Source: Candidatus Poribacteria bacterium
GTDB lineage: Bacteria; Poribacteria; WGA-4E; WGA-3G
Assembly (NCBI GenBank): GCA_963422705.1
Contig: OY730443.1
Location: 2,270,694 to 2,334,693 of the forward strand
Reading direction: 5' to 3'
Length of the DNA: 64,000 bases
Shown here: positions 1-64,000 of the stretch, piece after piece
How positions within the stretch are numbered: the first letter of the stretch is position 1
How the letters are laid out: every line of letters begins with the position of its first letter
The notes under the pieces: generated by a model
Databases searched by the model: none
The model's input: the letters and a program-made list of their open reading frames with translations, nothing else
Told to the model about the DNA's origin: nothing
Made by a program: the position numbers and the translations under genes

Positions 1-80
1 AAATTCCGTTTCTCTAAAGAGCTACGTTATACCTGCTTAACAAGTTGAGCGGATGTTTAAGACATCCCGCTAGAAAATCC

Positions 81-1772
81 TTAAGGAAGGCGAATCTCAT
101 CAACCAGAGCTTGCACCTCGTCCGGTGGGGGTGATGTGAAGGCTGAAACCGCAATGGCAACGATGAAGTTTAGCACCATTCCGAGGGTGCCGATGCCTTC
201 CGGTGAGATTCCCCACCACCAATTCTCAGGTGTATTTACTTCCGGGTTGATAAAATAGATGATGTACGCGCTGGTGAAAGTGATACCGACAATCATGCCG
301 CTGACAGCGCCGGCCTTGTTCATGCGTTTCGAAAAGATGCCCATGACAATAGCCGGAAAGAATGAACTTGCTGCGAGCCCAAATGCGAAAGCGACAACTT
401 GCCCAACAAACCCAGGCGGATTTATCCCAAAATATCCGGCAATGCAGACAGCAATACCTGCTGCAATTCGTGCCGCCATTAATTCCTGATTGTCACTCAA
501 ATCTCGGAGAATGGCGCCTTTAAGAAGATCATGGGCAACAGCCGTAGAGATTACCAGTAATAAGCCAGCGGCTGTGGATAAGGCTGCTGCTAAACCGCCC
601 GCAGCAACTAACCCAACAACCCAATTCGGAAGTTTCGCAATTTCAGGGTTCGCTAATACCATAATGTCCGGGTCAATTGTCAATTCATTCTCGACATCTG
701 ATTTCGGGCCACGGTATTGAATCGCGCCATCACGATTCTTATCTTCAAATTTTATTAATCCTGTCGCTTCCCAATTCTTAAACCATTCAGGAACATTTTC
801 ATACTTAACATCAGATAATATACCGTTTTGTTCATATTGCACTGTTTTGAGAAGGTTCGTGCGGGCGAAAACAGCCACGGCGGGTGCAGTGGTGTAAAGA
901 ATTGCAATAAAGAGCAGTGCCCATCCTGCGGAGATTCGCGCCTCGGATGCTTTTCGTACGGTGTAGAACCGGATAATAACGTGTGGCAGCCCCGCCGTCC
1001 CTAACATCAACGCAGCGGTGATGAAAAACACATCAATCGTTGCCTTGCTACCATCCGTGTAACGATTAAAACCGAGCGCCTCGTTTAATCCGTTAAGTCT
1101 ATCCAAAAGGTACGTCCCGGAACCATCTGCAACCTTTGCTACCAGTCCCATCTGCGGAATCGCGTTGTTGGTAATCAGCAGAGAAATAAAGATGGCGGGC
1201 ACCAGATATGCAAAAATCAGGACGCAGTATTGCGCGACTTGTGTATAAGTAATCCCTTTCATTCCACCAAGTACGGCGTAAAAGAACACAATCCCCATAC
1301 CGATTAGTACACCGGTTGTAATATCAACATTCAGAAATCGAGAAAAGACAATACCGACACCGCGCATCTGTCCAGCCACGTAGGTGAACGAGACAAAGAT
1401 AGCACACACGACAGCGACAACCCGGGCCAACTGAGAATAATACCTATCGCCAACAAAATCAGGCACGGTATATTTTCCAAATTTCCGGAGGTACGGTGCC
1501 AGCAGCAGTGCTAGCAGAACGTACCCGCCTGTCCACCCAAGCAGATAGACGGAACCATCGCGCCCCATAAAGGAGATAAGCCCGGCCATCGAGATAAATG
1601 AGGCAGCACTCATCCAATCTGCCGCTGTTGCCATCCCGTTTACAATTGGATGCACATTACTCCCGGCAATGTAGAAATCCCCCGTTGAACGCGCCTTTGA
1701 CCAAAGTGCAACTCCAATATATAACACGAAGGAGATTGCCACCATCACGAATGTCCAAGCTTGTACGTTCAT
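81..1772 (-). CDS. Sodium:solute symporter family (SSF) transporter, ActP/PutP-like
   Basis: 563-aa multi-TM ORF. N-terminus (DFYIAGSNVHPIVNGMATAADWMSAASFISMAG) matches the SSF signature of cation/acetate symporters. The start overlaps a small upstream membrane ORF, as in yjcH-actP operons. Confidence 0.8.
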   Translation of the reverse strand: MNVQAWTFVMVAISFVLYIGVALWSKARSTGDFYIAGSNVHPIVNGMATAADWMSAASFISMAGLISFMGRDGSVYLLGWTGGYVLLALLLAPYLRKFGKYTVPDFVGDRYYSQLARVVAVVCAIFVSFTYVAGQMRGVGIVFSRFLNVDITTGVLIGMGIVFFYAVLGGMKGITYTQVAQYCVLIFAYLVPAIFISLLITNNAIPQMGLVAKVADGSGTYLLDRLNGLNEALGFNRYTDGSKATIDVFFITAALMLGTAGLPHVIIRFYTVRKASEARISAGWALLFIAILYTTAPAVAVFARTNLLKTVQYEQNGILSDVKYENVPEWFKNWEATGLIKFEDKNRDGAIQYRGPKSDVENELTIDPDIMVLANPEIAKLPNWVVGLVAAGGLAAALSTAAGLLLVISTAVAHDLLKGAILRDLSDNQELMAARIAAGIAVCIAGYFGINPPGFVGQVVAFAFGLAASSFFPAIVMGIFSKRMNKAGAVSGMIVGITFTSAYIIYFINPEVNTPENWWWGISPEGIGTLGMVLNFIVAIAVSAFTSPPPDEVQALVDEIRLP

Positions 1773-2050
1773 GCTGACTCCTTTTCGCCCGATGCTTCTG
1801 TTTTCCAGTACTTCTTTTCTAAGCGGTTCATCAGCGCGGCATAGACAAAAATGAGCTCAACGAAAATCCAGATTGATGCCTGTTGCGCAAAGTAGAAGCC
1901 GATACGGTACCCACCGATTTGAATTTTGTCTAACTGTTCAACGAAAACAATTGAGCAGAGATACGAAGTGATAAACCAGATTCCGAGTAAAATCGCAAGG
2001 TATTGTAGATTCTTCCGCCAGTACACGCGATTTTTATCCGTTGTCTCCAT
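1769..2050 (-). CDS. Small membrane protein (DUF485/DUF4212-like symporter-associated subunit)
   Basis: 93-aa two-TM ORF. Its stop overlaps the symporter start, the classic pairing with SSF transporters. Confidence 0.5.
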   Translation of the reverse strand: METTDKNRVYWRKNLQYLAILLGIWFITSYLCSIVFVEQLDKIQIGGYRIGFYFAQQASIWIFVELIFVYAALMNRLEKKYWKTEASGEKESA

Positions 2051-2106
2051 AACTTGTCCCCCTGATTGCTTTGCAAAAGATTCTCTGAAAAGCGAATTCC
2101 AATTAA

Positions 2107-2694
2107 TTAATAATTTTCCGGAAACATTACCCTTTCCACATGTTCAATCAGGATGTGCAGCACCTTAATATGGATTTCCTGAATTCTATCTGCCGTGTTA
2201 CCGGGGGCGATGAGGGAAACATCGCAGTGTTCCTTAAGGGTACCCCCATCCGCGCCGAGCAATCCAAAGACGGACATTCCGCGTGATTTCGCTGCCATCG
2301 CTGCCCGGACGACATTGACGGACATTCCGCTCGTTGAGAGTGCAACGAGCAAATCTCCTGGGTGTCCTAATGCCAACAGTGGACGTACGAAAACCTCCTC
2401 GAACCCAAAGTCATTAGCGGTGCAAGTGAGATGCCCCGCATCACTCAAGGCAATCACGGGAAGCGGAATGCGCTCATCACGAAACTTCCCGGTGCATTCT
2501 TCTGCAAAATGGATGGCGTCGCACAAACTTCCGCCGTTTCCACACGTGAAGATTCTGCCTTGACGCTCAAATACGTTTTGCATCAAGCCAACGCCCTCTG
2601 CAATTTTCCTAAGATTCTCCGGTGCTTGAAGAAATCTGTCGAGGACGTCACGGGTTTCTAAAAGGGAACGGTGGATGCTACAAAAAATGTCCAC
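2107..2694 (-). CDS. gmhA: SIS-domain sugar-phosphate isomerase (GmhA-like phosphoheptose isomerase)
   Basis: 195 aa. SIS motifs (GNGGS..., LLVALSTSGMSVNVVRAAMAAKSRGMSVFGL) typical of D-sedoheptulose-7-phosphate isomerase. Confidence 0.7.
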   Translation of the reverse strand: MDIFCSIHRSLLETRDVLDRFLQAPENLRKIAEGVGLMQNVFERQGRIFTCGNGGSLCDAIHFAEECTGKFRDERIPLPVIALSDAGHLTCTANDFGFEEVFVRPLLALGHPGDLLVALSTSGMSVNVVRAAMAAKSRGMSVFGLLGADGGTLKEHCDVSLIAPGNTADRIQEIHIKVLHILIEHVERVMFPENY

Positions 2695-2723
2695 GTTTTT
2701 TTCTCTATACGATGATAGGGGTT

Positions 2724-3761
2724 TCAGGCGGATTCGGATTCAACCTTTACAACGATTTTACCGAATTTCTCTCCTGTAAAAAGCGCGATAAAAGCCTTTG
2801 AGGCATTCTCCAAACCTTCTACAACGGTTTCTTCCCACTTCATTTTGCCTTCCGCAATCCACTGACGCATATCGCGATAAAATTCCGCATTTCGTCCCAG
2901 ATAATCAGTGACGATAAATCCTTCTAATCGTAAACGTTTGCCGATAGCGGTACTGAGATTCGAGGGGCCCGGGGTAGGTTCAATATCGTTATAGTGGGAA
3001 ATCATACCGCACAAGGCGATGCGCCCATGCATGTTCATAACAGAAAGTGCCGCCTCAAGGTGTTTGCCGCCCACATTTTCAAAGTAGACATCAAGTCCAT
3101 TTGGGCAATGCTGCCTCAGTTCAGCTGTTAAATTATCAACAGACTTATAGTTAAACGCTGCGTCAATGCCGGCTGTCTCTAGGAGCCAATTAACCTTCCG
3201 CTCTGAGCCTGCACTCCCTACCACGCGGCATCCCTTGATTTTGGCGATTTGACAAACAACTGAACCGACAGCACCAGCAGCCGCGGAAACGAAAACAGTC
3301 TCTCCCGCTTCAGGTTGTCCAATGTCCAGTAGCCCAAAGTAGCCAGTCCGTCCGGGCATCCCTACCGCGCCCAAAAACGACTGGATTGGGGCAATAGTCA
3401 AGTCAATCTTGGTTAAAGCTTCCGCAGGGGCAACGTAACTATCTCGCCACCCTAGCATCCCGGATACAGCGTCCCCCTTATGAAACGCCGCACTCTTTGA
3501 TTCCACAATCTTACCAACACAACGCCCTTCCAGCGGCTTACCCAGCTCAGCAGCCCGCATGACACCTCGCATGTAGGGGTCCACCGATGTATACAGATTT
3601 TGAACTAACACTTCACCTGCTTTCGGTTCACGGAGTGGTACTTCAACAAGTTCAAAATCACTTTCCTTGGGCATACCGACGATACGGTTCTTGAGATGAA
3701 TTTCTCGACTATTCAGCATTATCCCTCCTATGGATTTGAAATTTCCTCTTTTCCCAAACAA
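2724..3761 (-). CDS. NADP-dependent oxidoreductase, medium-chain dehydrogenase/reductase family (YncB/LTB4DH-like)
   Basis: 345 aa. Rossmann motif AAGAVGSVVCQIAKIKGCRVVGSAGS and MDR-like architecture. The true start is probably internal (MPKESDFELVEV). Confidence 0.75.
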   Translation of the reverse strand: MFGKRGNFKSIGGIMLNSREIHLKNRIVGMPKESDFELVEVPLREPKAGEVLVQNLYTSVDPYMRGVMRAAELGKPLEGRCVGKIVESKSAAFHKGDAVSGMLGWRDSYVAPAEALTKIDLTIAPIQSFLGAVGMPGRTGYFGLLDIGQPEAGETVFVSAAAGAVGSVVCQIAKIKGCRVVGSAGSERKVNWLLETAGIDAAFNYKSVDNLTAELRQHCPNGLDVYFENVGGKHLEAALSVMNMHGRIALCGMISHYNDIEPTPGPSNLSTAIGKRLRLEGFIVTDYLGRNAEFYRDMRQWIAEGKMKWEETVVEGLENASKAFIALFTGEKFGKIVVKVESESA

Positions 3762-3931
3762 TATGATAACATATATGAAAAAAAAGTCAATATCATTCCG
3801 TTTTCGACATTTTCGTGGGTTTGAATGGTTCCGCCGCGCCTTATTCCCTTCATTGATAGATTTTCAATAAGCTTGTATCATGTCATTCATGGGGAGCATT
3901 CCGTTAGCAAAGGTTTCAGCCTTGCGAACGA

Positions 3932-4822
3932 GTGCTTATCCTGAAAATCCTCATTCACATAATATGCATGAAAGGACTCGCCATGCGCATCGAAAAACCG
4001 AAGCAAAAATACGATGGATTAATCGCGGACGGTTACTGCGTCATCAAAGGCGTGTTACAGGAAGATATGCTGACGCGGCTTCAGGCCGTGACAGATTCCC
4101 TGCTTGACACACAAACCGAAGATGAACGCGCTGCCTACCGTTCATCAGGTAGTATGATTCGTGTGTCTGAACATCCACTGTTTGCTGAACTGGTAGCTTA
4201 TCCACGTGCGTTACAAACCTTAGATGCGTTAGGGTTTTTAAGGCCAAAATGGTCATCGGGGTACATCATCAGTAAACCCCCGCAGAGCCCACCGCTATTT
4301 TGGCATCAAGACTGGTGGGGCTGGGATGATGCGTGTAGCTATACCCCACTCCCACAACAACTGTTTCTGATGTATTATTTGGTTGAGACAACGCCGCATA
4401 ATGGGTGCCTCCGCGTGCTTAAAGGGACGCACGTCAAGCGGCATCCGATGCACGATATCCTGCCGGACGCGCACGGTGAAAACTTGCAGCGTGTCAACAA
4501 CCCAAGTCATCCCGCCTATCAGCGGTTGCCTGATGAGATTGATGTCCCTGTGCAAGCAGGTGATTTGGTTATCGGAGATTCGCGGCTGCTGCACGCATCA
4601 CACAGCAATCAGTCTAATGAACGTCGCACCGTGATTACGCTCTGGTACCATCCATTCTTTGCGCTTCTTCCGGCGCGTTTGCGCGCACAAATCTGTAGAC
4701 TCCGACAGGCGCGCGGCTGGGCAGCATCAGATGACGAGCGAATCGGACAATTGAACCCTGTCTATCAGGGTGATGTTAAACCGCAGGGATGGAATAGATT
4801 ACCTGGACATGAGTTAAGGTAA
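3932..4822 (+). CDS. Phytanoyl-CoA dioxygenase (PhyH) family Fe(II)/2OG oxygenase
   Basis: HQDWWGWDD and a downstream His, characteristic of the PhyH family. The start may be the internal MRIEKPKQ. Confidence 0.6.
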   Translation: MLILKILIHIICMKGLAMRIEKPKQKYDGLIADGYCVIKGVLQEDMLTRLQAVTDSLLDTQTEDERAAYRSSGSMIRVSEHPLFAELVAYPRALQTLDALGFLRPKWSSGYIISKPPQSPPLFWHQDWWGWDDACSYTPLPQQLFLMYYLVETTPHNGCLRVLKGTHVKRHPMHDILPDAHGENLQRVNNPSHPAYQRLPDEIDVPVQAGDLVIGDSRLLHASHSNQSNERRTVITLWYHPFFALLPARLRAQICRLRQARGWAASDDERIGQLNPVYQGDVKPQGWNRLPGHELR

Positions 4823-4881
4823 ATTCAATCACTTTTGACGTATCCCTGCTCACCCGGGGATAAACAAAGGGTTCAGAAGAG

Positions 4882-6315
4882 GTGAAAAGAATACCGATTA
4901 TGAGAAAAAAGAAACCCCACATTCTCCTCCTTATCAATGATGAGCACCGCCCAGATATATTACCAATTGAAGGGAATACCGCGATTCGGACTCCCACACT
5001 ATCTCGGTTTATGAATGAAGGAAACTACTTCCGCAATACCTACACCCCTTCACCAATCTGTGTCCCTGCCAGACAGAGTTTCCTTTCCGGGCTATACCCA
5101 CGCAACTGCGGTAGCCTCAACTTCGGTGACGCGATGCCGACAGAAGTTCGAACAATTCCTGGCCATTTGGGAAATTATGGGTACTACACCTGCTGCGCTG
5201 GCAAGATGCACTTTGTCGGGACAGATGTGATGCACGGATGGTATGAACGCATTGGACGCGATATTGTCGGGAATAATGGATACCCCTACGCCGCTGTTAA
5301 GGATGAACAGTACGCACGGATTGAACAGGAGCCGGGCACCGGGGCAAAGCAGAACAAGGTTATACAAGAAATCCGGGATGCACAACCCGGATTAGGACAC
5401 TGGATGCTACATGACCGGTACACGGTAGATGGTGCGCTCTTGTTTCTTGAAGAATATTTTGTGAATCCATCTTACGACAGGCCTCAGTCAAAACCACTCT
5501 GTCTCGCAGTCAGCCTCTGGGCGCCACACTATCCGTACCAGTGCCCACTCAATTTATTCAATTATTATATGCAGCGGGTGGAGCCGATTATTGAAGAGCC
5601 TAACGAGCAATTTGAATGTGCAGACTTTTTTAACGTGCGGGTTAACCAAGATGTTACGTACCGCCAAGCACACCGCGCGACTGCAGCATACTACGGAATG
5701 ATTGAGTGGATGGATGCGCAATTTGGACGCGTCATTGAGAAATTGGAACATTTGAATCTCCTTGATGATTTTATCGTGGTATTTCTATCGGACCACGGTG
5801 AGATGCTCGGCACAAAAGGGCTTTGGGAAAAACAGAGTTATTTTGACGCTTCAGCACGGGTACCCCTGTCCATCTGGTACCCTAAACGGTTCGGCAAAAA
5901 CGCAAGGTGCATCACGGAAAATGTCTCCTTAGTCGATGTGTTTCCCACCTTGTGCGAATTGGCAGAAATCCCAATACCTGACGAGCTTGATGGCTGTTCA
6001 CTCGTACCTTTGATTGAAGACACGGCAGACGACTGGCAAGATACGGTTTATAGTGAGCTCTGGGGAGCCCAAAACGGGCCATCTGTGATGGTAAAGCAGG
6101 GAACGCTAAAGTACTTCCGGTTTGATAACGGAAAAGGGTGGCCCGAACAACTCTTCGAACTGTCCGAAGACCCGGCAGAACGAAACAACCTAATTAATAA
6201 CCCTGTTTATGCAAACGCATTGGCAAATCTACGGGCCAAAGCCGACGCCTTACCATCACCACGACGGAAGAACGCGAACAACAGTTTTGTCGAACCACAT
6301 CGGGCAATCTTGTAG
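4882..6315 (+). CDS. Sulfatase (arylsulfatase family, formylglycine-dependent)
   Basis: 477 aa. C-x-P-x-R sulfatase signature (CVPARQSFLSGLYP) plus the N-terminal metal-binding region LLINDEHR. Confidence 0.85.
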   Translation: MKRIPIMRKKKPHILLLINDEHRPDILPIEGNTAIRTPTLSRFMNEGNYFRNTYTPSPICVPARQSFLSGLYPRNCGSLNFGDAMPTEVRTIPGHLGNYGYYTCCAGKMHFVGTDVMHGWYERIGRDIVGNNGYPYAAVKDEQYARIEQEPGTGAKQNKVIQEIRDAQPGLGHWMLHDRYTVDGALLFLEEYFVNPSYDRPQSKPLCLAVSLWAPHYPYQCPLNLFNYYMQRVEPIIEEPNEQFECADFFNVRVNQDVTYRQAHRATAAYYGMIEWMDAQFGRVIEKLEHLNLLDDFIVVFLSDHGEMLGTKGLWEKQSYFDASARVPLSIWYPKRFGKNARCITENVSLVDVFPTLCELAEIPIPDELDGCSLVPLIEDTADDWQDTVYSELWGAQNGPSVMVKQGTLKYFRFDNGKGWPEQLFELSEDPAERNNLINNPVYANALANLRAKADALPSPRRKNANNSFVEPHRAIL

Positions 6316-6420
6316 GGATACGGAAAATTCACAGATTGAACTTTAGGGAATACGACGGCCCTCACCGGTTAAGCCCCGGTTTTTGACTTTACATGAACCA
6401 GCCGCATCAGATAACCGTGC

Positions 6421-6975
6421 TCAAACGACTTCTGGTAAGTATTGAGATAATAATTTTTTAGCGTTTTCTTGTTGAACTGGTTGAAATTTATGCTGTTCAA
6501 GCCACCATGGGAATCTGTCCCCGGGTTTATGTACACCGAGAATATACGCCTCTTCGCCTAAACCGAGTTTATAATCCCCCTCTGCTTTCCATTGGAAGCC
6601 TGTTAGCTTTTTAAACCTTGTAAAATTTCCATAAACAGTGATGCCATTTTCACGGATTTCAAACCGGCGGTTGGCTGAGGACGCGGAAACCGCAGCGCAT
6701 GTGAGGCATATCAGTAACCCTGTCGGCGATGGAGTGTTCGAATCACTCAAAATTCTTGACAGGATTATTTCGATAACGGGAATTGCAACATAACCAACGG
6801 ACATAAAGAGAAAAAGAAGCTGATGAAATCGCGATTGGGGTAGGTGATACACAACCTGTCCCATTTTCTTTCGTTTCCAAAACAGGTAAAAACTACTAAT
6901 GGACAAAACCAAAATAAAATAACCGACAACAATTAGATGTTCAAATTTCATTAATCTTCGGGCATTCCTCCCCAT
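6421..6975 (-). CDS. Hypothetical membrane protein
   Basis: 184-aa ORF with 3-4 predicted TM helices and no recognisable family. Its start codon sits inside a 15-bp perfect inverted repeat. Confidence 0.35.
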   Translation of the reverse strand: MGRNARRLMKFEHLIVVGYFILVLSISSFYLFWKRKKMGQVVYHLPQSRFHQLLFLFMSVGYVAIPVIEIILSRILSDSNTPSPTGLLICLTCAAVSASSANRRFEIRENGITVYGNFTRFKKLTGFQWKAEGDYKLGLGEEAYILGVHKPGDRFPWWLEQHKFQPVQQENAKKLLSQYLPEVV

Positions 6976-7108
6976 CCTTTAGGTTGGGGAGGAATGCCCG
7001 CTCCTATAGTAAAAGTTGAGGCGTGTTAGCACGCGAAAATCAGAACGCTTCGCCCCTGTGGTTAATCGTTTGTTTCCCATACTGTATATCGAAAACAAAC
7101 CATTTGCG

Positions 7109-7759
7109 TTAACGCCAGCAAGAGCGTAGGGCGAAACCGCCGTTTCGGCGGGTTAAACCGTATTTGACATGATTAATCAATGTATTTTTGACTAAGCCTT
7201 GACCTAATACAGTGCCACCCACACGTGTGCGTTTACCACCTTTCGCTTCCTGTTGCCTATGGAGCTCTCTTCGCTTTATCGGTATCGGTGAAACACACAG
7301 GAAGTCCGTGGTATCAGGGACACCGGAACCGCCAACCGTGTGATACGCCAAGCACCAACTATCTACACAATGAGCGTCAAAGGTTTCTGATAACTTCTTT
7401 GAGGACTTCTTGAGACCTAACCTCTCTCGTATTTCTTTCGTCTCCCACCCTTGTAAAGTTAACAGTTCCCACCGTTTACGGATTTCGCGATAGAACCACT
7501 GTTTACCAACTTGAAGCGGACTAAAGGAGGTGTTCCACTTCTTCGCACCTTCTATTGTCCGTGCCTTAATATCCTCAACACAAACGTGGCTAACCGGATA
7601 CAGTTTGGACAACCAATCCAATATCCGAAGTTTCCAGTCCCATCTCCCACGCGTGCCAGCAGGGACGCGGGCTTTGTTCGCAAGACGGTTCGTCCGGTTC
7701 TTGCGATTCGGACATTTTCGTGAACGCCGACTTCTACGCAACTCTCGACGCTTCGCCAC
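7109..7759 (-). CDS. Arginine-rich RRXRR-like nuclease fragment (possible truncated IscB/IsrB/Cas9-type RuvC protein)
   Basis: 216 aa. Arg-rich bridge-helix-like N-terminus (KRRELRRSRRSRKCPNRKNRTNR), a RuvC-II-like LSKLYPVSHVCVEDIK and a RuvC-III-like FDAHCVDSWCLAYH. It starts on GTG directly after an in-frame stop, with no RuvC-I upstream. Its 3' end carries the 25-nt motif also inserted in tnpB#1. Confidence 0.3.
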   Translation of the reverse strand: MAKRRELRRSRRSRKCPNRKNRTNRLANKARVPAGTRGRWDWKLRILDWLSKLYPVSHVCVEDIKARTIEGAKKWNTSFSPLQVGKQWFYREIRKRWELLTLQGWETKEIRERLGLKKSSKKLSETFDAHCVDSWCLAYHTVGGSGVPDTTDFLCVSPIPIKRRELHRQQEAKGGKRTRVGGTVLGQGLVKNTLINHVKYGLTRRNGGFALRSCWR

Positions 7760-7958
7760 TTCCTTGATATTTTACTGTAGAAAATCGTTTAACTTGTGGA
7801 GTGAACGTTTGGCATACGCTTCGCACAAGCCCGATGCTTTAGCTTGGGGTTATTGACTGTTTGTTCGTCTATAGAGATGGTTCTAAATCCATGATTCCAG
7901 TGTAAGATTTCGGTGTTATGACATCATCGTGTATGCCGCGCCGGCGTTTTTGCCAAAG

Positions 7959-9719
7959 TTAAATCCGGAAAATCTCCCCTAACTTCCCACCAAGCACCCG
8001 CCCTGCGCCGAGTAGACATGTAATTAAAATTAACATCCCAACGACGCCCAAAGCACTTGCGGTATATGGCCCTTGGTCAGGGCGTTGTGAAAGTGCCCAA
8101 ATTGCTTTTGTAATCGGATAGTGCTCGTCACGCATTGCCAAGATTAGGCTATCGCTGACTTCTAGCATAGAGAAGGAAAATACCAGAATTGCCCCGGCAA
8201 GGATGTTGGCGATGACTAAGGGTAACGTGATTTTATATAAGGTACGCATCGGATTGGCGCCGATATTCTGTGAAGCCTCTTCATAGGTGACGCTTGTCTG
8301 CTGGAGTCCCGCGTAGATAGCGCGTAACATATACGGTAATCGCCGCACGGCATAACTGATAATCAGGAGGAATGTCGGGTTCTGCCGCGGGTCCAACACA
8401 GCAACGAATTCTTTAGGAAGATGCCGTAGGAGAAGCGTCGTATCTGCAAAACTGCCCAGGTACCCGAAGGCAATCGCAACGCCCGGTAGCGCTAATGGCA
8501 GCATTGCAATCGCATCTAATAGGTTTTGAAACGGGAGACGTTTCCGTGTCAGAAGATATGAGATGACAATTCCGATGATGAGTGCAATCAGCGTGCTGAA
8601 AATGCTGTATTTTAAGCTGTTGAGAATACTCGGTAACGTATCTGAATGTGTGAACGTTTCAGCATAATGTGCCAATGTCCACGATTGAGGGAGGACACTT
8701 AAACGCCACTGGCTTGCGTCTGGTGTTAAGGAAACGAGGATAACACTGATATGGGGTAGTAGCGCCATGAGCGTCAATCCACCAATAAAGAGATATATCA
8801 GGCTACGCATCGCCCAATTTGCATCCACCTCACGAGATGTGACGTGTCCGCGCCCGAGCATTTCATAGTGCTTACTGCCTGTCCACCGTTTGGAAACGTA
8901 GAAAGCAAGCGCAGTTAGCACGATAATTAAAACAACGAGTGCGTACCCCATGGGGTTCGCGTTTGCTTCGGTGACTTGCCGAAAAATTCGTACAGCAATG
9001 ACTTCATTGTAGTCAAAAATCAGCGGTGTGCCAAGGTCTGTGAATGCCCAAATAAAGACAAGAATTGCGCCTGCAAAATATCCGGGCATCATCAGGGGTA
9101 ATGTTATCCGGCGGAAGACTTGAAACCGCGATGCGCCCAGATTCTCCGCCGCTTCTTCTAAGCTCGGGTCGACGTTTGCCAATGCAGCGACAATATTTAG
9201 GTACATTATCGGGTACAGGTGTAACGTTGACAACAGCACGACTCCCCAAAACCCCCCTCCGAACCAGTCTATCGTCTCGGTTATGTCAATCACGTTAAGT
9301 TTAATCAAGAGCATGTTCACACTGCCGTACGAGCCGAAAAATTGTTTCATACCGATAGCCCCAACGAAGGGCGGCATAATCATCGGAATCAGGATAATGG
9401 AACCGAACATATCTCGCCCTGGATACCGGTAGCGGGTTAGGAAATATGCTAGGGGAAGGCTTACCGCGCTCGTGACAAGTGTTACCATCACACCAATTTT
9501 AAAACTATTGATAACCAGCGCCCGAATATTCGTGTCTGTCACCATCAATTTAAAGTACGTCAGATTGAAGCTATTCTCAATCCAGAAAGCTTCTTTGAAT
9601 ACGTAGAGGAGCGGGTATATGAGAAAGGCAACGAAGAATAGCAGTGTTAGTACGAAAATCGTACTAACTGATGGCGTTAAATCATATTTGCGACTGATTT
9701 TATTCATGAATAGCAGCAT
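7959..9719 (-). CDS. ABC transporter permease, fused two-domain type (Fe3+/thiamine FbpB/ThiP-like)
   Basis: 586 aa with ~12 TM helices and two EAA-like permease modules. Confidence 0.8.
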   Translation of the reverse strand: MLLFMNKISRKYDLTPSVSTIFVLTLLFFVAFLIYPLLYVFKEAFWIENSFNLTYFKLMVTDTNIRALVINSFKIGVMVTLVTSAVSLPLAYFLTRYRYPGRDMFGSIILIPMIMPPFVGAIGMKQFFGSYGSVNMLLIKLNVIDITETIDWFGGGFWGVVLLSTLHLYPIMYLNIVAALANVDPSLEEAAENLGASRFQVFRRITLPLMMPGYFAGAILVFIWAFTDLGTPLIFDYNEVIAVRIFRQVTEANANPMGYALVVLIIVLTALAFYVSKRWTGSKHYEMLGRGHVTSREVDANWAMRSLIYLFIGGLTLMALLPHISVILVSLTPDASQWRLSVLPQSWTLAHYAETFTHSDTLPSILNSLKYSIFSTLIALIIGIVISYLLTRKRLPFQNLLDAIAMLPLALPGVAIAFGYLGSFADTTLLLRHLPKEFVAVLDPRQNPTFLLIISYAVRRLPYMLRAIYAGLQQTSVTYEEASQNIGANPMRTLYKITLPLVIANILAGAILVFSFSMLEVSDSLILAMRDEHYPITKAIWALSQRPDQGPYTASALGVVGMLILITCLLGAGRVLGGKLGEIFRI

Positions 9720-9956
9720 TCTCTCTGAACTAAAATTTGCCTGGGGCGAGTTAGGCGTTTTTTCTGTGCAATTCTGCGGATTTAAAGTCTTTATGCAAAG
9801 ATGTTTGTTTGTGATTTACTGAATTATGATACCCCATCTTATGCAAAATTGCACACATTTTCGCTTGTGAAGGGACATCCTACCGATTTTTGTTGATACC
9901 GAATTGGGTTTTATGTGATAATAACGTCGTACTTAATCTCAAAGTCACATCTATTT

Positions 9957-9992
9957 ATTAAGTTCACGCTTGTTATTAAGTTCACGCTTGAA
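9957..9992. repeat. Perfect 18-bp tandem duplication (ttattaagttcacgcttg x2)
   Basis: Read directly from the sequence. Intergenic, between the ABC permease and the IS element. Confidence 0.7.
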
Positions 9993-10113
9993 AATCGCGT
10001 TTAGATATACTTTCTGGTGTCCCGTTTGCAAGGTGCGTCTTAACGCTCCCCGTCAAATCCCCATACTTTAGCTTGCGGGATGTAGACGGCGAAGTCCCAG
10101 ATAGAAAATATAG

Positions 10114-10142
10114 TTGACAATCTAATCATAATGTGGTATAAT
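10114..10142 (+). promoter_or_regulatory. Consensus sigma70-type promoter (TTGACA-N17-TGgTATAAT) upstream of tnpA
   Basis: TTGACA at 10114-10119, a 17-nt spacer, an extended -10 TGg, and TATAAT at 10137-10142. It lies about 25 bp upstream of the tnpA reading frame. Confidence 0.5.
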
Positions 10143-10161
10143 ATACTATACACTATAATAG

Positions 10162-10614
10162 AAAAGTAAGATATTATGCCTCTCAAAATCGCGAATAAGA
10201 AACGTAATTACAAGCAACAAGACAATCTATCGTTGTCAATATCACGTGATTTGGTGTACCAAGTATCGTCGTAAGGTTTTGGATGCACAGATACAAGGAC
10301 GCCTGAAACAACTCATACGAGAAAAACAGGACGCGTCTGAATATCAAATCTGCGAGGGTGAAACTCACCCTGAACCTGTCCATTTGCTAATAGAAATACC
10401 GCCAATACATGCTATTGATAAAATCGTTGGCAAAATCAAAGGTTATACCGCGGCAAGCATGTTGCTTGCTACCTTTAAAGTTTTGCGAGAAGAATATCCG
10501 TGCCTGAAAAGTCGTTTGCCGTCTTTATGGACACGTTCAAAGTTTGTCAGTTCCTGTGGTGGCGTAACGCTCCAAGTCATCAAGGACTATATTGAAGCGC
10601 AAAGTGGACAATGA
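10162..10614 (+). CDS. tnpA: IS200/IS605 family transposase TnpA (Y1 HUH)
   Basis: TSNKTIYRCQYHVIWCTKYRRKVL matches the conserved TnpA N-terminus, and the HUH motif VHLLIEIPP is present. There is no in-frame ATG; the called start is GTG 10246, and an upstream ATG at 10176 is in a different frame. Confidence 0.75.
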   Translation, partial: KSKILCLSKSRIRNVITSNKTIYRCQYHVIWCTKYRRKVLDAQIQGRLKQLIREKQDASEYQICEGETHPEPVHLLIEIPPIHAIDKIVGKIKGYTAASMLLATFKVLREEYPCLKSRLPSLWTRSKFVSSCGGVTLQVIKDYIEAQSGQ

Positions 10615-11842
10615 GAAAAACCAGCAAGTTCAAACTTCAAAGTCAATCGAACATCGTCAAAATCGGCAATATGCTTGACGATATGTGGCAGATACACCAG
10701 CAATTCATGCTTTTACAGCGTAGGTTTTAAGGTGATGATAAGTTGCATGAGAAATCTCCGACGAGATTATTAAGGGATTGTCAAAAACAGCAGAAGCTCA
10801 ACCGACTAAGCACGACGAAAAATCGCATGTTCGGCTTTCAACCTGCCCGCATCTCGCATCAACAAACATATTGTGAAACTCAAGAAGCGCACAAAACCAC
10901 ATTGGGCAGACTTGCCGAGTCAAGTTGTGCAAGACGTTGTTCTGCGATATGGCAAATCACAAGACGCATTTTTCAAAAACATAGAAAACCGCAAAGCAGG
11001 TAAGACAAGACGTAAAGTCGGTAAACCGAAAATCAAACCGAGACACAAATACAACTCTATGACTTTCACACAAGCAGGCTACATACTTGAAAAAAATCGC
11101 ATCAAAATCAACTGTATAGATACGTGGTTCTCCTTCCACAAACACCGTGAAATCAACGGGACAATCAAGACGATAACACTCAAACGGGACAGGTGCGGTG
11201 ATTATTGGATATGCTTTTCGTGCGCGAATGTTGACGATTCCGAACCGAAACTCAAGACGAGTAAGAGCGCCGGGTTTGATTACGGAAACAAAACATTCCT
11301 TACAAGCGACGAAGGCAACAAGATAGAATCTCCGCAGTTTTTCAAACACTCCCTGAAAACGTTGCGATGCCTGAGCAAAGCCCTGAGTCGTAAAGTCAAA
11401 GGTTCTAACACCTATTATCGTGCGTGTCGTGCTTTGGCGAGACATCACAGAAAAGTCGCGCGCCAAAGAGAAGATTGGCAGTGGAAACTTGCCACCAAAC
11501 TTTGCACGGCGTTTGATATACTCTGTTTTGAAACACTGAATCTTGAGCGTAGGGCGAAACCGCCGTTTCGACGGTATGAAACGCCTCTGGGGCCGCAAAG
11601 TCTCTGAACACGCTTTCTATCAGTTCATACAGATATTGGAACAGAAGTGTGCAAAGCACGGTAAAAAACTTTTTTCTATCCGTCAGTGGACAGCAACAAC
11701 AAAACCATGCAGTGATTGCGGATACCATAATCAAGAACTCTCTCTTTCTGATAGACAGTGGACTTGTCCCGACTGTGGTTCTCATCACGATAGAGACGTC
11801 AACGCTGCTATCAATATCAAACGGGCAGGCTTGGCTGCCTAA
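10611..11842 (+). pseudogene. tnpB: tnpB (IS605 OrfB, RuvC-like RNA-guided nuclease), disrupted
   Basis: The N-terminus (MRKTSKFKLQSQSNIVKIGNMLDDMWQIH) is homologous to the second TnpB in this window. The frame is broken by the ~82-bp repeat element at 10744-10825 and by a 25-nt insertion (gcgtagggcgaaaccgccgtttcga, ~11546-11571). The C-terminal Zn-finger and RuvC-III (CSDCG..CPDCG..DRDVNAAINI) are in a third frame (11543-11842). Confidence 0.8.
10744..10825 (+). repeat. ~82-bp repeat-family element (single copy) inserted in tnpB
   Basis: Consensus TTGCATGAGAAATCTCCGACGAGATTA...CAAAAACAGCAGAAG...CACGACGAAAAA. Other members are at 13233, 13796-14002, 15632-15875 and 57219. Confidence 0.75.
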
Positions 11843-11946
11843 AGTGGAGCGACAATGAGACGGGGTTTCTCTCAGAGAAAAGCGCCGTCGCTACGAAGCA
11901 CAAGCCCCTACCTTCAGGTAGTGGGTACCTATGACAGGCACAATTT

Positions 11947-13143
11947 ATGGCAACAGTAAAACTGGAAAACATTACAAAACGTTTTGATGACGTCATCGCA
12001 TTAGACAATATCACTTTTGATGTCCACGATAAGGAATTCTTTGTGCTACTTGGCCAGACGGGTGCTGGAAAAACGACAATGCTCCGCTGTATCGCCGGTT
12101 TGGATAAGCCTGAAGAAGGGAGTATCTATTTAAATGATGTGTGCGTCAACGACAAAACGCCTGCAGCCCGGGATGTCGCATTTGTCTTTCAATCGCATAT
12201 TCTGTATCCTCACCTCACCGTTTACGACAATATGGCGTTTCCGCTGCATCCGCGTAAACTTCCGATTGAGGAAATTGACCGGCGCGTCAAAGACATTGCG
12301 GGGATGCTCCACATTGAGCATCTTCTGAGGCGCATGCCGGGGCAGCTGAGTGGCGGTGAAACTCAACGTGTCGGGTTAGGACGGGCGATGGTGCGCCGGC
12401 CACAACTCTTTCTGATGGATGAACCCATCTCTAACCTCGATGCAAAACTAAGGGTGGAAATGCGGGGCGAAATCCGCTGGAGGCAACGTGCACTCAAAAC
12501 AACAACCTTCTACGTCACGCACGAGCAGATTGAAGCGATGTCTATGGCAGACAGAATCGCTGTTCTTGAAGCAGGAAAAATCCAGCAATTGGGCACACCT
12601 TCTGATATTTATAACCATCCTGCCACCCTATTCGTTGCGAATTTTATTGGCAGTCCCAGCATGAACTGCATCCCGTGTGAAATTTCTAGCAGCAACGCCC
12701 AGCTCCAATTCACGCTAATGGCGGCACCCTTTCAACGTACACAAAATTCAAGTTCCAGGGGTTCTGAGAAAAATGCCGGTAAACTCAGCAGAAATCTAGC
12801 CGCCTCTTCAGTAACAATTCAGGATGTACGCATCACTAAAGCGTTTCACGAAGTTGCCGAAAACCGTTCGGCTATTTTGGGGGTGCACCCTGAAGATGTC
12901 ATTGTCAGTCATCAGCTGATACCGAATGCGTTTCAAACGGAAGTCTATAGTGTCGAACCACTTGGTGCCGAGACGATAGTTGAGTTAACACTCGGAACGG
13001 ATGCGACTGGTGCGCACACGACTCTCAAATCCAGGGCAGCTCCTAATTTTCAGACGCAAATTGGGGAATCCCTCTACGTCACGTTTGTTCCTGAACGGCT
13101 ACACTTCTTTGATAAAACCACGGGCGAAGCGATTTGGACCTAG
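11947..13143 (+). CDS. ABC transporter ATP-binding protein, MalK/UgpC/PotA type with C-terminal TOBE-like domain
   Basis: Walker A GQTGAGKTT, ABC signature LSGGETQRV, Walker B LFLMDEP. 398 aa. Confidence 0.85.
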   Translation: MATVKLENITKRFDDVIALDNITFDVHDKEFFVLLGQTGAGKTTMLRCIAGLDKPEEGSIYLNDVCVNDKTPAARDVAFVFQSHILYPHLTVYDNMAFPLHPRKLPIEEIDRRVKDIAGMLHIEHLLRRMPGQLSGGETQRVGLGRAMVRRPQLFLMDEPISNLDAKLRVEMRGEIRWRQRALKTTTFYVTHEQIEAMSMADRIAVLEAGKIQQLGTPSDIYNHPATLFVANFIGSPSMNCIPCEISSSNAQLQFTLMAAPFQRTQNSSSRGSEKNAGKLSRNLAASSVTIQDVRITKAFHEVAENRSAILGVHPEDVIVSHQLIPNAFQTEVYSVEPLGAETIVELTLGTDATGAHTTLKSRAAPNFQTQIGESLYVTFVPERLHFFDKTTGEAIWT

Positions 13144-13232
13144 TCCAATTGTTGTGTCTGCAGTAATTCGCCCGGAATGCTCTTTTTAAATACCGAGAAA
13201 AATGAACTTGTATGAGAAATATCCGAAATAAG

Positions 13233-13313
13233 TTGCAGGAGAAATCTCCGACGATATTACCCATGGCTTGTCAAAAACAGCAGAAGATGAACGCACTGCA
13301 CCCGACGAAAATA
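13233..13313 (+). repeat. ~80-bp repeat-family element (single copy)
   Basis: GTTGCAGGAGAAATCTCCGACGATATTACCCATGGCTTGTCAAAAACAGCAGAAGATGAACGCACTGCACCCGACGAAAA; same family as the copy at 10744. Confidence 0.7.
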
Positions 13314-13670
13314 TGAGTTGGCAATTGAAACTCTTTAACGCAACACCCAAATTTGTCAAGCGCATCGGCTGCAATCTGCTAAGGTATCTTGGCTATAAAC
13401 CGGATGTATGGTTAGAAAACTTTCTCAAAAAGCATAAAGATTGACAACCGTAAGGGTAACGCGCTATATCTGCCCTATATCTCATACGATAAAGGAGTTG
13501 ATACGTGAAAGGCGGAGATATTCTTATTGAATGTTTGAAGGGACAGGGCATCACGGCGGTTTTCGGGATGCCTGACACCCAAAACATCCACATCTACGAT
13601 GCGCTCCTACGACGTGCTACAGGAAAGAGTGCTAATGAACTAGGAAATTCATCAGCACTCTTTTTTGGTA

Positions 13671-13743
13671 CTCCCCCAGACGGACTCGAACCGCCGACAC
13701 GATGGTTAACAGCCATCTGCTCTACCGACTGAGCTATGGGGGA
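13671..13743 (-). tRNA. tRNA-Asn (anticodon GTT)
   Basis: Reverse complement reads TCCCCCATAGCTCAGTCGGTAGAGCAGATGGCTGTTAACCATCGTGTCGGCGGTTCGAGTCCGTCTGGGGGAG. It has a 7-bp acceptor stem, a D-arm, a T-arm GGTTCGAGTCC, and an anticodon loop CTGTTAA. No CCA is encoded. Confidence 0.85.
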
Positions 13744-13795
13744 TTGTGCAAAGTAATTATACACGATTGTAACCCGAATTGCAAATTAAAATTTC

Positions 13796-14002
13796 ACTTT
13801 TTCGTCGGGTGCGGTGCGTTCATCTTCTGCTGTTTTTTCACAATCCGTGGATAATATCGTTTTTTCGTCGGGTGCAATACGCTGCGCTTCTGCTGTTTTT
13901 GACAATCCGTGGATAATATCGTTTTTTCGTCGGGTTCAGTATGCTGCGCTTCTGCTGTTTTTCACAAGCCGTGGGTAATATCGTCGGAGATTTCTCATGC
14001 AA
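13796..14002 (-). repeat. Tandem array of three ~61-80-bp repeat-family units (inverse orientation)
   Basis: Three contiguous units (tttttcgtcgggtgc...ctgctgttttt(c/g)acaa(t/g)ccgtgg(a/g)taatatcg). The array terminates in tcggagatttctcatgcaa. Not CRISPR-like: there are no spacers. Confidence 0.75.
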
Positions 14003-14043
14003 CTTAATTATAAGGGGCACGAATTTTCGCATAGGCACGGTTT

Positions 14044-16641
14044 TTATTTTTCCCAAGAAAAAACCTGCATTTGAGCAGTCTCAATCCACTTTACCACAAT
14101 ACTTCGCGCGGGAATGGTGACATCTTCATGGTTAAACAAATCTCTCCGGAAATTCGCAAAGATTTCAACAGTATCTGCAAACGCTGTTCGCTGGATTTGC
14201 TTATCCTCAGTGAGCCATTCAAAATCCGTCATCGCCTGTCCCCCAATCTGTCGATGCAACGGTGAAAAGAACTCATAGTGTCGCTTTATCCAGGCTTTAT
14301 GCTTTGAAAATTCTGCCATATTCAGATGGTACAACGGTGGAACATTGTATAGCAATTCCAGCAGAGACAAGGTTTCCGTGACGTTTTTGAATTTTAGCGT
14401 ACCGGAATGCCAATGATTTGTCGTCACCACGGAATCGTGAAACACAATTTGGTAAAGTGGTAACCGGAAGCGCGGTTCGAAATAGAGATACAAGTAGCGT
14501 GGTTTGAGAGGCACCTGCTTTATATGAATCGCCGGGGCCTCGGGGGGCCAGTATCCACCTATGTAGTATGGCGATGTTTTTGTCGTCATGTCTGCATCAC
14601 CCCACCCGATGACAGGTGTCATTATCCCGTGTGCAAAATGAAGCGTCGCCGCGGCATAGGCAGCACCCCCTTCTGAACCGACAACGGTGTGGTGTCTATC
14701 CCGAATCCACGCGATACGTGCGAGTCGCGCCTTCATATCATCTAACTGTGTTGCAGGGTGCAATGGTGAATAATCGTCAAAAAGCTCGCCGTAGGCATCG
14801 CAATCAATGAACCACGAATTGAAGCCTACCGGCATCTGTGCGACGATATTGTTAACCCGGTTTTCAACATGCGGGCGCGCAGCGAGCGGACTTAAGTGAT
14901 ACCCCTTCTTTTTAAACCCTCTATTCTTTGTGCCGTCTGCGTTGATAATGGCACCACCCTCATAAAGCAAATGGTCAAACTGTGCGGTTTCCCAGCTATC
15001 TTTTTCGTCCGGATGATGGATGCTATGGTATGAGTCATAAGGCCCAATCAAATAGCCGAGCGCTTTTGCCTTCGCGACGGCAGTAGGGTGCCGAAACCCG
15101 TCCTGCCACGAATCAACACCCAGCCAGAGTCTGTCAAGTCCATTTTCTGCGAACCGTTCCAACAGTTTTACAGAGAGCCCGTCTCCCCATACATCGGGAT
15201 GCAGTAGCATATCTGAAAACACAGCGTAAAACAGAAGACTGTTCCGCCGGTAAATCTCTGAAAGTGATAGCGTGGACTGATTTCGCGAGAGCAACCGCTC
15301 CGTTTCAGGGTTCAGAAGAATCCCTGTCCAAGCAGGTGGATTGTAAAAATTCGGCGCCTCAAGTTGTTCACTTATCGCACGGCTGACAACCCGCTGGTTG
15401 TATTTTGATACGTGTGATGACTGAGCAATCTCTTGGACGGTTTCCTTTGCTTCCGCGTTGAGTTGTGAAAAAATATATGTCTCGGCAGTCTCCTGTATCC
15501 TTTCATCGGGAACGTGACTGAGTTTTGAGGCGAACGCCTTCCAGTCCGTTATATCGTGTCGCCCGAGCAGATTGCTACCCCAGAGATAGATATGCGCAGC
15601 GCCCAGTAATTTCTCTACCTCAGCCACCTGTTTTTCGTCGTGTGTAGAACGCTTTTTCGTCGTGTGTAGCGCGTTCAGCTTCTGCTGATTTTGTGACTCA
15701 TGGGATAATCTCGTCGGAGATTTCTGATGCAACTTATTTTTGTCGTGTGTAGCGCGTTCAATTTCTGCTGATTTTTGTGACTCATGGGATAATCTCGTTT
15801 TTTCGTCGTGTGTAGCGCGTTCAGCTTCTGCTGATTTTTGTGACTCCTGGGATAATCTCGTCGGAGATTTCTTATCCAGGTTCATTTTAACCTTTTCAAC
15901 AAATGAGACAAATTCACCGTTCTGCTTCAACCACCGCCTGTAAGTCTTCGCGGGTGTAACAGGGGAGCCCCCGCCGAGTGAGATACGCACGCCGTATCTT
16001 TTCCGTACCCAATTCGGCGTGAAGGCATGTGATACCCGCATTCCTAATCCAAATTCTGCCACTGTGTCGAATGTCAATCGGTTATTGAACGGATTTGTTA
16101 AAATATAGGTAAGGTTCCATTCTCCAAAATCTAAACCCCAAAATGGCATTGAGAGCCCCGAGGTTGTGTTTATCGCCCCCTGTTCGCGCAAGAAATCCTG
16201 CCAAAGCTTATCATCTACTGGGACGTAGCTGCCCTCGAAAAATGGGAAGATGTATCCCTGAAGCGATGAAGTACCTTGAATCAGGGGCCATGTCAAATTG
16301 CCGGATGCTTCTGAAACGAATTCAACGGAGAGCACATCTCCAATTAATTCAGCCCGCACGCTGAAGAAAGATTTAGGCAGTTTCCAATTGACTAGGTTAT
16401 CTCCTTGGACAAGTGCCATAACGTTTCCAAGCCCCGGCTGCCCTTGTGAAATTCGGAACGCAGTTCTCCCTTTTTGCTGTGCAAGCACTTCAAGCGATTG
16501 GGTAGCAATTTCAACGCGCCATATATCGTTCGTCAGCGTCACGATTTCAGGTGGATTGCTCAAAGCGATTTTATTCAATAGAACCACCGCGAGGCAGAAG
16601 ACATAAAGTGGGATTCTCTTCATGCAGCCAACTGCTCCCAC
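14044..16641 (-). CDS. Secreted glycoside-hydrolase-like protein (signal peptide) with an in-frame repeat-derived insert
   Basis: 865 aa. N-terminal signal peptide MKRIPLYVFCLAVVLL. The C-terminal half resembles carbohydrate-active TIM-barrel enzymes (DCDAYGELFDDY, GSEGG). The central segment KSPTRLSQESQKSAEAERATHDEK... is encoded by the 15632-15875 repeat array. Confidence 0.45.
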   Translation of the reverse strand: MGAVGCMKRIPLYVFCLAVVLLNKIALSNPPEIVTLTNDIWRVEIATQSLEVLAQQKGRTAFRISQGQPGLGNVMALVQGDNLVNWKLPKSFFSVRAELIGDVLSVEFVSEASGNLTWPLIQGTSSLQGYIFPFFEGSYVPVDDKLWQDFLREQGAINTTSGLSMPFWGLDFGEWNLTYILTNPFNNRLTFDTVAEFGLGMRVSHAFTPNWVRKRYGVRISLGGGSPVTPAKTYRRWLKQNGEFVSFVEKVKMNLDKKSPTRLSQESQKSAEAERATHDEKTRLSHESQKSAEIERATHDKNKLHQKSPTRLSHESQNQQKLNALHTTKKRSTHDEKQVAEVEKLLGAAHIYLWGSNLLGRHDITDWKAFASKLSHVPDERIQETAETYIFSQLNAEAKETVQEIAQSSHVSKYNQRVVSRAISEQLEAPNFYNPPAWTGILLNPETERLLSRNQSTLSLSEIYRRNSLLFYAVFSDMLLHPDVWGDGLSVKLLERFAENGLDRLWLGVDSWQDGFRHPTAVAKAKALGYLIGPYDSYHSIHHPDEKDSWETAQFDHLLYEGGAIINADGTKNRGFKKKGYHLSPLAARPHVENRVNNIVAQMPVGFNSWFIDCDAYGELFDDYSPLHPATQLDDMKARLARIAWIRDRHHTVVGSEGGAAYAAATLHFAHGIMTPVIGWGDADMTTKTSPYYIGGYWPPEAPAIHIKQVPLKPRYLYLYFEPRFRLPLYQIVFHDSVVTTNHWHSGTLKFKNVTETLSLLELLYNVPPLYHLNMAEFSKHKAWIKRHYEFFSPLHRQIGGQAMTDFEWLTEDKQIQRTAFADTVEIFANFRRDLFNHEDVTIPARSIVVKWIETAQMQVFSWEK
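15632..15875 (-). repeat. Tandem array (about 3.3 units) of the ~63-80-bp repeat family, embedded in-frame in a CDS
   Basis: Units: cgtcgtgtgtagcgcgttcagcttctgctgattttgtgactcatgggataatctcg(tcggagatttctgatgcaac). Same family as the copies at 10744, 13233, 13796 and 57219. Confidence 0.75.
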
Positions 16642-17378
16642 AATGCCCGATAATAGTTCATCACCCGCACCGGTTCGGAACTGCCGGCGATTTCAGCGAG
16701 ACAGTAACCTGAGTATCCGGATTCCCTCAGTAAGGTGAACAACTGCCGCCAGGGGTATTCCGGACGGTGTAATTCAGTGATATGTACCAATCCGATTCGT
16801 CCCTTTACAAAACTGAAATTGTTGAGAATTGAGCCGTTTTCGACTTCTCCAAAGTTAGAATTCCAGCAGACAGAGACGTTCTCATGTTCCGCTATATCAA
16901 TAATCGTGCGAATATGTGGCAATTCCGATGTTCCGCCCCCGTGTACCTCTAAGCGAATTTCCACGCCAAGGTTTGCTGCGAACTCACCGCATTCCCGCAA
17001 AGCCCGTCCAATTTGTTCCAGCGTTTTTTCCACAGGCACCTCTGCGAGTAGTCCATTTGGTCGGACTTTCACGCCGGGGGCGCCGACATCCGCTGCTAAT
17101 TGGGAATAAGCCTTCGTTCCTTCTATATTCTGACGGACAACTCCCGGTTCCACCGCATGATAGTCAAACGCGGAACCTAAGCCCGCGATTTCAATTGGCG
17201 AGTCGGCGAACTGTTGTTTTACAGTCGCCCGTTCACTTTCCGAAAGCGACACTTCCACCCCATGCGCATGGGTTGTCCGTAGCTCAACACCCTCAAAACC
17301 CGTTTCCACACACCGTTCAATGATTGTGGAAACCTCCCAATCTTTCGCCATATTATAGGTAACCAAACCGAGCTTCAT
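16620..17378 (-). CDS. Sugar phosphate isomerase/epimerase, xylose isomerase-like TIM barrel family
   Basis: 252 aa. Divalent-metal-binding TIM-barrel pattern (EVSTIIERCVETGFEGVEL ... VHITELH) typical of the AP-endonuclease-2/xylose-isomerase-like family. Confidence 0.7.
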   Translation of the reverse strand: MKLGLVTYNMAKDWEVSTIIERCVETGFEGVELRTTHAHGVEVSLSESERATVKQQFADSPIEIAGLGSAFDYHAVEPGVVRQNIEGTKAYSQLAADVGAPGVKVRPNGLLAEVPVEKTLEQIGRALRECGEFAANLGVEIRLEVHGGGTSELPHIRTIIDIAEHENVSVCWNSNFGEVENGSILNNFSFVKGRIGLVHITELHRPEYPWRQLFTLLRESGYSGYCLAEIAGSSEPVRVMNYYRALWEQLAA

Positions 17379-17646
17379 AAAATATCTCCTGATTCAAAAA
17401 ATTGTAAGACTGAAAAAGAAAAGGAGGCATTTCCCCTTTTGCGAGTGGTGGGTTTCTGACGTGGTAATTCTATTTCCTCTATATTAAATTATCCTCACTT
17501 AACCCATTTTTGCGTTGCCTTGTCCCCGCTTTTCTGCTATACTTAATCCTACCATACCCAGAATACACTTTCAACTCACCATGATTTATTGGGACATCCA
17601 AGACTGCTTGACAGGGTACAAGCATGACAAAAAGGAGAACACGGCG

Positions 17647-18477
17647 ATGGCATACGTACTTGAGGACGAATTCGGCGACATTATCGGAAAAGCGAGACGC
17701 GGCCAGAACCTGAATCTCGCGCAAACGGCCGCTGCAGCTGGAATTACCGAATCTCAACTTTCCCGGATGGAGCAGTATACCTTAAAACCGACGGAATCAC
17801 AAGTTTCTGAACTCGCAAAAGCCCTTAATTTAAACGCGGCAAAACTGATAGATATTGCCACCGAAACCTGGCAACCCGCTCTCACGGAATCTCCTTATCA
17901 AGGTGACAACTGTGAGGTGATAACGGTGAGCGCCCCCGTCGGCGGGTGGCCCGTCAATGCCTATATTTTAATTTGCAATGCCACATCGGCATCGGCGATT
18001 ATTGACACTGCAGCGCATCCGAATCTTATTCTTGAGCAGTTAGCCGCCCGCAGTCTCAATCCAACCGCCATTCTTTTGACGCACGCTCATCGGGACCACG
18101 CCGATGGATTACCACAACTCCAAGAAATGACTGGGGCGCCGAGCTATATCCACAAAAATGAACCTAACCCCCGAAGCAGCCAGAAAATCAGAGAAGTTGA
18201 ACATGGGGATGTGCTGACAGTCGGGGAGCTGATTGTCACCGTAGTCAACACACCTGGACATACCCCTGGCGGGTGCAGTTTTCTGACAAAAAACGTTGGA
18301 TTCGTGGGGGATGCTATTTTTGCGGGTTCTGTTGGCGGGCCGAATACCTCTTATGAAGCCGAAATAAACAGCGTCCGGAATCACCTACTCTCTCTGCCGG
18401 ATGATGTGAGGTTATTTCCCGGGCACGGCCCGGCTAGCACCGTTGGTGAAGAGAAAGCACATAACCCATTTTTCTAA
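17647..18477 (+). CDS. HTH (XRE-type) domain fused to an MBL-fold metallo-hydrolase
   Basis: The N-terminal HTH (RRGQNLNLAQTAAAAGITESQLSRMEQ) is followed by the MBL signature HAHRDHADG and downstream His/Asp ligands. The start is set at the internal ATG (MAYVLEDEF) of ORF 17515-18477. Confidence 0.65.
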   Translation: MAYVLEDEFGDIIGKARRGQNLNLAQTAAAAGITESQLSRMEQYTLKPTESQVSELAKALNLNAAKLIDIATETWQPALTESPYQGDNCEVITVSAPVGGWPVNAYILICNATSASAIIDTAAHPNLILEQLAARSLNPTAILLTHAHRDHADGLPQLQEMTGAPSYIHKNEPNPRSSQKIREVEHGDVLTVGELIVTVVNTPGHTPGGCSFLTKNVGFVGDAIFAGSVGGPNTSYEAEINSVRNHLLSLPDDVRLFPGHGPASTVGEEKAHNPFF

Positions 18478-18488
18478 TTTCAGGGTGT

Positions 18489-19592
18489 GTGCCTGCCTCA
18501 CGCGCTATTTTTCGAGGCATGTCAAGTTCTCGCGGCAATCAAACCGTCGCACTAAAGAGGGTTGAGTCATTGCTCGCTTATATAATCCAACGGTTTCTCT
18601 CCATGGGGGTATCGCTTTTAGGCGTATCGCTGCTAGTTTTTTTTATGGTGCATCTCATTCCGGGAGATGCTGCACTCGCCATTTTGGGGGAACGCGCCAC
18701 CGAAGCGGCACTCACCGAACTCCGAAAAGAGATAGGGCTTGATAAACCGCTTTATCAACAATACGCAAAATTTTTATCAGATATTGCACGTCTTGATTTA
18801 GGACGTTCATTTAAAACGAAGCAACCTGTCGTTCAGGAAATCAGACGTTACTTCCCCGCCACGGTGGAATTAACCTTTACCGCGATGGCATTTTCAATTC
18901 TGTTCGGTGTCAGTGCAGGAATCATCGCCGCTGTGCACCGTGGAAAGTTTTGGGACTACTTCTCCATGTCCACGTCCCTTGCAGGCATCTCCATGCCGAT
19001 TTTCTGGTTGGGTTTGATGTTGATTCTGCTCTTTTCTTACCTGTGGCCAGTTCTTCCAAGTACACAACGATTAGATTCAATCTTAGATTTAGAGATTCAA
19101 AAACGTTCCGGCTTTTACCTGATTGATACGCTTCTTGCTGGCAACTTTGCTGCGTTTCGAAACGCGGTTGCGCATCTCATTCTACCGGCAATTACCTTAG
19201 GCACAATCCCCTTGGCGATGATTGCGCGTATGACGCGTTCCAGTCTCCTCGAAGTGCTCAATCAACCCTATATCACCACGGCGTACGCGAAAGGGTTACC
19301 CCGTTGGCGGGTGCTCTGCAAACACGCGATGAAAAATAGTATGGTGCCTATCCTTACCATCATCGGCCTCGAATTCGGTTATTTAATGGGCGGCGCGATT
19401 TTGACGGAATACATCTTCTCTTGGCCCGGGCTCGGTTCGTGGCTCCGCGATGCCGTCGAATCCCGCGACATTCGCCCTATCCAAGGTGGCGTCCTCTTCG
19501 TCGCTACCATATTTATGTTAGTGAACCTTGTGGTGGACATGCTTTACGCTTACTTTGAACCGCGCATTCGGATTGGAGACGATGCCACATGA
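18489..19592 (+). CDS. ABC transporter permease, DppB/OppB family
   Basis: Six TM helices and an EAA loop region; LAYIIQRFL is a DppB-type N-terminus. The true start is probably downstream of 18489. Confidence 0.8.
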   Translation: MPASRAIFRGMSSSRGNQTVALKRVESLLAYIIQRFLSMGVSLLGVSLLVFFMVHLIPGDAALAILGERATEAALTELRKEIGLDKPLYQQYAKFLSDIARLDLGRSFKTKQPVVQEIRRYFPATVELTFTAMAFSILFGVSAGIIAAVHRGKFWDYFSMSTSLAGISMPIFWLGLMLILLFSYLWPVLPSTQRLDSILDLEIQKRSGFYLIDTLLAGNFAAFRNAVAHLILPAITLGTIPLAMIARMTRSSLLEVLNQPYITTAYAKGLPRWRVLCKHAMKNSMVPILTIIGLEFGYLMGGAILTEYIFSWPGLGSWLRDAVESRDIRPIQGGVLFVATIFMLVNLVVDMLYAYFEPRIRIGDDAT

Positions 19593-20437
19593 ACGGGCGT
19601 GCGCCTATCACCCACCAAGCATTGGGTAAATTATCCCATCACCCTTCTGCCTTGATTGGGGCATCAATCATTCTATTTTTCGTGATTGTAGCTATCTTTG
19701 CCCCGTTAATTGCAACCCACGACGCGCGGCAGGCGAACGTAATTGAACGGCTTCAGCGAAGTTCGACTAAGCACTATCTCGGCACGGACGGTGTCGGACG
19801 TGACTTGTTCAGCCGAATCGTCCACGGCACCCGCATTTCACTTAAGGTAGGTTTCATCGCGACGGCTTTTTCGCTCGGGTTTGGCACTGTTTTCGGTGCA
19901 ATTGCTGGGTACTACGGCGGCTGGTTTGACAACATCATCATGCGTATGATGGATATCATGCTAGTTATGCCTAGCATTTTGCTTGCCATGGTTATTGTTA
20001 CAATTCTTGGGCAGAGCCTTACTAATGCGATTATCGCGGTTTCGATTGTCTATATACCGCAGTACGCGCGCATCTTGCGCGCATCTGTCCTCAAGGTTCG
20101 CCAACTCGACTATGTCATGGCAGCAAAGGTAATCGGTGCAAGCGACTTACGAATTCTGATAGGAACCGTCCTGCCTAACTGTATTGCTCCGTTGATTGTG
20201 CAAGCGACGCTCGGCATCGGTGCTGCGATTTTAGATGCTGCGGGGCTTAGCTTCCTCGGGCTCGGCGCCGAAATCGGGGAACCGGAATGGGGCGCGATGC
20301 TCCACGAAAACCGTAATTTTATTCGACGCGCCCCACTTACCGTTGCCGTACCGGGGGGTGCGATTTTTCTTGTCGTCTTGGCATTTAACCTCCTCGGCGA
20401 TGCGCTACGTGACGCGTTGGACCCGCAGATAGATTAA
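19589..20437 (+). CDS. ABC transporter permease, DppC/OppC family
   Basis: 282 aa. N-terminal periplasmic stretch, then TM helices; its start overlaps the upstream stop (ATGA). Confidence 0.8.
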   Translation: MNGRAPITHQALGKLSHHPSALIGASIILFFVIVAIFAPLIATHDARQANVIERLQRSSTKHYLGTDGVGRDLFSRIVHGTRISLKVGFIATAFSLGFGTVFGAIAGYYGGWFDNIIMRMMDIMLVMPSILLAMVIVTILGQSLTNAIIAVSIVYIPQYARILRASVLKVRQLDYVMAAKVIGASDLRILIGTVLPNCIAPLIVQATLGIGAAILDAAGLSFLGLGAEIGEPEWGAMLHENRNFIRRAPLTVAVPGGAIFLVVLAFNLLGDALRDALDPQID

Positions 20438-20469
20438 TTGTGAAAAAATGTTGACATCAAACCGGTTCG

Positions 20470-20691
20470 GACTTATAATTTAGGTACAGTTAAAAGCTAA
20501 AATCACTTTGTGAGATAGAAAGGCCATCCGCTATTACAGAGGACTTTTGCTTTAGTGATAGCACCCACACGCTAAAGCGTGGGGCTTCGGTTTCATAGCA
20601 ACTGCGTTTTCTCATAGAGTCAACCGTCTTACTGTCGCTCCACCAGCGGGCATTTTCCCTGTATCCTTCAAAGTGGATACAAGGCATATCG
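20470..20691 (-). ncRNA. Candidate omega/reRNA scaffold of the TnpB element
   Basis: Immediately 3' of tnpB and dense in hairpins (cacgctaaagcgtg, gtatccttcaaagtggatac, gtggtgtgaaccacag). The placement matches known TnpB guide-RNA loci. Inference only. Confidence 0.3.
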
Positions 20692-21838
20692 TTAGGTAAC
20701 GGCTATCCCTGCCCGCAATATGTTTCGCGCAGCGTTTATATCCCTATTGTGGTGTGAACCACAGTCGGGGCATGTAATAAGCCTGTCCTTCAATGTTAGG
20801 CTTTCGTTATGAAAACCGCAATCGCTACACGGTTTTGTTGTGGCAGTCCATTGTCCGACTTGTTTCATCATACGCTTATGTTTACTACATTTATACTTCA
20901 ATATCTCAACAAATTGATAAAAAGCGAGTTCCGAGACTTTACGCCCCCACAGGCGTTTCATGCCATCAAGGTTCAATGTCTCAAGGACAAAGGCAAGAAA
21001 ACTTTTTACAAAGTTCACTTGCCAGTTGCCAGTGAAAGTCTTTGCGTTGGTTGCTAATTTTCCGATACAGGTGTGCAAGTTGCCTGACACACCGCCACCA
21101 ACGGTTAGAACCTTTTTGCTTACCATTCAATGCTTTGTTGAGAGTCCGAAGTTTGTTCAAGGAGTGTTTCAAAGGGTGCGGGTGGTGTCTTTTCTCACCC
21201 GTGCTAAGAGTCAAGTAAGCAGATGAGAGTCCGACGTCTGCCCCAACGCTTTCACCTGTTGTCGGCAGCGTCTTAAAATCGGTGTCATCCGTTATGATGT
21301 AAAGCCAATAGTCGCCACAAGTATCACGTTTGATGGTGATACGACGGAGAGTCCCATGCCACGGGCGGTGCTTATGAAACGTAGTTGGCACTTTATCAAA
21401 TCGCCACGTCCCTTTATCCCACTGACGAAAGGTGAGTGTGATACAGTTATTAATCAGTTTAAATCCAGTTTGTTTCAGCGTGATAGACTTAAACTTATGC
21501 TCCGGTTTGATATGGGGGTTACCTCCCCGTTTATTAAAGAACCTTTGATACGCATTATCAATTCGTTCCAACTCTGCTTGGATGGCTTGGCTTGGCAACA
21601 CCTTCCAATGGGGATGTGTGGTTCGTTTCAATATGCAGGCATGTCGACACATTGCAGCGTAGTTGGCATACGGCAAGCCATCTTTATACCGGTGACGCTG
21701 CCACTTATGGAAATACACATGCACCTGCCACATATCGTCAAGCAGGTTGCCAAGACGTATCGTATTCGATTGATTGCCAATTTTATATTGATAGGTTTTC
21801 ATGGGATATCGTGTATCGCGCCTTTTACCTGCAATCAA
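20692..21838 (-). pseudogene. tnpB: tnpB (IS605 OrfB), apparently frameshifted
   Basis: Two overlapping ORFs (20981-21838 and 20692-21126) together give a complete TnpB: N-terminus MKTYQYKIGNQSN..., C-terminus CSDCG...CPDCGSHHNRDINAARNI. The frameshift is near 21010-21030. It may be authentic or a sequencing error. Confidence 0.7.
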
Positions 21839-22014
21839 TTCTTGTTAGGGACAGACACGCCTCGCAGCGGGCTTGATTGTGTCCCTAACGCGATAGTATC
21901 ATCATACCACACTTTGACGGCAGTGTCATTTTTATTTCACAGGGATTACCCCTTTAGCGGGCTTATATCCCAAAGCGAAAGCGGTGGGCAAAACAAACGA
22001 ATGCCCGTAAACTT

Positions 22015-22494
22015 ATGAACATTTTAGTGATTCATGGCCCAAATCTGCATCTATTAGGGAAACGCCAACCAGAAATTTATGGGTATCGAACGTTGAAAGA
22101 TATCAACGCTGGACTTGATAGACAAGCGGCTGCTTCGCCGGCCGATGTTATTTTGAAAATCCTTCAATCTAATCACGAAGGAGAGATTGTCTCAATTATC
22201 GGAAGCCACATCAATTGGGCCGACGGCATCTTGATTAACCCCGCAGCTTACACACACACAAGCATTGCCATTCGCGATGCCCTCTCCACCGTGGCGTTAC
22301 CTGTGATTGAAGTTCATCTGTCCAATATCTATGCCCGGGAAACATTCCGGCATCATTCCTATATTTCTGCTGTTGCTGTAGGTGTCATTGGGGGATTTGG
22401 GGCACAGAGTTATACACTCGCGCTTGATGCGATGATTCGGCTATTGCAAACAGACGACGCAACGGAGATAAGCGAAACTCACATCCGGAGTTAA
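22015..22494 (+). CDS. aroQ: Type II 3-dehydroquinate dehydratase
   Basis: MNILVIHGPNLHLLGKRQPEIYG ... HLSNIYARE is diagnostic of AroQ. Confidence 0.9.
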   Translation: MNILVIHGPNLHLLGKRQPEIYGYRTLKDINAGLDRQAAASPADVILKILQSNHEGEIVSIIGSHINWADGILINPAAYTHTSIAIRDALSTVALPVIEVHLSNIYARETFRHHSYISAVAVGVIGGFGAQSYTLALDAMIRLLQTDDATEISETHIRS

Positions 22495-22505
22495 GGGAAT
22501 TTATT

Positions 22506-23654
22506 ATGTCACAAAACCGTTTTATTCCGTTCAGTCGTCCGTGGATTGATGAGACTGAAATCGATGCTGTCACTGCTGTCCTCGCCTCGAAATGGATTAG
22601 CACGGGTACGAAGGTGCGCGAATTTGAAAGTGCTTTTGCCGAATACATCGGTGTCAAACATGCCATCGCAGTGAGCTCTTGTACCGCCGCCTTGCATCTC
22701 AGTCTCGTCGCCACCGGAATCGGAAATGGCGATGAAGTCATTACAACCCCATACACCTTCACAGCGACAGCTGAAGCGATTCGATACGTCGGCGCAAAAC
22801 CTGTTTTTGTTGATGTTGATGAGTGCAGGTTGAATATTGATATCGCTAATATTGAACAAGCAATTACACCGGATACGAAAGCGATACTCCCTGTGCATAT
22901 CGCCGGTTACCCGTGTGATATGGATGCCCTCCGCGATATCTGTCGACACCACAATCTGATTCTCATTGATGATGCTGCCCATGCGATTCCCGCGAAATAT
23001 AAGGGGCATTACATCGGTACCCTTGCAGATGTCTCAGCTTTCAGTTTCTATGCGAATAAAAATCTAACGACTGCGGAAGGCGGTATGATGACTACCAACA
23101 GCGACACGCTTGCGGAACGTTGCCGCCCAATGCGGCTGCACGGTATTAATGCGGATGCCTGGCGCCGCCAATCTCAACGGAGTATTTGGCGTTACGACAT
23201 TACAACCGAAGGGTACAAATACAATATGAGTGATATTCAAGCGGCGATGGGGTTGTGTCAACTTCTCAAACTCAATAAACAGCACATGCGCCGTCGAGAA
23301 TACGCCAGCATCTACCAAACGGAACTCGCAAAACTCCCTGAAATTCGGATACCCCCGTCGCCGCCTCCAGAAATCGGAACGCATGCCTGGCACCTCTACA
23401 TCATTCAACTCGAGACAGGCAACCGCGATGAATTTATCAATACCCTCCGCCAGCAAAATATCGAGTGTAGCGTTCATTATATCCCATTGCACCTCTTCGA
23501 GTTTTATCAGAATCAGTACGGGTATTGCCAGGGCGATTTCCCAAATGCTGAAGCTGCTTTTAAACGCGTTGTCAGCCTACCGCTTCACCCCGGTTTAACC
23601 GAAGAGGACGTGTATACCGTAATTGACGCTATCCGAAAATTCTTTCATAAATGA
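22506..23654 (+). CDS. DegT/DnrJ/EryC1/StrS-family PLP-dependent sugar aminotransferase
   Basis: 382 aa. ISTGTKVREFE ... SFYANKNLTTAEGGMM (PLP-Lys region), typical of the family. Confidence 0.85.
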   Translation: MSQNRFIPFSRPWIDETEIDAVTAVLASKWISTGTKVREFESAFAEYIGVKHAIAVSSCTAALHLSLVATGIGNGDEVITTPYTFTATAEAIRYVGAKPVFVDVDECRLNIDIANIEQAITPDTKAILPVHIAGYPCDMDALRDICRHHNLILIDDAAHAIPAKYKGHYIGTLADVSAFSFYANKNLTTAEGGMMTTNSDTLAERCRPMRLHGINADAWRRQSQRSIWRYDITTEGYKYNMSDIQAAMGLCQLLKLNKQHMRRREYASIYQTELAKLPEIRIPPSPPPEIGTHAWHLYIIQLETGNRDEFINTLRQQNIECSVHYIPLHLFEFYQNQYGYCQGDFPNAEAAFKRVVSLPLHPGLTEEDVYTVIDAIRKFFHK

Positions 23655-23709
23655 CATCTTTTTGTATCGCACGCAATTTAAGTTCCCAGAGAAAATCCGG
23701 CTTAACACC

Positions 23710-24303
23710 ATGAAAAATCCGCTTCAATCCGACAAAAGACTCCTCCAAATTATACCCAACGAAGTCTGTTTTTCATGCGATGTCTGTTGTCGGTTTTTGG
23801 AAGTGGACAGCCCGCTCGCCCCAATTTTTACCGAATCAGAGACGGAAGCTGTTCTCTCCCAGGGCGTTAATCCGTCACAATTTTTGCGGCAGCCGGATGG
23901 AAAAAGCCATCAGATTCGGTTAAAACCTTACAAAGACTTCTACATCTGCCCCTTTTTTGCGCCTGTAACGGGCCACTGTACCATCTACGCCAGTCGCCCG
24001 CTTGATTGCCAGCTCTACCCTTTTGCCTTGATGTTCAACGAAGATAGAAGCGAAGTTGTTATTGGTGTGGATACCCTTTGTCCTTTTGGCGAAACGCATC
24101 TCAAAACAGAAGTGTTTCAGAAACAGATTCGCCATCTCATTGATTACGTTGAATCCGAAACCGTTGCGACACAGATTGCTTCTAACTGGAGCCTTATTGG
24201 AGATTACCAAGATACCGTGGAAATTGTCCATATTTTAAAAAACGCTGTTAAAGTACATCGGAACCTAAAACCGCATGCAACTTCGTCTACTAACTCTCGG
24301 TGA
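23710..24303 (+). CDS. Cys-rich YkgJ/UPF0153-like putative Fe-S or Zn-binding protein
   Basis: CxxCxxCC-type cluster (FSCDVCCRF) plus a second Cys cluster (CPFFAPVTGHCTIYASRPLDCQLYPF). The internal ATG (MKNPLQS) is the likely start of ORF 23623-24303. Confidence 0.45.
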   Translation: MKNPLQSDKRLLQIIPNEVCFSCDVCCRFLEVDSPLAPIFTESETEAVLSQGVNPSQFLRQPDGKSHQIRLKPYKDFYICPFFAPVTGHCTIYASRPLDCQLYPFALMFNEDRSEVVIGVDTLCPFGETHLKTEVFQKQIRHLIDYVESETVATQIASNWSLIGDYQDTVEIVHILKNAVKVHRNLKPHATSSTNSR

Positions 24304-25273
24304 CAAATCACTGTTTGATGAACATGCCGTTCAGATGAATGTAGAACTTTCCAGTTATGCGTTCGCACCAATCTACATCTGGCGTGACAATTTTGAGTTT
24401 TATTGGGCACAACGAGATAACTATTTCTGTCTATTTGCGAAGCAAAACGATGACTATTTCATGCCACTGCCCCCATTAGGCAGACACCCCTCGAAAAATC
24501 GAGATGTCGCAGATGCTGCCTACCGGAAAGTTGTTCGCGAGGCATACCGGTTTATGCTTGAAACAAATCGCAATGCACATATCGCCCGGATAGAAAATGT
24601 GACACGCGAGATGCTCCCCGTTTTCGGTATCACGCAGGATTTTGGAACAGGCTCACCTCAAAATAACGGGTTTCGTGCCAATTTCAAAGAGAACGAGTAC
24701 CTATATCGGACGGAAGCGCTTGCTCAATTAAAGGGAAATCGTTACAAGAGCAAGCGGCATGCCTACAACGTTTTTCGCGCAAATTATCCGTTAGCAGAAT
24801 TCAGAACGTATTGTTCCACCAACCTCGCTGAGTGTTTCGCTTTATACGATATATGGCATGCAGAACGAACCGAACGATATGATGATGTGGTTTACCGGAC
24901 GATGCTTCAGCATTCTCGCGCCGCCCACAGAATCGGTATCGCGCATGCCGAAGCTTTGGGACTGATTGGCAGCGTTGTCTACATCAATCGCGAGCTCAAG
25001 GGGTATCTCTTTGCATATCCACTGACTCAAGAGATATTCTGTGTGATGTTTGAAGTAGCGGAGCTGAAGATAAAGGGACTTGCGCAGTTTCTCTATCGAG
25101 AATTCGCCCGATGCTTTCAGACGCAGAGATATCAACAACATCTCTCCTTAACCGGTGCCGCCCCCAAATGGATTAACGCGATGGGGGATTCCGGGTTAGA
25201 AAACCTAAAGCGTGTCAAGCGTTCATATCATCCCACACACCTGATTCCGTCCTATAACGTTTCCATGCCTTGA
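24275..25273 (+). CDS. Hypothetical protein, DUF2156-like (acyltransferase fold)
   Basis: 332 aa. Weak resemblance to the MprF C-terminal/DUF2156 fold (YAFAPIYIWRDNFEFYWAQ...). Low-confidence call. Confidence 0.3.
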   Translation: MQLRLLTLGDKSLFDEHAVQMNVELSSYAFAPIYIWRDNFEFYWAQRDNYFCLFAKQNDDYFMPLPPLGRHPSKNRDVADAAYRKVVREAYRFMLETNRNAHIARIENVTREMLPVFGITQDFGTGSPQNNGFRANFKENEYLYRTEALAQLKGNRYKSKRHAYNVFRANYPLAEFRTYCSTNLAECFALYDIWHAERTERYDDVVYRTMLQHSRAAHRIGIAHAEALGLIGSVVYINRELKGYLFAYPLTQEIFCVMFEVAELKIKGLAQFLYREFARCFQTQRYQQHLSLTGAAPKWINAMGDSGLENLKRVKRSYHPTHLIPSYNVSMP

Positions 25274-25336
25274 GTCGAATCAGAAGCTATCCGTTAGGAG
25301 TTGTTCGTTTAAAAAGCAATCGCATCTAAATAGACT

Positions 25337-26095
25337 ATGAACCCAGCTCTAATTTTTCTCAACGGATATTATGACGCGAGGTACCTCAATTTTTATCGAC
25401 AAGAAATTGAGGAGGCTGAGGCGAAGCACCTACCGCTCATCTGTGCTGACGGCGGGTTGCGCATTTTTCACCAATTAAATCAGAGATATGGCATTCATCT
25501 TACGCCTGATATCCTCATCGGGGATTTGGATTCCGTGGATGCATTGGACACGGATATTGCGAAACATATCGTTCAGGAATGGATTGGACAGACAGATAAG
25601 GATTATACCGACGGCCAGCTAGCTGTCGTCTACGCCATAGAACAGTACGATTGCCAGCATATTATCATTTATGGCGGCTTACCGCGGCCGGGGCAGTATG
25701 AGACAGAACAGTTTCTTGGAAACTTAAAGTTGATGCGTTTTGGCGAGAATAGGATGAACCTTTGTAATAAATCACGAGCCGGTGCCGGAAAAGTATACAG
25801 AGCGGAGATGCGAGATGCGCGACAAACGATTCACTATGTGGTATCACAATTGCGGTTAATCCGAAAAAACAGCGGGTTGCAGCGCGTCTCCCTCATCGCA
25901 GAAGAGCCAGGCGTGGTGGTAGAAAACAGCGAAAACTTGCGCTGGAACCTCGCGTCAATGCACGTTGATGCGGTACAAATCAATACACTTCGTAACGAAT
26001 TCGTCACAGACAAAAAATGTGCCATGCTGCAACTAGCTGAAGGTTCTGCCCCGGTTTACGTGATTCACAACTGGTATGATTTAGCTGTCTGCTAA
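25337..26095 (+). CDS. Thiamine pyrophosphokinase-like protein
   Basis: ICADGGLRIF ... ILIGDLDSVD resembles the TPK catalytic GDxDS motif. The C-terminal extension is unusual. Confidence 0.45.
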   Translation: MNPALIFLNGYYDARYLNFYRQEIEEAEAKHLPLICADGGLRIFHQLNQRYGIHLTPDILIGDLDSVDALDTDIAKHIVQEWIGQTDKDYTDGQLAVVYAIEQYDCQHIIIYGGLPRPGQYETEQFLGNLKLMRFGENRMNLCNKSRAGAGKVYRAEMRDARQTIHYVVSQLRLIRKNSGLQRVSLIAEEPGVVVENSENLRWNLASMHVDAVQINTLRNEFVTDKKCAMLQLAEGSAPVYVIHNWYDLAVC

Positions 26096-27043
26096 TACCG
26101 AAGTGAGGGTTGCAGTATCCAAATTACCGCCGCTCATTACCATGACGACATTCTTCCCTGCAAGCCGCCCGTTCAGTTTATGGGCTGCCGCTATCGGCGC
26201 TGCCCCGGCACCTTCTGCCAGGTGATGCGTCCATCGTAAGGCGAGTCGGATACCGTCACGAATTTCGGCCTCGCTGAGTAAAACAATGTCGTTAATTCCA
26301 TCTTTGATGATGGAAAAGGGCAATCTAAATGGTACCCGCGTTGCAAGCCCATCCGCGACGGTATTGCAGGAATCGGTTTCTATAGGTTTCCCCGCCTTCC
26401 AAGAGAGATAGACAGCCGCAGCGTTTTCGGCTTGCACGCCGATAACAGAAACATTGGGATTAATTGCCTTCGCTACGGTAATTGCCCCACAACACCCACT
26501 TCCGCCACCGATAGGGACAATAATCGCATCGACATGCGGTTGTTCCTCAAAAATCTCAACGGAATAGGTACCAACGCCGTGAAAAAGTGCAGGTTCAAGA
26601 CACGGATGCACATAATATAGCCCGCGTTCTGCCTGAAGTGTCTCACATAATTCGCGCGCCTCGTCAAAATCAGCGCCGTGTTCAATGATTTCAGCCCCGT
26701 AAGCCCGCATCGCACTATTTTTTTCCGGATTGTTCCCATGTGGAACGACGACAGTTGTTTTGAGCCCAAACGCTTTTCCCGCATAAGCGATAGACTGCCC
26801 GTGATTGCCGCGGGTTGCCGTAACAACCCCTAACTTTCGTTGTTCCGCCGGCAAAAGCGACATGAAATTTAAGCCGCCTCGCACCTTAAAACAGCCTGTC
26901 GGTAGGTGATTTTCGTGCTTGATATAGGCTTCAAAACCGAGGCGCTTTGATAATTCAGGATAATGGATTAGCGGCGTCGGTTTTAAAAACTTGCCAACAA
27001 CTGCCCTTGCCGAAATAATGCCTTGAAATGTAACAGGTGTCAT
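26081..27043 (-). CDS. Threonine dehydratase / serine-threonine ammonia-lyase (PLP fold type II)
   Basis: PLP-Lys motif CFKVRGG, and a Gly-rich GGGSGCCG loop. The start is taken at the internal Met (MTPVTFQ) of ORF 26081-27211. Confidence 0.8.
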   Translation of the reverse strand: MTPVTFQGIISARAVVGKFLKPTPLIHYPELSKRLGFEAYIKHENHLPTGCFKVRGGLNFMSLLPAEQRKLGVVTATRGNHGQSIAYAGKAFGLKTTVVVPHGNNPEKNSAMRAYGAEIIEHGADFDEARELCETLQAERGLYYVHPCLEPALFHGVGTYSVEIFEEQPHVDAIIVPIGGGSGCCGAITVAKAINPNVSVIGVQAENAAAVYLSWKAGKPIETDSCNTVADGLATRVPFRLPFSIIKDGINDIVLLSEAEIRDGIRLALRWTHHLAEGAGAAPIAAAHKLNGRLAGKNVVMVMSGGNLDTATLTSVLADS

Positions 27044-27524
27044 ATAGACTCCAAATCGATTTTGTTCCGCCTGAAAAATGTGTGTGTGGAGCAGAATAGC
27101 AAATACCCCGCTACGATGGCTCTTCTCTTGGATGCTTGCACCCAACGCCTCGGCAAATTCACGAAAATGTCGAAACCGCGAACGGATTTTAGAAGAGAAC
27201 ACTTTCAACAAGCTAAACGGGCGGCTATCTCCTATCGCCAGGAGAGGGCTACGATTTTACCCGTTTGCCGGGACAGAGGGCATCCATTGCAGGGGCACAG
27301 ATAATTAATGATAGGCTTGACTGACTATAAATGCCCTATACGCCAAAAATAGGCGCTTGCAAATAAAAAAATATGTGCTAATATTATAACCGATTCCAGT
27401 CAGTATCTCAATTGATACAGAAAAGCCAGAGCTGTTGAGTTGCTCCAATAGACTGCTATTCGCAATGCCCATCTCAAATACATAGGTGAACATAAGGCGA
27501 GTATTTTGGGTTAGTAACATTTAG

Positions 27525-28481
27525 ATGAAAGGAACTCACATGACATATCAATGGCAATCCACCCACGTAGAGATTCCCGATACCGATGAGCTGATTGAAG
27601 CCTGTTATGATAACGGCTGGACAGATGGACTTCCCGTCGTACCGCCTACCCCCGCGCGCGTTGAGAAAATGCTCAGCGGTACAGCCCGGCGCCCTGCGGA
27701 ACTTATTGCCCCCATACCCCCAAAATGGGGTAGAGCAACTGTTGAAAAAGTAGCAATTAACGCCGTCATGGCAGGATGCCGCCCGGACTATTTACCAATT
27801 GTCCTCAAAGCAGTAGAGGCGATATCGGCAGACGAGTTCAATCTCCATGGGGTGCAGGTGACGACATCACATGTCGCCCCGATGCTTATTATTAATGGCC
27901 CTCTCCGGAAATCATTAGACATTAACCACGGTTTTAACCTCTTCGGGCAAGGATGGCGCGCGAATGCCACTATTGGACGTGCTGTTAGACTCGTCTGCAC
28001 GAATATCGGTGGCGCATTGCCCGGTGAACTCGACAGGGCCGCTTTTGGGCACCCCGGGAAATATACATGCTGTATTGCTGAAAATGAAGACGACAGTCCG
28101 TGGCTCCCTTTACATGTTGAACGCGGTTTTCAAGAAGAGGACAGCACCGTGACAGTCTTCGCAAGCGCCGGGCCACAAAGCATCAACGAACACGGTAGTA
28201 ATACCGCAGAAGGGATTCTCAACACGATTTGTCACAACTTAATCGCACCGGGCAACAGTGGCGGCCAAACCTTGCTCGTCGTCGGGATTGAACACGCCAA
28301 AACAATATCCGCCGATGGGTTTGGCAAAAACGACGCGCGACGTTATATTGCAGAACAGACACAACACTACAAGACTGAAGATTTATTGATGATGGTAGCA
28401 GGCGGGCCGGCAGGGCGATGGACTATCCTGGTACAAGGATGGGGCTCACCGACTTCGAAGGCTGTCACCTTGGCCCTATAG
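27525..28481 (+). CDS. Conserved hypothetical protein
   Basis: 318-aa ORF with good coding statistics and no confident family assignment. Confidence 0.35.
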   Translation: MKGTHMTYQWQSTHVEIPDTDELIEACYDNGWTDGLPVVPPTPARVEKMLSGTARRPAELIAPIPPKWGRATVEKVAINAVMAGCRPDYLPIVLKAVEAISADEFNLHGVQVTTSHVAPMLIINGPLRKSLDINHGFNLFGQGWRANATIGRAVRLVCTNIGGALPGELDRAAFGHPGKYTCCIAENEDDSPWLPLHVERGFQEEDSTVTVFASAGPQSINEHGSNTAEGILNTICHNLIAPGNSGGQTLLVVGIEHAKTISADGFGKNDARRYIAEQTQHYKTEDLLMMVAGGPAGRWTILVQGWGSPTSKAVTLAL

Positions 28482-28521
28482 AAACCGCTTTTAACTGGTG
28501 TTACCTAATCTCACATTTTTC

Positions 28522-28550
28522 TTGCAAATCGGCAGAAATTATAGTATACT
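28522..28550 (+). promoter_or_regulatory. Candidate sigma70 promoter (TTGCAA-N17-TATACT)
   Basis: TTGCAA at 28522-28527, a 17-nt spacer, TATACT at 28545-28550. It is ~65 bp upstream of the CBS-domain gene. Confidence 0.35.
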
Positions 28551-28616
28551 TAAGATAATGAGTACGCTCATAACCTATCCGCTTCATTAAACGTTAAATT
28601 TTAAGGAATTCACGCG

Positions 28617-29054
28617 ATGGACGCGCGAACGTTGTCACTACCGATTAGCACAATCAATTATAACCAACCTATCACTGTACAAGTTGGCGCCCCTGTTTCA
28701 GATGTCATCGCCACAATGCAGGAGGAAGGGTTTGGGTGTATTCTCGTCGTTGACGATTCCCAGCGATTGAACGGCATTGTGACAGAACGTGACTTGCTTG
28801 TTCATATTGTCGGCGGGCGGTTAGTCCCTGAAGAAACCGCCGTTGAAACCGTCATGACAGATGCCCCAGAGGCGCTCCGTGCCAGTGACTCGATTGCGTT
28901 TGCCTTAAACCTCATGCACCTTGGACATTTTAGGCACGTGCCCCTCTGCGTCTGGGATGAACAGGGTGATGCCTATCCCGTCGGATTAATTTCGACGCGT
29001 GATATTTTAAATCACGTCGCGATATTTATAGAGAATAAAGCACCGGGGAGGTAG
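28617..29054 (+). CDS. CBS-domain pair protein
   Basis: 145 aa with two CBS motifs (GCILVVDDSQRLNGIVTERDL; LISTRDILNH). Confidence 0.75.
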   Translation: MDARTLSLPISTINYNQPITVQVGAPVSDVIATMQEEGFGCILVVDDSQRLNGIVTERDLLVHIVGGRLVPEETAVETVMTDAPEALRASDSIAFALNLMHLGHFRHVPLCVWDEQGDAYPVGLISTRDILNHVAIFIENKAPGR

Positions 29055-29056
29055 CC

Positions 29057-29593
29057 ATGCTGTACGATGTAGCCATTGATGAAGAATTAGAACAGATGGA
29101 GCAGGATGTGGCACTCAAAGCCTCGAACACGCTTGAAATTCAAATCCCGCTTCGGGCACTGATGCGCCCGGTTGTTACAATTGCCCTCGGCTGTAGTATA
29201 CAAGATGCAATAGACATCTTTCTCGAGCATAAAGTTGGAGCTGCCCCGGTTGTCGATGCGCATCGGCGGCTCTGTGGTATTTTTAGTGAACGTGACGTGC
29301 TCCGTGAAATTCTCAACAAATCTGTTGGAAACCTTGAGAAAATTAGCGTTGAACAGTTCATGATAGCCAATCCTGAAACAGCGCATGCCGAGGATTTGTT
29401 GGATACCGCGATTCTCTACATGGCGCGTGGCGGTTACCGGCATCTGCCGATTGTCAATGAACTGCATCAGCCCGTCGGCATGGTATCGATTCGCGATGTC
29501 ATTTCCCATCTTGTTGATAGTTTTCCACAGGAAGTCTTAACGCTACCGCCCAGGCCCGTTCGAGATGCAATGAAAGCCCGCGAGGGGGCTTGA
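29057..29593 (+). CDS. CBS-domain pair protein
   Basis: 178 aa with a CBS pair (GAAPVVDAHRRLCGIFSERDVL; MVSIRDVISHL). Confidence 0.75.
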   Translation: MLYDVAIDEELEQMEQDVALKASNTLEIQIPLRALMRPVVTIALGCSIQDAIDIFLEHKVGAAPVVDAHRRLCGIFSERDVLREILNKSVGNLEKISVEQFMIANPETAHAEDLLDTAILYMARGGYRHLPIVNELHQPVGMVSIRDVISHLVDSFPQEVLTLPPRPVRDAMKAREGA

Positions 29594-29634
29594 AATGTAA
29601 TTTTACCCCCGTTCTACGGAAGGAACCGATTGTG

Positions 29635-31470
29635 ATGCGTAAGTCTGTATCGCAAATTGAGGAAGCGACTATCCTGTTTGCTGGAGACTCCGGCGACGGC
29701 TCCCAAACAATTGGCGCTCAAATGACAGAGACGACGGCCCTCATTGGCAATGATGTTGCTACCTTGCCAGATTACCCCGCTGAAATCCGGGCGCCCGCCG
29801 GCTCTTTGGCAGGCGTTTCCGGATTTCAACTCCACTTTTCAAGCGAGCAGATTCACACCCCCGGAGACAGGTGCGACGTGCTTGTCGCTATGAATCCCGC
29901 CGCCTTAAAAGTCCAGCTTGATAAACTCAAACCTAACGGCATTCTTATTGTGAATTCGGATAATTTCACTCGCCGAAATTTGAGACTGGCGGGCTACGAT
30001 AATAATCCGCTTGAAAATGATTCCCTCACAAAATATCAGCTTTTCCCCACCGACTTAACAGGGCTCACCCGAAAATCACTCGAAACAACACAACTCTCTG
30101 TCGCCGAAATCGACCGGTGCAAAAACTTTTTTACCCTCGGCATGATTCTGTGGCTCTATAACCGCTCCTTGGAATATACCATGAAGTGGATTAAAACAAA
30201 ATTTGCCACAAAGCCGCAGTATATTGAGGCAAATATTCTTGCGCTTCGCGCCGGAAACGTTTACGCCGAGGCCACCGAGCAGTTTGCCACTTCATACGAG
30301 GTAAAACCTGCCGCCTTTTCACAAGGAACTTATCGAAATATTGAGGGCAACATGGCAACCGTGCTGGGCTTAGTTGCCGCTTCACATCAAGCGCGCTTAC
30401 CGCTTGTTTACGGCAGTTATCCAATCACACCCGCAAGCGATATTCTGCACGGACTCGCGCAATACCGCAATTTTGGCGTCGTAACGATGCAGATGGAAGA
30501 TGAAATCGCCGCCGTCGGCGTCGCAATCGGCGCCGCATTTAGCGGGGCACTCGGCATCACAGGCAGTAGCGGGCCCGGGCTCGCTCTCAAATCCGAGGCT
30601 ATTAATCTCGCGATGATAGCTGAACTCCCCCTCGTTATATGCAATATACAAAGAGCCGGGCCCTCAACCGGAATGCCCACAAAAACTGAACAGTCCGACT
30701 TGTTGCAAATGCTTTATGGACGAAATGGCGAATCCCCGGTGCCTATCCTCGCACCCATGCGCCCTTATGACTGTTTCGATACCGTTTACGAAGCATGCCG
30801 AATCGCCGTTAAATACAGAACACCCGTCATCTTTCTTTCTGACCTCTATATCGCACTCGGCGCCGAGCCCTGGAAAATACCAAAAATCGCCGAATTGCCT
30901 CATATTGAACCGAACTTTGTTGAGCCCGAGACGGTTTTGAATGGGTTTGAACCGTACTTGAGGAACCCTCAAACCCTCGCACGCCCCTGGGCAAAACCCG
31001 GAACACCCGGACTAGAACACCGAATTGGGGGACTTGAAAAATCAGACGTTACCGGGAATGTCAGTTATGATGCCGAAAACCATGAAAAAATGGTCAATAT
31101 CAGAGCCAAAAAGGTTGCCGGGATTGCTACCGATATCCCTAGCACTGAGCTCTTTGGGCCGGCTGAAGGGGAACTCCTCGTCCTCGGATGGGGAAGCACA
31201 TACGGCGCCATCCGAACCGCTGTCGAAAATTGTCTTGAAGCAGGACAGGACGTCGCCCATGTACACCTACGATATCTCAACCCGTTGCCAACCGATTTAG
31301 GCGATATCCTGAGTAGGTTCAAGAAGGTTCTAATGCCCGAATTAAATAGCGGACAACTTCGCCAATTAATTCGGAGCACCTATTTAGTCGACGCTATCGG
31401 CTTTAATAAAATTCAAGGACAGCCTTTCCACGTTTCTGAACTGGAAACGAAAATTAACAATTTGATTTAG
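29635..31470 (+). CDS. korA: 2-oxoacid:ferredoxin oxidoreductase, alpha (gamma-alpha fused) subunit
   Basis: N-terminus ILFAGDSGDGSQTIG (gamma-like) and a central PFOR alpha domain (GSYPITPASDILH). The ORF is open from TTG 29590; the ATG at 29635 is used. Confidence 0.85.
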   Translation: MRKSVSQIEEATILFAGDSGDGSQTIGAQMTETTALIGNDVATLPDYPAEIRAPAGSLAGVSGFQLHFSSEQIHTPGDRCDVLVAMNPAALKVQLDKLKPNGILIVNSDNFTRRNLRLAGYDNNPLENDSLTKYQLFPTDLTGLTRKSLETTQLSVAEIDRCKNFFTLGMILWLYNRSLEYTMKWIKTKFATKPQYIEANILALRAGNVYAEATEQFATSYEVKPAAFSQGTYRNIEGNMATVLGLVAASHQARLPLVYGSYPITPASDILHGLAQYRNFGVVTMQMEDEIAAVGVAIGAAFSGALGITGSSGPGLALKSEAINLAMIAELPLVICNIQRAGPSTGMPTKTEQSDLLQMLYGRNGESPVPILAPMRPYDCFDTVYEACRIAVKYRTPVIFLSDLYIALGAEPWKIPKIAELPHIEPNFVEPETVLNGFEPYLRNPQTLARPWAKPGTPGLEHRIGGLEKSDVTGNVSYDAENHEKMVNIRAKKVAGIATDIPSTELFGPAEGELLVLGWGSTYGAIRTAVENCLEAGQDVAHVHLRYLNPLPTDLGDILSRFKKVLMPELNSGQLRQLIRSTYLVDAIGFNKIQGQPFHVSELETKINNLI

Positions 31471-31547
31471 CGCGACGGATATGAATTGAGAACCCAAACC
31501 GCCTTGACAATAACCATTTTTTTTCAGAAAAATAGACGGACAAAAAA

Positions 31548-32582
31548 ATGAAAAATAGACACACTGCACGCATACCGAAAAGCGCGCCCACCCAAAAAGA
31601 CTTTAAATCGGACCAGGATGTCCGATGGTGCCCAGGCTGTGGGGATTACTCTATCTTAGCGCAGACACAACGCATTATGCCCGAACTCGGAATTCCGAGA
31701 GAAAATATCGTCTTTATCTCCGGAATCGGGTGCTCAAGCCGATTCCCTTACTATATGAACACCTACGGCTTTCACACGATTCACGGAAGAGCACCAACGA
31801 TAGCCTCCGGCGTCAAAATCGCTAATCCGGAACTCTCCATTTGGGTGATTACCGGCGATGGCGACGCGCTTTCAATCGGTGGAAATCATTTTATCCATTT
31901 GATGCGCCGAAATTTCGATATGAACGTACTCCTCTTTAACAACCGTATCTACGGGTTGACAAAGGGACAGTATTCGCCGACATCAGAGCAGGGGAAAATG
32001 ACGAAGTCTACACCGCTCGGCTCATTAGAAGCGCCCTTTAACCCGATTAGCCTCGCTTTGGCTTCCGGGGCAGCATTTGTCGCGCGTTCACTCGACAGGG
32101 ACCCGAATCATCTCCGCACTATCATTAAAGAGGCACATCAACATAAAGGTACCTCCTTTATTGAAATCTACCAAGACTGCCATGTTTTTAACAAGAATGC
32201 TTTTGAACAATACACCGACAAAGCAACGAAGGCTGAAAACACGGTATTTCTTGAACATGGCGAACCGCTGATTTTTGGAAATGGGCGCAATAAAGGTATC
32301 CGCTTAAACGGATTCCAACCTGAAGTTGTTGAAATCACAAACGATGCAAACAGCGAGCTCATCGTCCATGATAGGTACGCCGAGAATACGACGTTGGCAA
32401 ACTTCCTCGCACGCATGAGTGATACCGCCGGCATGCCGCATCCAATCGGTATCTTCCGCAGCGTCGAACAGCCGTGTTACGAGGACTTGATGGCAGAGCA
32501 GATTCAGGTTGCAAAACAACGCATGGGCGAAGCTAACCTCGAGACGCTCTTAAATGCAGGGGAAACCTGGGCCGTGGAATAA
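31548..32582 (+). CDS. korB: 2-oxoacid:ferredoxin oxidoreductase, beta subunit (TPP-binding)
   Basis: WCPGCGD and GIGCSS TPP/Fe-S motifs, and GDGD. Confidence 0.9.
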   Translation: MKNRHTARIPKSAPTQKDFKSDQDVRWCPGCGDYSILAQTQRIMPELGIPRENIVFISGIGCSSRFPYYMNTYGFHTIHGRAPTIASGVKIANPELSIWVITGDGDALSIGGNHFIHLMRRNFDMNVLLFNNRIYGLTKGQYSPTSEQGKMTKSTPLGSLEAPFNPISLALASGAAFVARSLDRDPNHLRTIIKEAHQHKGTSFIEIYQDCHVFNKNAFEQYTDKATKAENTVFLEHGEPLIFGNGRNKGIRLNGFQPEVVEITNDANSELIVHDRYAENTTLANFLARMSDTAGMPHPIGIFRSVEQPCYEDLMAEQIQVAKQRMGEANLETLLNAGETWAVE

Positions 32583-32701
32583 CAGAATAGCTGGCGGTTA
32601 CCCTTGCTAACAATAAGGGTTACGCCAATTCTACGCCCACCGAAACGCCAGCATCCGGACAGGCACACGCGCCTGAAACGCCTGAAGGAACGCAGCGAAT
32701 C

Positions 32702-35700
32702 ATGTCACATCATAAACCTCCTTTTAAGTCCAACATACGCGATAACCACTCCCGCGGAACTGTCGGAAACTTCCTCGACAACGAAATTAAAAAAGGTTCT
32801 AAACTCTCAATCGTCTCCGCATACTTTACAATTTACGCCTTCAATGCACTCAAAGATAGACTGAACGGAATCTCGGAACTCCGATTTCTGTTAGGGCAAC
32901 CCGACTTTATCACCGGTATGTCCCCAGGTGAATCCCAAGAAAAAGCCTTCCATATTCTAGACAGCGGCTTGCACCTTAACCAGCAGCTCCAACAAAAATC
33001 AGTCGCCAACGCATGTGCACAATGGATAAAAGAGAAGGTAGAAATCAAGAGCGCACGGCAATCAAATCTACTCCATGGCAAGATGTATTATATTGAAACC
33101 AACGGTGCGCAAAAAGCGATTATGGGGAGCTCCAATTTTACCGTGCACGGACTCGGACTGAGCCCACGGGCAAATAATATTGAACTCAATTTTGTCGTCG
33201 ATAATGACACCGACAGACAAGAAATCAAAAAATGGTTTGATGATATCTGGAACGAAAAAAAATTGTCACAGATGTTAAGGAAGATGTACTCGCCGAACTC
33301 AACCGGCTCGGAAAAGATTACGCCCCTGAGTTCATCTATTTTAAGACACTCTATGAACTGTTCAGGGATGAAATCGAATCAAGAAGAGATGGCGAACAGC
33401 AACTAGAAGATATGCATCTGTATGATACCCAGATTTGGGACGCGTTATATGGCTTTCAGAAGGACGGCGCCAAAAGCGTCATCGCCCGCCTTTTAAGACA
33501 CAACGGATGCATTTTGGCCGATAGCGTCGGACTCGGCAAAACTTATACTGCACTCGCCGTTATCAAATTTTTTGAACTGAGAAATGAGCGCATCCTTGTT
33601 TTATGCCCAAAAAAACTCAACAACAACTGGGGTAAATATTTAGCGCATACCGCCCAAAAGGACAACCCTTTTCCTAACGATAGGTTCGGTTATACCCTCT
33701 TATCACATACAGACCTTTCCCGTAGCAGCGGCAAAGCCGGCGATATTAACCTGGAAAATTTCAACTGGCGCAATTTTGATATGGTGCTAATTGACGAATC
33801 GCACAACTTCCGAAACGATACGAAACCTATCCGGGATGACGCAGGCAATATCATCCGGCATAGCCGATATACACGCCTCTTGCATGAAATTATCAAGGCA
33901 GGCACAAAAACGAAAGTACTCATGCTTTCCGCAACGCCCGTTAACACATCACTCATTGACCTCCGCAATCAAATTTACCTCATCACAGAGCAGCGCGAGG
34001 ACGCCTTCAACGACAGTTTGGGCATCCAGAACATCGGAACACTGCTACGACAGGCGCAAACGGAATTTAAAGCATGGGAGGAAAAAGAACCTAAACAGGG
34101 AAAAAGAGATAAATCAGAACTATTAAAAACATTGGGCACCGATTTTTTTACATTGCTGGGGGGCATCTCTATTGCACGGGCGCGACGCCATATTGAGAAG
34201 TTTTATGCCGACGAAATACACCGAATCGGGCCATTTCCAAAACAACTCAAACCCGAGAATTGCCACCCTAAGACGGACTTGGAAGGGAAACTTTCTTATG
34301 AAGATTTAACGGTGCTAATCGAGGACTTCTCATTATCTATCTATCGCCCTTCTAGTTACGTCATCAGTGAAACCGCGAAAAAACGGTTGGAACAGGAAAA
34401 AAAGAGATACCGTTTTAATCAGGTGGACAGGGAACGATTTCTTATCGGTATGATGCGGACGAATTTTCTCAAGCGCTTGGAAAGCTCCGCACACTCCCTC
34501 ACAAAAACGCTTGAACGGACAATCGGAAAAATTGATGATATGGTGGAGAGGATAGAACGATTCGAAAAAAAACGCGACAGCCTCCATACACACGCTGATA
34601 TACTGCCCGATGATGACGATGATGATGATGATTTTTTCGTCAATCGCGCACGCAACCCCTATCACCTACGAGAACTGGATTGCACACGATGGAAAATAGA
34701 ACTTAGAAAGGATAAAGAGAGCTTAACCGCAGCATTGAGCAAAGTCAACGTCATCACACCCGAACGGGATGGAAAACTCAAGCAAATCAAGGCACAGATT
34801 AAAGAAAAAGCACAATACTCAACGGTTGATAAGGACGGAAAAGTTAACCGGAAATTGCTAGTTTTCACGACGTTCAAAGATACTGCACTCTATCTTTATC
34901 AAAATCTCGAACCGCTTGCATCGAAACTCGGTATCAACACCGGATTCGTTGCCGGGACGGAAACGCGTACCACTTACGGCAAAAATAATTTTGACGCTAT
35001 CCTCGCCAATTTCGCCCCCCTGGCGCAGAAACGGGGAAAGAACATAAAAGACGAGGCAGAGGACACAAAAGAAGAAATCGATTTACTCATCGCTACCGAC
35101 TGCATCTCCGAAGGACAAAATCTACAGGACTGCGACACTGTATTGAACTATGACATCCACTGGAACCCAGTGCGTATCATACAACGGTTTGGGCGCATCG
35201 ACAGAATCGGAAGCCGAAATACCGCCGTACGGATGATTAACTACTGGCCCACCGAAGATATGGAAGTCTACCTCCGGTTGCAAAGCCGCGTCGAATCACG
35301 AATGGCGCTCGCTGATACAGTCGCCAGTGGCGACGACGACGTGCTCAATGAAATTACTTACGAACAAGCACAAATGGAACTCAACTTCCGGGAACAGCAA
35401 TTGCAGCAATTGCGCCAAGAGGTTCTCGACTTGGATGACATCTCCGATGGCGTCGTCATGAGCGATTTTACCCTCGATTATTTCTTCGTGCAATTGTTGA
35501 AGTATCTCGAAAAAAATAGGGAACAACTAGAAACTACACCGAAAGGGGCATACGCCATCACCGAAAACAGGGATAACCCTTTGGAAACCGACGTCATCTT
35601 TTTTCTCCGACAAATCAATGCAACGACGGATAAATACGCCAAAGTCGCAAGCCCAATTCATCCCTATTCCGCTGTTTACATTCGTGGTAACGGCGACATT

Positions 35701-36015
35701 CAATACGGATGCGCAAACGCAAAACAGGCACTGGAGCTCTTTGAAGCCCACGCTGTGGGTAATGACAAACCGCTGCGAAAACTGTGTCGCCAATTTGAGA
35801 AAGAGACGCAAAATGGCAAAGATATGGAACGTTACAACAAGCTGTTGAAAACGGTTATCGCGCACATCACCAAGACACATACAACCACACAGATAAAAAA
35901 TATGGGAATTCATGGCACCCGCAGCTTTAAACTGACACCCGCGTCTCAAAAACCGAAAGATGATAACGATTTTGAACTGGTAACGTGGCTCATTATTACA
36001 AAACCACTCTCATAA
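32702..36015 (+). CDS. PLD-like (HKD) nuclease domain fused to SNF2-family helicase, interrupted by a frameshift in an A8 tract
   Basis: Segment 1 (32702-33406) carries a single HKD-type motif LHGKMYYIETNGAQKAIMGSSNFT. The reading frame continues without stops in the +2 frame from the A8 run (33255-33262) into segment 2 (33412-36015). Segment 2 has SNF2 motifs I (ADSVGLGKT), II (LIDESHNF), III (LSATPVNT) and VI (QRFGRIDRIGS). Together they would give a ~1100-aa fusion protein. Confidence 0.8.
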
Positions 36016-36051
36016 AACCAATGCCAAAAACAGCGCAAAAATAGGAACATC

Positions 36052-36393
36052 ATGGCACATAAAAATCAATTATTTGAAAGTCGAACCGAATTTATCGCCA
36101 CACGCGGCGTTAAGGAATACCGCGAGACAATACCCACCTGGGTAACTGCAGACGATGTCGTCTTGGAAATCGGATGCGAATGGGGGACAACCACAACTGG
36201 ATACTATCGCACTCCTCACATCGTATTCAACCGTCATGCGCCCCGAGGCAATCATCGTGAAAAGCGGCGCTTTAAAACGGTTTGTCTCACACTGCACCGC
36301 TTGGCGTTCCGCCCAAAAGCAATAACAGGTGACATCAGCAATTTCTTCACCTTCCCAAATCTAAATCGGATACCCACAGCTACACCCCAATGA
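36052..36393 (+). pseudogene. Small SAM-MTase-fold gene, copy with ~200-bp internal deletion
   Basis: The first 49 codons are identical to the intact 156-aa copy at 40193-40663. After ...GTTTT the sequence jumps to the 3' portion of the gene in another frame. Confidence 0.7.
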
Positions 36394-39300
36394 ACAAAGA
36401 ACACATCAGAAACGCACTCGCCGACATCCCCACAGGCACTCTTGTCCAAACCGCAAAAGCCCTCCTCGCGACGTTGGGATACCGCAGCGAGCGGAACCTG
36501 GAACTCTCCGGAACCGTGGACGACTTTATCGAGAATTTCCCCACACGGGGACAAGAGGACAAAAAAGAACCTACCAAAACCGAACAGACATTTTGTAACA
36601 CCGTTGAATCCATCTATGTCGTCTTTCAAATCACAGAAAATGAAGTCAATCCTCAAGCCCAACAGACAGTTGATTTTGCTGAAAAAAGTCTCGCCGAAAG
36701 TTTCTGCTTTTTCGCCGCCGATTTGAAAGAGAAGCCCACATCCCGCAGCCGCTACGCCGAATTGACACGCGAAATCAATAAGCGGCTCTCTATCCCGGCG
36801 GTGGCGCTCTTTCGCACCGGGAACCGGTTGACAATTGGGGTTGCAGGACGCCGGCAACACCGCCGGAAATCGGGGCGCGATGTCATAGAACGGGTGACGC
36901 TCATCAAGGACATTCGCCTCGAAAATCCGCACCGGGCACACCTTGATATCTTGGCAGAACTCGCCCTCGGAGAATGCATGCAATGGATGGATGCCCACAA
37001 AAAACAGAGAAGCTTTGACGAACTCCTCGACACCTGGCTCGCTAAACTCGACACTGAAGAACTCAATAAGCAGTTCTACCGGAGGTTATTCGCATGGTTT
37101 GAATGGGCAATCTCCGAGGCGACGTTCCCAAAAAACGAAAAGAAAATCTTAAAGCCCGAAGAACACGTGATACGACTCATCACACGCATCCTGTTTATCT
37201 GGTTCTTGAAGGAGCAGGGACTGGTTGCCGATGCACTTTTCAATCAAACACAAATCCCTTCCCTTCTAAAAGATGACGATTTCGATAACGGAAGCTCCTA
37301 CTATCGGGCCGTGCTACAAAATCTGTTTTTTGCTACACTGAACACCGAGATAAAGCAACGCGGTTTTAGCAGCAATACACCTACCGGGCATCGCGACTTC
37401 TCGCGTTACCGCTACGCAGCGGAAATACGCGCCCCTGAGAAACTGGTGGAACTCTTCGCGCAAACCCCCTTTGTCAATGGGGGACTGTTTGAGTGTCTCG
37501 ATAGCGAGGAAGCAGCGATGCACGGCGGATACCGCATCGACTGTTTCTCTGATAAACACGGCAAAAAATTGTGCTTCCCCAACCGCCTCTTTTTTGATAA
37601 ACACTGTGGACTCTTCCCCCTCCTCAATCACTACAAATTCACCATAGAAGAGAATATCCCGGTAGAACAAGAAGTCGCCTTGGAACCAGAATTGCTCGGG
37701 AAGGTGTTTGAAAACCTGCTGGCGGCTTACAATCCGGAGACGGGTACGACGGCGCGTAAAGGGACAGGCTCCTACTACACGCCGCGCGTCGTCGTCGACT
37801 ATATGATAGACGAGATAGTGGTTGCAACCCTGGTAGAAAAGTGTCAGCCGTCCGATGGGGACGCGACACTCTGGGAAGAACGCCTGCGCTACCTATTGGA
37901 TTATGGGCAGACGTTTGACGATGCAAATGAATGGTTTGATGCCCCGGAAACCGACGCGATTGTGCGCACAATTTCGGAGCTGAAAATTCTGGAACCGGCC
38001 GTCGGTTCCGGGGCTTTTCCGCGCGCGATGCTCCGAAAACTCACGCTTGCCCTCCGCCGACTCGATTCGGCAAATCAACGATGGCAGCAGCTGCAAAGAA
38101 GACGCGCCGCACAGAGAGCGGAAGATGCCTTTGAAACCGACGATGACGAAGCGCGACGCGAAGAACTCATTGAAATTGATGAGACGTTCAGACGTTACCG
38201 GGATTCCGACTTCGGCAGGAAGTTATACCTCATTCAGAATAACCTTTTCGGGGTGGACATCCAACCCATAGCCTGCCAAATTACCAAGCTCCGCTTCTTT
38301 ATCTCCCTCGCTATTGAGCAGAAACCGGCGCGGCATCTCGATAATTTCGGGTTCAAACCACTCCCAAACCTCGAGACGCGGTTTCTTGCCGCGAATACCC
38401 TTGTCCGGCTGCAAGGGCAACCCGAATTCGTAACAGTCCATATCCAAGCGTTAGAGCGGCAACTCCGCGAGAATCGCGAACGGCACTTCCACGCCACCAC
38501 CCGTCAGCAAAAGCTTGACTGTATTAGCAACGACAAAGCCATCCGCACAGAATTAGCCGCGGCATTAGAGGAACTCGGTTTCTTTGCACGGGACGCCCAA
38601 AACATCGCGCACTGGAACCCTTACCAGCAGAACGAGAATGCCGACTGGTTCGAACCGGAATGGATGTTCGGGATTAACGACGGGTTTGATATCGTGATGG
38701 GGAACCCGCCATATATTTCAGTTACGAAGATTCCTGCCCCGTTGAGGGATTACCTATTCGAAAACTATCAAACCTGTATAAAGAGAACAGATATCTATAT
38801 CGCGTTCCTCGAAAGAGCCCTTTCCATTCTACAGCCGAACGGGATGATGTGTTTTATTCTCTCGTCGGCGTTTGCGAAACAGAAATATGGCGAAAAGATG
38901 CGCAGACGCCTCATAGAAAATCACGCCATCCGCGACATTGTGGATGCGAGCCGTTATCGGATTTTTGAGAATGCGGCAGTACATAACATCGTTTTGCTGG
39001 TAGGCAATCAAAAAACAGATGTCGAAACGCGAATCCGATTGCATACCAGCAACGCGGATTTTGAGACACCGGGTGAGTGCGCATTTTCTATCAAGCAAGA
39101 CGATTTTGCGGAACTGAAAGATGCCCGCCTTGAAACCGCTCCGAATATTCGTGAAAGTCTCAGGGTGAAAAAGAGGATATGGGAGCGCGCGGTGCGTTTC
39201 GATAAGATTTGCCTTGTCGCTTACGGCGCCAGGCTCAATTCCCCTTTAGCGGGAAAAAGAAAACAGGATTACATCAGCGAAGCCCGTCTTGCAGGGCGCA

Positions 39301-39890
39301 AACGGTTTTGTGAAGGAAGAGACATTCGGCGTTATACGTTTTCTCAAACCGGATGGTTACGCTACTCGCCGAATGAACACTACAACCCGATGTTTCCAGA
39401 ACTTTTTGAAACCGAAAAGTTGATGTTTGCCCGTATTGTGAATGAGCGGTTGCGATTTGCTTATGACGCCGAACGGTTCTACAATTGCAATACGGTTATA
39501 AACTGTGTTCGCTTAGATTTACTTTCCGGTGCCTCCCATATCACCGCCCGCCGCGCAACGCAATCTGCTGATAACAAATTCGCGAAGCGGTATGATTACA
39601 AATTTCTGTTGGGCGCTTTAAATTCTGGTGTCACAAATTGGTATTTCCGCAGTTTCTTAAGCACAGGTTTAGATTGTTACCCGGATGATGTAAAAGAGTT
39701 GCCTATCCCAAAAATGTCGCGTCAGCAGCAACAACCGATTATTGGGTTGACATCTCAAATTCTCGCGGCGAAAGCGAGGGATTCGGAGGCGGACGTCTCC
39801 GCTCTTGAAGCGGAGATTGACAGGCTGCTCTGCGCTTTCTACAAGCTTACCGCGGAGGAGATGCGTATCCTGGAGCATGGGCGGGGATGA
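36390..39890 (+). CDS. Eco57I/PglX/DrmMI-like gamma-class N6-adenine DNA methyltransferase with C-terminal TaqI_C-type target-recognition region (paralog 1 of 3)
   Basis: 1166 aa. Motif X GSYYTP, motif I ILEPAVGSGAFP, motif IV GNPPYI. The C-terminal tail LPIPKMSRQQQQPIIG...EIDRLLCAFYKLTAEEMRILE matches the conserved end of Type IIG/PglX enzymes. No PD-(D/E)xK motif was recognised in the long N-terminal domain. Confidence 0.85.
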   Translation: MNKEHIRNALADIPTGTLVQTAKALLATLGYRSERNLELSGTVDDFIENFPTRGQEDKKEPTKTEQTFCNTVESIYVVFQITENEVNPQAQQTVDFAEKSLAESFCFFAADLKEKPTSRSRYAELTREINKRLSIPAVALFRTGNRLTIGVAGRRQHRRKSGRDVIERVTLIKDIRLENPHRAHLDILAELALGECMQWMDAHKKQRSFDELLDTWLAKLDTEELNKQFYRRLFAWFEWAISEATFPKNEKKILKPEEHVIRLITRILFIWFLKEQGLVADALFNQTQIPSLLKDDDFDNGSSYYRAVLQNLFFATLNTEIKQRGFSSNTPTGHRDFSRYRYAAEIRAPEKLVELFAQTPFVNGGLFECLDSEEAAMHGGYRIDCFSDKHGKKLCFPNRLFFDKHCGLFPLLNHYKFTIEENIPVEQEVALEPELLGKVFENLLAAYNPETGTTARKGTGSYYTPRVVVDYMIDEIVVATLVEKCQPSDGDATLWEERLRYLLDYGQTFDDANEWFDAPETDAIVRTISELKILEPAVGSGAFPRAMLRKLTLALRRLDSANQRWQQLQRRRAAQRAEDAFETDDDEARREELIEIDETFRRYRDSDFGRKLYLIQNNLFGVDIQPIACQITKLRFFISLAIEQKPARHLDNFGFKPLPNLETRFLAANTLVRLQGQPEFVTVHIQALERQLRENRERHFHATTRQQKLDCISNDKAIRTELAAALEELGFFARDAQNIAHWNPYQQNENADWFEPEWMFGINDGFDIVMGNPPYISVTKIPAPLRDYLFENYQTCIKRTDIYIAFLERALSILQPNGMMCFILSSAFAKQKYGEKMRRRLIENHAIRDIVDASRYRIFENAAVHNIVLLVGNQKTDVETRIRLHTSNADFETPGECAFSIKQDDFAELKDARLETAPNIRESLRVKKRIWERAVRFDKICLVAYGARLNSPLAGKRKQDYISEARLAGRKRFCEGRDIRRYTFSQTGWLRYSPNEHYNPMFPELFETEKLMFARIVNERLRFAYDAERFYNCNTVINCVRLDLLSGASHITARRATQSADNKFAKRYDYKFLLGALNSGVTNWYFRSFLSTGLDCYPDDVKELPIPKMSRQQQQPIIGLTSQILAAKARDSEADVSALEAEIDRLLCAFYKLTAEEMRILEHGRG

Positions 39891-39930
39891 ATTCTCTGAA
39901 TTTCTGGTTATCGGGTTTCTAATCACATTA

Positions 39931-40192
39931 AAAATAAGGAACAACTAGAAGCTACACCGAAAGGGGCATACGCCATCACCGAAAACAGGGATAACCCTTT
40001 GGAAACCGACGTCATCTTTTTTCTCCGACACAGATAAAAAATATGGGAATTCATGGCACGCGCAGCTTTAAACTGACACCCGCGTTTCAAAAACCGAAAG
40101 ATGATAACGATTTTGAACTGGTAACGTGGCTCATTATTACAAAACCACCCTCATAAAACCAATGCCAAAAACAGCGCAAAAATAGGAACATC
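39931..40192 (+). other. Rearranged partial duplicate of the SNF2 helicase 3' coding end (junction relic of repeat unit 2)
   Basis: Matches 35516-35612 and 35878-36050 with the intervening ~270 bp deleted. Confidence 0.8.
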
Positions 40193-40663
40193 ATGGCACA
40201 TAAAAATCAATTATTTGAAGGTCGAACCGAATTTATCGCCACGCGCGGCGTTAAGGAATACCGCGAGACAATACCCACCTGGGTAACTGCAGACGATGTC
40301 GTCTTGGAAATCGGATGCGAATGGGGGACAACCACAACACTAATCGCCCCGCACTGCCAGAAAGTCATCGCGACTGATATCAGCACCAAATGTATTCACC
40401 GTGCACGAGAAATGTACCCTCAACTTCAATTTGAACTGCTTGACGGTTTTGATATCAGGGCAGCGCTTGAACTTGGTGAACCGTTTAGCAAAATCTACAT
40501 CGATATTTCGGGGCTGTCAGGCTACAACTCACTGCTGGATACTATCGCACTCCTCACATCGTATGCAACCGTCATGCGCCCCGAGGCAATCATCGTGAAA
40601 AGCGGCGCTTTAAAACGGTTTGTCTCACACTGCACCGCTTGGCGTTCCGCCCAAAAGCAATAA
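40193..40663 (+). CDS. Small class-I SAM-dependent methyltransferase-fold protein (156 aa)
   Basis: Motif I-like VLEIGCEWGTTT, acidic beta-2 end VIATDIS, then LQFELLDGFD and IYIDIS. A minimal Rossmann MTase core; function unknown. Confidence 0.4.
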   Translation: MAHKNQLFEGRTEFIATRGVKEYRETIPTWVTADDVVLEIGCEWGTTTTLIAPHCQKVIATDISTKCIHRAREMYPQLQFELLDGFDIRAALELGEPFSKIYIDISGLSGYNSLLDTIALLTSYATVMRPEAIIVKSGALKRFVSHCTAWRSAQKQ

Positions 40664-40727
40664 CAGGTGACATCAGCAATTTCTTCACCTTCCCAAATCT
40701 AAGTCGGATACCTACAGCTACACCCCA

Positions 40728-43700
40728 ATGAACAAAGAACACATCAGAAACGCACTCGCCGACATCCCAACAGGCAATCTTGTCCAAACCGCAAAAGCCC
40801 TCCTCGCGACGATGGGATACCGCAGCGAGCGGAACCTGGAACTCTCCGGAACCGTGGACGACTTTATCGAGAATTTCCCCACACGGGGACAAGAGGACAA
40901 AAAAGAACCTACCAAAACCGAACAGACATTTCGTAACACCGTTGAATCCATCTATGTCGTCTTTCAAATCACAGAAAATGAAATCAATCCTCAAGCCCAA
41001 CAGACAGTTGATTTTGCTGAAAAAAGTCTCGCCGAAAGTTTCTGCTTTTTCGCCGCCGATTTGAAAGAGAAGCCTACCTCCCGCAGCCGCTACGCCGAAT
41101 TGACACGGGAAATCAATAAGCGACTCTCTATCCCGGCGGTGGTGCTCTTTCGCACCGGGAACCGGTTGACAATTGGGGTTGCAGGACGCCGGCAACACCG
41201 CCGGAAATCGGGGCGCGATGTCATAGAACGGGTGACGCTCATCAAGGACATTCGCCTCGAAAATCCGCACCGGGCACACCTTGATATCTTGGCAGAACTC
41301 GCCCTCGGAGAATGCATGCAATGGATGGATGCCCACAAAAAACAGAGAAGCTTTGACGAACTCCTCGACACCTGGCTCGCTAAACTCGACACTGAAGAAC
41401 TCAATAAGCAGTTCTACCGGAGGTTATTCGCATGGTTTGAATGGGCAATCTCCGAGGCGACGTTCCCAAAAAACGAAAAGAAAATCTTAAAGCCCGAAGA
41501 ACACGTGATACGACTCATCACACGCATCCTGTTTATCTGGTTCTTGAAGGAGCAGGGACTGGTTGCCGATGCACTTTTCAATCAAACACAAATCCCTTCC
41601 CTTCTAAAAGATGACGATTTCGATAACGGAAGCTCCTACTATCGGGCCGTGCTACAAAATCTGTTTTTTGCTACACTGAACACCGAGATAAAGCAACGCG
41701 GTTTTAGCAGCAATACACCTACCGGGCATCGCGACTTCTCGCGTTACCGCTACGCAGCGGAAATACGCGCCCCTGAGAAACTGGTGGAACTCTTCGCGCA
41801 AACCCCCTTTGTCAATGGGGGACTGTTTGAGTGTCTCGATAGCGAGGAAGCAGCGATGCACGGCGGATACCGCATCGACTGTTTCTCTGATAAACACGGC
41901 AAAAAATTGTGCTTCCCCAACCGCCTCTTTTTTGATAAACACTGTGGACTCTTCCCCCTCCTCAATCACTACAAATTCACCATAGAAGAGAATATCCCGG
42001 TAGAACAAGAAGTCGCCTTGGAACCAGAATTGCTCGGGAAGGTGTTTGAAAACCTGCTGGCGGCTTACAATCCGGAGACGGGTACGACGGCGCGTAAAGG
42101 GACAGGCTCCTACTACACGCCGCGCGTCGTCGTCGACTATATGATAGACGAGATAGTGGTTGCAACCCTGGTAGAAAAGTGTCAGCCGTCCGATGGGGAC
42201 GCGACACTCTGGGAAGAACGCCTGCGCTACCTATTGGATTATGGGCAGACGTTTGACGATGCAAATGAATGGTTTGATGCCCCGGAAACCGACGCGATTG
42301 TGCGCACAATTTCGGAGCTGAAAATTCTGGAACCGGCCGTCGGTTCCGGGGCTTTTCCGCTCGCGATGCTCCGAAAACTCACGCTTGCCCTCCGCCGACT
42401 CGATTCGGCAAATCAACGATGGCAGCAGCTGCAAAGAAGACGCGCCGCACAGAGAGCGGAAGATGCCTTTGAAACCGACGATGACGAAGCGCGACGCGAA
42501 GAACTCATTGAAATTGATGAGACGTTCAGACGTTACCGGGATTCCGACTTCGGCAGGAAGTTATACCTCATTCAGAATAACCTTTTCGGGGTGGACATCC
42601 AACCCATAGCCTGCCAAATTACCAAGCTCCGCTTCTTTATCTCCCTCGCTATTGAGCAGAAACCGGCGCGGCATCTCGATAATTTCGGGTTCAAACCACT
42701 CCCAAACCTCGAGACGCGGTTTCTTGCCGCGAATACCCTTGTCCGGCTGCAAGGGCAACCCGAATTCGTAACAGTCCATATCCAAGCGTTAGAGCGGCAA
42801 CTCCGCGAGAATCGCGAACGGCACTTCCACGCCACCACCCGTCAGCAAAAGCTTGACTGTATTAGCAACGACAAAGCCATCCGCACAGAATTAGCCGCGG
42901 CATTAGAGGAACTCGGTTTCTTTGCACGGGACGCCCAAAACATCGCGCACTGGAACCCTTACCAGCAGAACGAGAATGCCGACTGGTTCGAACCGGAATG
43001 GATGTTCGGGATTAACGACGGGTTTGATATCGTGATGGGGAACCCGCCATATATTTCAGTTACGAAGATTCCTGCCCCGTTGAGGGATTACCTATTCGAA
43101 AACTATCAAACCTGTATAAAGAGAACAGATATCTATATCGCGTTCCTCGAAAGAGCCCTCTCCATTCTACAGCCGAACGGGATGATGTGTTTTATTCTCT
43201 CGTCGGCGTTTGCGAAACAGAAATATGGCGAAAAGATGCGCAGACGCCTCATAGAAAATCACGCCATCCGCGACATTGTGGATGCAAGCCGTTATCGGAT
43301 TTTTGAGAATGCGGCAGTACATAACATCGTTTTGCTGGTAGGCAATCAAAAAACAGATGTCGAAACGCGAATCCGATTGCATACCAGCAACGCGGATTTT
43401 GAGACACCGGGTGAGTGCGCATTTTCTATCAAGCAAGACGATTTTGCGGAACTGAAAGATGCCCGCCTTGAAACCGCTCCGAATATTCGTGAAAGTCTCA
43501 GGGTGAAAAAGAGGATATGGGAGCGCGCGGTGCGTTTCGATAAGATTTGCCTTGTCGCTTACGGCGCCAGGCTCAATTCCCCTTCAGCGGGAAAAAGAAA
43601 ACAGGATTACATCAGCGATGTCCGTCTTCCACGAGGTAAACGGTTTTGTGAAGGAAGAGACATTCGGCGTTATACGTTTTCTCAAACCGGATGGTTACGC

Positions 43701-44228
43701 TACTCGCCGAATGAACACTACAACTCGATGTTTCCAGAACTTTTTGAAACCGAAAAGTTGATGTTTCTCGGGATTGTAAAAGAGGGGTTGCGATGTGCTT
43801 ATGACGCCGAACGGTTCTACAATTGCAGCACGGTTATAAACTGTGTTCGCTTAGATTTACTTTCCGGTGCCTCTCATATCACAGCCCGCCGCGCAACGCA
43901 ATCTGCTGATAACAAATTCGTGAAGCGGTATGATTACAAATTTCTGTTGGGCGTTTTAAATTCTGGCGTCACAAATTGGTATTTCCGCAGCTTTTTAAGC
44001 GAGGGGTTACATTGTCACCCAAATGATGTAAAAGAGTTGCCTATTCCAAAAATGCCGCGCCAGCAGCAGCAACCGATTATTGGGTTGACATCTCACATTC
44101 TCGCGGCGAAAGCGGAGGATTCGGAGGCGGACGTCTCCGCTCTTGAAGCGGAGATTGACAGGCTGCTCTGCGCTTTCTACAACTTTACGCCGGAGGAGAT
44201 GCGTATCCTGGAGTGTAGGTGGGGATAA
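40728..44228 (+). CDS. Eco57I/PglX/DrmMI-like N6-adenine DNA methyltransferase (paralog 2, TRD variant)
   Basis: 1166 aa with the same motifs as paralog 1. Near-identical to paralog 1 except for clustered substitutions in the C-terminal ~250 aa (DVRLPRG, LGIVKEGLRC, SEGLHCHPND, YNFTPEEMRILECRWG). Confidence 0.85.
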   Translation: MNKEHIRNALADIPTGNLVQTAKALLATMGYRSERNLELSGTVDDFIENFPTRGQEDKKEPTKTEQTFRNTVESIYVVFQITENEINPQAQQTVDFAEKSLAESFCFFAADLKEKPTSRSRYAELTREINKRLSIPAVVLFRTGNRLTIGVAGRRQHRRKSGRDVIERVTLIKDIRLENPHRAHLDILAELALGECMQWMDAHKKQRSFDELLDTWLAKLDTEELNKQFYRRLFAWFEWAISEATFPKNEKKILKPEEHVIRLITRILFIWFLKEQGLVADALFNQTQIPSLLKDDDFDNGSSYYRAVLQNLFFATLNTEIKQRGFSSNTPTGHRDFSRYRYAAEIRAPEKLVELFAQTPFVNGGLFECLDSEEAAMHGGYRIDCFSDKHGKKLCFPNRLFFDKHCGLFPLLNHYKFTIEENIPVEQEVALEPELLGKVFENLLAAYNPETGTTARKGTGSYYTPRVVVDYMIDEIVVATLVEKCQPSDGDATLWEERLRYLLDYGQTFDDANEWFDAPETDAIVRTISELKILEPAVGSGAFPLAMLRKLTLALRRLDSANQRWQQLQRRRAAQRAEDAFETDDDEARREELIEIDETFRRYRDSDFGRKLYLIQNNLFGVDIQPIACQITKLRFFISLAIEQKPARHLDNFGFKPLPNLETRFLAANTLVRLQGQPEFVTVHIQALERQLRENRERHFHATTRQQKLDCISNDKAIRTELAAALEELGFFARDAQNIAHWNPYQQNENADWFEPEWMFGINDGFDIVMGNPPYISVTKIPAPLRDYLFENYQTCIKRTDIYIAFLERALSILQPNGMMCFILSSAFAKQKYGEKMRRRLIENHAIRDIVDASRYRIFENAAVHNIVLLVGNQKTDVETRIRLHTSNADFETPGECAFSIKQDDFAELKDARLETAPNIRESLRVKKRIWERAVRFDKICLVAYGARLNSPSAGKRKQDYISDVRLPRGKRFCEGRDIRRYTFSQTGWLRYSPNEHYNSMFPELFETEKLMFLGIVKEGLRCAYDAERFYNCSTVINCVRLDLLSGASHITARRATQSADNKFVKRYDYKFLLGVLNSGVTNWYFRSFLSEGLHCHPNDVKELPIPKMPRQQQQPIIGLTSHILAAKAEDSEADVSALEAEIDRLLCAFYNFTPEEMRILECRWG

Positions 44229-44268
44229 ATTCTCTGAATTTCTGGTTATCGGGTTTCTAATCGCATTG

Positions 44269-47200
44269 TGAAACGCGGGGTAACAAATTTTTTGTATGCG
44301 TGCATAAAAACTCGGTAAAAGATTAGCGGGACTACTATGTGAAAAGCGGCGCTTTAAAACTGTTTGTCTCACACTGCAATCTAAGTCGGATACCCACAGC
44401 TACACCCCAATGAACAAAGAACACATCAGAAACGCACTCGCCGACATCCCCACAGGCACTCTTGTCCAAACCGCAAAAGCCCTCCTCGCGACGTTGGGAT
44501 ACCGCAGCGAGCGGAACCTGGAACTCTCCGGAACCGTGGACGACTTTATCGAGAATTTCCCCACACGGGGACAAGAGGACAAAAAAGAACCTACTAAAAC
44601 CGAACAGACATTTCGTAACACCGTTGAATCCATCTATGTCGTCTTTCAAATCACAGAAAATGAAGTCAATCCTCAAGCCCAACAGACAGTTGATTTTGCT
44701 GAAAAAAGTCTCGCCGAAAGTTTCTGCTTTTTCGCCGCCGATTTGAAAGAGAAGCCCACATCCCGCAGCCGCTACGCCGAATTGACACGCGAAATCAATA
44801 AGCGGCTCTCTATCCCGGCGGTGGCGCTCTTTCGCACCGGGAACCGGTTGACAATTGGGTTTGCAGGACGCCGGCAACACCGCCGGAAATCGGGGCTCGA
44901 TGTCATAGAACGGGTGACGCTCATCAAGGACATTCGCCTCGAAAATCCGCACCGCGCACACCTTGATATCTTGGCAGAACTCGCCCTGGGAGAATGCCTG
45001 CAATGGATGGATGCCCACAAAAAACAGAGAAACTTTGACGGACTCCTCGACACCTGGTTCGCTAAACTCGACACCGAAGAACTCAATAAGCAGTTCTACC
45101 GGAGGTTATTCGCATGGTTTGAATGGGCAATCTCCGAGGCGACGTTCCCAAAAAACGAAAAGAAAATCTTAAAGCCAGAAGAACACGTGATACGATTCAT
45201 TACACGCATCCTGTTTATCTGGTTCTTGAAGGAGCAGGGACTGGTTGCCGACGCACTTTTCAATCAAACACAAATCCCTTCCCTTCTAAAAGATGACGAT
45301 TTCGATAACGGAAGCTCCTACTATCGGGCCGTGCTACAAAATCTGTTTTTCGCTACACTGAACACCGAGATAACGCGGCGCGGTTTTAGCAGCAATACAC
45401 CTACCGGGCATCGCGACTTCTCGCGTTACCGCTACGCAGCGGAGATACGCGCCCCTGAGAAACTGTTGGAACTCTTCGCGCAAACCCCCTTTGTCAATGG
45501 CGGACTGTTTGAGTGTCTCGATAGCGAGGAGGCAGCGATGCACGGCGGATACCGCATCGACTGTTTCTCTGATAAACACGGCAAAAAATTGTGCTTCCCC
45601 AACCGTCTCTTTTTTGATAAACACCGCGGACTCTTCCCCCTCCTCAATCACTACAAATTCACCATAGAAGAGAATACCCCGGTAGAACAAGAAGTCGCCT
45701 TGGAACCAGAATTGCTCGGGAAGGTGTTTGAAAACCTGCTGGCGGCTTACAACCCGGAAACGGGTACGACGGCGCGTAAAGGGACAGGCTCCTACTACAC
45801 GCCGCGCGTCATCGTCGACTATATGATAGACGAGATAGTGGTTGCAACCCTGGTAGAAAAGTGTCAGCCGTCCGATGGGGACGCGACACTCTGGGAAGAA
45901 CGCCTTCGCTACCTATTGGATTATGGGCAGACGTTTGACGATGCAAATGAATGGTTTGATGCACCGGAAACTGACGCGATTGTGCGCACAATTTCGGAGC
46001 TGAAAATTCTGGAACCGGCCGTCGGTTCCGGGGCTTTTCCGCGCGCGATGCTCCGAAAACTCACGCTTGCCCTCCGCCGACTCGATTCGGCAAATCAACG
46101 ATGGCAGCAGCTGCAAAGGAGACGCGCCGCACAGAGAGCAGAAGATGCCTTTGAAACCGACGATGACGAAGCGCGACGCGAAGAACTCATTGAAATTGAT
46201 GAGACGTTCAGACGTTACCGGGATTCCGACTTCGGCAGGAAGTTATACCTCATTCAGAATAACCTTTTCGGGGTGGACATCCAACCCATAGCCTGCCAAA
46301 TTACCAAGCTCCGCTTCTTTATCTCCCTCGCTATTGAGCAGAAACCGGCGCGGCATCTCGATAATTTCGGGTTCAAACCGCTCCCAAACCTCGAGACGCG
46401 GTTTCTTGCCGCGAATACCCTCGTCGGGCTGCAAGGGCAACCCGAATTAGTAACAGTCCATGTCCAAGCGTTAGAGCGGCAACTCCGCGAGAATCGCGAA
46501 CGGCACTTCCACGCCACCACCCGTCAGCAAAAGCTTGACTGTATTAGCAACGACAAAGCCATCCGCACAGAATTAGCCGCGGCATTAGAGGAACTCGGGT
46601 TCTCTGCACGTAACGCCGAAAACATCGCGCACTGGAACCCTTACGAGCAGAACGAGAACGCCGACTGGTTCGAACCGGAATGGATGTTCGGGATTAACGA
46701 TGGTTTTGATATCGTGATGGGGAACCCGCCATATATTTCAGTTACGAAGATTCCTGCCCCGTTGAGGGATTACCTATTCGAAAACTATCAAACCTGTATC
46801 AGGAGAACAGATATCTATATCGCGTTCCTCGAAAGAGCCCTCTCCATTCTACAGCCGAACGGGATGATGTGTTTTATTCTCTCGTCGGCGTTTGCGAAAC
46901 AGAAATATGGCGAAAAGATGCGCAGACGCCTCATAGAAAATCACGCCATCCGCGACATTGTGGATGCAAGCCGTTATCGGATTTTTGAGAATGCGGCAGT
47001 ACATAACATCGTTTTGCTGGTAGGCAATCAAAAAACAGATGTCGAAACGCAAATCCGATTGCATACCAGCAACGCGGATTTTGAGACACCGGGTGAATGC
47101 GCATTTTCTATCAAGCAAGACGTTTTTGCGGAACTGAAAGATGCCCGCCTTGAAACCGCTCCGAATATTCGTGAAAGTCTCAGGGTGAAAAAGAGGATAT

Positions 47201-47950
47201 GGGAGCGCGCGGTGCGTTTCGATAAGATTTGCCTTGTCGCTTACGGCGCCAGGCTCAATTCCCCTTCAGCGGGAAAAAGAAAACAGGATTACATCAGCGA
47301 AGCCCGTCTTGCAGGGCGCAAACGGTTTTGTGAAGGAAGAGACATTCGGCGTTATACGTTTTCTCAAACCGGATGGTTACGCTACTCGCCGAATGAACAC
47401 TACAACCCGATGTTTCCAGAACTTTTTGAAACCGAAAAGTTGATGTTTACCTGTATTGTGAATGAGCGGTTGCGATTTGCTTATGACGCCGAACGGTTCT
47501 ACAATTCCCACACGGTTATAAACTGTGTTCGCTTAGATTTACTTTCCGGTGCCTCCCATATCACCGCCCGCCGCGCAACGCAATCTGCTGATAACAAATT
47601 CGCGAAGCGGTATGATTACAAATTTCTGTTGGGCGTTTTAAATTCTGGCGTCACAAATTGGTATTTCCGCAGTTTCTTAAGCACAGGTTTAAATTGTTAC
47701 CCGGATGATGTAAAAGAGTTGCCTATCCCAAAAATGTCGCGCCAGCAGCAACAACCGATTATTGGGTTGACATCTCAAATTCTCGCGGCGAAAGCGGAGG
47801 ATTCGGAGGCGGACGTCTCCGCTCTTGAAGCGGAGATTGACAGGCTGCTCTGCGCTTTCTACAAGCTTACCGCGGAGGAGATGAGTATCCTGGAGCATGG
47901 GCGGGGATGAATTCTCTGAATTTCTGGTTATCAGGTTTCTAATCACATTG
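44269..47950 (+). repeat. Tandem repeat unit 3 (~3.7 kb)
   Basis: Only the last ~35 bp of the small gene remain upstream of paralog 3. Confidence 0.8.
44410..47910 (+). CDS. Eco57I/PglX/DrmMI-like N6-adenine DNA methyltransferase (paralog 3)
   Basis: 1166 aa and overall the most divergent copy, with substitutions scattered along its length. Its TRD patches resemble paralog 1. Confidence 0.85.
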   Translation: MNKEHIRNALADIPTGTLVQTAKALLATLGYRSERNLELSGTVDDFIENFPTRGQEDKKEPTKTEQTFRNTVESIYVVFQITENEVNPQAQQTVDFAEKSLAESFCFFAADLKEKPTSRSRYAELTREINKRLSIPAVALFRTGNRLTIGFAGRRQHRRKSGLDVIERVTLIKDIRLENPHRAHLDILAELALGECLQWMDAHKKQRNFDGLLDTWFAKLDTEELNKQFYRRLFAWFEWAISEATFPKNEKKILKPEEHVIRFITRILFIWFLKEQGLVADALFNQTQIPSLLKDDDFDNGSSYYRAVLQNLFFATLNTEITRRGFSSNTPTGHRDFSRYRYAAEIRAPEKLLELFAQTPFVNGGLFECLDSEEAAMHGGYRIDCFSDKHGKKLCFPNRLFFDKHRGLFPLLNHYKFTIEENTPVEQEVALEPELLGKVFENLLAAYNPETGTTARKGTGSYYTPRVIVDYMIDEIVVATLVEKCQPSDGDATLWEERLRYLLDYGQTFDDANEWFDAPETDAIVRTISELKILEPAVGSGAFPRAMLRKLTLALRRLDSANQRWQQLQRRRAAQRAEDAFETDDDEARREELIEIDETFRRYRDSDFGRKLYLIQNNLFGVDIQPIACQITKLRFFISLAIEQKPARHLDNFGFKPLPNLETRFLAANTLVGLQGQPELVTVHVQALERQLRENRERHFHATTRQQKLDCISNDKAIRTELAAALEELGFSARNAENIAHWNPYEQNENADWFEPEWMFGINDGFDIVMGNPPYISVTKIPAPLRDYLFENYQTCIRRTDIYIAFLERALSILQPNGMMCFILSSAFAKQKYGEKMRRRLIENHAIRDIVDASRYRIFENAAVHNIVLLVGNQKTDVETQIRLHTSNADFETPGECAFSIKQDVFAELKDARLETAPNIRESLRVKKRIWERAVRFDKICLVAYGARLNSPSAGKRKQDYISEARLAGRKRFCEGRDIRRYTFSQTGWLRYSPNEHYNPMFPELFETEKLMFTCIVNERLRFAYDAERFYNSHTVINCVRLDLLSGASHITARRATQSADNKFAKRYDYKFLLGVLNSGVTNWYFRSFLSTGLNCYPDDVKELPIPKMSRQQQQPIIGLTSQILAAKAEDSEADVSALEAEIDRLLCAFYKLTAEEMSILEHGRG

Positions 47951-48072
47951 TGAATGGTTTTTTGGTACCTGATACCCTTCTTTTCTGTGTTGCGTTCAGA
48001 TGGCAATACCTCCCAAAAAGTTGTATATAACCGACATCCCCGGGTGTTGCACATCTAAAAGGAGTGTTTACA

Positions 48073-48954
48073 ATGTTAAAAGACTTATTTTCCAACCGCC
48101 TTTTTATCAGTGTGTTAGGACTCTTTATCTTCTGCGTTGTCGGCAGCCTGCTTTACATGCAGCATGTCGAGAAGCAACGAAAGCAGGAGGTGGCGGAGGC
48201 GCATGAACGCATCAACCAGTGGAATGCGTCTCGGGCGACATCCTCGCCCCCAACTGATACCGCGCAAGGCGGACACTTGCACGATGGCGCGGGACACGCC
48301 GAACCACATGCAGACACGAGCGTTTCACAGCGTTCCGAGGCGGAAAAAAAACCCGATGCGGAAGACATTGATTCTAAACGTGGTGTCTTGACAGAGGAGC
48401 AACGTACGGGATATCTCAAATATTTGGAAGAGCTGGGGCTGGAACCGCCGCCGAAAGGCTACAACTACGAATGGGATGCCGAGGGGAATGTCTCGCTCTA
48501 TGAGTATAATGTCCCGACGTTTGAAACGACATGGTCCGAAGAGTCTGAGCCTGGACGGGATTTTTACAAACTCACAGACGACGAATGGAGGCGGTATAGA
48601 GCCTTAGGGCATATCATCTCTCAAACCCCACTCCGAATTGAAGGAGAAGACTTAAAGCGGCTAGCTCGGGGAGAGCCGACACCAAAGGTGAACTACGCGC
48701 CCGGCGTTGTTGAGCTCGCGGAAGAGTGGCGAGATGAACTGTGGCAGAAAACCGCAGGCCCCAGCCCCAGTGTGTCTACCAGTGTCACTTGGAATAGAGA
48801 GCCCACTGAAAAAGAACTCAAAGACATAGCACGCCGGGAATATGAGTTACTCAAGGCGATGGAAAAACCGGAACGTCCGTCTCCGGGCCCTTGGGATGAA
48901 AACTTTATTGATGCCCTCGTCAAAGAACTTGGAGCAGAAGTACAAAGCAGATAA
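48073..48954 (+). CDS. Hypothetical membrane-anchored protein
   Basis: RBS AAAGGAG lies 8 nt upstream of the ATG at 48073. N-terminal TM helix and an acidic, Pro-rich extracytoplasmic region. Confidence 0.5.
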   Translation: MLKDLFSNRLFISVLGLFIFCVVGSLLYMQHVEKQRKQEVAEAHERINQWNASRATSSPPTDTAQGGHLHDGAGHAEPHADTSVSQRSEAEKKPDAEDIDSKRGVLTEEQRTGYLKYLEELGLEPPPKGYNYEWDAEGNVSLYEYNVPTFETTWSEESEPGRDFYKLTDDEWRRYRALGHIISQTPLRIEGEDLKRLARGEPTPKVNYAPGVVELAEEWRDELWQKTAGPSPSVSTSVTWNREPTEKELKDIARREYELLKAMEKPERPSPGPWDENFIDALVKELGAEVQSR

Positions 48955-48958
48955 ATTC

Positions 48959-49195
48959 ATGAAAACATTAACCCTAACCTTTTTCTTAACAATCGTCCTT
49001 CTCTTGTTGGCGGCCCCACTCTCTGATGGGCTTGAGACAGCTGGCGAAGCCACCTGCACTGGGAGTTGGTCCGGGACGACGGATTGGTGGTGGGAGTCTT
49101 CAGGTACCACAATCACAGAGAAGTGGGAATGGCGCGGACTCAACACGATGTATCCATATAGGGCAAAATCCGATAAAGAAACCAAACCTGAATAG
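48959..49195 (+). CDS. Small secreted Trp-rich protein
   Basis: Signal peptide MKTLTLTFFLTIVLLLLAAP. It starts 5 nt after the upstream stop and is followed by a terminator. Confidence 0.45.
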   Translation: MKTLTLTFFLTIVLLLLAAPLSDGLETAGEATCTGSWSGTTDWWWESSGTTITEKWEWRGLNTMYPYRAKSDKETKPE

Positions 49196-49219
49196 CGACA
49201 CTTTTTCTGTCAAACACAC

Positions 49220-49257
49220 GCGGGCACCCTCTCCACTGACAAGGTGCCCGCTTTTTT
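49220..49257 (+). terminator. Rho-independent terminator
   Basis: GCGGGCACC-N14-GGTGCCCGC followed by TTTTTT. Confidence 0.7.
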
Positions 49258-49502
49258 AGAAAGGCAGAAATCTTATTCTTTTGGGCTACCTACGACGCCT
49301 GTCTTCCACGAAGTAAACGGTTTTGTGAAGGAAAATGCATTGCGCGCTGTGCCCGTTTGTTACGGTAGTCAGATGCTTCGCGAAAACAGGGACATCCGTC
49401 CAACGTGAGATGCTGTCAGTCGGCGCGCATCGACATCAGAGCAAAGATTCGCAAGTTAGGCGGTGCCCGGCGGTTGAGCATCCGGTATTGCATGGCGAAA
49501 AA

Positions 49503-50273
49503 TTATGTTTTAATCACAAAGAATTTTTCCTCTTTAATCTGTTCTTCAGGAAATCGTGCGCGTGCCCAGATAGCCTTTGCATTCTCTATCATCTGCGGAT
49601 GTCCACATGCATAGACGACGGCGTTATTTGCATTAAAATCGTTGGCATCGCCATATTTCCGAATCACATCTTCAGCGCGTCCACTCTCCCCCGTCCATTC
49701 CGGTTCTTCCCAGGGGCGACTTACCGTGGGCACAAATGTGAACCAGTCTTCTTGTTCGGCGAGGGTGCTGAGTTCGTCCATGTAGTATCCAAGTTCCCAT
49801 GAATGGCTAGCGCCGACAATTGCGAGGATTTGATGGGGGCTGTTTTCGCCGCGTTCCTGCTCAATTTTTTGTGTGCGTGCGATGCTAATGTATGGTGCTG
49901 CGCCAGTGACAGTACCCGCCATCAGGTGCCGCGTCATTCCGGTTTCGGTGTCCAAAACAAATTTCCCGACGAGCTTTTCGCGGAAGAAGACACTATCGCC
50001 GAGGTTGAGCTCCCAAAAGCGTGGTGTGGTTTCGCCTTCTGGTACGAGTTCGACGAAAACTTCCATAAACGGTTCATGGGGTGAGGAAACAATGGAGTAT
50101 GGGCGTTGTACGATTTTTTCGCCGGCTTCAAAGCCGATAGTGGCGTATTGTCCTGCAATAAACGACAGGGTTTTCTCAGTACGAAACTTGAAGGCGGCTA
50201 AATCTTCGGAGAAGTCTTCGCGCTCAATGAGTTCCCCTTTACAATATCGCGCTCTTGCGCGTCTTCTTTGCAT
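49503..50273 (-). CDS. Ferredoxin-NADP+ reductase-family oxidoreductase (FAD/NAD(P)-binding)
   Basis: RPYSIVSSP (RxYS FAD-binding motif) and GTVTGAAPYISIA (NAD(P)-binding). Confidence 0.65.
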   Translation of the reverse strand: MQRRRARARYCKGELIEREDFSEDLAAFKFRTEKTLSFIAGQYATIGFEAGEKIVQRPYSIVSSPHEPFMEVFVELVPEGETTPRFWELNLGDSVFFREKLVGKFVLDTETGMTRHLMAGTVTGAAPYISIARTQKIEQERGENSPHQILAIVGASHSWELGYYMDELSTLAEQEDWFTFVPTVSRPWEEPEWTGESGRAEDVIRKYGDANDFNANNAVVYACGHPQMIENAKAIWARARFPEEQIKEEKFFVIKT

Positions 50274-50328
50274 AATAACTTCCTCTACAATATTGCGCTC
50301 TTGCGCGTCTTCTTTGCATAATAACTTG
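50241..50328. repeat. 46-bp tandem duplication spanning the start codon region of the FNR-like gene
   Basis: acaatat(c/t)gcgctcttgcgcgtcttctttgcataataactt x2. Confidence 0.7.
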
Positions 50329-50445
50329 CACTTTTTTCAGAACTTCGCGCCAAGAAGTTTTAGAACAGAAATCAAGAATTGATTGCATATCTGCATGCGT
50401 CTTGTTCATAATTATATCTGAAAACCGAATTTTTTGGTAACAAAA

Positions 50446-50489
50446 AAGGGAATTCTGTAGTAAATTAAAGGGAATTCTGTAGTAAATTG
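50446..50489. repeat. 22-bp tandem repeat (aagggaattctgtagtaaatt x2) in the divergent intergenic region
   Basis: Read directly from the sequence. Candidate operator or iteron. Confidence 0.6.
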
Positions 50490-50538
50490 CAAAAGAGCAT
50501 CCCGTTTTATTTTTAGTTAGGAGAAAAGGTTATAAATC

Positions 50539-51435
50539 ATGCGTCATTTTGAAGTGAAAGTGAATGCGAAAACACACTTAGTTGTTGAAAATGAGACTGG
50601 GCGGTGTTTAGGGGGCATCGGTTCTAATTTTTATCGCCCGTTTGTTTTTCCGTTCTACACCCCTGCTGGGCATACCGTGATTCAGGAGTTCGCGTTTGAT
50701 CATCCTTTTCATAACGGTATCTTTGTGGGGCAAGGCCCCGTCTCGGTAACTGACGAGCGTGAAACGCCGTCTGCTGCCTCCGGGGAGATAGGTTTGCCAA
50801 GGGCGGCGAACTTTTGGGCGTCGCCGCCGCGGCGTTCGTTTACAGACAAAATCTTCGCGAACCTCGGGCGGATGGATACTGAGAAAGCAATCGGCATCGT
50901 GCGCCACGCAGATGGTGTTAAATTCGTTCAGAAGGTTATCTGGCGTGATAAGGATGAGAACGCGCTAATCGATGAGATTCGCAGTGTAAATCTGTGGGCA
51001 CTCCGTGACGCGACAATCTGCGATGTGAGCAGCGAGAAAATAGCGACTTACGGCACCACAACCTATCCACAGACGAAGTATGGTAGCATCGGTATCCGGG
51101 TAGAACCGAGGTTGCTGCCGGTGATGGGCGGGACTGTTCTTGGCGACAATAACCGGGCTGGCAACGCCGATGTGGTTCATGAAAGCGATTCTGACTTTGT
51201 CGCGTATCAAAATCACCTCCCGGGGCACGGGGATTTCGGTGTCTTCATGACAATTCTGAACGAAGGGATTCGCGGCCCGTGGTTTATTCGGGATTACGGG
51301 ATGGCACTGTACAACCCTACGTGGCGTCAAACGATTTCGACAGCGGCCGGTGAGAGTTGGACAATCTCGCTTCGGGTTGTCGCGTATGATGGTGCCCTGA
51401 CTTCGGCACGAACGACGCGCTGGTGCCGGCCCTGA
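50539..51435 (+). CDS. Hypothetical protein, DUF6807/PmoA-like
   Basis: PAGHTVIQEFAFDHPFHNGIFVG resembles the DHxHHrGl motif of the PmoA-like family. Confidence 0.35.
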   Translation: MRHFEVKVNAKTHLVVENETGRCLGGIGSNFYRPFVFPFYTPAGHTVIQEFAFDHPFHNGIFVGQGPVSVTDERETPSAASGEIGLPRAANFWASPPRRSFTDKIFANLGRMDTEKAIGIVRHADGVKFVQKVIWRDKDENALIDEIRSVNLWALRDATICDVSSEKIATYGTTTYPQTKYGSIGIRVEPRLLPVMGGTVLGDNNRAGNADVVHESDSDFVAYQNHLPGHGDFGVFMTILNEGIRGPWFIRDYGMALYNPTWRQTISTAAGESWTISLRVVAYDGALTSARTTRWCRP

Positions 51436-51515
51436 TTTATGAAAGTGAACTGTGAAGCGGAATCTCAATGCAAGAAAATATTTTAGAACTCCGTGGGATA
51501 ACGAAGAAGTTTGGT
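51388..51515 (+). repeat. 128-bp direct repeat, left copy (3' end of upstream gene plus a truncated start of the ABC ATPase gene)
   Basis: Matches 54499-54626 with 3 mismatches. Confidence 0.85.
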
Positions 51516-52044
51516 ATCAGGAACGAAAAGCACTGACTGATGAATGTCTGGCATGATTCGACGAGCCTGATTCGCTTCAACCTGCTTTTTTTACTGTTTG
51601 TTTTCTATAAATGGTTGATAAATCCGTGAGAAAGTGTTAACATGTGAAGGTATGAAACACATCATAGACTTCATCGATGACTGCAAATTCTCTGCCAAAG
51701 GGTTTGAAAACCCGAAAGGAGCATTTACAATACTTTTGAAAATTTTACCTTCCGAACCTCAATGGGTTCTCGATGAGTGGGATGACAGCCAACCAGGAAC
51801 CTGGGATGACAGCCAACCATGAGCCATTGATGAGTTTCTCAACCTTCCATATGATAGAGGATTGCCAGGAACGCTACACTCCTTTGATTCGGTTTGCCAT
51901 CAAAGCCGTAATCCCAATCACTCCCGTTCGTGTCAAACAATCTCCTGTTCGGACGCGGACAGACTCGGACAAAGAAATACTTTCTTTATCCGAAGACACG
52001 CGGAAAGAATAACAACTGGATATATCCAACAAGGAGAAATCGAC

Positions 52045-52875
52045 ATGTTGAAAGCTTTGCGTCTAACCATTTTTGGGAACATACGGACATTTATAGTCTT
52101 CCTGGCTATATTTATCCCGACGTTCCTGTTAGTATACGGGCATCAGCAGGCAAAACAACGGCAAGAAAGACAAGCAAGCATCCCTGACGAATTGCAGCAA
52201 CTGGATGCGGAAGCCAAAGCCGAAGTGTTACGACGAAAAGTGGAAAAAGAAAAAACCGAACCCAGCACCCCAAGTCTGGAACTCACAGGTCAGGCTTCCC
52301 CTATAGAAGGGTTTCAGGAAAACACCCAACCGCCATCCACTGAAAATGTGGCGGATGTGGAACGCATCTCCTCGGGGCCCCACAAAGGCATGACGTTGCA
52401 AGAATCCTACGCAGCCTCGAGAAAAGAGCGCGCGGAGGCCAAGAATGCCGTTAGAAAGCACCACGAATGGCACCTGCAAGCGAAAGCGTTAGATAAAAAA
52501 CTGATAGCCGCTTCAAGGAAATCAAGAGCCATCGCCCGCGCAGTTCTTGCATCTGCGGATGCGGAACTCTCCGCTGTGCTGGATGTTTATGCGCTCATGT
52601 CCGATGAACAGCTCAAATATGCGAGGCAGGAAGCTTTGAAAACGCTGCCTGCCGACAAAGTCGAACGCTTTTTCAATGACTTAGCTAACCATAAAGCCAA
52701 CGACACCACAAAAACTCACGAACAGATTTCCCAAGATGCCAAAGACATCCTAAGGTCTCGAGAAGCTCGTAGGATTGCAAGCAGGGAAGTGGATGTGGAA
52801 TTTGAACAAATTCGGCAAGAGATAGCCGAACACAACCGTAACATGCCGCCTGACCCCTTTACGCAGCAACCATAA
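52045..52875 (+). CDS. Membrane-anchored coiled-coil protein
   Basis: RBS AGGAG upstream of the ATG at 52045. N-terminal TM helix, then a long charged helical region. Confidence 0.5.
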   Translation: MLKALRLTIFGNIRTFIVFLAIFIPTFLLVYGHQQAKQRQERQASIPDELQQLDAEAKAEVLRRKVEKEKTEPSTPSLELTGQASPIEGFQENTQPPSTENVADVERISSGPHKGMTLQESYAASRKERAEAKNAVRKHHEWHLQAKALDKKLIAASRKSRAIARAVLASADAELSAVLDVYALMSDEQLKYARQEALKTLPADKVERFFNDLANHKANDTTKTHEQISQDAKDILRSREARRIASREVDVEFEQIRQEIAEHNRNMPPDPFTQQP

Positions 52876-52920
52876 CGAAAGCGATAAGGGGGCGGCAACT
52901 CGAAATCGAGGTTTATTTTT

Positions 52921-53256
52921 TTGAAACGTTACAGAGCATTTACGTTTTTAGCGTCTATTTCCTTATTAGTCTGCTTAGTCTTTATAGGTATTGCACACGA
53001 AAGCGAAAGACACCGCTTACAGACAGAGGTGCAAATGGAAAAGAAAGATGTCGAGGATGCAAAGAAAGAGGTTAGGAAGCTTGAGGACAAAGGATACGCT
53101 CGGGCCATAGGTGATGGAATGACGACAGGCATGCTTACTGGTATCGGTGGTGGTATTGCCACGGGGGCACTTCTTGGTAACCTCCCGGCGGCCATTACAG
53201 GGGGTGCCAGTGGTGGCGTTGTTGGTGGCGTTGCTGGTAGTATTGCTGTGGTATGA
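52921..53256 (+). CDS. Glycine-zipper (2TM) small membrane protein
   Basis: GMTTGMLTGIGGGIATGALLGNLPAAITGGASGGVVGGVAGSIAVV; TTG start. Confidence 0.45.
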   Translation: MKRYRAFTFLASISLLVCLVFIGIAHESERHRLQTEVQMEKKDVEDAKKEVRKLEDKGYARAIGDGMTTGMLTGIGGGIATGALLGNLPAAITGGASGGVVGGVAGSIAVV

Positions 53257-53450
53257 ATCACTACAACAACCTCAAAGATGCGAGGGAGGATTTGGAGGAG
53301 GAAGAGGAAGAGTTAGAGCAGGCAGAGAGGGAATTAGAGGATTACGACTATGAGAATAGCGAGTATAAACAGAGTTGTTCCTCTTGCGGTGGCAGATGGA
53401 CATTCTCTACGTACGATGCCTACATGAACTTCTATCACGATCATCAGTAA
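53253..53450 (+). CDS. Small acidic protein with CxxC
   Basis: 65 aa, poly-Glu, CSSCGG. Overlaps the upstream stop. Confidence 0.35.
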   Translation: MNHYNNLKDAREDLEEEEEELEQAERELEDYDYENSEYKQSCSSCGGRWTFSTYDAYMNFYHDHQ

Positions 53451-53472
53451 AGTGCGTCCTTGACGACTTTTA

Positions 53473-54231
53473 GTGGATGCCACAGGGGTTCCTTGTCGTG
53501 TCCCTTTTTACTTTACCAAAGGGTTTGAAAACCCGAAAGGAGCATTTACAATCCTTTTGAAAAAGTTTTACCTTCCGATTGGTATTCTGATAGTTGCGCT
53601 CTGTGCAGTCGGTTTATTCTTGTTGCGTTCCGATGTGCCAGAGGAACCGATTGTGATTCACAAGCCGACAATCACGGAAACGCCATTAAAGGTTACCGCA
53701 GCAGAGGAAACCGCTCAAGAGAAATTTGATCGCGAGATGCGAGAAAAAATGGCTCTTAAGGAACAAGAAATCGCCAAATACAAGGAGAAAACCGCCAAAT
53801 ACAACGATGAAACCGCCAAATACAAGGAGAAAACCGCCAAATACAAGGAGAAAATCGCCAAATACAACGATAAAACCGCCAAATACAACGATAAAACCGC
53901 AGCCATTCGTGCTGAGTTTGAAGCACTCAAGGCGAAAGATGCTGAACGGACAGAATACCTTTCCCGTATTACAGAGAAGGGCAAAGAGTTTGTAGCTCAA
54001 TTCCCGGATATGCTGGAGATGACACCTGAAAAGTATCTTGCATTATCCGAAACGGAGCAGGAAAAATTCCTTTTGCGTTGCGTTGAATACGATTTATTGA
54101 TAGAAAATATTCAAGAAATAATCAATTCAATGCCTCAATGGATTCTCGATGAGTGCGATGACAGCCAACCAGGAGCCATTGATGAGTTTCTCAACCTTCC
54201 ATCGCTAACAGAATTATACGGGAGTCTATAA
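53473..54231 (+). CDS. Membrane-anchored protein with six AKY(K/N)(E/D)(K/E)T heptad repeats
   Basis: TM helix IGILIVALCAVGLFLL. The heptads are encoded by a 21-bp x6 tandem repeat. The true start is probably TTG near 53556, after the RBS AAAGGAG. Confidence 0.45.
   Translation: MDATGVPCRVPFYFTKGFENPKGAFTILLKKFYLPIGILIVALCAVGLFLLRSDVPEEPIVIHKPTITETPLKVTAAEETAQEKFDREMREKMALKEQEIAKYKEKTAKYNDETAKYKEKTAKYKEKIAKYNDKTAKYNDKTAAIRAEFEALKAKDAERTEYLSRITEKGKEFVAQFPDMLEMTPEKYLALSETEQEKFLLRCVEYDLLIENIQEIINSMPQWILDECDDSQPGAIDEFLNLPSLTELYGSL
53773..53898 (+). repeat. 21-bp x6 in-frame tandem repeat (gccaaatacaa(g/c)ga(g/t)(a/g)aaacc)
   Basis: Read directly from the sequence. Encodes the AKYKEKT/AKYNDKT heptads. 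Confidence 0.8.
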
Positions 54232-54233
54232 AC

Positions 54234-54443
54234 ATGAAAAATATCAATTTTGGAACACTCTTTTTAATACTTCTGTTAGTGGGCATTTTCTCGTTTGCAA
54301 TGGCAGCGGATAAAATTCAATGTATCCACTGCGGTAGCTGGGACATTCCTGGACAGCACGATTGCCCAGACGTTCAAAAAGCGACGAAGAAAGCCGAAGA
54401 AGCAAAGAAGAAAGCCGAAGAAGCAACGAAGGAAGCCGATTGA
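54234..54443 (+). CDS. Small secreted Lys/Glu-rich protein
   Basis: Signal peptide MKNINFGTLFLILLLVGIFSFAMA, a Cys pair, and KKAEEAKKKAEEA repeats. Confidence 0.4.
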   Translation: MKNINFGTLFLILLLVGIFSFAMAADKIQCIHCGSWDIPGQHDCPDVQKATKKAEEAKKKAEEATKEAD

Positions 54444-54498
54444 AAAAGACATGCGCCACTACGAAGCCTATCAGGTTATCTGCCTCGGTGAAGAGAGC

Positions 54499-54626
54499 GA
54501 TGGCGCCCTGACTTCGGCACGAACAACGCGCTGGTGCCGGCCCTGATTTATGAAAGTGAACTGTGAAGCGGAATCTCAATGCAAGAAAATATTTTAGAAC
54601 TCCGTGGCATAACGAAGAAGTTTGGT
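54499..54626 (+). repeat. 128-bp direct repeat, right copy
   Basis: Contains the functional start of the ABC ATPase gene (ATG 54579). Confidence 0.85.
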
Positions 54627-56138
54627 TCTCTGGTTGCGGTTGATAACGTGAATTTTGAGTTGAGAGAGGCCGAAATTCACGCGATTTTGGGTGAGAATGG
54701 CGCTGGAAAGTCAACGTTGATGAATCTGATTTATGGGCTTTATCAACCGTCGCGTGGTGACATCTATGTTTCCGGTGTCCGGCAAATTTTCCGTTCCCCG
54801 CGGGATGCGATTTCCACCGGCATCGGGATGGTGCATCAACACTTTATGCTGATTGAGAATTTGACTGTCGCCGAAAATATTGCGTTAAGCGTTAAGCCGT
54901 CGGCGCGCAGCCCCGCGAATCGTTTATCCGTCCTGCTAGAAAAATATCGCTTTAAGCATGCCGAGGCGGTGAAGACGACGGAAGCGCTTTCGGAACAATT
55001 TGGTCTTTCTGTGAATCCAAGCGCCGTCGTCAGGACGCTTTCTGTCGGGCTCAAGCAGCGCGTTGAAATCCTCAAGGCGCTTGCGATGGACGCGCGAACG
55101 CTTATACTTGATGAGCCGACGGCGGTGCTGAGTCCACAAGAAGTCGAAAGATTGTTCAGCATTCTGCACAACCTGAAAGCAAATGGCCGTTCTATTATCT
55201 TAATCAGCCATAAAATGAAAGAGGTTTTGCGGATGAGCGATAGGATTACGGTGCTGCGTCGGGGAAAAAATGTATATGTGGGTAAAACAGGGGAATTGAC
55301 AGCCCGTGAACTTGCGCGTGAGATGCTGGGTGAAGAGGTAACAGAGGTTGTTCGAGAAGCGCATTCTGCGACGACAGCGGGCGTGCTAACCATTACTCGC
55401 CTGTTCGTTCCGGGAAGTCGCGGCGAATTCGCCGTTGCCGGAGTCTCTCTGGAAACAAAACGCGGTGAAATTGTCGGGATAGCCGGCGTTGATGGCAATG
55501 GACAACGTGAATTGGCAGAGGCAATTATGGGGCTGCGAAAAAAGGCAGCCGGAACAATAGAGATATTAGGAACTGAACGGAAACGAACTAAAACCGTTCG
55601 TCTGCTCGGGGTAGGCTATATTCCGGAGGATAGGCAGACAACAGGTGTCATCCCTTCATTTTCAATTGCAGAGAACCTATTGCTGAGTGTCGCGCACTTA
55701 AAGAGACACAGTTGGTGTGGAATCCTGAGTGAGAAGCAGAAACGCGAAACGGCTGAACGTTTGATTGTAGACTATGATGTTCGTCCGCCTGCGATTCATG
55801 TAGCGGGCGCTACGCTTTCGGGTGGTAACCAGCAGAAAGTCGTGCTTGCCCGGGAATTGTTCCACGGTGAAGGAGCGGGGCCGGAGCTTCTCATCGCGGT
55901 TAACCCTACGCGTGGTTTGGATGTGAGCGCGACGAGCGATGTGCATCAGAATTTGCTGGCGCAACGTGAGAGAAACAAATCGGTACTGTTAATTTCAACA
56001 GAGTTAGACGAGGTGCTTCAGTTGAGCGACAGGCTCTATGTGATGTCCCAAGGAAGATTATATGAAGCAACGGAGCACCGTAACGATATAGGCGCGCTTG
56101 GCTTATTGATGACAGGAGAAACAGGTGCGGCTGTCTGA
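54579..56138 (+). CDS. ABC transporter ATP-binding protein with two NBDs (BMP/nucleoside or sugar-type)
   Basis: 519 aa. Two Walker A/ABC-signature sets: GENGAGKST with LSVGLKQRV, and GVDGNGQ with LSGGNQQKV. Confidence 0.85.
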   Translation: MQENILELRGITKKFGSLVAVDNVNFELREAEIHAILGENGAGKSTLMNLIYGLYQPSRGDIYVSGVRQIFRSPRDAISTGIGMVHQHFMLIENLTVAENIALSVKPSARSPANRLSVLLEKYRFKHAEAVKTTEALSEQFGLSVNPSAVVRTLSVGLKQRVEILKALAMDARTLILDEPTAVLSPQEVERLFSILHNLKANGRSIILISHKMKEVLRMSDRITVLRRGKNVYVGKTGELTARELAREMLGEEVTEVVREAHSATTAGVLTITRLFVPGSRGEFAVAGVSLETKRGEIVGIAGVDGNGQRELAEAIMGLRKKAAGTIEILGTERKRTKTVRLLGVGYIPEDRQTTGVIPSFSIAENLLLSVAHLKRHSWCGILSEKQKRETAERLIVDYDVRPPAIHVAGATLSGGNQQKVVLARELFHGEGAGPELLIAVNPTRGLDVSATSDVHQNLLAQRERNKSVLLISTELDEVLQLSDRLYVMSQGRLYEATEHRNDIGALGLLMTGETGAAV

Positions 56139-57216
56139 TTTGAGTGCTGTTAGCAAGATGTTTTCTAGTCCGAGATTCTTGAAATACTTAACGATGCCGG
56201 CCCTGATTCTGTTAAGCGCGTTTGCTACCAACGCCGTTATCATCATCGTGTGTGGGTATAACCCGTTATCTGCGTTTGCGGCGGCGATGGATGGTGCGTT
56301 CGGTAACGGGCGTAAACTAGGCGAGACATTAGTAAAAAGCACGCCGTTTCTGATGACGGGGCTTTCCGTTGTGGTTGCGTTTCGATGTGGTATCTGGAAT
56401 ATCGGCGCGGAGGGGCAGTTTCTGATTGGTGCCTTGGCCACGACGTGGTTTGGGACGCGCCTCGCGGCGCTGCTTCCTGCGACAGGGTGGGTGGCGGTGC
56501 CTCTCGGCCTGGCATTCGGCGCCATCGCAGGCGGCATCTGGGGGCTATTTCCGGCAATCTTAAAAGTAATCCGCGGTGTGAATGAAGTGATTAGTACGAT
56601 TATGTTAAATTATGTCGCGCTCTATTTGGTGAGCCTGATGGTGGATGGTGGCCCGCTCCAAGAGGTAACACAGCGCGGGCCGCAAAGCGACAGGTTATCG
56701 GAATGGGTATTTCTGCCCCGGCTTTTCCCCCCGCACCGCATCCATCTCGGTATTGTCATCGCGATTATTTTAGCAATTGTGCTGGCATTCGTCCTATTTC
56801 GGACAATCTATGGCTATCAACTCCGTGCTGTGGGTGAAGGTGAAGCGGCCGCGGAAGCAGCCGGTATTTCTATTTTTCAGAATACCCTCCGGGTTTTCTT
56901 CATCAGCGGGGCATTGGCAGGGTTAGGCGGCGCGATTGAATTGATGGCGCTGACACGCCGCCTCTTCCCAAATTTCTCACCCGGGTACGGCTACACCGCT
57001 ATTGCCGTGGCGCTGCTTGCGAAATTGCATCCCCTGTTAACAATTGGTTCCGCTTTTTTGTTTGGCACATTAACAACCGGCTCGTATGCGATGCAACGGG
57101 GCACCGGTATTTCCGACAAAGTCACGTTTGTGATGCAAGCGACGCTCCTTCTCTATGTGATTGGGTACAGTTCGATTAAAATGGATTTTTGGTCAAAAAT
57201 AAATACGAAAAGATGA
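56125..57216 (+). CDS. ABC transporter permease (BMP-family/branched-chain type)
   Basis: 363 aa, multi-TM. Its start overlaps the ATPase gene stop. Confidence 0.8.
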   Translation: MRLSDLSAVSKMFSSPRFLKYLTMPALILLSAFATNAVIIIVCGYNPLSAFAAAMDGAFGNGRKLGETLVKSTPFLMTGLSVVVAFRCGIWNIGAEGQFLIGALATTWFGTRLAALLPATGWVAVPLGLAFGAIAGGIWGLFPAILKVIRGVNEVISTIMLNYVALYLVSLMVDGGPLQEVTQRGPQSDRLSEWVFLPRLFPPHRIHLGIVIAIILAIVLAFVLFRTIYGYQLRAVGEGEAAAEAAGISIFQNTLRVFFISGALAGLGGAIELMALTRRLFPNFSPGYGYTAIAVALLAKLHPLLTIGSAFLFGTLTTGSYAMQRGTGISDKVTFVMQATLLLYVIGYSSIKMDFWSKINTKR

Positions 57217-57218
57217 AG

Positions 57219-57300
57219 TTGCATAAGAAATCTCCGACGAGATTTTCCCAGGCGTCACAAAAACAGAAGAAAATCAGCACACTGCACACGACGAAAACAA
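57219..57300 (+). repeat. ~82-bp repeat-family element occupying the intergenic space between the two permease genes
   Basis: GTTGCATAAGAAATCTCCGACGAGATTTTCCCAGGCGTCACAAAAACAGAAGAAAATCAGCACACTGCACACGACGAAAACAAG. It starts 2 nt after the upstream stop and ends at the next ATG. Confidence 0.75.
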
Positions 57301-57301
57301 G

Positions 57302-58234
57302 ATGTTTGAAGATATTCTTTCGGCGACAATTCGAGGTGCGACTCCGCTGCTGCTGGCAGCGTTAGGTGAAGTGATTTCACAGCGCGCCGGGGTTATTAAT
57401 ATCGGTATCGAAGGCATGATGCTTATCGGTGCGTTTTTTGGGATGGTAGGTTCTTTCACCGCGTCGGACTTGGGCATGCTTTCTCCGTGGATGGGGTTGC
57501 TCCTTGCGGGGTTAAGTGGTGTTGTTACAGCCTGCATCTTTGCGTTCGTGGCGATAAAACTTCGCGGTGACCAAGTGATTATCGGCACGGCGATGACACT
57601 GCTAGCCTTAGGATTGACAGAAGTCGTCTATCAGCGGCTTTTTGGTGTAACAGGTAGCGCGCTCCGGGTGCCTGCGTTCAAAACGTTAGAGATTCCGTTT
57701 CTGTCGGAGCTCCCGTTTGTAGGGGTTTCTCTATTTTCGCACAACATTCTCGTGTTCATGACGTTTTTGCTGGTTCCGTGCGTATATGTGTTTCTGTACC
57801 AGACGCGTGCGGGGCTGATGATTCGCGCGTGTGGAGAACATCCGAAGGCAGTTTCAGCCGTGGGTGGCAATGTCGTATTATTGCGAGCGGGGTGTCTCTT
57901 ATTTGCGGGGATGATGGCCGGGATGGCGGGTGGCTATCTTTCGTTAGCGGATGTGCCGTATTTTACCCCGGGGATGACGGTTGGGCGCGGGTTTATTGCG
58001 TTAGCGATTGTGATTTTTGGGAAGTGGCATCCTGTGAAAGCCTGTGGTGCGGCGTTACTCTTCGGACTTGGGAGTGCCCTGGATGTCCGCATTCAGGCGT
58101 TGGGTTGGCACATTCCGTACCAATTGTTATTGATGCTGCCTTATGTGTTGTGCTTAGGCGTGCTTGCGGGCTGCGTTGGACGCGCGGATGCGCCGCTCGC
58201 ACTAGGAAAACCGTATCCTAGCCCATCGGAATAA
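57302..58234 (+). CDS. ABC transporter permease (BMP-family/branched-chain type), second subunit
   Basis: 310 aa, multi-TM. Confidence 0.8.
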   Translation: MFEDILSATIRGATPLLLAALGEVISQRAGVINIGIEGMMLIGAFFGMVGSFTASDLGMLSPWMGLLLAGLSGVVTACIFAFVAIKLRGDQVIIGTAMTLLALGLTEVVYQRLFGVTGSALRVPAFKTLEIPFLSELPFVGVSLFSHNILVFMTFLLVPCVYVFLYQTRAGLMIRACGEHPKAVSAVGGNVVLLRAGCLLFAGMMAGMAGGYLSLADVPYFTPGMTVGRGFIALAIVIFGKWHPVKACGAALLFGLGSALDVRIQALGWHIPYQLLLMLPYVLCLGVLAGCVGRADAPLALGKPYPSPSE

Positions 58235-58289
58235 AACCCGCGGAAGTTGTGACATCTACTTGTGTGTTCATCAGCGCCCTCGTTACATC

Positions 58290-61200
58290 TTAGAATGCGT
58301 TTCCGAGCTGTACATAAAATCTATTTTGAGAAACGCCGGGGATGATGAATAAAGGGACTGCATAATCAACCCGGGCTGTGACGGGGCCGAGTGTTAAACG
58401 GAGCCCCGCACCTGCAGCGGCTGGCATCGGCGCTGCGGCAACGTCGTCTAAGGCGCCCCACACATTCCCCGTATCAAAGAAGACGGCACCCCCGAGTAGG
58501 ATACCAAACAGGTTATAGGGCGGAGAACGTAGTTCGGTGTTGAAGATGAGCCGGACATCGCCGCGATGTCTACCCGTCATATCAAGAGGCCCGAGGCCGC
58601 GTTCGGTATATCCACGAATCGTATTCATCCCGCCTGCCCAGAATCGCTCAAAGGAGATGAGGGCAGCCATGCGATTTAAACGCAACCCGTTCGTGATTCC
58701 GAATCGCACGGCTGTTGCCAAAACGGGCCCCCAAGTTCCCAGCCGTCGGTAATATCGGATGTCTGTTGTTGTTTTAACAAAACTCGTTTCACCGGCTAAA
58801 AATCCGCCTGCATATTCAAGTGTTACTTTGTTCAACATACCCGATGTTGGGTTAAGATATGGTGCACGGCTGTCATGTGTCCAGGTAAAGCGTAGACTGC
58901 TAACAGTTGTTTGTTGCACTTGTGCAATCGGCGGACGCGCGCTTTTGATATTTTCTCCCTCCAGTTGACGCAGATGCCGGTAATTGTACTGTAAATCGAG
59001 TTGATGCGTGTTGGCAAATTCCCTGCTCAGGATAAAGCTAGCTTGAAGTGCGCGCACGTTATCATCTTCCTCCAAATTCCTCCCGGAGAATTGTAAACTG
59101 CCGCGAATTCGCCGGAGCAGCCAGGGTTCCATAAGGGTTACGTCATAGAGATAGCCTCGCGTCCCTAACCTGCCACGTAAGTCTGCGCGGGCATTCCGTT
59201 TGAAAAGATTCCAGTGTCTTAATCCGAAGGCGAGGCGGAAACCGTCTAAAGAACTGTATCCGATACCGTTGCTATATGCGCCCGGCTTCTGTTTTTGAAG
59301 TTCAATGGCGATGTTGCGTGTTTTGAGTGCTGACGCTCTTACTGGCGTCCCCGCCTCATGCAATTTGGGTGCTACAGCGCCTCCGCGATTGAGCTGCTTT
59401 GCCTGAACGCGCTGAAAAATGCCTGTATTGTAAAGATTCTGTAGGGCTTGCTCCAATTTGGTAGGCGCGTAGCGTGTGCCTTCAAGGTGCTTGATTTCGC
59501 GGGTGAGGACGTGTTCTTTCACGTCCGAATCGCCTTCAAAACGGAATGTGCCGAAGTAAATTTGTTCACCTTCTGAAATATCACAATCGAGGATTCCGTG
59601 TTCAAAAACCTCAAGATGCGTTTCGCGTTGTGTGAGTGAGTACCGTGGATTCCCGCCTCTATCCCGAATGCTCCAAACTTCGCCTATTTTTAAGGCGATA
59701 AAGGTACCTGCAAGTGGTAAGTCGCGATTGACAAATTCCATTTGGAGATTTCCAGGAAGTCGCCCTTCATCAAGTGGTTTAGCAAAATTACCTTCAATCT
59801 GAAAAATAGGCGTTCTCGTTTGAGCGACATACCTCACTTCAACCGTCGCGTCAATGTAACCACGTTCATGATAGAATTTTTTGACGGAATTCTCGTAGGC
59901 TGTTCTTACAAACTTTACATTCGGTTGTGGTAACTGGAAATCGGAAGGGAGCTGCCGTAGCAGTCTATCCGTACTTAGCGTCTGATTCCCACTGAAACGA
60001 CATCGGTGTATGACTTCCTTGTAAGATTCGGTGATGGCAACGTGGATTGTGATTTCCCCCGTCAACTGTTTATCGGTATTTTCTTTATCTGGAATTGCGC
60101 TTATCCGAATAGAGGCGTAGTGATAGCCTGCTTTTTCATATAAAATTTCTAACCGTTGTTTATCTTTTTTTAGAAGTTGTTTATGAAAAAAACGTTTTTT
60201 TCCAAACAGCTTCGAACCCCTGCCGGTGGGCCGCAGTTCCATCTCACGCAATAACTGTTCGTTGGAAAAAACAGTGTTTCCGGAAAAGGTGTTCCGTGTG
60301 ACGACATAACGGATTCCGGGATTTATGATGAATTTAACGGCGCCTTGCCCTTTTATGGGGCCAAGAGAGTGTGGAACTTCGGACACGGTTGTGTCGACGT
60401 AACCGTTCTGTTCAAAATATCGAATTATGGATTGTCGCCACAAAAAAGGCGATGTCGCGGAGAAATTTGCCGATGCGATTAACCCGTCCTCATCAATCTT
60501 AATATCGGAAGGTGTGAACTCCAGCAACACCCGTTTACCTTCCTCGATGTAGAACGCGAGCACTCCTGTTTCCGGGTAAAATTTCGGTATGATGGTAGGC
60601 GTATAATAACGATTTTTCCGATACAGTTCTCTAATAGATTGGACATCGGTTTGGACGGCGGACTTTTGGTAGATATCATCAATTCCGAGGTAACAAACGG
60701 TTTTGATGCGGCCTGCGGACATAGCAGCATTTCCGCGAATGTGCAGTGCGGTGATACGCGAACGGGCGCCCAAGGTTATCTGATAGATTAACGTGATGGC
60801 TTTGTAACCATCAGGCGTGTCTGTGCGGTTTTGCGTTGCCGCCGCTTGTTGGGCCTCAACGGTATTCACTTTAAGATTCACATCCGCATCAAAATACCCA
60901 TGTTCAGCACAGACGGCTTTGATTTGGCCAACATCGTTTTCAGCAGATGCTGGGACGTACGCTTCTCCTCGTTTAGACTGAATTGTATTTCGGATAATCC
61001 CGCGCAACGCCGTCGTAACACCGTTCAGCTCAATTTCCTTGATGCGCGCCGCACTTGTTAGGTAAAATGCTAGGACAACGCCTTCAGACATAATTTGCGC
61101 GTAGCACTGGATTTGAGCATACGCTTGTGATTGGTAGAGCGCCTTCACTTCGCGTTGGATAGCGTACTGAGAAAATGACGTGCCGGTTTTTATAAAAGTC

Positions 61201-61664
61201 TGTTCTCTCAGCTGCTGCGCCCTAATTTCAGAAATAGGGACACCGTCAATGTGATATTCAATTTCCCGTATGATAAGATTTCCATATACAGTTTGGTGAA
61301 AATGACGCGGGGGGCGTGGTTGCCCGTTCTCGATGGCAGGCGTCTCATCCGGTGCACCGTCTTTTGTGATATCACTAGCGGTTTTCAATATCCCTTGGGT
61401 TTGGGATGAAATTTTCGAGAGCTTCCTGTAAACATGAGGCGCTTGTCGTCGTGTGTTGAACGCTGTTTGATTAACTTTGTTCATCGTGACAGAAAAGGGC
61501 TGTTGCAAGACTGCACCCGTCTGATGCAGGTGTCGTGTTTCCGCGCTATTGATGCTGTTTCCCCACGGCATGATGTAACAAAGCATCAGCGTGAATTTGA
61601 AAAATAGCCGCAAGTTCTTCAACAATAAGGTACGAGACACAGTTCGCTTTTCTAGTACTCGCAT
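58290..61664 (-). CDS. Omp85-family outer-membrane protein (BamA/TamA-like) with extended POTRA region
   Basis: 1124 aa. C-terminal beta-barrel ending ...RFYVQLGNAF, with the aromatic last residue typical of Omp85 barrels. Confidence 0.65.
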   Translation of the reverse strand: MRVLEKRTVSRTLLLKNLRLFFKFTLMLCYIMPWGNSINSAETRHLHQTGAVLQQPFSVTMNKVNQTAFNTRRQAPHVYRKLSKISSQTQGILKTASDITKDGAPDETPAIENGQPRPPRHFHQTVYGNLIIREIEYHIDGVPISEIRAQQLREQTFIKTGTSFSQYAIQREVKALYQSQAYAQIQCYAQIMSEGVVLAFYLTSAARIKEIELNGVTTALRGIIRNTIQSKRGEAYVPASAENDVGQIKAVCAEHGYFDADVNLKVNTVEAQQAAATQNRTDTPDGYKAITLIYQITLGARSRITALHIRGNAAMSAGRIKTVCYLGIDDIYQKSAVQTDVQSIRELYRKNRYYTPTIIPKFYPETGVLAFYIEEGKRVLLEFTPSDIKIDEDGLIASANFSATSPFLWRQSIIRYFEQNGYVDTTVSEVPHSLGPIKGQGAVKFIINPGIRYVVTRNTFSGNTVFSNEQLLREMELRPTGRGSKLFGKKRFFHKQLLKKDKQRLEILYEKAGYHYASIRISAIPDKENTDKQLTGEITIHVAITESYKEVIHRCRFSGNQTLSTDRLLRQLPSDFQLPQPNVKFVRTAYENSVKKFYHERGYIDATVEVRYVAQTRTPIFQIEGNFAKPLDEGRLPGNLQMEFVNRDLPLAGTFIALKIGEVWSIRDRGGNPRYSLTQRETHLEVFEHGILDCDISEGEQIYFGTFRFEGDSDVKEHVLTREIKHLEGTRYAPTKLEQALQNLYNTGIFQRVQAKQLNRGGAVAPKLHEAGTPVRASALKTRNIAIELQKQKPGAYSNGIGYSSLDGFRLAFGLRHWNLFKRNARADLRGRLGTRGYLYDVTLMEPWLLRRIRGSLQFSGRNLEEDDNVRALQASFILSREFANTHQLDLQYNYRHLRQLEGENIKSARPPIAQVQQTTVSSLRFTWTHDSRAPYLNPTSGMLNKVTLEYAGGFLAGETSFVKTTTDIRYYRRLGTWGPVLATAVRFGITNGLRLNRMAALISFERFWAGGMNTIRGYTERGLGPLDMTGRHRGDVRLIFNTELRSPPYNLFGILLGGAVFFDTGNVWGALDDVAAAPMPAAAGAGLRLTLGPVTARVDYAVPLFIIPGVSQNRFYVQLGNAF

Positions 61665-61665
61665 C

Positions 61666-64000
61666 CTAAAAACGTCCCTCTAGTTGAAAATCAATCCCGT
61701 ACCCGGCTTCCTCGTCGCGTTCAACTCTGATGGACATATTTTTCCCTAAAGGTAAAGGGTACTCAGCCCGAATGGGGCGTCCTTTCAAAAAAGGCGAGAT
61801 GGTAAAGGTAACGCCACTAAACGCCTGAGATAGAGAGAAGCGTTGTGTGAGCAGCACGATAACCTCCTCCGCTGTCGGCAGATATGTTGTGGAGGTATTC
61901 AGCGCCTCGACGCTCATGCGCGTGTTTGCATCATCCAATTTACCGGTATACGATACATTAACGAGGAGTTCTGCGGTACTGCCATCCCTAAGAGGCACGC
62001 CACGCAAGGGTTCCGTGATGTTAAGAGATATGTTGAGTTCCGGGTTAAAAGTAGCGGTGCTCTGATTATTGATATCCGAACCTTCAACAAATTCAAAAGG
62101 GTGTGTGAAGAGCCAGACGGTGCCCCTGAGGAATGACACGTTCCCTGTGAAAATCGGGCGCTGAATAGGACCGGTAAGGCGGCCTGCGCAAGAGATTTCG
62201 ATATCTGTCGGCCCACCGACAGAAGATAACACATGGAAGTTATCCGGAACGTTGAGCCCGATATCTAGCACGAAATCTCTCAAAATTGGATAATCTAGGG
62301 CTAATTCGGCTTCTGTTACTTCTGAAGAATCCGTAACCCAATCTCTAACAGTTTCCCAATTTGATTCATAATAGCCTGAGTGTACATGAATGTCGCCTGT
62401 CAGGTTCGGTTTGGCCAGCGTCCCTTTGAGGTGAAGCATCGGAGAAGCGATTACAACTTGATACTGTCCCTGTTGCTTAAAAACGCTTGTTTCCTGCTCC
62501 GCCCGCAAATCTATGGTAGATTGGGGTGGTAACTTCCAGATTCTCTCTCCTGCCGGTGAAATCAGGCTTCCGGTAACTGAGAAATCGCCACCGTTCAATG
62601 TACCTTTAAAGTCTGGTATGTCAACTTGTGTTTCTGACACCTCTAGGTGCCCCGTTGTTTTTATCAGCGAAATCCCGGACTGTGGCAGCTCAATTCCAAA
62701 GTCGTTGAAGCGCGCAGTCCCGTCGAGTTTGGGTGAATTGAGGTTCCCGAAAAGTGTGACATGGAGTGTCCCGTTGCCACTGATGGCACCGAGCCCGGGC
62801 ACAATAAATGCAAAAATGTCAGGATTTTCTACCGCAACATCAATTTGCCCGTTAAAATTTGTAGCGGCTATTAACGTATCTAAAGTAAGATGGGGTTCAC
62901 CAACACGCTCTTTCGCCCGTAAATTCTCCATAATTTTGGAGAATTCTAAAGGGAGAGTGAGCAAGAAAGTCAATTGATTCTCGCCGAGTGTCACCTGAAA
63001 AGGGCGCCGTGCTGAGATTTCCCATTCTCCATTTTCGTAACGGAGCCGTCCATTCACCTCCAGCGGAATGCCGTTCAATTCGATTCCATCGCGTTCTCTT
63101 CTATTTTTCGGTTTGTTACGTCTCACGGTAATTCTCGGATTTTCGACGGTTCCATCAATGTGTAAACTTCCGGACAAAGTTCCGTTCAATTCATATTCAG
63201 GGAGCAATTGGTGAGTGAGTGGGGCTACGTCAAAATTCTTTACCCGAACGGTGGTATCTAGTTCTCCATTTAGCTCCCATCGACTTTCCTCATCTGCACT
63301 GAAAACCGTGCTCACAAAATCGTTTGAATCCGCGGATGAAAGGGCTTTCTCAGAGGCTACCGGCCGCTGGATTGGAAATAGGCTATCCTCCGGTTCGATA
63401 TAGAAATCCTCAAAGTGGAATCCTTCAGCCAAGGCGATTACGCCTCGGTTGAGGCTAATTGAAATCGGGTATGTATTCCGGAAGTCGTACTGATGGTTGG
63501 CAAATGGGAGCACGAACGCCACCCGTGCTTGTTCTATTTCCAAAATTCCGGTTGCAACTTCTGCTGCGCCGCGCAGCGTTGGCATCTCTTGGATTTTTGG
63601 GATAGGTATAATCCCTGCAGGGATGACTTGTCCGTCCTGGGTATCGATAGGATTCAGGAAAAAGCTATCCAAGGGGATTACTAATTCCTGAAGCGTCGTT
63701 GTCAGTTTTCCTTCTGTTAAAAACCCGTCCCGGCTAAGCGGTTCGAAGAATTGCGGAAAAATTCCGTTCAGGTTTAATTCTTCAAGTTTCACCCCTGAGA
63801 GCTGAAATTTTTCTGGCGTTAAACCGTTCAAACTCAACTGGCCGCGTTCAAGCGTGCATATTCCGTCTCCGAGCTCGAATTGGAATTTCGTTATGTCAAT
63901 CAGTTCTTTCTGTGCTTTGAGTTGCAATGTGGCATTCCGGAGAGGTTCAGCAAAATCTTTCAGTCCGAGCAGGGATGCCTGCACGGAGAGACTCCCCTCT
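61666..64000 (-). CDS. TamB/AsmA-family (DUF490) protein, C-terminal part; gene continues beyond the window
   Basis: Large beta-rich ORF ending ...YGIDFQLEGRF, immediately upstream of the Omp85 gene. The ORF remains open to the window edge. Confidence 0.55.
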   Translation of the reverse strand, partial: EGSLSVQASLLGLKDFAEPLRNATLQLKAQKELIDITKFQFELGDGICTLERGQLSLNGLTPEKFQLSGVKLEELNLNGIFPQFFEPLSRDGFLTEGKLTTTLQELVIPLDSFFLNPIDTQDGQVIPAGIIPIPKIQEMPTLRGAAEVATGILEIEQARVAFVLPFANHQYDFRNTYPISISLNRGVIALAEGFHFEDFYIEPEDSLFPIQRPVASEKALSSADSNDFVSTVFSADEESRWELNGELDTTVRVKNFDVAPLTHQLLPEYELNGTLSGSLHIDGTVENPRITVRRNKPKNRRERDGIELNGIPLEVNGRLRYENGEWEISARRPFQVTLGENQLTFLLTLPLEFSKIMENLRAKERVGEPHLTLDTLIAATNFNGQIDVAVENPDIFAFIVPGLGAISGNGTLHVTLFGNLNSPKLDGTARFNDFGIELPQSGISLIKTTGHLEVSETQVDIPDFKGTLNGGDFSVTGSLISPAGERIWKLPPQSTIDLRAEQETSVFKQQGQYQVVIASPMLHLKGTLAKPNLTGDIHVHSGYYESNWETVRDWVTDSSEVTEAELALDYPILRDFVLDIGLNVPDNFHVLSSVGGPTDIEISCAGRLTGPIQRPIFTGNVSFLRGTVWLFTHPFEFVEGSDINNQSTATFNPELNISLNITEPLRGVPLRDGSTAELLVNVSYTGKLDDANTRMSVEALNTSTTYLPTAEEVIVLLTQRFSLSQAFSGVTFTISPFLKGRPIRAEYPLPLGKNMSIRVERDEEAGYGIDFQLEGRF

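Follow-up and report, generated by a model that had tools for sequence, protein, structure and literature searches.

A putative one-base deletion in an A8 tract separates the nuclease and translocase parts of an HKD-SNF2 restriction gene in a Poribacteria genome

Proteins that join an N-terminal HKD (PLD) nuclease to a SNF2-type helicase, encoded with a paired N6-adenine methylase, are found in the Type-2 BREX-related (BR) systems, for which a restriction-modification (R-M)-like restriction effector has been proposed; their defining feature is a DUF499 ATPase, joined in 98% of cases by a DUF3780 gene (PMC12839542). A large Eco57I-type methylase beside a PLD-SNF gene is likewise found in Cj0031-like Type IIG loci, and the PLD-SNF loci beside Cj0031-like methylases vary by programmed inversion (PMC9881135). 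Homopolymer switching has been documented for Cj0031, a related Type IIG enzyme (PMC4889913). Class 1 DISARM brings together the same three activities, as a SNF2 helicase (DrmD), an Eco57I-type methylase (DrmMI) and a PLD nuclease (DrmC). The repaired protein of the locus described here has a full-length match with the same N-terminal HKD nuclease and SNF2 architecture in the PADLOC candidate family PDLC01075 'HKD+Snf2' (C3a139), a catalogue model for which no experimental characterisation was found. Within the window, the whole 64-kb stretch of DNA that was analysed, the two parts of such a protein lie in different reading frames upstream of three methylase copies (Table 1).

Table 1. Coordinates (window positions) of the features of the HKD-SNF2 gene and of the methylase array downstream
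Feature	Position	Strand	Evidence or remarks
Whole ancestral gene, HKD(PLD) nuclease plus SNF2 translocase, 1104 codons if A9	32702..36015	+	repaired ORF without stop; 98-100% coverage against 119 homologues; PADLOC PDLC01075
Native N-terminal part, residues 1-187, PLD/HKD nuclease domain	32702..33262	+	Pfam PLDc_2 1.7e-11, RE_NgoFVII 1.3e-09
A8 homopolymer, site of the frame break	33255..33262	+	A9 (GAA AAA AAA ATT = E-K-K-I) restores the frame
Frame-B linker, I188-D237 of the ancestral protein	33262..33411	+	intact; 21 of 50 positions invariant across 20 sequences
47-codon out-of-frame end of ORF A, stop codon TAG 33404-33406	33263..33406	+	without homology to the homologue sequences
867-aa SNF2 ORF, starts at M238	33412..36015	+	Pfam SNF2-rel_dom/ResIII/Helicase_C
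Second A8 in the same gene	34565..34572	+	in frame: CCA AAA AAA CTC = conserved CPKKL; internal control tract
113-aa ORF, a shorter version of the SAM-methyltransferase-like 156-aa ORF 40193-40663	36052..36393	+	no Pfam match
Methylase copy 1, 1166 aa, Eco57I / N6_Mtase / TaqI_C, putative partner subunit of the module	36390..39890	+	
Duplicated remnant of the SNF2-gene 3' end, head of repeat unit 2	39930..40338	+	98% identity to gene end
156-aa ORF	40193..40663	+	weak Methyltransf_25/12; 85% identical to the L001 ORF between PLD-SNF2 and methylase
Methylase copy 2, 1166 aa	40728..44228	+	most differences from copies 1 and 3 lie in the C-terminal specificity region
Methylase copy 3, 1166 aa	44410..47910	+	

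Direct reading of positions 33250-33265 gives GAACG-AAAAAAAA-TTG, with a homopolymer of eight adenines at 33255-33262. Frame A, beginning at ATG 32702, reads KKWFDDIWNEKK followed by 47 unrelated residues (LSQMLRK...MANSN) and the TAG codon; ORF A as called thus covers 32702-33406, and the ATG at 33412 is located 5 nt after its stop. Frame B contains TGA TGA at 33238-33243, is open from 33244 onwards and reads YLERKKIVTDVKEDVLAELNRLGKDYAPEFIYFKTLYELFRDEIESRRDGEQQLED-MHLYD... into the 867-aa ORF. The first-pass annotation had described a frame open from the A8 run into the helicase ORF, and the slightly longer open stretch seen here agrees with the translation which it quoted. Addition of one A to the tract (A9) results in a 1104-aa ORF without a stop, while by our own reading of the coordinates the removal of one A leaves the frame broken. 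In the public annotation the two parts appear as separate proteins of 234 and 867 aa.

Homology to the relatives follows frame A up to K187 and frame B from I188, and the indel was therefore placed inside the A-run. Runs of at least 8 nt account for just 16 of the approximately 3300 nt of the gene. The window contains 102 homopolymers of 6 nt or more, among which only 33255-33262 joins two long open frames upon a +/-1 edit; the other 101 are associated with no gene break, and these include three coding 8-nt runs, all of them in frame. The location of the break at the A-run is no coincidence. Besides the tract at 34565-34572, the window has an in-frame A8 tract at 48344-48351.

The repaired 1104-aa protein was compared with its best 119 database homologues (68-72% identity, 1083-1140 aa). 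All 119 are full-length fusions which cover 98-100% of it, and all are collinear with it without an indel at the junction. The related loci, 81 in number and spread over more than 15 phyla, all have PLD and SNF2 in one tblastn frame, or as far as the contig end. The locus L001 is a syntenic orthologue (upstream CBS, CBS, POR and TPP genes) that can be aligned codon by codon through the site with no indel; its nine upstream genes match those of the window gene for gene, seven of them being equal in length. Residues 30-1097 of the repaired protein matched positions 22-945 of the 948 in the PADLOC model (E=1.8e-109), and for a PLD-SNF2 protein no solved structure closer than generic SNF2 ATPases was found. 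Since all homologues and related loci are single-frame, the split is secondary and unique to this genome. The proposal that the PLD and SNF2 parts form one gene is thereby strongly supported on comparative grounds, with 32702-36015 divided by a one-base slip in the A-tract; the comparison with orthologous loci that had been suggested together with this proposal revealed no orthologues in which the two are separate genes. The names of the homologues suggest that the organism is a sponge symbiont.

That the PLD nuclease and the SNF2 helicase are each encoded by a gene of their own, the latter starting at 33412, is extremely improbable and at odds with the comparative data. The spacing of 5 nt fits translational coupling and the public annotation lists two proteins, but this arrangement occurs in no relative, ORF A ends in frame-shifted residues without homology, and 50 conserved codons are left stranded without a start. 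Neither ATG, GTG nor TTG occurs in frame within the frame-B linker (33262-33411), which is therefore untranslated as sequenced, and only one of 78 relatives has M in the column of M238.

The catalytic and helicase motifs have been retained on both sides of the break. In the nuclease part H125-x-K127 and G142-S-S-N145 are intact, and the helicase motifs GLGKT, DESH, SATP and QRFGRIDRIG are intact in the 33412-36015 ORF. The catalytic residues lie in invariant alignment columns: H125, K127, S143, N145, G279-K280-T281, D365-E366-S367-H368 and Q828...G837 are all invariant, with the window sequence included. Together with these motifs, the 21 invariant residues out of 50 in the linker are preserved in the now untranslated frame. 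Because the rest of the 3.3-kb gene is undamaged, the A8 allele would be recent.

The most probable explanation, put forward with some reserve, is that A8 represents a genuine and recent restriction-off allele, which arose when a chance homopolymer of the HKD-SNF2 gene lost one base (A9 to A8). In a conserved R-M module of two genes that depends on ATP, this gene would supply the motor-nuclease subunit, and its partner would be the 1166-aa N6-adenine methylase downstream, which carries a TaqI_C-type specificity domain. The constituents of a PDLC01075-type two-gene module were all identified, namely an HKD to SNF2 polypeptide (as repaired, A9), a downstream Eco57I/N6_Mtase/TaqI_C methylase and the catalytic residues. 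In the window the methylase lies immediately downstream on the same strand, and of the 85 loci examined the great majority have the order PLD-SNF2 followed by methylase. No nuclease domain was detectable in the first approximately 350 residues of the methylase by Pfam, PADLOC or PDB sequence search.

The three methylase copies are intact and are arranged as direct tandem repeats, and no inverted repeats of the shufflon type were found in the array. At the head of the second repeat unit the remnant of the SNF2 gene is composed of two matches, both of 98% identity (35512-35612 to 39930-40030, and 35887-36197 to 40028-40338). The genes flanking the island are housekeeping genes: POR, CBS, DUF6807, ABC transporter and Omp85.

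At the equivalent site the A-run does not exceed A5 in any of the 80 relatives examined. When synonymous codons were shuffled, A9 appeared at the site in 45% of the trials, and the number of runs of A8 or longer in the gene was typical of such shuffles. Runs of at least 8 nt showed no family-wide enrichment in the R-M genes, and if anything were depleted (25 of 90 runs in 39% of the sequence). Judging from these figures the tract looks like a chance by-product and not an evolved switch. Its origin may lie in a chance combination of the peptide E-K-K-I with the preference of the genome for AAA and GAA codons, in a poorly conserved linker right after the nuclease domain. The first-pass annotation had offered phase variation, sequencing error and a fixed mutation side by side; on account of the absence of the tract in relatives, its expected occurrence by chance and the lack of enrichment the weight has moved to a genuine loss of function and away from an evolved switch.

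The same three observations count against lineage-specific phase variation, in which A8 (OFF) and A9 (ON) would interconvert at a useful rate to give mixed restricting and non-restricting cells with three methylases always on; this reading is considered decidedly unlikely. Compared with the poly-G/C tracts of classic contingency loci, A8/A9 runs of adenine mutate far less readily, and no A9 allele was found in any indexed assembly. Neither the full repaired protein nor a 376-aa query spanning the junction retrieved an intact A9 or near-identical allele: apart from the window's own 867-aa product, nothing exceeded 72% identity. An exact look-up of that product returned no contig, and JGI metagenomes, scanned with a pattern that accepted A6-A12, gave 0 matches. 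In favour of switching, the break falls exactly in a slippage-prone run and the intact remainder of the gene fits a reversible OFF state. In addition, the partner methylase is broken exactly at a homopolymer in two related loci (C8 in L001 and G12 in L012), which hints that slippage-driven switching may occur in such loci, and precedents are provided by the homopolymer switching of Cj0031 (PMC4889913) and the inversion of PLD-SNF/Cj0031-like loci (PMC9881135).

Programmed recoding was judged very improbable. In this case A8 would be functional and the fusion would be made at a set ratio, through -1 ribosomal frameshifting on A_AAA_AAA or insertion of an A by RNA polymerase, with free PLD protein produced as well. 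By our reading of the sequence, A_AAA_AAA at 33256-33262 is a formal -1 slippery heptamer in the zero frame, from which a -1 shift leads straight into the helicase frame with a product identical to that of A9, and in some organisms runs of eight adenines can give approximately a tenth of the product as full-length protein, or support the expression of IS elements (PMC1088944). However, the site is found in 0 of 80 relatives, the fusion being encoded directly in every one of them, and the 47-residue tail shows no homology. No stimulatory fold for -1 frameshifting was detected in the 88 nt downstream (z = -0.94; 32 of 200 shuffles fold as well), nor was any SD-like motif seen in the sequence upstream of the tract.

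An error of sequencing or assembly, by which one A of a true A9 in an intact 1104-aa gene was lost in the long-read consensus, is regarded as unlikely. The errors left in such a consensus concern chiefly the length of homopolymers, the gene is otherwise flawless, and the frame breaks at C8 in L001 and G12 in L012 apparently stem from the same kind of assembly. The strain is known from one sample and run only. Against an error, the k-mer assembler Logan, applied to run ERR11641160, produced a contig that likewise has A8 and shows 100% identity across 12,862 bp, although both assemblies probably share the same reads and hence are not independent data. Moreover, the remaining 101 homopolymers of the window break nothing, and in-frame A8/A9 runs were read correctly in many related loci. 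A flawless remainder of the gene is equally to be expected from a sequencing error and from a maintained ON/OFF switch. A scan of all loci for homopolymers at which a +/-1 edit merges ORFs returned mostly false matches and gives no error rate outside R-M genes; the false matches included a GrpE-DnaK adjacency (L053), spurious frames in GC-rich DNA (L018, L024 and L034) and, in L001 and L007, FRG and TPR genes that lie side by side.

Broken copies of the PLD-SNF2 gene, each with the methylase gene kept downstream, were identified in three related sponge-symbiont assemblies. The copy in L084 carries an IS insertion, that in L085 contains in-frame stops together with a stretch of scrambled sequence, and that in L086 has two frameshifts, neither at a long homopolymer. 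Judging by these sequences, the gene commonly decays in related sponge-symbiont assemblies, and the breaks are independent. The sister assemblies with real non-homopolymer lesions of the gene have 30-122x coverage, which also speaks against an error in the window.

For the genuine restriction-off allele, the A8 form being most likely real in the sequenced population, the product as written would be a protein of 234 aa (187 native and 47 out-of-frame residues). Only two ways of making the helicase would be left, namely reinitiation at ATG 33412, without the nuclease and 50 conserved linker residues, or rare slippage of polymerase or ribosome on the A-run; the position of this ATG could permit some helicase expression, and this counts against the preferred explanation. 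The net effect would be that restriction is off or very weak, while methylation would presumably continue from the three intact tandem paralogues. The tract could revert by slippage, with no sign of selection as a switch.

Frameshift at a homopolymer is a common bacterial route to losing or switching off restriction, and the finding is therefore real but fairly ordinary. Its value is chiefly that of an annotation correction, the 234-aa and 867-aa proteins being halves of one HKD-SNF2 restriction subunit that should be annotated as a frameshifted gene, and it would add one more case in which a restriction component is lost or silenced with methylation kept. The R-M family concerned is a two-gene one, widespread and experimentally uncharacterised. 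It is doubtful that A8/A9 acts as a lineage-specific master switch in an uncultured sponge symbiont, which would toggle or leak (by polymerase slippage) a single motor-nuclease serving three methylase paralogues of differing specificity, with C8 in L001 and G12 in L012 following the same strategy. If it does, restriction would be stochastically on or off and a three-motif methylome would be maintained. True A8/A9 heterogeneity would be an instance of phase-variable restriction outside the usual pathogens; an evolved switch is not favoured by the comparative evidence.

Among the described systems, membership in Type-2 BR and in Class 1 DISARM was rejected because the defining partner genes are absent. 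Pfam scans of ORFs lying between 26 and 64 kb revealed no DUF499 AAA+ ATPase and no stand-alone DUF3780; the window module consists of two genes and lacks both. No DrmA (YprA-type helicase) or DrmB (DUF1998) occurs in the island, and the PLD nuclease, separate in DISARM, is fused to the helicase in the window gene. DrmD was matched weakly (E=6.6e-34, partial), as was DrmMI (1e-13), and the DrmD NCBIfam score of 139 bits falls far under the cut-off of 610. In the Cj0031-like loci variation takes place through methylase inversion or a methylase poly-G tract, whereas in the window the run of A lies in the nuclease-helicase gene, inverted repeats are missing and the methylase copies stand in direct tandem. 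The window copy of PDLC01075 is frame-broken, and it is the A9 sequence that belongs to this family. Type III and Type ISP restriction enzymes pair an SF2 motor plus nuclease with a Mod/TRD methylase. Their nuclease is of the PD-(D/E)xK or Mrr type, in contrast to the N-terminal HKD domain and SNF2-like motor of the window protein. By analogy the underlying logic may be shared, with a methylase-TRD recognising the site and an ATP-driven motor-nuclease cutting the DNA, such that loss of the motor-nuclease would leave modification only.

The run at 33255-33262 was read as eight A residues in the context GAACG-A8-TTG. ORF A, the PLD nuclease part (...KKWFDDIWNEKK as far as the run's last A), continues past it for 47 residues without resemblance to anything, and frame B is open from 33244 (YLERKK-IVTDVKEDVLAELNRLGKDYAPEFIYFKTLYELFRDEIESRRDGEQQLED-M...), running into ORF B, the helicase part. 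Insertion of one A (A9: GAA AAA AAA ATT, E-K-K-I) gave an unbroken ORF of 1104 codons. The window sequence, the ORF translations and this edit bear out the run position and two-frame layout described in the first-pass annotation.

Features of the nuclease-helicase and methylase loci (window coordinates, or those of the locus named)
Feature	Location	Size	Remarks
ORF A, PLD/HKD nuclease domain	ATG 32702 to TAG 33404-33406	234 aa	PLDc_2 (1.7e-11), RE_NgoFVII (1.3e-09)
ORF B	33412-36015	867 aa	SNF2-rel_dom, ResIII, Helicase_C
Methylase copies 1-3	36390-39890, 40728-44228, 44410-47910	1166 aa	direct tandem; Eco57I/N6_Mtase/TaqI_C
SNF2 3'-end remnant in duplicated unit	39930-40338		matches 35512-35612 and 35887-36197
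Small ORF between helicase and methylase genes	36052-36393 and 40193-40663		
ORF directly after methylase array	48064-48954	296 aa	in-frame A8 at 48344-48351
L084	7879-9198		nuclease-helicase gene split by transposase gene
L085	about 7480-7560		scrambled stretch, several stops, 122x coverage
L086	about 6900-7360		two frameshifts, neither at a long run

The 1104-codon repaired protein had thousands of relatives in the database search, and the following figures are from the best 120. The sole short entry was the 867-aa product of the window itself; the remaining 119 were 68-72% identical, 1083-1140 aa long and covered 98-100% of the query, all carrying both PLDc_2 and SNF2/Helicase_C. A scan of species-representative genomes gave 80 related loci spread over more than 15 phyla, among them Poribacteria, Binatia, Latescibacterota, Chloroflexota, Cyanobacteria, Verrucomicrobiota, Planctomycetota and Bacteroidota. 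In these and in the syntenic orthologue locus L001, which has the upstream gene order CBS-CBS-POR-TPP in common with the window, both parts lay in a single tblastn frame, or did so to the contig limit (81/81). L001 aligned codon for codon across the run with no indel (WNDQKSVRDVK against WNEKKIVTDVK in the window), and the full-length 'HKD+Snf2' model of the defence-profile collection PADLOC matched the repaired protein (1.8e-109). No possible start codon was found in the 50 codons cut off between the end of the run and ATG 33412, 21 of which were invariant in a 20-sequence alignment. Based on these homologues, loci, alignments and stranded codons, the nuclease and helicase parts are one gene, as first proposed, and the split is secondary, located within the A-run and, among database sequences, unique to the window genome. 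Two real separate genes are extremely improbable.

As sequenced, A8 would yield a PLD domain followed by an out-of-frame tail and, at best, also a helicase without the nuclease part and without 50 conserved residues, via reinitiation at ATG 33412. This codon (33412-33414) sits 5 nt after the upstream-frame stop; the residue is the usual Thr in 40 of 78 relatives and Met in only one. It could be a coincidence or permit coupled reinitiation. Since the products would be a truncated PLD protein and at best a nuclease-less helicase, restriction is probably off. With three intact tandem methylase paralogues downstream, methylation is probably retained. Decay of the restriction subunit while the methylase persists is a common pattern, which the window locus fits. 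We favour, with modest confidence, a genuine, recent one-base deletion in an A-tract of chance origin, giving a restriction-off allele that is in principle revertible.

The residual error typical of long-read consensus is in homopolymer length, and the A8 break is of this type. A consensus sequencing error is a minor possibility of some weight, which gains from the otherwise flawless gene and from partner methylases broken at homopolymers in two related loci (C8 in L001, G12 in L012). However, a second assembly, the Logan contig of run ERR11641160 (another assembler, probably the same reads), also has A8 and is 100% identical to window 22702-35563. Among the window's homopolymers (102 that reach 6 nt or more, of which 20 reach 7 and 6 reach 8), only at this run does a +/-1 edit merge two long frames. 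The three further 8-nt runs in coding sequence keep the reading frame, one of them in the same gene (34565-34572, conserved CPKKL), and nine upstream genes pair one-to-one with L001, seven agreeing in length. Genuine decay of the nuclease-helicase gene is, moreover, common in sister assemblies (L084, L085 and L086), and the subunit seems to decay repeatedly. In each of the three a methylase gene was called downstream, within which the fetched stretch stops. All are sponge-metagenome contigs, and their disruptions are independent.

The comparative evidence argues against the tract being an evolved device, and we consider true phase variation at the run unlikely. No A-run longer than 5 was found at the homologous codons of 80 relatives, the site being a variable linker (typically N-D-D-K-L). 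The gene uses AAA for 77% of Lys and GAA for 78% of Glu, and 45% of synonymous-codon shuffles placed A9 at the junction; its two observed runs of at least A8 are a typical number for such shuffles. Runs of at least 8 nt were not enriched in nuclease-helicase and methylase genes across 1.25 Mb of related loci (25 of 90 runs within 39% of the sequence). In L001 (14807-14814), the closest syntenic orthologue, the nuclease-helicase gene is intact and the partner methylase shifts frame exactly at C8; with one C removed, the frame stays open for 1224 codons. In L012 (Spongiisociaceae; 12407-12418) the partner methylase shifts frame at a G12 some 115 codons from its start, where G11 would restore it. 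This tract has the length and base typical of a contingency locus and makes a more convincing case than the window's A8.

The heptamer A_AAA_AAA (33256-33262) is in the right register for programmed -1 frameshifting, but the downstream RNA folded no better than shuffles (z = -0.94), no SD-like motif was apparent upstream on reading the sequence, and relatives do not share the two-frame layout; programmed recoding is very improbable. Going by published work (PMC1088944), low-level frame correction by RNA-polymerase or ribosome slippage on eight A's would be plausible in the window.

The three methylase copies are all intact and 95-97% identical (aa). Most of their differences lie in the C-terminal specificity region; the divergence of copy 2 is concentrated in its last ~250 residues, and that of copy 3 is spread over scattered blocks. 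The array has no inverted repeats. The SNF2 remnant in the duplicated unit carries an internal 274-bp deletion, and its presence shows that the array was amplified by tandem duplication of the SNF2 3' end, small ORF and methylase. The 156-aa small ORF (85% identical to its L001 equivalent) matched Methyltransf_25/12 and PADLOC mad2 weakly, and a ~186-bp indel leaves its first copy only 113 aa long. Pfam, PADLOC and NCBIfam gave no match to the 296-aa ORF, and L001 lacks a counterpart, having an FRG-domain gene and a TPR gene at the corresponding position. L003, from another sample (ERZ25070844), carries a related array of at least three methylase copies; this whole 14,452-bp contig, named 1x (its coverage) and circular, consists of the tandem methylase repeat, and is probably an artefact of assembling that repeat, not a genuine circular element.

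In most related loci a large methylase homologous to the 1166-aa protein (Eco57I, N6_Mtase, TaqI_C) directly follows the nuclease-helicase gene, and by this comparison the two form a conserved module. No nuclease domain was detectable in the methylase N-terminus, so we infer that the HKD-SNF2 protein would carry out translocation and cleavage and the methylase-TRD protein recognition and protection, the split between motor-nuclease and methylase-TRD that Type III and ISP enzymes show. No close solved structure was found for these proteins. The window lacks the defining DUF499 and DUF3780 genes of Type-2 BR, and DrmA and DrmB of DISARM, and therefore belongs to neither. The closest described relatives are found in 'Type-2 BREX-related' systems, as their HKD-Swi2/Snf2 effectors (PMC12839542), and beside Cj0031-like methylases, as PLD-SNF genes (PMC9881135). 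The system belongs to a known, experimentally uncharacterised R-M family, in which the split gene adds a further case of a phenomenon that is itself well known.

Follow-up and report, generated by a model that had tools for sequence, protein, structure and literature searches.

The window, i.e. the whole stretch of 64,000 nt analyzed, carries on its + strand a three-gene cassette of which the third gene is present in three tandem copies. The first gene (32702..33406) encodes a PLD/HKD-family nuclease of 234 aa (Pfam PLDc_2, 1.7e-11; RE_NgoFVII, 1.3e-9), and the second (33412..36015) an SNF2-type helicase/translocase of 867 aa, in which the Pfam domains SNF2-rel_dom, ResIII, and Helicase_C were identified. 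The SNF2 gene matches the PADLOC model C3a139 'HKD+Snf2' at 9e-93, and the PLD gene matches the N-terminal part of this model. They are followed by the three methyltransferase/specificity genes, c1 (36390..39890), c2 (40728..44228), and c3 (44410..47910), which are + strand ORFs of exactly 1166 aa each. Each has an ATG of its own, a 32-nt leader is common to all three, and the start of c1 overlaps the upstream ORF (ATGA). This 113-aa ORF (36052..36393, + strand) is a frameshifted version, with about 197 nt missing, of a 156-aa ORF located before c2 (40193..40663, + strand): the first 49 residues of the two are equal apart from G10S, and the frame diverges afterwards. The 156-aa ORF resembles the small class-I SAM methyltransferases (Pfam Methyltransf_25, 3e-6; PADLOC mad2, 3.9e-9) and belongs to the tandem repeat unit, which starts with duplicated pieces of the 3' end of the helicase gene (39930..40338, + strand; these match 35512-35612 and 35887-36197 with 98% identity in self-BLAST). 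The c1-c2 junction is an 837-nt spacer holding the helicase fragments and the 156-aa ORF, and the c2-c3 junction a spacer of 181 nt.

Downstream of the array, an isolated 49-nt relic of the target-recognition (TRD) region was found at 49293..49341 (+ strand). It is 86% identical to c2, has a local score of 63 as against a shuffled maximum of 30, and encodes D-A-C-L-P-R-S, a fourth variant of the first of the variable patches described below. A degraded fourth copy was ruled out, this relic being all that was found downstream. The copies c1, c2, and c3 are direct repeats; no inverted repeats were detected within 31000-52000, and no recombinase, reverse transcriptase, or transposase was identified near the array in the Pfam scans. 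An inversion shufflon in the window was rejected, since both inverted repeats and a recombinase are lacking. The promoter and terminator scans of the array gave results at chance level and nothing speaking to the expression of c2 and c3, the only match in the Rfam scan was one tRNA, situated elsewhere in the window, and an exact-pattern scan of the JGI metagenomes gave zero matches.

All three copies encode gamma-class N6-adenine methyltransferases whose TRD is TaqI-like. The Eco57I domain (PF07669) was identified with 122 bits (cut-off 25.3) and N6_Mtase with 48 bits, and motif I (EPAVGSGAF, residues 535-543) and motif IV (NPPY, residues 772-775) are the same in all three copies. TaqI_C (PF12950) was identified at residues 973-1104, C-terminal of the catalytic domain, with 40.5-45.1 bits (cut-off 26.5), as expected from the TaqI_C-type TRD proposed in an earlier note on this DNA. 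The fold, modeled on c1 with AF2 (pLDDT 83), resembles those of PglX, CamA, and MmeI: over the full length, the structure of PglX matches best (1107 aligned columns), and the methyltransferase and TRD of CamA match with a TM of 0.72. At 389 conserved columns, the three copies are alike, each showing 31-34 deviations, which are mostly conservative; the departures of c2 from the consensus at conserved columns include F1023C, L1153F, and Y1097H.

The same note had drawn on MmeI-family enzymes in its reasoning. The likeness to MmeI (Type IIL/IIG, PDB 5HR4) holds for the fold and the architecture, in which an N-terminal helical linker precedes the gamma-class N6-adenine methyltransferase and then the TRD, and is confined to these: the identity amounts to 12-16%, the MmeI_* Pfam models did not match c1-c3 at E<=0.01, nor their N- and C-terminal parts at E<=10, and PDB 5HR4 was reached neither by sequence nor by profile search. 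Some homologues have precomputed matches with PF20473, and an N-terminal nuclease motif (PD-(D/E)xK) is only partly conserved across the family. Unlike MmeI, the present enzymes occur in three tandem copies, and the PLD nuclease and the SNF2 helicase are encoded by genes of their own upstream.

Among 80 related loci, which belong to many phyla, about 55 keep the order PLD-SNF2-methyltransferase. The cassette is abundant in MAGs of sponge symbionts, and the family is uncharacterised. In two relatives (L002 and L042), one fused gene encodes both PLD and SNF2, and tandem arrays are present in L042 and L016. In L042, three tandem methyltransferases lie behind a single PLD-SNF2, and these are 91-96% identical over residues 1-200 and only 9-30% identical in the TRD half. 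Inverted TRD fragments with inverted repeats occur in L061 and L065, the repeat in L061 being 112 nt long and 100% complementary. In Type I systems, several or shuffling hsdS genes serve one restriction/translocation module, and TRD 'domain movement' occurs between paralogous methyltransferases. The array would resemble these systems in offering alternative specificity modules to one such module and in the swapping of TRD blocks between paralogs by recombination; it differs from them in that specificity part and methyltransferase form one protein of 1166 aa and whole genes are arranged in tandem.

The gene partnership is also that of the Cj0031-like Type IIG enzymes located next to a PLD+SNF2 fusion (C3a139), which have a variable C-terminal specificity region as well. 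Programmed inversions of the TRD are described for Cj0031-like Type II enzymes encoded beside a PLD+SNF CDS (PMC9881135). Their loci contain inverted partial cassettes and an invertase, whereas here the PLD and SNF2 genes are separate, and three full-length genes in direct repeat are combined with homologous recombination. A cassette of C3a139 'HKD+Snf2' plus a Type IIG methyltransferase is present in the window; its role in defense, as a restriction-modification-like system, is putative. Other multi-protein defense systems were compared with it. PglX/BrxX (PDB 8C45, 9EWZ) is the sole specificity factor of BREX, a feature that each copy may have in common with it, and its gene is known to be subject to phase variation (PMC11341690), but membership of BREX was rejected: BREX_1_MTaseX (NCBIfam) gave 77.9 bits against a cut-off of 500, the partners are PLD and SNF2, and brxA/B/C, pglZ, and brxL are absent from the neighborhood, where the other genes are housekeeping genes. 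Class 1 DISARM has the same domain types, SNF2 (DrmD), N6-adenine methyltransferase (DrmMI), and PLD (DrmC), and the weak profile matches are to these three; it was rejected since DrmA and DrmB (DUF1998) are absent from the window and the scores remain far below the curated cut-offs (140 vs 610 bits for DrmD). The BREX-related 'BR' systems consist of a DUF499 AAA+ ATPase, an SNF2 helicase, and a methyltransferase in which the TRD is nested, with DUF3780 in type 2 (PMC12839542); they were also rejected, the cassette having no ATPase gene and a C-terminal rather than a nested TRD.

The c1 and c2 genes differ at 62 nucleotides, 48 of which lie inside the final 618 nt (binomial p=1.5e-24), and only 6 amino acid differences are present in residues 1-952. 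Both the near-identity of c1 and c2 over the first ~900 aa and the concentration of substitutions in the TRD region, as described in the earlier note, are thus borne out. The span it pointed to, 43560-44228, corresponds to c2 residues 945-1166, and its five patches were quoted letter for letter: ISEARLAGR to ISDVRLPRG (962-970), ARIVNERLRF to LGIVKEGLRC (1014-1023), STGLDCYPDD to SEGLHCHPND (1091-1100), KARDSE to KAEDSE, and YKLTAEEMRILEHGRG to YNFTPEEMRILECRWG. Their description as non-synonymous holds for the 27 non-synonymous codon changes in the TRD block, which also contains 12 synonymous ones. The dS between c1 and c2 amounts to 0.053, 0.004, and 0.136 in the N-terminal (N), core (M), and TRD (T) blocks, respectively, that of T being about 37-fold above that of M (0.0037). 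With a dN of 0.067, the dN/dS ratio proposed as a check is 0.50 in the TRD block (0.86 between c1 and c3); it is below 1, and positive selection is therefore not demonstrated. The c2 copy also has a second private cluster at gene nt 42-416 (40769..41143, + strand) with 10 differences, four of which are amino acid changes. The c3 copy, said to be more diverged overall, differs from c1 by 33 residues as against 34 in the case of c2. Its differences are scattered over nt 186-2714 without any concentration in the TRD. In its private middle block (gene nt 451-2714; 44860..47123, + strand), c3 keeps the family consensus at many sites where c1 and c2 have derived residues in common. The c1-type patches are retained in c3 in part only, since it shares E1130 with c2 and is alone in having TC at 1014/1015, SH at 1033/1034, and N at 1095.

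The three 1166-aa genes form a recombination mosaic of three blocks (N-terminal, core, and TRD). The identity of the odd-one-out copy runs along the gene, 92 of the 114 adjacent informative sites agreeing, whereas permutations reached at most 68 (p<=5e-5), and two breakpoints, near nt 416-451 and 2714-2858, account for 100 of 105 sites. The blocks are N-a, M-a, T-a in c1, N-b, M-a, T-b in c2, and N-a, M-b, T-a' in c3. The T-b block (43585..44228, + strand), which begins at a breakpoint between gene nt 2714 and 2858, contains the 48 nucleotide differences from c1, and the concentration of the c1-c2 differences is largely explained by the mosaic. The same alleles are re-assorted, with zero private substitutions, on an independent contig of 14.4 kb (L001), which has 1x coverage and three frameshifting indels and may stem from a single read or from a graph walk that is chimeric. 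The block types of its copies are N-a/M-a/T-a', N-b/M-a/T-a, and one beginning with N-b/M-a; the 156-aa ORF also precedes its copies B and C, and a TRD of the c3 type occupies the first full position behind a helicase fragment. The recombinational reservoir of specificities, which the earlier note gave as an alternative, is supported by both the mosaic and this contig.

Inside the TRD block, 33 of the 48 differences fall in five patches on the + strand, with about 30% divergence versus 2.9% outside them (dispersion p<1e-4). Patch 1 (aa 964-970; 43617..43637) shows 33% nucleotide divergence. In patch 2 (aa 1014-1023; 43767..43796), codons 1014 and 1015 are tri-allelic, the latter being a class-discriminating column of the family. 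Patch 3 (aa 1088-1099; 43989..44024) includes the class-discriminating columns 1092 and 1095 and aligns with the base-contact loop 516-523 of CamA. Patches 4 and 5 (aa 1152-1155 and 1163-1165; 44181..44222) belong to the C-terminal helices and tail, where the family columns are very variable. Four amino acid positions in the block are tri-allelic (p=0.009), among them 1015 and 1095, and three of the four arise via nucleotide sites at the first codon position, all of which are non-synonymous. The test for templated micro-conversion, based on the clustering of synonymous with non-synonymous changes in the TRD block, was not significant (p=0.31). DGR-type mutagenesis was rejected: counted in c1, the 48 variable sites comprise 8 A, 18 C, 12 G, and 10 T, i.e. 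without adenine bias, and the Pfam scans gave no reverse transcriptase.

The amino acid composition at 1015, 1092, and 1095 was analyzed in 112 homologues, in which the classes R-D-N (47 members) and N-E-H (39 members) were recognized, along with a further class, EGR. The RDN and NEH classes are separated at only four columns of 1166 and are not clades: in 59 of 86 cases, the class is shared with the nearest core neighbor, and core identity is as high as 97.6% between members of different classes. The c1 and c2 copies differ at three of these four columns (1015, 1092, and 1095; Fisher p=0.004). Their triads are R1015-T1092-D1095 in c1 and G1015-E1092-H1095 in c2, and that of c3 is C1015-T1092-N1095; none of the three is a canonical class of the family, which could reflect relaxed constraint. 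Changes of the c1-to-c2 type recur in independent near-identical pairs from other genomes (969 to R, P1000 to S, 1092 to E, and 1095 to H). The patch 1092-1099 aligns stably with the CamA loop bearing the base contacts I517 and Y521 (PMC8187626). The mapping of 1010-1035 onto CamA is unstable, one HMM alignment pairing R425 with 1015 and the other S472/A473 with 1033/1034, and the mutual-information ranking of the TRD columns was uninformative, being swamped by sequences in which the whole TRD has been replaced. In MmeI, single bases of the motif are fixed by a small number of co-varying TRD residues (PMC11341690, with reference to Morgan & Luyten 2009 and Callahan 2016), and as little as one or two substitutions in the TRD can alter or widen the motif of both MmeI and PglX (PMC11341690). 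The triad described here parallels these MmeI residues, and positions 1015, 1092, and 1095 most likely read one target base pair.

The c1, c2, and c3 genes thus represent the methyltransferase/specificity subunit of the PLD-nuclease/SNF2-helicase/methyltransferase cassette, duplicated in tandem, and we consider it probable that these recombination mosaics serve two or three specificities. Exchange between the direct repeats, by homologous recombination or gene conversion, would have homogenized some blocks and left others distinct. The c2 substitutions would then represent a separate, older TRD allele, the differences being packed into a few short loops, including positions 1015, 1092, and 1095, which change together throughout the family. 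A single nuclease/helicase module could in this way be provided with two or three recognition/methylation specificities, each copy having its own triad, if the copies are co-expressed and co-operate with PLD and SNF2, and continuing recombination among them would re-assort the blocks in the population. That the copies methylate different motifs, as the earlier note had put forward, gains from the three class columns hit, the parallel changes elsewhere, and the CamA loop, and loses from the dN/dS of 0.50 and from the mosaic, which explains most of the clustering; different specificities are plausible in view of the residues involved.

The copies might instead be redundant duplicates undergoing concerted evolution and recognizing the same motif, the TRD differences being neutral or relaxed leftovers where gene conversion was incomplete. 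In no block does the dN/dS reach 1, synonymous divergence climbs along with non-synonymous divergence, c2 is changed at F1023C, L1153F, and Y1097H, the triads of all three copies are non-canonical, and the copies on L001 carry frameshifts, all of which would fit such leftovers. This reading is nevertheless rather unlikely, as the differences are over-dispersed into loops with four tri-allelic positions, they hit three of only four class columns and recur in independent lineages, and exactly 1166 codons with similar conservation are kept in each copy.

Less probable still is an arrangement in which only c1, translationally coupled to the operon by the ATGA overlap, is expressed, and c2 and c3 form a silent reservoir from which TRD blocks are moved in, as in phase or antigenic variation. 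Eco57I-domain methylases are 16-fold enriched among the targets of programmed inversion (PMC9881135); the c3-type TRD with which the full positions of L001 begin, the 49-nt relic, and the inverted TRD fragments of L061 and L065 might be read in the same way. Yet c1, c2, and c3 are all full-length and intact, with their own ATG and leader, the repeats are direct rather than inverted, no recombinase, reverse transcriptase, or transposase is present nearby, and direct repeats, when they recombine, mostly give deletions or duplications rather than reversible switching. That the assembler strung strain variants of a single gene in tandem is very improbable: the source is probably a metagenome-assembled genome and the discordant low-coverage L001 exists, but the three junctions differ in structure, tandem arrays are also present in the related genomes L042 and L016, and the three proteins are recorded on one contig of 4.0 Mb.

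Beyond the preferred reading of mosaic tandem duplicates, it may be suggested quite tentatively that the array is a recombination-driven locus for the diversification of specificity without a dedicated invertase, in which N, core, and TRD blocks are exchanged by homologous recombination, so that cells of the population would have different sets of specificities, and that 1015/1092/1095 would be a 'recognition code' for one base pair in a large restriction-modification-like family enriched in sponge symbionts. If the copies do not differ in specificity, the locus is a case of ordinary concerted evolution of duplicated methyltransferase genes. If they do differ, whole-gene tandem repeats rather than invertible cassettes would multiply and reshuffle restriction specificity. 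The triad, with its classes RDN, NEH, and EGR, makes a concrete prediction of how residues read bases, which may serve in motif prediction and in rational retargeting as practiced with MmeI and PglX.

Three tandem plus-strand genes, c1 (36390-39890), c2 (40728-44228) and c3 (44410-47910), each form an ORF of exactly 1166 codons and are located downstream of genes encoding a PLD nuclease and an SNF2 helicase (PADLOC 'HKD+Snf2', 9e-93). The Eco57I, N6_Mtase and TaqI_C domains (Pfam) were identified in the copies, each of which retains an intact motif I and NPPY. The nearest solved structures by sequence are those of CamA, BseCI and TaqI, while the AF2 model (pLDDT 83) matches BREX PglX/BrxX over the full length, CamA with a TM of 0.72 and MmeI with a TM of 0.62. 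A candidate E85...[E/D]111-x-K113 motif is partially conserved across the family. The scores for BREX, DISARM and MADS were all below the curated cut-offs, and the cassette does not match the DUF499-centred BR systems. The flanking genes are housekeeping genes, and no recombinase, RT or transposase was found among the neighbouring genes.

The c2-specific substitutions reported in the earlier note at 43560-44228 (residues 945-1166 of c2) are real: all the patches quoted there were reproduced in the protein alignment of the copies, and 48/62 coding nucleotide differences between c1 and c2 lie in the last 618 nt (binomial p=1.5e-24), at the end carrying the target-recognition region (TRD). They had been described as non-synonymous, and the 27 non-synonymous codon changes found in this block are accompanied by 12 synonymous ones; a second cluster of differences private to c2 occurs at nt 42-416 of the gene. 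Contrary to what had been claimed, the third copy is not more diverged overall, since c1 differs from c3 at 33 aa and from c2 at 34; the differences between c3 and c1 are located in nt 186-2714. Nor does c3 keep the c1-type patches throughout: E1130 is common to c2 and c3, and private c3 residues are present at 1014/1015, 1033/1034 and 1095. At many sites in the middle block, c3 has the family consensus and c1 and c2 share derived residues. Codon 423 (37656-37658 in c1, 41994-41996 in c2) encodes Ile in both of these copies, whereas c3 retains the Thr present in this column (motif EENTP) in 112/112 homologues.

When the informative sites were sorted by which copy departs from the other two, c2 was the odd copy at nt 42-416, c3 at nt 451-2714 and c2 once more from nt 2892. 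The same odd copy occurs in 92/114 adjacent site pairs (the maximum in 20,000 permutations being 68), and two breakpoints, at 416-451 and 2714-2858, account for 100/105 sites. The Nei-Gojobori dS and dN/dS values between c1 and c2 were 0.053 and 0.28 in codons 1-145, 0.0037 and 0.29 in codons 146-960, and 0.136 and 0.50 in codons 961-1166; between c1 and c3, dN/dS in the TRD block was 0.86. The sliding-window dN/dS comparison proposed in the earlier note thus gives no demonstration of positive selection (0.50 in the TRD block between c1 and c2). The fact that synonymous divergence climbs alongside non-synonymous divergence indicates that the c2 TRD block is a separate, older allele, the remainder of the gene having been homogenised. 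The c2 pattern is caused by a gene-conversion mosaic preserving distinct TRD alleles, and not by a burst of non-synonymous changes.

The proteins of the window are recorded on one 4,001,648-bp contig, and two proteins of a 14.4-kb ENA contig (L001) fall in the same protein cluster as those of the window. L001 carries four (partial) copies, each with zero private substitutions: c1-type N-terminal and core blocks are joined to a c3-type TRD, a c2-type N-terminal block to a c1-type TRD, and, in a truncated copy, a c2-type N-terminal block to the shared core. These re-assorted blocks are suggestive, not conclusive, of ongoing recombination among the copies, the contig having three 1-nt indels and a name that points to 1x coverage. 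In the region 3001-14452, a 1-nt indel occurs in all three full or partial copies. Copies B and C have both lost the same C, at about nt 40 of the c2-type N-terminal block, after which translation could restart at Met29 (L29M, a substitution specific to this block type); in copy A, an additional A is inserted at codon 1130. These indels are either errors in the reads or genuine variants of an inactivating or phase-like kind.

Differences in the TRD block are over-dispersed: five patches (108 nt) contain 33/48 of them (p<1e-4), with a divergence of about 30% vs 2.9% in the rest of the block. Positions 1014, 1015, 1034 and 1095 are tri-allelic among the copies (p=0.009), and each of the three nucleotide sites with three alleles is the first position of its codon. 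Based on residues 1015/1092/1095, the classes RDN (n=47), NEH (n=39) and EGR (n=10) were distinguished among 112 homologues. RDN and NEH are separated by only four columns of the whole protein (1015, 1016, 1092 and 1095) and are not clades, because cross-class pairs reach 97.6% core identity. The c1 and c2 sequences differ at 3/4 of these columns (Fisher p=0.004), their triads being R-T-D and G-E-H, respectively, and that of c3 C-T-N; the c1-to-c2 changes at 969 (to R), 1000 (P to S), 1092 (to E) and 1095 (to H) are repeated in independent close pairs. Co-variation of the same kind served to identify the specificity residues of MmeI and PglX, whose motif can be altered or broadened by one or two substitutions (PMC11341690). 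Mapping to the CamA-DNA contacts (PMC8187626) was stable for the 1092-1099 loop only, G1093 being aligned with I517 and Y1097 with Y521; two alignments conflict at residues 1010-1035.

From this family co-variation, it is plausible, and somewhat favoured, that the paralogs recognise different motifs. The recombinational reservoir of specificities put forward as an alternative has partial support and is compatible with different motifs. The three copies appear equally intact; since none of their triads matches a canonical class and a few conserved columns are altered in c2, constraint on the copies may also be relaxed.

The repeat unit begins within the helicase gene, and the c1-c2 spacer contains copies of 35512-35612 and 35887-36197. 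Within the unit, this spacer carries a 156-aa ORF (40193-40663; Methyltransf_25, PADLOC mad2) resembling a small class-I SAM methyltransferase; a frameshifted 113-aa version lacking about 197 nt (36052-36393) lies upstream of c1 and overlaps its start. In close relatives (L002, for example), a toxin-antitoxin-like pair occupies the place of this ORF. Only 32 nt of the shared leader are retained by c3. An isolated intergenic 49-nt segment (49293-49341), 1.4 kb downstream of the array and 86% identical to c2, encodes a fourth patch-1 variant, D-A-C-L-P-R-S, and may derive from a copy or cassette that has been lost. Short intergenic segments downstream of the array are duplicated with 95-98% identity (51388-51515 / 54499-54626; 51695-51850 / 53516-53578 and 54133-54202), and a 46-nt tandem duplication is present at 50236-50327. 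Interspersed repeats of 60-130 nt, 75-91% identical and in both orientations (10738-10825, 13226-13311, 13790-14013, 15650-15890 and 57205-57306), several of them near a minus-strand tRNA gene (13671-13743), may be REP- or MITE-like elements.

Homologues number thousands, the closest being only 65% identical, and many matches end at residue 870-890. Its members in species-representative genomes are found mainly in sponge-associated MAGs (Poribacteria, Caldilineaceae, Dehalococcoidia, Latescibacterota and others), where several loci per genome are frequent. The PLD-SNF2-methyltransferase order is kept in about 55/80 loci. Core and TRD identity are weakly correlated (r=0.30), and TRD identity can drop to 16% between sequences whose cores are 80% identical. 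In other genomes (L016, 6536-22270; L042), a single PLD-SNF2 precedes two or three methyltransferases in tandem. In L042 (Poribacteria MAG OZ241845.1, 2997-18195), one PLD-SNF2 fusion is followed by three methyltransferases; the layout with one nuclease/helicase and several specificity subunits therefore recurs. These three proteins share 91-96% identity in aa 1-200 and only 9-30% in the TRD half, which suggests that the N-terminal domain is kept matched to a shared partner. In L010 (5760-9802) and L056 (4391-8253), the helicase match is in two pieces about 1.3-1.5 kb apart, suggesting that the gene has been interrupted by an inserted sequence such as a mobile element or intron.

Minus-strand TRD fragments occur directly downstream of the methyltransferase gene in L061 (16435-17921), L065 (12802-14355), L070 (13252-14196) and L043 (13681-14127). 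Inverted repeats were found at those of L061 (112 nt, 100% complementary), L065 and L070, which may be TRD inversion switches; none was found in the L043 region. The inverted TRD fragments accompanied by inverted repeats agree with the programmed inversions published for Cj0031-like enzymes adjoining PLD+SNF genes (PMC9881135). The phenomenon in the window belongs with themes already known, namely the reprogramming of the TRD in MmeI and PglX, systems whose specificity genes are multiple or shuffle, and inversions of the TRD; its setting here is an uncharacterised cassette family.

Follow-up and report, generated by a model that had tools for sequence, protein, structure and literature searches.

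A tiny methyltransferase gene relic, too short for a spare specificity cassette, beside a mosaic tandem array in Candidatus Poribacteria

A defence-type island lies upstream of an oxidoreductase gene in the chromosome of a Candidatus Poribacteria sponge symbiont and contains three tandem copies of a methyltransferase (MTase) gene. About 1.4 kb past this array, in a non-coding gap, there is a leftover of ~50 nt from the same gene, here called the orphan. Is it a spare piece of specificity information on which the array can draw, or a trace of earlier rearrangement? The features of the window (the whole 64-kb stretch of DNA that was analysed) are collected in Table 1. The three MTase paralogs, p1, p2 and p3, each encode 1166 residues and are 97–98% identical at the DNA level. 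Two convergent, unrelated genes flank the orphan, which lies ~160 nt past the oxidoreductase stop codon (49503) and antisense to that gene. The orphan is also past a hairpin that is likely to be the terminator of the upstream genes; this hairpin is the only stable element in both folds, and a consensus scan did not list it.

Table 1 Features of the defence island, the MTase array and the surroundings of the orphan (positions in the window)
Feature	Position	Strand	Details
PLD/HKD nuclease ORF	32702–33406		
SNF2 helicase ORF	33412–36015		
MTase paralog 1 (p1)	36390–39890	+	1166 aa; Eco57I / N6_Mtase / TaqI_C
p1 counterpart of orphan	39278–39331	+	28/33 in core; 19-nt exact block 39300–39318
MTase paralog 2 (p2)	40728–44228	+	unique variants at gene nt 42–416 and 2892–3500 (variant TRD)
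p2 counterpart of orphan	43616–43669	+	gene nt 2889–2942, aa 964–981 DVRLPRGKRFCEGRDIRR; contains p2-specific patch (gene nt 2892–2910)
MTase paralog 3 (p3)	44410–47910	+	unique variants at gene nt 451–2714; TRD nearly the same as p1 TRD
p3 counterpart of orphan	47298–47351	+	28/33 in core; 19-nt exact block 47320–47338
orf293	48073–48954	+	293 aa, hydrophobic N-terminus, no Pfam match; unrelated, between array and orphan
orf78	48959–49195	+	78 aa, unrelated small ORF, no Pfam family match
G+C-rich hairpin, then T6	49220–49251	+ (T-run)	inverted repeat; orphan lies 3' of hairpin
Orphan fragment	49293–49346	+	homologous to start of MTase TRD (hypervariable loop and KRFCEG motif)
FAD/NAD-binding oxidoreductase	49503–50273	-	convergent; synteny anchor across Poribacteria

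The orphan matches p2 best. Its core (49301–49333) is identical to p2 43624–43656 at 32 of 33 nucleotides (blastn-short, E = 2e-10), and over 49293–49341 blastn gives 42/49 identities to p2 and 39/49 to both p1 and p3, with E = 6e-9. With up to three mismatches allowed, a 34-mer from the orphan is found at two sites only in the 64 kb, the orphan itself and p2, with none expected from 100 shuffles. The region 47903–50278, orphan included, is reproduced without a single difference over 2376 nt in an independent Logan assembly of run ERR11641160 (contig L082). An earlier note, made from the sequence alone, had pointed to this match and considered it unlikely to arise by chance, a judgement borne out by the shuffles (0 in 100) and the E-value of the core. 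The details were less accurate: the core matches at 32/33 and not 36/37, the two 44-mers quoted are identical at 38 of 44 positions, and the strings lie at 49298–49341 in the orphan and at 43621–43664 in p2, the latter 9 nt away from the 43612–43655 reported. The claim that the fragment does not match p1 or p3 holds only in part: the core is still 28/33 identical to p1 and to p3, and a 19-nt exact block, AAACGGTTTTGTGAAGGAA (49315–49333), is common to the orphan and all three paralogs. The longest exact runs shared with p2 are 21 nt (43636–43656, equal to 49313–49333) and then 10 nt.

The homology is sharply bounded. It is detectable over ~49293–49346, with a permissive Smith–Waterman limit of 49293–49358 and weak similarity that may reach 49358, and corresponds to 11–18 codons of a TRD of ~200 aa. 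The in-frame translation, ..DACLPRSKRFCEGKCIAR.., aligns at the protein level only with aa 964–981 of p2 (DVRLPRGKRFCEGRDIRR) and covers a 7-residue loop and, at the entrance of TaqI_C (aa 973–1104 of the MTase according to Pfam), the conserved KRFCEG motif. The frame then closes at a stop codon (49366–49368), after 25 codons and seven codons past the aligned stretch. Compared with the MTase head, the MTase tails, the region upstream of the TRD and the orthologue from a related locus (L001), the flanks of the orphan scored no better than shuffles, and 47955–49510, when compared by Smith–Waterman and tblastn with the heads and tails of all paralogs and with the L001 orthologue, gave nothing beyond 49293–49358. 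No second MTase fragment was found by blastn of 35–50.5 kb against the whole window; the array shares exact stretches of 15 nt or more with other parts of the window only at the orphan and in a few chance-level 16-mers, and no MTase fragments flank the orthologous MTases in the three related loci L001, L084 and L085. The local alignment to the three paralogs and the search for further TRD fragments, both proposed in the earlier note as checks, gave a homology that ends at 49293–49358 and no other fragment in the window or in these loci. By the standard that the earlier note itself set, a match confined to ~40 nt with nothing similar elsewhere (here, in the window and the related loci), the orphan is largely uninformative.

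An alignment of the orphan with p1–p3, the Poribacteria orthologues from L001, L084 and L085 and 30 protein homologues allows its relationship to the present copies to be judged. The family consensus is ..SGSK(R/Q)FCEGK(N/S)IERY... In p2 this region holds the densest cluster of p2-specific sites, seven in 19 nt, followed by 88 nt without such a site. At these seven sites the orphan has the p2 base at four, the p1/p3 base at one and neither at two, and the derived L-P-R states in the orphan are common to p2 only. At the sole site where its core departs from p2 the orphan reads AGT (Ser), as do all outgroups, and just 3' of the core it carries AGT, AAA and ATTG states that are found in other Poribacteria orthologues and not in p1–p3. 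Over the 13 nt after the core (AAA..CATTG.GCG) it is identical to L001 at 10/13 and to p1–p3 at 8/13; over 49334–49350 the figures are 11/17 to L084, L085 and L001 against 10/17 to p1–p3. This 3' similarity over 13–17 nt is non-random (empirical P 0.0005–0.002, best of four references), and that of the 5' flank is marginal (P about 0.04–0.05). The outgroup states at the core mismatch and 3' of the core indicate that the orphan is not a fresh copy of the present p2. To judge from these sequence states, it appears to preserve an older version of the TRD start, the core of which may be co-ancestral with the p2 patch or may have been homogenised with it by one short exchange. A core of 97% identity beside flanks of ~60% is more than uniform neutral decay can account for, and an extra step has to be assumed, either an exchange with p2 or a templated insertion flanked by microhomology. 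The sharp 33-nt core could otherwise stem from a short templated insertion whose ends were microhomologous, in which case part of the flank similarity would be fortuitous.

The array itself is more informative. It is demonstrably active in recombination, the paralogs being clear mosaics of head, middle and TRD blocks. Diagnostic sites of p1–p3 fall into 11 runs against 54 expected, a value reached in none of 10,000 shuffles; between p1 and p2, 3 of 2370 sites differ in the middle block and 50 of 701 in the TRD block. The spacers are unstable as well: that between p1 and p2 holds copies of 35512–35612 and 35887–36197 (the SNF2 tail) with internal deletions, and that between p2 and p3 is different. 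A 14.4-kb contig of 1x coverage from another analysis (ENA ERZ25070844, ctg7049_1x_c; L083) consists of array units only and holds at least four tandem MTase copies. One of its junctions is undeleted, with 39929 joined to 35512–36389, and it has head/TRD combinations that do not occur in the window, such as a p2 head joined to a p1 TRD; the p2 TRD and the p2 patch are missing from all of its complete copies. The view that TRD variants move by recombination, which the earlier note had drawn from the orphan, is therefore strongly supported, but by the block mosaic of the paralogs and the combinations in the second assembly and not by the orphan.

Several further features of the island were observed. 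An intact gene for a 156-aa SAM-methyltransferase-like protein lies between p1 and p2 (40193–40663) and is 84.5% identical in amino acids to an ORF between SNF2 and MTase in L001. At the original position upstream of p1 (36052–36326) the same gene has lost aa ~45–105; with this upstream copy degraded, the only intact copy is now inside the array, and the gene recurs between the MTase copies of L083. The p2–p3 junction carries a 66-nt filler (44273–44338) with no source in the window except a 17/18 match to 49863–49880 in the oxidoreductase gene (E = 0.015, partly low-complexity), which is possibly another templated snippet or chance. The PLD–SNF2 frame (within 32702–36015) is broken at an A8 run, 33255–33262, where A9 would restore WNEKKIVTDVK; the break may reflect a HiFi error in the homopolymer, genuine inactivation of the nuclease–helicase or slipped-strand phase variation. 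The first and last 1359 nt of L083 are identical but for one mismatch, which is uninformative as p1- and p2-type cores are identical there; with its '_c' suffix, the contig could represent a cycle in the assembly graph, a longer array carried by another strain or an excised circle.

Related loci show how the region of the orphan differs from its equivalents. Oxidoreductase orthologues are 81–89% identical in 80 Poribacteria genomes, and the intergenic region with the orphan is not conserved at the nucleotide level in these 80 other loci, homology stopping at the oxidoreductase stop codon. L001, with an oxidoreductase 89% identical, is the only relative with the island beside the same gene; its single MTase gene, a broken ORF, precedes FRG-like and TPR ORFs, and the orphan is missing. 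L084 and L085 have a fused PLD–SNF2 gene (1091 aa), a single MTase and an FRG–TPR gene. No FRG–TPR gene is present in the window and, given this difference from the relatives, the island has been reshaped on its right side in this lineage, which is the setting in which a scar would arise. No closely related strain with an intermediate state was found, and exact-protein look-ups for same-species loci (p2, the oxidoreductase, orf78 and two orf293 paralogs) gave no matches. In L084 a 938-aa ORF without Pfam match (13492–16308) lies between the MTase and the FRG–TPR gene and is absent from the otherwise collinear L085; it may be an optional extra component of the defence island.

The neighbours of the orphan also have features of their own. 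The orf293 family is restricted to Poribacteria and multi-copy, with several 50–55% identical paralogs on the same 4.0-Mb contig; as a carrier of the fragment it was rejected, a paralog elsewhere (L081) having an unrelated context without orphan-like sequence. A 46-nt tandem duplication (~50238–50329) spans the start codon of the oxidoreductase, giving in-register CAT/ATG candidates at 50273 and 50319. A 16-mer in each duplication unit (50257–50272 and 50303–50318) matches the reverse complement of p1 and p2 at chance level.

Could the orphan be a silent TRD cassette? The bounded match, the in-frame stop, the intergenic position past a terminator and the lack of a recombinase within 10 kb indicate that it is not. 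In place of a complete alternative TRD it covers aa 964–981 of 1166 only, between flanks at the level of shuffles, and in place of repeats on both sides it has one exact block of 19–21 nt 3' of the patch and 5–10 nt of identity 5' of it. There is no adjacent site-specific recombinase: scans of ORFs of at least 150 aa over ~26–58 kb with Pfam, NCBIfam and PADLOC found no integrase, invertase or transposase. The earlier suggestion of a donor fragment finds no support as far as a TRD donor is meant, with 11–18 codons set against ~200 aa, a stop codon, no flanking homology and no other fragments; at most, the orphan could possibly have exchanged a 5-residue patch (aa 964–970) with p2. Other identities were also rejected. 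A DGR template repeat finds no reverse transcriptase in domain scans of the ORFs over 26–58 kb, and the flank mismatches include C/T and T/C besides A/G, so that they are not adenine-specific. There is no CRISPR array from which a spacer could come, the orphan being flanked only by a weak 25-nt direct pair (72%), and an att-like site is excluded by the lack of flanking repeats and of a recombinase. As to a repeated or mobile element, no further copy of the 307-nt intergenic region turned up in 1.5 Mb of Poribacteria loci, and a 31-mer gave no matches in viral contigs that would point to phage origin.

We consider it probable that the orphan is a non-coding fossil, presumably without function, of the initial ~50 nt of an MTase TRD, left by remodelling of the array. 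It has the marks of a pseudogene or scar: significant homology to a functional gene, no intact ORF, a non-coding position, and an orthologous position in the relatives (80 Poribacteria loci; L001) from which it is absent. Duplication, deletion and template-switch events would continually remodel the MTase array, one of them leaving a scar in the intergenic gap. The scar would descend from an older or p2-type TRD start and not from the present p2, and its 33-nt near-identity to p2 would reflect common descent of the patch or one short-tract exchange. We infer that the scar was deposited either when a former copy was deleted or when a short templated insertion arose at the junction of a rearrangement. 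The relic of a further copy proposed in the earlier note is thus plausible and is the reading we prefer. What speaks against such a fossil is that a two-sided deletion sparing just ~50 nt is improbable a priori. The orphan would have no function of its own.

A different possibility, unlikely but with several observations in its favour, is a smaller version of the idea in the earlier note: the orphan would be a live short-patch gene-conversion partner from which p2 received, or still receives, the 5-residue LPR(S/G)K patch at the TRD entrance, so that a hypervariable loop is diversified. The phylogenetic signal is incongruent within 60 nt, the core L-P-R being with p2 only and the 3' K/ATTG being as in outgroups and not as in p1–p3. 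The dense clustering of p2-specific sites in the patch also counts in its favour, the aligned 7-residue stretch is hypervariable across the family, and a transfer from orphan to p2 is slightly the likelier direction given that the orphan has the ancestral AGT. Common descent of the patch, however, explains the sharing equally well. Moreover, the patch sites at gene nt 2892 and 2894 are not common to the orphan, the complete copies in L083 all lack the p2 patch, and there is a single such fragment, in direct orientation and with no recombinase nearby. Exact runs of just 21 nt and 10 nt are marginal against the minimal homology for RecA.

A broader proposal is that the orphan is a retained mini-cassette, which rewrites the 5–7-residue loop at the TRD entrance by very short-tract conversion, or the direct-repeat anchor of a reversible collapse of the array. 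We regard this as improbable; if true, it would amount to recombinase-free tuning of methyltransferase specificity or dosage in a sponge symbiont. The direct orientation means that recombination between orphan and array would delete and not invert. It is very improbable that the orphan is functional, either by pairing with the MTase mRNAs as an antisense part of the oxidoreductase 3' UTR or as a direct-repeat anchor for a deletion of the distal array that truncates the MTase before its TRD. On the minus strand the only strong hairpin lies beyond the orphan, so that the oxidoreductase transcript probably reads through the orphan, and the complementarity would be 33 nt to p2 or 19 nt to p1 and p3; as an anchor, its direct orientation would give a deletion product ending ...KRFCEGKCIARCARLLR*. 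Against these roles, the orphan region has no Rfam match and no promoter-like site nearby, its folds are not above shuffles (z −0.4 and −0.8), the antisense target would lie deep inside a 3.5-kb ORF, and there is the lack of intergenic conservation in the 80 other loci. Finally, a chance resemblance or an assembly artefact, which a short fragment in a metagenome-derived assembly might suggest, is next to impossible given the E-values and the absence of expected matches in shuffles, the preserved reading frame and family motif, and the identity of the independent Logan contig.

On the preferred reading of a fossil scar, the orphan alone matters little: it preserves an earlier form of the TRD start and bears witness to rearrangement at the right edge of the defence island. 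Of greater interest is the neighbouring array. With three nearly identical 3.5-kb MTase genes (at least four in the other assembly), reassortment of blocks lets a population keep several variants with no dedicated recombinase. Should p2-type and p1/p3-type TRDs differ in the motifs that they recognise, the uncultured symbiont would have a simple way to make its methylome heterogeneous.

The island is of a type known from defence systems. Like other islands that combine PLD/HKD–SNF2 proteins with an Eco57I-like N6-adenine MTase, it matches the PADLOC candidate 'HKD+Snf2' (C3a139, E = 9e-93). The components of such islands resemble DrmD, DrmC and DrmMI of DISARM and PglX of BREX, and the E-values here are 4e-34, 3.5e-5, 1e-13 and 9e-20, respectively. 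NCBIfam BREX PglX scores are far below cut-offs, and no DrmA/DrmB or BREX core genes were found among the scanned ORFs. Compared with the PLD–SNF2/MTase islands of other Poribacteria, the MTase is triplicated here, the FRG–TPR gene is absent and the PLD–SNF2 frame is broken at A8. Silent TRD cassettes are known from phase-variable R-M shufflons, inverting Type I hsdS systems like SpnD39III/ivr of S. pneumoniae and hsd of Mycoplasma pulmonis. The array with its orphan shares with these the extra specificity-determining copies near an expressed MTase or specificity gene and a recombination that diversifies specificity, but differs in having no complete silent TRD, no inverted repeats and no nearby site-specific recombinase, and in the direct orientation of the orphan.

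Another parallel is the TRD 'domain movement' and the allelic exchange of TRDs, through homologous recombination, in Type I, IIG and III methyltransferases of Helicobacter pylori (Furuta et al. 2011, PMC3077401; Furuta et al. 2014, PMC3983042). As far as these accounts go, MTase segments including the TRD reassort there via conserved flanks, as the head, middle and TRD do here among p1–p3 and the L083 copies; here, however, the partners are full-length tandem paralogs at one Poribacteria locus, and the orphan carries no TRD. The orphan itself can be compared with gene relics or pseudogene fragments at the edges of tandem duplicates, including short templated insertions at rearrangement junctions, being short, non-coding, sharply bounded and derived from a neighbouring gene, next to an array with deleted junctions and population-level copy-number variation. 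It departs from them in that its central 33 nt are far better kept relative to one paralog than the flanks, which points to exchange at a later time or to very short templated copying. The orphan is thus a genuine and statistically solid but tiny gene relic, an ordinary scar that is too short for a spare specificity cassette.

Follow-up and report, generated by a model that had tools for sequence, protein, structure and literature searches.

The window analysed here, a 64,000-nucleotide stretch of contig OY730443.1, comes from the metagenome-assembled genome (MAG) of a Candidatus Poribacteria bacterium, a sponge-symbiont lineage, and carries a DUF6807-family gene followed by the genes of an ABC importer, all on the plus strand. 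The DUF6807 gene (50539..51435, 298 aa; Pfam PF14100, E 2.4e-30) is intact and has orthologues at 64-78% identity across 80 Poribacteria loci. The importer genes (54579..58234, assigned with Pfam and NCBIfam) are also intact and encode a 519-aa ATPase (54579-56138) and two BPD_transp_2 permeases (56125-57216 and 57302-58234), in an order that is the same in 75-79 related loci. Between them lies an insert of 2,983 bp (51516..54498, hereafter the islet), whose genes are all co-oriented with the operon and whose composition is near that of the host (45.7% GC vs 48.2% for the window). Elsewhere in the window, three 1166-aa restriction-modification genes stand in tandem and the spacer between copies holds pieces of the 3' end of the upstream helicase gene (39930-40338).

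The islet is bracketed by two direct copies of a 128-bp segment (51388..51515 and 54499..54626), whose start-to-start distance is 3,111 bp. The initial annotation had described these segments as 125/128 identical, each made of a gene end, a 32-bp spacer and an ATPase start, and blastn reproduced both the coordinates and the identity (E 6e-58). The left copy comprises the final 15 codons and the stop of the DUF6807 gene (51388-51435), the 32-nt spacer (51436-51467) and ATPase codons 1-16 (51468-51515, MQENILELRGITKKFG). Read into the islet, these codons give a stub ORF of only 22 aa (51468..51536; MQENILELRGITKKFG followed by IRNEKH and a stop, as read from the sequence), with a 100% tblastn match to residues 1-16 of the ABC protein. 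The right copy provides the spacer, ribosome-binding site and first 16 codons of the functional ATPase, and thus, as the annotation had proposed, the left copy yields a truncated stub and the right copy the complete gene, neither flanking gene being interrupted. The two copies differ at 51393 (T/C), 51414 (G/A) and 51497 (G/C); each is a silent change at a third codon position, the spacer is identical in both, and the right copy agrees with the outgroup (L004) at each of the three sites. Had the segment been duplicated in place and then drifted, a set of three changes that are all synonymous and spare the spacer would be expected with P ~0.006-0.036, which weakly favours allelic copies.

Comparison with related genomes, which the initial annotation had suggested, supports its claim that the operon was invaded at this point. 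The insert is missing from the junction in 78 other Poribacteria species, where the DUF6807-to-ATPase gap is ~0-190 bp; the comparison is one between species, the islet species being carried by a single sample (ERR11641160). Because DUF6807 directly abuts the ATPase gene in these 78 species, the insert is lineage-specific. The single exception (L021) has a different small gene at the DUF6807/ATPase junction and no repeat there. The closest relative (L004) is syntenic on both flanks, with the FNR-like gene upstream and the ATPase and permease genes downstream. In the window itself, the start of the FNR-like gene is present as a 46-bp tandem copy.

As the genome is metagenome-assembled and the species is known from one sample, a duplication created in assembly, or a chimeric join of strain haplotypes, has to be weighed, and the initial annotation had itself allowed for an assembly duplication. 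Independent Logan contigs (k=31) from run ERR11641160 break exactly where two diverged copies predict: they end or start precisely 30 nt from copy-specific variants (L001 ends at 51444, that is 51414+30, and L002 starts at 54578, that is 54608-30), which shows that the reads contain both variants and that the core common to the two copies branches. Hybrid repeats are invisible to 31-mers, since the variant sites lie 83 nt apart. A further contig (L003) covers 51702-53545 at 100% identity. Although the junctions themselves (51515/51516 and 54498/54499) are absent from the independent contigs recovered, the copies carry three differences, the locus is internal to a 4.0-Mb contig, and repeat unit plus insert (3.2 kb) are short relative to long reads, the presumed read type. 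Altogether, we regard an artefact as highly improbable.

The islet contains two gene modules, the first of which (module A, 51851-53510) begins with p276 (52045..52875). Its product has an N-terminal transmembrane (TM) helix, which a disordered linker joins to a C-terminal domain that is conserved and all-helical; the AF2 model has a mean pLDDT of 77, rising to ~86-96 over residues ~111-270. There are 13 homologues of p276 at 38-61% identity and 98 representatives at 50% clustering, but neither a fold match at E<=0.001 nor any Pfam, PHROG, PADLOC or NCBIfam match was obtained. The second gene (52921..53450) is present as two halves of one ancestral gene, p111 (52921-53256; TM segment, coiled coil and glycine zipper) and p65 (53253-53450; acidic coiled coil and CxxC...H.H). 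In the DNA alignment, a 1-nt deletion splits them, with a GTATGA stop/start overlap, and at locus L087 they are fused into a single 195-aa ORF directly 3' of the p276 homologue; the split region is 100% identical in the Logan contig (L003). Module A occurs without module B at L087 and at L084-L086 and L088, and a close relative has the p276 homologue in varying numbers of tandem copies. At the closest relative's L084 locus, a Type ISP restriction gene and p276 homologues lie between fragments of gene ends.

Module B starts with a conserved 5'UTR, a GGGTTTGAAAACCC hairpin followed by AAAGGAG, and its first gene, p252 (53511..54231 including the 5'UTR), encodes a protein in which a TM helix and a long coiled coil precede a helical C-terminal domain (AF2 pLDDT 81, no fold match for the predicted structure). 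The alignment with L092 and the start typical of the family, MLxKKFYxPIG, place the true start at 53551/53557 rather than 53473, with the ATG mutated to ATC at 53551, a TTG at 53557 and a product of ~224-226 aa; the nine homologues measure 129-226 aa, eight of them 214-226 aa. Tandem 21-bp repeats, encoding KTAKYKE-like heptads, lie within p252 (53747..53935). The second gene, p69 (54234..54443), has a signal-peptide-like N-terminus, a CxxCG...HDCP motif and KKAEE repeats, and its homologues stand directly 3' of p252 homologues in L092 and L089-L091. Module B is found without module A in L089-L092.

To the left of module A lies a decayed copy of module B (B', 51690..51850), an internally deleted paralogue of p252 that is ~95% identical to 53511-53578 and 54133-54202. 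It retains the 5'UTR hairpin, the Shine-Dalgarno sequence and the start (as ATA), but of the codons only the first ~8 and the last ~30 are left, joined to each other, and a 24-bp tandem duplication brings in a stop. Module A is itself flanked by a direct duplication of module B sequence, truncated on the left and complete on the right. The gene list of the initial annotation was essentially right, except that p111 and p65 are one split gene, the sixth gene is this p252 paralogue remnant and the start of p252 had been misplaced. Both modules were found in Poribacteria only, elsewhere in separate, unrelated chromosomal contexts that lack comparable flanking repeats or integrases, and never together in another genome. 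The two small modules formed by p276, p111/p65, p252 and p69 are thus restricted to Poribacteria, encode, as judged from sequence, TM-anchored helical proteins and small secreted CxxC...HxC peptides, and carry no annotation.

We searched the islet for the enzymes and termini of a mobile element. The absence of an integrase or transposase, already remarked on from the letters, extends to any integrase, transposase or recombinase domain in the five called ORFs and in ten alternative-frame ORFs (Pfam, PHROG, PADLOC and NCBIfam searches), and Rfam gave no match. The phage, satellite and structure searches that the initial annotation had proposed returned no fold match for p276 or p252 and no phage, satellite, plasmid or viral relatives in PHROG, IMG/VR, INPHARED and plasmid collections; the insert gave only sub-threshold coiled-coil noise against PHROGs. 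No islet gene paralogues were seen elsewhere on the same 4.0-Mb contig, and p276, p252, p111 and p65 are all singleton clusters at 90%. The junctions are sharp and no terminal inverted repeats were found, the best end-to-end inverted match being no better than in shuffled sequence. Transposons and insertion sequences duplicate ~2-15 bp of target and bring their own transposase and termini. The islet resembles them in that a direct target duplication exactly flanks the insert, but with a 128-bp duplication, no terminal inverted repeats and no transposase, a transposon, insertion sequence or MITE was rejected. The size argument had been made before and stands: to our knowledge, 128 bp far exceeds every known transposase target-site duplication.

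Direct repeats that exactly bracket an insert, with both gene ends reconstituted and an empty site in relatives, also recall a site-specific integrative element, and islands with duplicated gene ends at their flanks are classically products of site-specific integrases, which counts against a host-made origin. In the main rival reading, which the initial annotation had put forward as att-site reconstitution, the islet would be the remnant of such an element or an element mobilised in trans: attL and attR would be the two 128-bp repeats, a replacement operon junction would have come in with the element, and its integrase would have been deleted or be supplied in trans. Here e14/phage 21 in E. 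coli icd is a close parallel, e14 carrying a replacement icd 3' end. According to PMC13626634, the element supplies a replacement gene end and leaves the icdC pseudogene, and the icd/icdC copies differ mostly by synonymous or conservative changes (citing Hill et al. 1989), which the three synonymous differences at the islet resemble, as if both copies had evolved as coding sequence. The e14 element shares with the islet an insertion in a coding region, a gene kept functional and a displaced copy that forms a direct repeat, but it is a prophage of 15 kb that encodes its own integrase and is excised upon SOS induction, whereas the islet measures 3 kb and has no recombinase or phage gene; unlike that of e14, the islet duplication runs from the 3' end of one gene across a spacer into the 5' end of the next.

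In favour of this rival, islands that have long imperfect repeats but no recombinase have been shown to excise nonetheless. One of them, the microcin H47 island of E. coli, has no recombinase gene, extensive imperfect direct repeats and empty sites, and its excision and integration rely on host functions, are RecA-independent and use several blocks of identity as crossover sites (PMC3191183, PMC5426353). The islet is similarly small and recombinase-less, with imperfect direct repeats and empty sites, and the internal deletion that produced B' makes loss of an integrase module conceivable. Nevertheless, H47 is 13 kb long and has a coherent function, several strains carry it as a unit, and experiments have shown it to move, whereas the islet has a duplicated operon junction as its repeats and a mosaic cargo that is not a unit elsewhere. 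Further points also speak against an integrative element: no frame holds an integrase or excisionase fragment, the 3-kb insert is nearly filled by five ORFs whose families live elsewhere in non-mobile contexts, the islet is single-copy in its genome, the target is neither a tRNA gene nor another typical att locus, and the L021 junction took up a different gene without a repeat. An integrative origin is in our judgement unlikely, while the duplication-insertion event that the initial annotation had offered as its alternative accounts for the evidence no less well.

We favour, with a probability of about 50%, the reading that the islet is a passive, lineage-specific insert acquired by recombinase-independent insertion-duplication and not an autonomous mobile element. 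A single event would have placed ~3 kb of Poribacteria-type chromosomal DNA (B' and the two unrelated modules A and B) into the DUF6807-importer junction and duplicated 128 bp of target, in a Campbell-type topology that damages neither flanking gene, and its maker would have been host recombination or replication rather than an element-encoded integrase. The insert indeed sits exactly between copies of an arbitrary target, with a stub on one side, an intact gene on the other and no element-specific ends, and the same topology is nested inside it as B'-A-B. The pseudogene remnant and the frameshifted gene in the moved block are expected of a random chromosomal fragment, not of a streamlined element. 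The empty site in 78 species, the host-like composition, the separate occurrence of the modules elsewhere and the lack of a recombinase domain, of inverted ends, of paralogues on the contig and of phage, plasmid or viral kin all speak for the same reading, as does the varying copy number of the p276 homologue in a close relative.

Insertion-duplication could have come about by two routes. In the first, circular DNA bearing one copy of the junction would have integrated by one homologous crossover. This is Campbell-type insertion as with suicide plasmids, and its topology is identical to that of the islet, with truncated and complete copies and the insert exactly between arbitrary direct repeats. 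It is, however, a laboratory situation; no natural circle with islet and 128-bp junction was found, and such a circle would presuppose an earlier event of the same kind. In the second, a replication template switch would have exited at 51515, copied a 2,983-bp donor and re-entered 128 nt back, at 51388, so that the segment is duplicated in tandem and the joint carries a templated insertion. Template switching of the FoSTeS/MMBIR type is known mainly from eukaryotes and E. coli amplification systems and predicts microhomology at the joints. As would hold for the islet, it takes a single event to duplicate a segment of any length and to place foreign or ectopic DNA where the copies meet, with no recombinase or terminal repeats; the islet genome in addition shows many simple tandem duplications. 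The synonymous-only differences would fit the first route, or an att-type element, better than the second, because they would be easier to understand if the copies had once been functional alleles in different strains. Insertion-duplication also faces evidence against it: searches of the window, of related loci and of metagenome, viral, plasmid and phage collections brought up no donor arranged as B'-A-B, microhomology cannot be scored without the donor, and no bacterial enzyme system known to us would duplicate a target with a stagger of 128 nt.

Other recent duplications in the window, among them the 46-bp copy of the FNR-like gene's start and the 1166-aa genes, have ends in gene ends and an identity similar to that of the 128-bp repeat (97-98% for the 1166-aa gene duplicates), which counts in favour of insertion-duplication. 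They would also suit a larger tandem duplication that began at 51388 and took in the importer operon, of which the first copy was mostly replaced or deleted and only its first 128 bp were kept, next to foreign DNA, as this genome has duplication units that begin inside the preceding gene's 3' end (the 1166-aa genes and helicase fragments). But this would take at least three events (duplication, deletion and gain of 3 kb of DNA at the exact joint), no second copy or remnant of the importer genes was found within the insert, and the origin of the islet DNA would stay unexplained. We consider it improbable.

Under insertion-duplication, the islet would be transcribed with the operon, by read-through and from promoter-like sites of its own; a consensus scan gives one candidate near the left end of the insert (51615..51643, TTGATA-17-TAACAT with TG). 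Since the DUF6807 stop adjoins the ATPase start in most relatives, it is reasonable to think that the insert may have displaced the importer genes from their promoter, as initially suggested. The islet appears to be partly decaying, and recombination between the 128-bp repeats could remove it cleanly.

The nested arrangement, repeat-islet-repeat around B'-A-B, which may also appear at L084, raises the more speculative idea that Poribacteria recurrently insert cassettes, independently of a recombinase or with one acting in trans, by copying ~100-700 bp of target and regenerating the downstream gene. We hold this to be a long shot; if true, it would amount to a general scar-free mode of operon invasion in Poribacteria symbionts. 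As one event in one MAG, the islet is of limited importance, a modest curiosity, and at the same time a clean natural case of foreign or ectopic genes set in mid-operon with undamaged neighbours and no mobility gene. Should its signature recur across complete Poribacteria genomes, long target duplication by host recombination or replication would be an under-appreciated route by which uncultivated symbionts gain accessory genes, and repeats such as the 128-bp pair would render these gains reversible.

We found that two segments of 128 bp, at 51388-51515 and 54499-54626, are identical at 125 of 128 positions and spaced 3,111 bp apart (blastn, E 6e-58), and that each holds the same operon junction. 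Read on the + strand, the junction comprises the last 15 codons and stop (51388-51435) of a 298-aa DUF6807 gene (Pfam; 50539-51435), a spacer of 32 nt (51436-51467) and codons 1-16 of an ABC ATPase gene, MQENILELRGITKKFG (51468-51515). The left copy runs on for six further codons to a stop, giving a 22-aa ATPase stub (51468-51536, +), while the right copy continues into an intact 519-aa ATPase (54579-56138, +; Pfam and NCBIfam), followed by two permease genes. Alignment and sequence reading thus bear out the direct repeats with their gene-end content, as well as the truncated left and restored right ATPase, as described in the initial annotation; the feature is real and its anatomy clean. Between the copies lies an insert of 2,983 bp (51516-54498, +), ordered from left to right as the repeat, 175 bp, a remnant termed B', module A, module B ending with p69, 55 bp and the repeat. 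We considered and rejected the idea that the 128-bp repeat belongs to the interspersed repeats of the genome: it aligns to the orthologous coding junction of the closest relative (L004), and across 1.68 Mb of Poribacteria loci the dispersed repeats other than this one lie between genes and are palindromic and MITE/REP-like.

The window sits inside a contig of 4,001,648 bp, and we compared it with an independent k-mer assembly (Logan, k=31, run ERR11641160), whose contigs were found by exact-protein look-up. One Logan contig (L001) ends at 51444, 30 nt past the variant site at 51414, and a second (L002) starts at 54578, 30 nt before the variant site at 54608; a third (L003) covers 51702-53545 at 100% identity, with ends likewise set by the internal repeat of B' and B. 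These are the exact positions predicted at k=31 for two slightly different repeat copies, indicating that both variants are present in the reads and that their shared core branches. Neither joint between insert and repeat was recovered in this second assembly. An assembly duplication, the outcome that was to have overturned the initial annotation, is not what these breaks describe, and we regard an artefact as very improbable.

To look for an empty site, the DUF6807 protein was scanned against one genome per species. This returned 80 loci, nearly all from Candidatus or uncultured Poribacteria (two are labeled only 'uncultured bacterium'), with a best identity of 78%. An ATPase orthologue directly follows the DUF6807 gene in the 78 loci in which both genes were found, across a gap of about 0-190 bp (one larger gap, in L021) and often with the stop adjacent to the start. 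In L004 both flanks are syntenic, with an FNR-like gene upstream, the ATPase downstream and a gap of 39 bp. None of the surveyed relatives carries islet genes near DUF6807 or the ATPase. The uninterrupted junction in 78 loci of other species therefore provides the empty site that had been proposed as a check, and marks the insert as a lineage-specific insertion at an operon junction that is otherwise conserved. In a cluster look-up all proteins of the locus were singletons at 90% identity, and a metagenome scan with a 26-mer of the repeat core returned no conspecific strains; the species is known from one sample.

The insert had been credited with at least six small genes; we count five ORFs with homologues, all on the + strand, and the remaining one is a remnant. 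Module A opens with p276 (52045-52875), for which we found 13 homologues (38-61% identity) and, in a library clustered at 50%, 98 representatives. Its predicted structure has a TM helix at the N terminus and, beyond a disordered linker, a helical C-terminal domain that is well predicted. The next two ORFs, p111 (52921-53256) and p65 (53253-53450), are two halves of one gene, as a relative (L087) encodes a single 195-aa ORF directly after its p276 homologue that aligns to both; in the window, a 1-nt deletion created a GTATGA stop/start overlap. Used as a query, the fused homologue returned itself only. Module B comprises p252 and, directly 3', p69 (54234-54443). The nine p252 homologues (129-226 aa, eight of them 214-226 aa) all start ML(x)KKFYxPIG; in the window the family ATG is replaced by ATC at 53551, with a TTG two codons downstream, and the gene is preceded by a conserved 5'UTR with a GGGTTTGAAAACCC hairpin and AAAGGAG. 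Both module B leaders (53551 and 51731-51733) have in fact lost the family ATG, the full gene reading ATC and the remnant ATA at this point, and both keep a strong AAAGGAG 7 nt upstream and the downstream TTG; this may reflect a non-canonical start or the beginning of decay. The p69 product starts with a signal-like segment and carries KKAEE repeats as well as a CxxCG...HDCP motif; its homologues lie directly 3' of p252 homologues in L092 and in L089-L091.

Small secreted proteins encoded next to p252 homologues show a recurring mini-motif, CxxCG-x(4-12)-H-(D)-CP (window 54309-54365; L092 7730-8220; L090 11053-11190, where a 69-bp motif-encoding unit stands in perfect tandem duplicate), and a related motif, Y-D-Y...CxxCG...Y..YM...DH, is found in p65 and in a 68-aa ORF of L092; these peptides may form a Poribacteria-specific zinc-knuckle or disulfide family. 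The remnant B' (51690-51850, +) is a second copy of module B, about 95% identical, in which only the 5'UTR, ~8 codons from the start and ~30 from the end survive, together with a 24-bp tandem duplication and a stop. Module A is thus bracketed by a direct duplication of B sequence, truncated on the left and complete on the right, which is the topology of the outer repeat. The families to which the cargo belongs are uncharacterised, and they are confined to Poribacteria-like genomes.

Is the islet a mobile element? No integrase, transposase or excisionase domain was detected in the called ORFs or in ten alternative-frame ORFs, in line with the absence claimed earlier for integrases and transposases; the insert ends carry no terminal inverted repeats beyond chance, and the joints are sharp, without extra matching bases. 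An Rfam scan of 49000-56000 gave no match, and Pfam, PHROGs, PADLOC and NCBIfam returned only sub-threshold coiled-coil and glycine-zipper noise for the cargo. The proposed search for phage kin was also negative: besides PHROGs, family profiles of p276 and p252 had no relatives among viral contigs (IMG/VR), INPHARED (phage) and PLSDB (plasmid) gave no match to DNA or protein, and the p276 profile matched nothing in metagenomes. Modules A and B occur separately in other Poribacteria, never as one unit, next to a Type ISP restriction gene, a DDE transposase or ordinary metabolic genes, and nowhere within flanking repeats comparable to the 128-bp pair; protein searches found no islet paralogues on the same 4.0-Mb contig. 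Composition is close to the host's in GC (45.7% vs 48.2%) and GC3, with a tetranucleotide distance only about 2.3 sd above the window mean. Taken together, the lack of recombinase, inverted repeats and phage or plasmid relatives, the non-unit cargo and the host-like composition fit Poribacteria chromosomal DNA, pseudogene remnant included, and do not fit a streamlined mobile element.

Of the two origins suggested initially, att-site reconstitution or duplication-insertion, the structural definition of an insertion-duplication applies. Tested as a transposon, as a prophage or satellite, or as an island with its own integrase, the locus gave negative results. We class it as a small recombinase-less islet flanked by duplicated target. 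The closest anatomy is that of e14 in icd with its icdC pseudogene (PMC13626634), from which the islet differs in having neither prophage nor integrase. The H47 genomic island is likewise recombinase-less with long imperfect repeats (PMC3191183, PMC5426353); the islet does not recur as a unit, and the likeness is one of anatomy.

Such a structure can arise only if the 2,983 bp came from elsewhere together with a second 128-bp copy of the junction, or coupled to one. It is implausible that a 128-bp tandem duplication formed separately and was then hit by an insertion precisely at its joint, and survival from a larger tandem duplication is improbable. We also rejected the idea that the 55 bp left of the right repeat begin a second, now deleted DUF6807 gene (MRHYEA... 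vs MRHFEV...), probably a chance match: 12 of 18 nt agree, similarity ends after six residues, and this N-terminus is found in 0 of 80 orthologues. Three routes fit: site-specific integration; a Campbell-type event, in which a circle carrying the junction would enter by a single homologous crossover; and a replication template switch or break repair, which would re-enter 128 nt behind the exit point and leave a duplication with templated insertion at the joint. We prefer host-mediated insertion-duplication by either of the last two, with a probability of about 0.5, because there is no recombinase trace, the cargo is non-unit and partly decayed, the nested repeat shows the same topology, and the window holds many other recent duplications (tandem copies of 22, 24 and 46 bp, and three 1166-aa restriction-modification genes in tandem, whose spacer holds fragments of the upstream gene). 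For the same reasons we rate as less probable the site-specific route, an att element that carried a replacement junction and is now decayed or parasitic, its integrase lost or supplied in trans. No donor locus was found in the window, related loci, or metagenome, viral, plasmid and phage collections.

The three differences between the repeat copies pull towards site-specific integration or the Campbell-type crossover. All are third-codon synonymous; the DUF6807 tail holds two of them, the ATPase head the third and the spacer none. With all possible substitutions enumerated, the probability of three out of three is about 0.006-0.036 under models of in-place duplication with drifting non-functional halves. 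This modestly favours, with n=3 and only suggestively, that both copies were once functional alleles, in which case the incoming DNA would have brought along the junction of a different strain, as is the case at e14/icd. The synonymous-only pattern could also come from a later exchange in which a conspecific strain donated sequence to the left flank. At all three variant sites the right copy matches the outgroup L004, a weak polarisation at such divergence.

Duplications are seen elsewhere in the window and in relatives. The three 1166-aa genes (36390-39890, 40728-44228, 44410-47910; DNA 97-98% identical) encode Eco57I, N6_Mtase and TaqI_C domains of a Type IIG-like system and lie downstream of a SNF2/ResIII helicase gene (33412-36015), duplicated 3'-end pieces of which, with a methyltransferase-fragment ORF, occupy the spacer of copies 1 and 2 (39930-40338, 40193-40663). 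In a stretch of ~54 nt (39278, 43616, 47298; a fourth related piece at 49293-49346), copy 2 is only 87% identical to copies 1 and 3, which may represent specificity-domain diversification. A 46-bp tandem duplication (96%, 50236-50327) copies the start region of the minus-strand FNR-like gene (49503-50273), and a perfect 22-bp one (50445-50488) lies 5' of the DUF6807 gene, in the divergent intergenic region. An interspersed intergenic family of ~84 nt, 75-82% identical (10738-10821, 13228-13311, 57214-57297; related or opposite-orientation copies at about 13799-14011 and 15650-15888), has one copy between the importer's two permease genes, and related loci hold many other palindromic MITE/REP-like repeats (e.g. 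L010 7389-7486, L036 11641-11696, L078 2626-2746). In L084 (OZ244048.1; closest relative), a contiguous ~240 bp (2562-2803) made of the 5' end of a 219-aa gene and a copy of a VWA gene 3' end recur 8-9.4 kb away as two pieces (10657-10758, 12116-12251; 92-94% identical) flanking a TPR gene, and between the copies lie two p276 homologues in tandem and a Type ISP restriction gene; L085, which comes from the sample that yielded L084, carries a single p276 homologue and differs in its left flank, and L088 also serves for comparison. Gene ends may thus have been duplicated a second time here, around an islet that varies.

For the importer, the right repeat supplies 80 nt upstream of the ATPase start and the first 16 codons, so its translation signals would be unchanged. 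In a consensus scan the stretch from p69 to the ATPase showed no terminator-like site, and the insert showed promoter-like sites (51615-51643; 51704-51731 and 53525-53552 in the B' and B leaders); read-through is thus the probable source of importer transcripts. With 128-bp repeats 3 kb apart, loss of the islet by recombination between them would be expected at an appreciable rate, and were it excised as a circle, the joint would read ...GAAGAGAGC-[repeat]-ATCAGGAACG... Its persistence at a repeat divergence of 2.3% suggests selective retention, slow recombination, or copies that were allelic at birth. Within the 615-bp gap of L021 (OZ240248.1, another Poribacteria species; region 10840-11440) lies a different gene for a small TM protein (~149 aa), with its own promoter-like and terminator-like sequences and no flanking repeat. 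By this comparison the DUF6807-ATPase junction has been used at least twice independently, and is a recurrent landing place for small membrane-protein genes.
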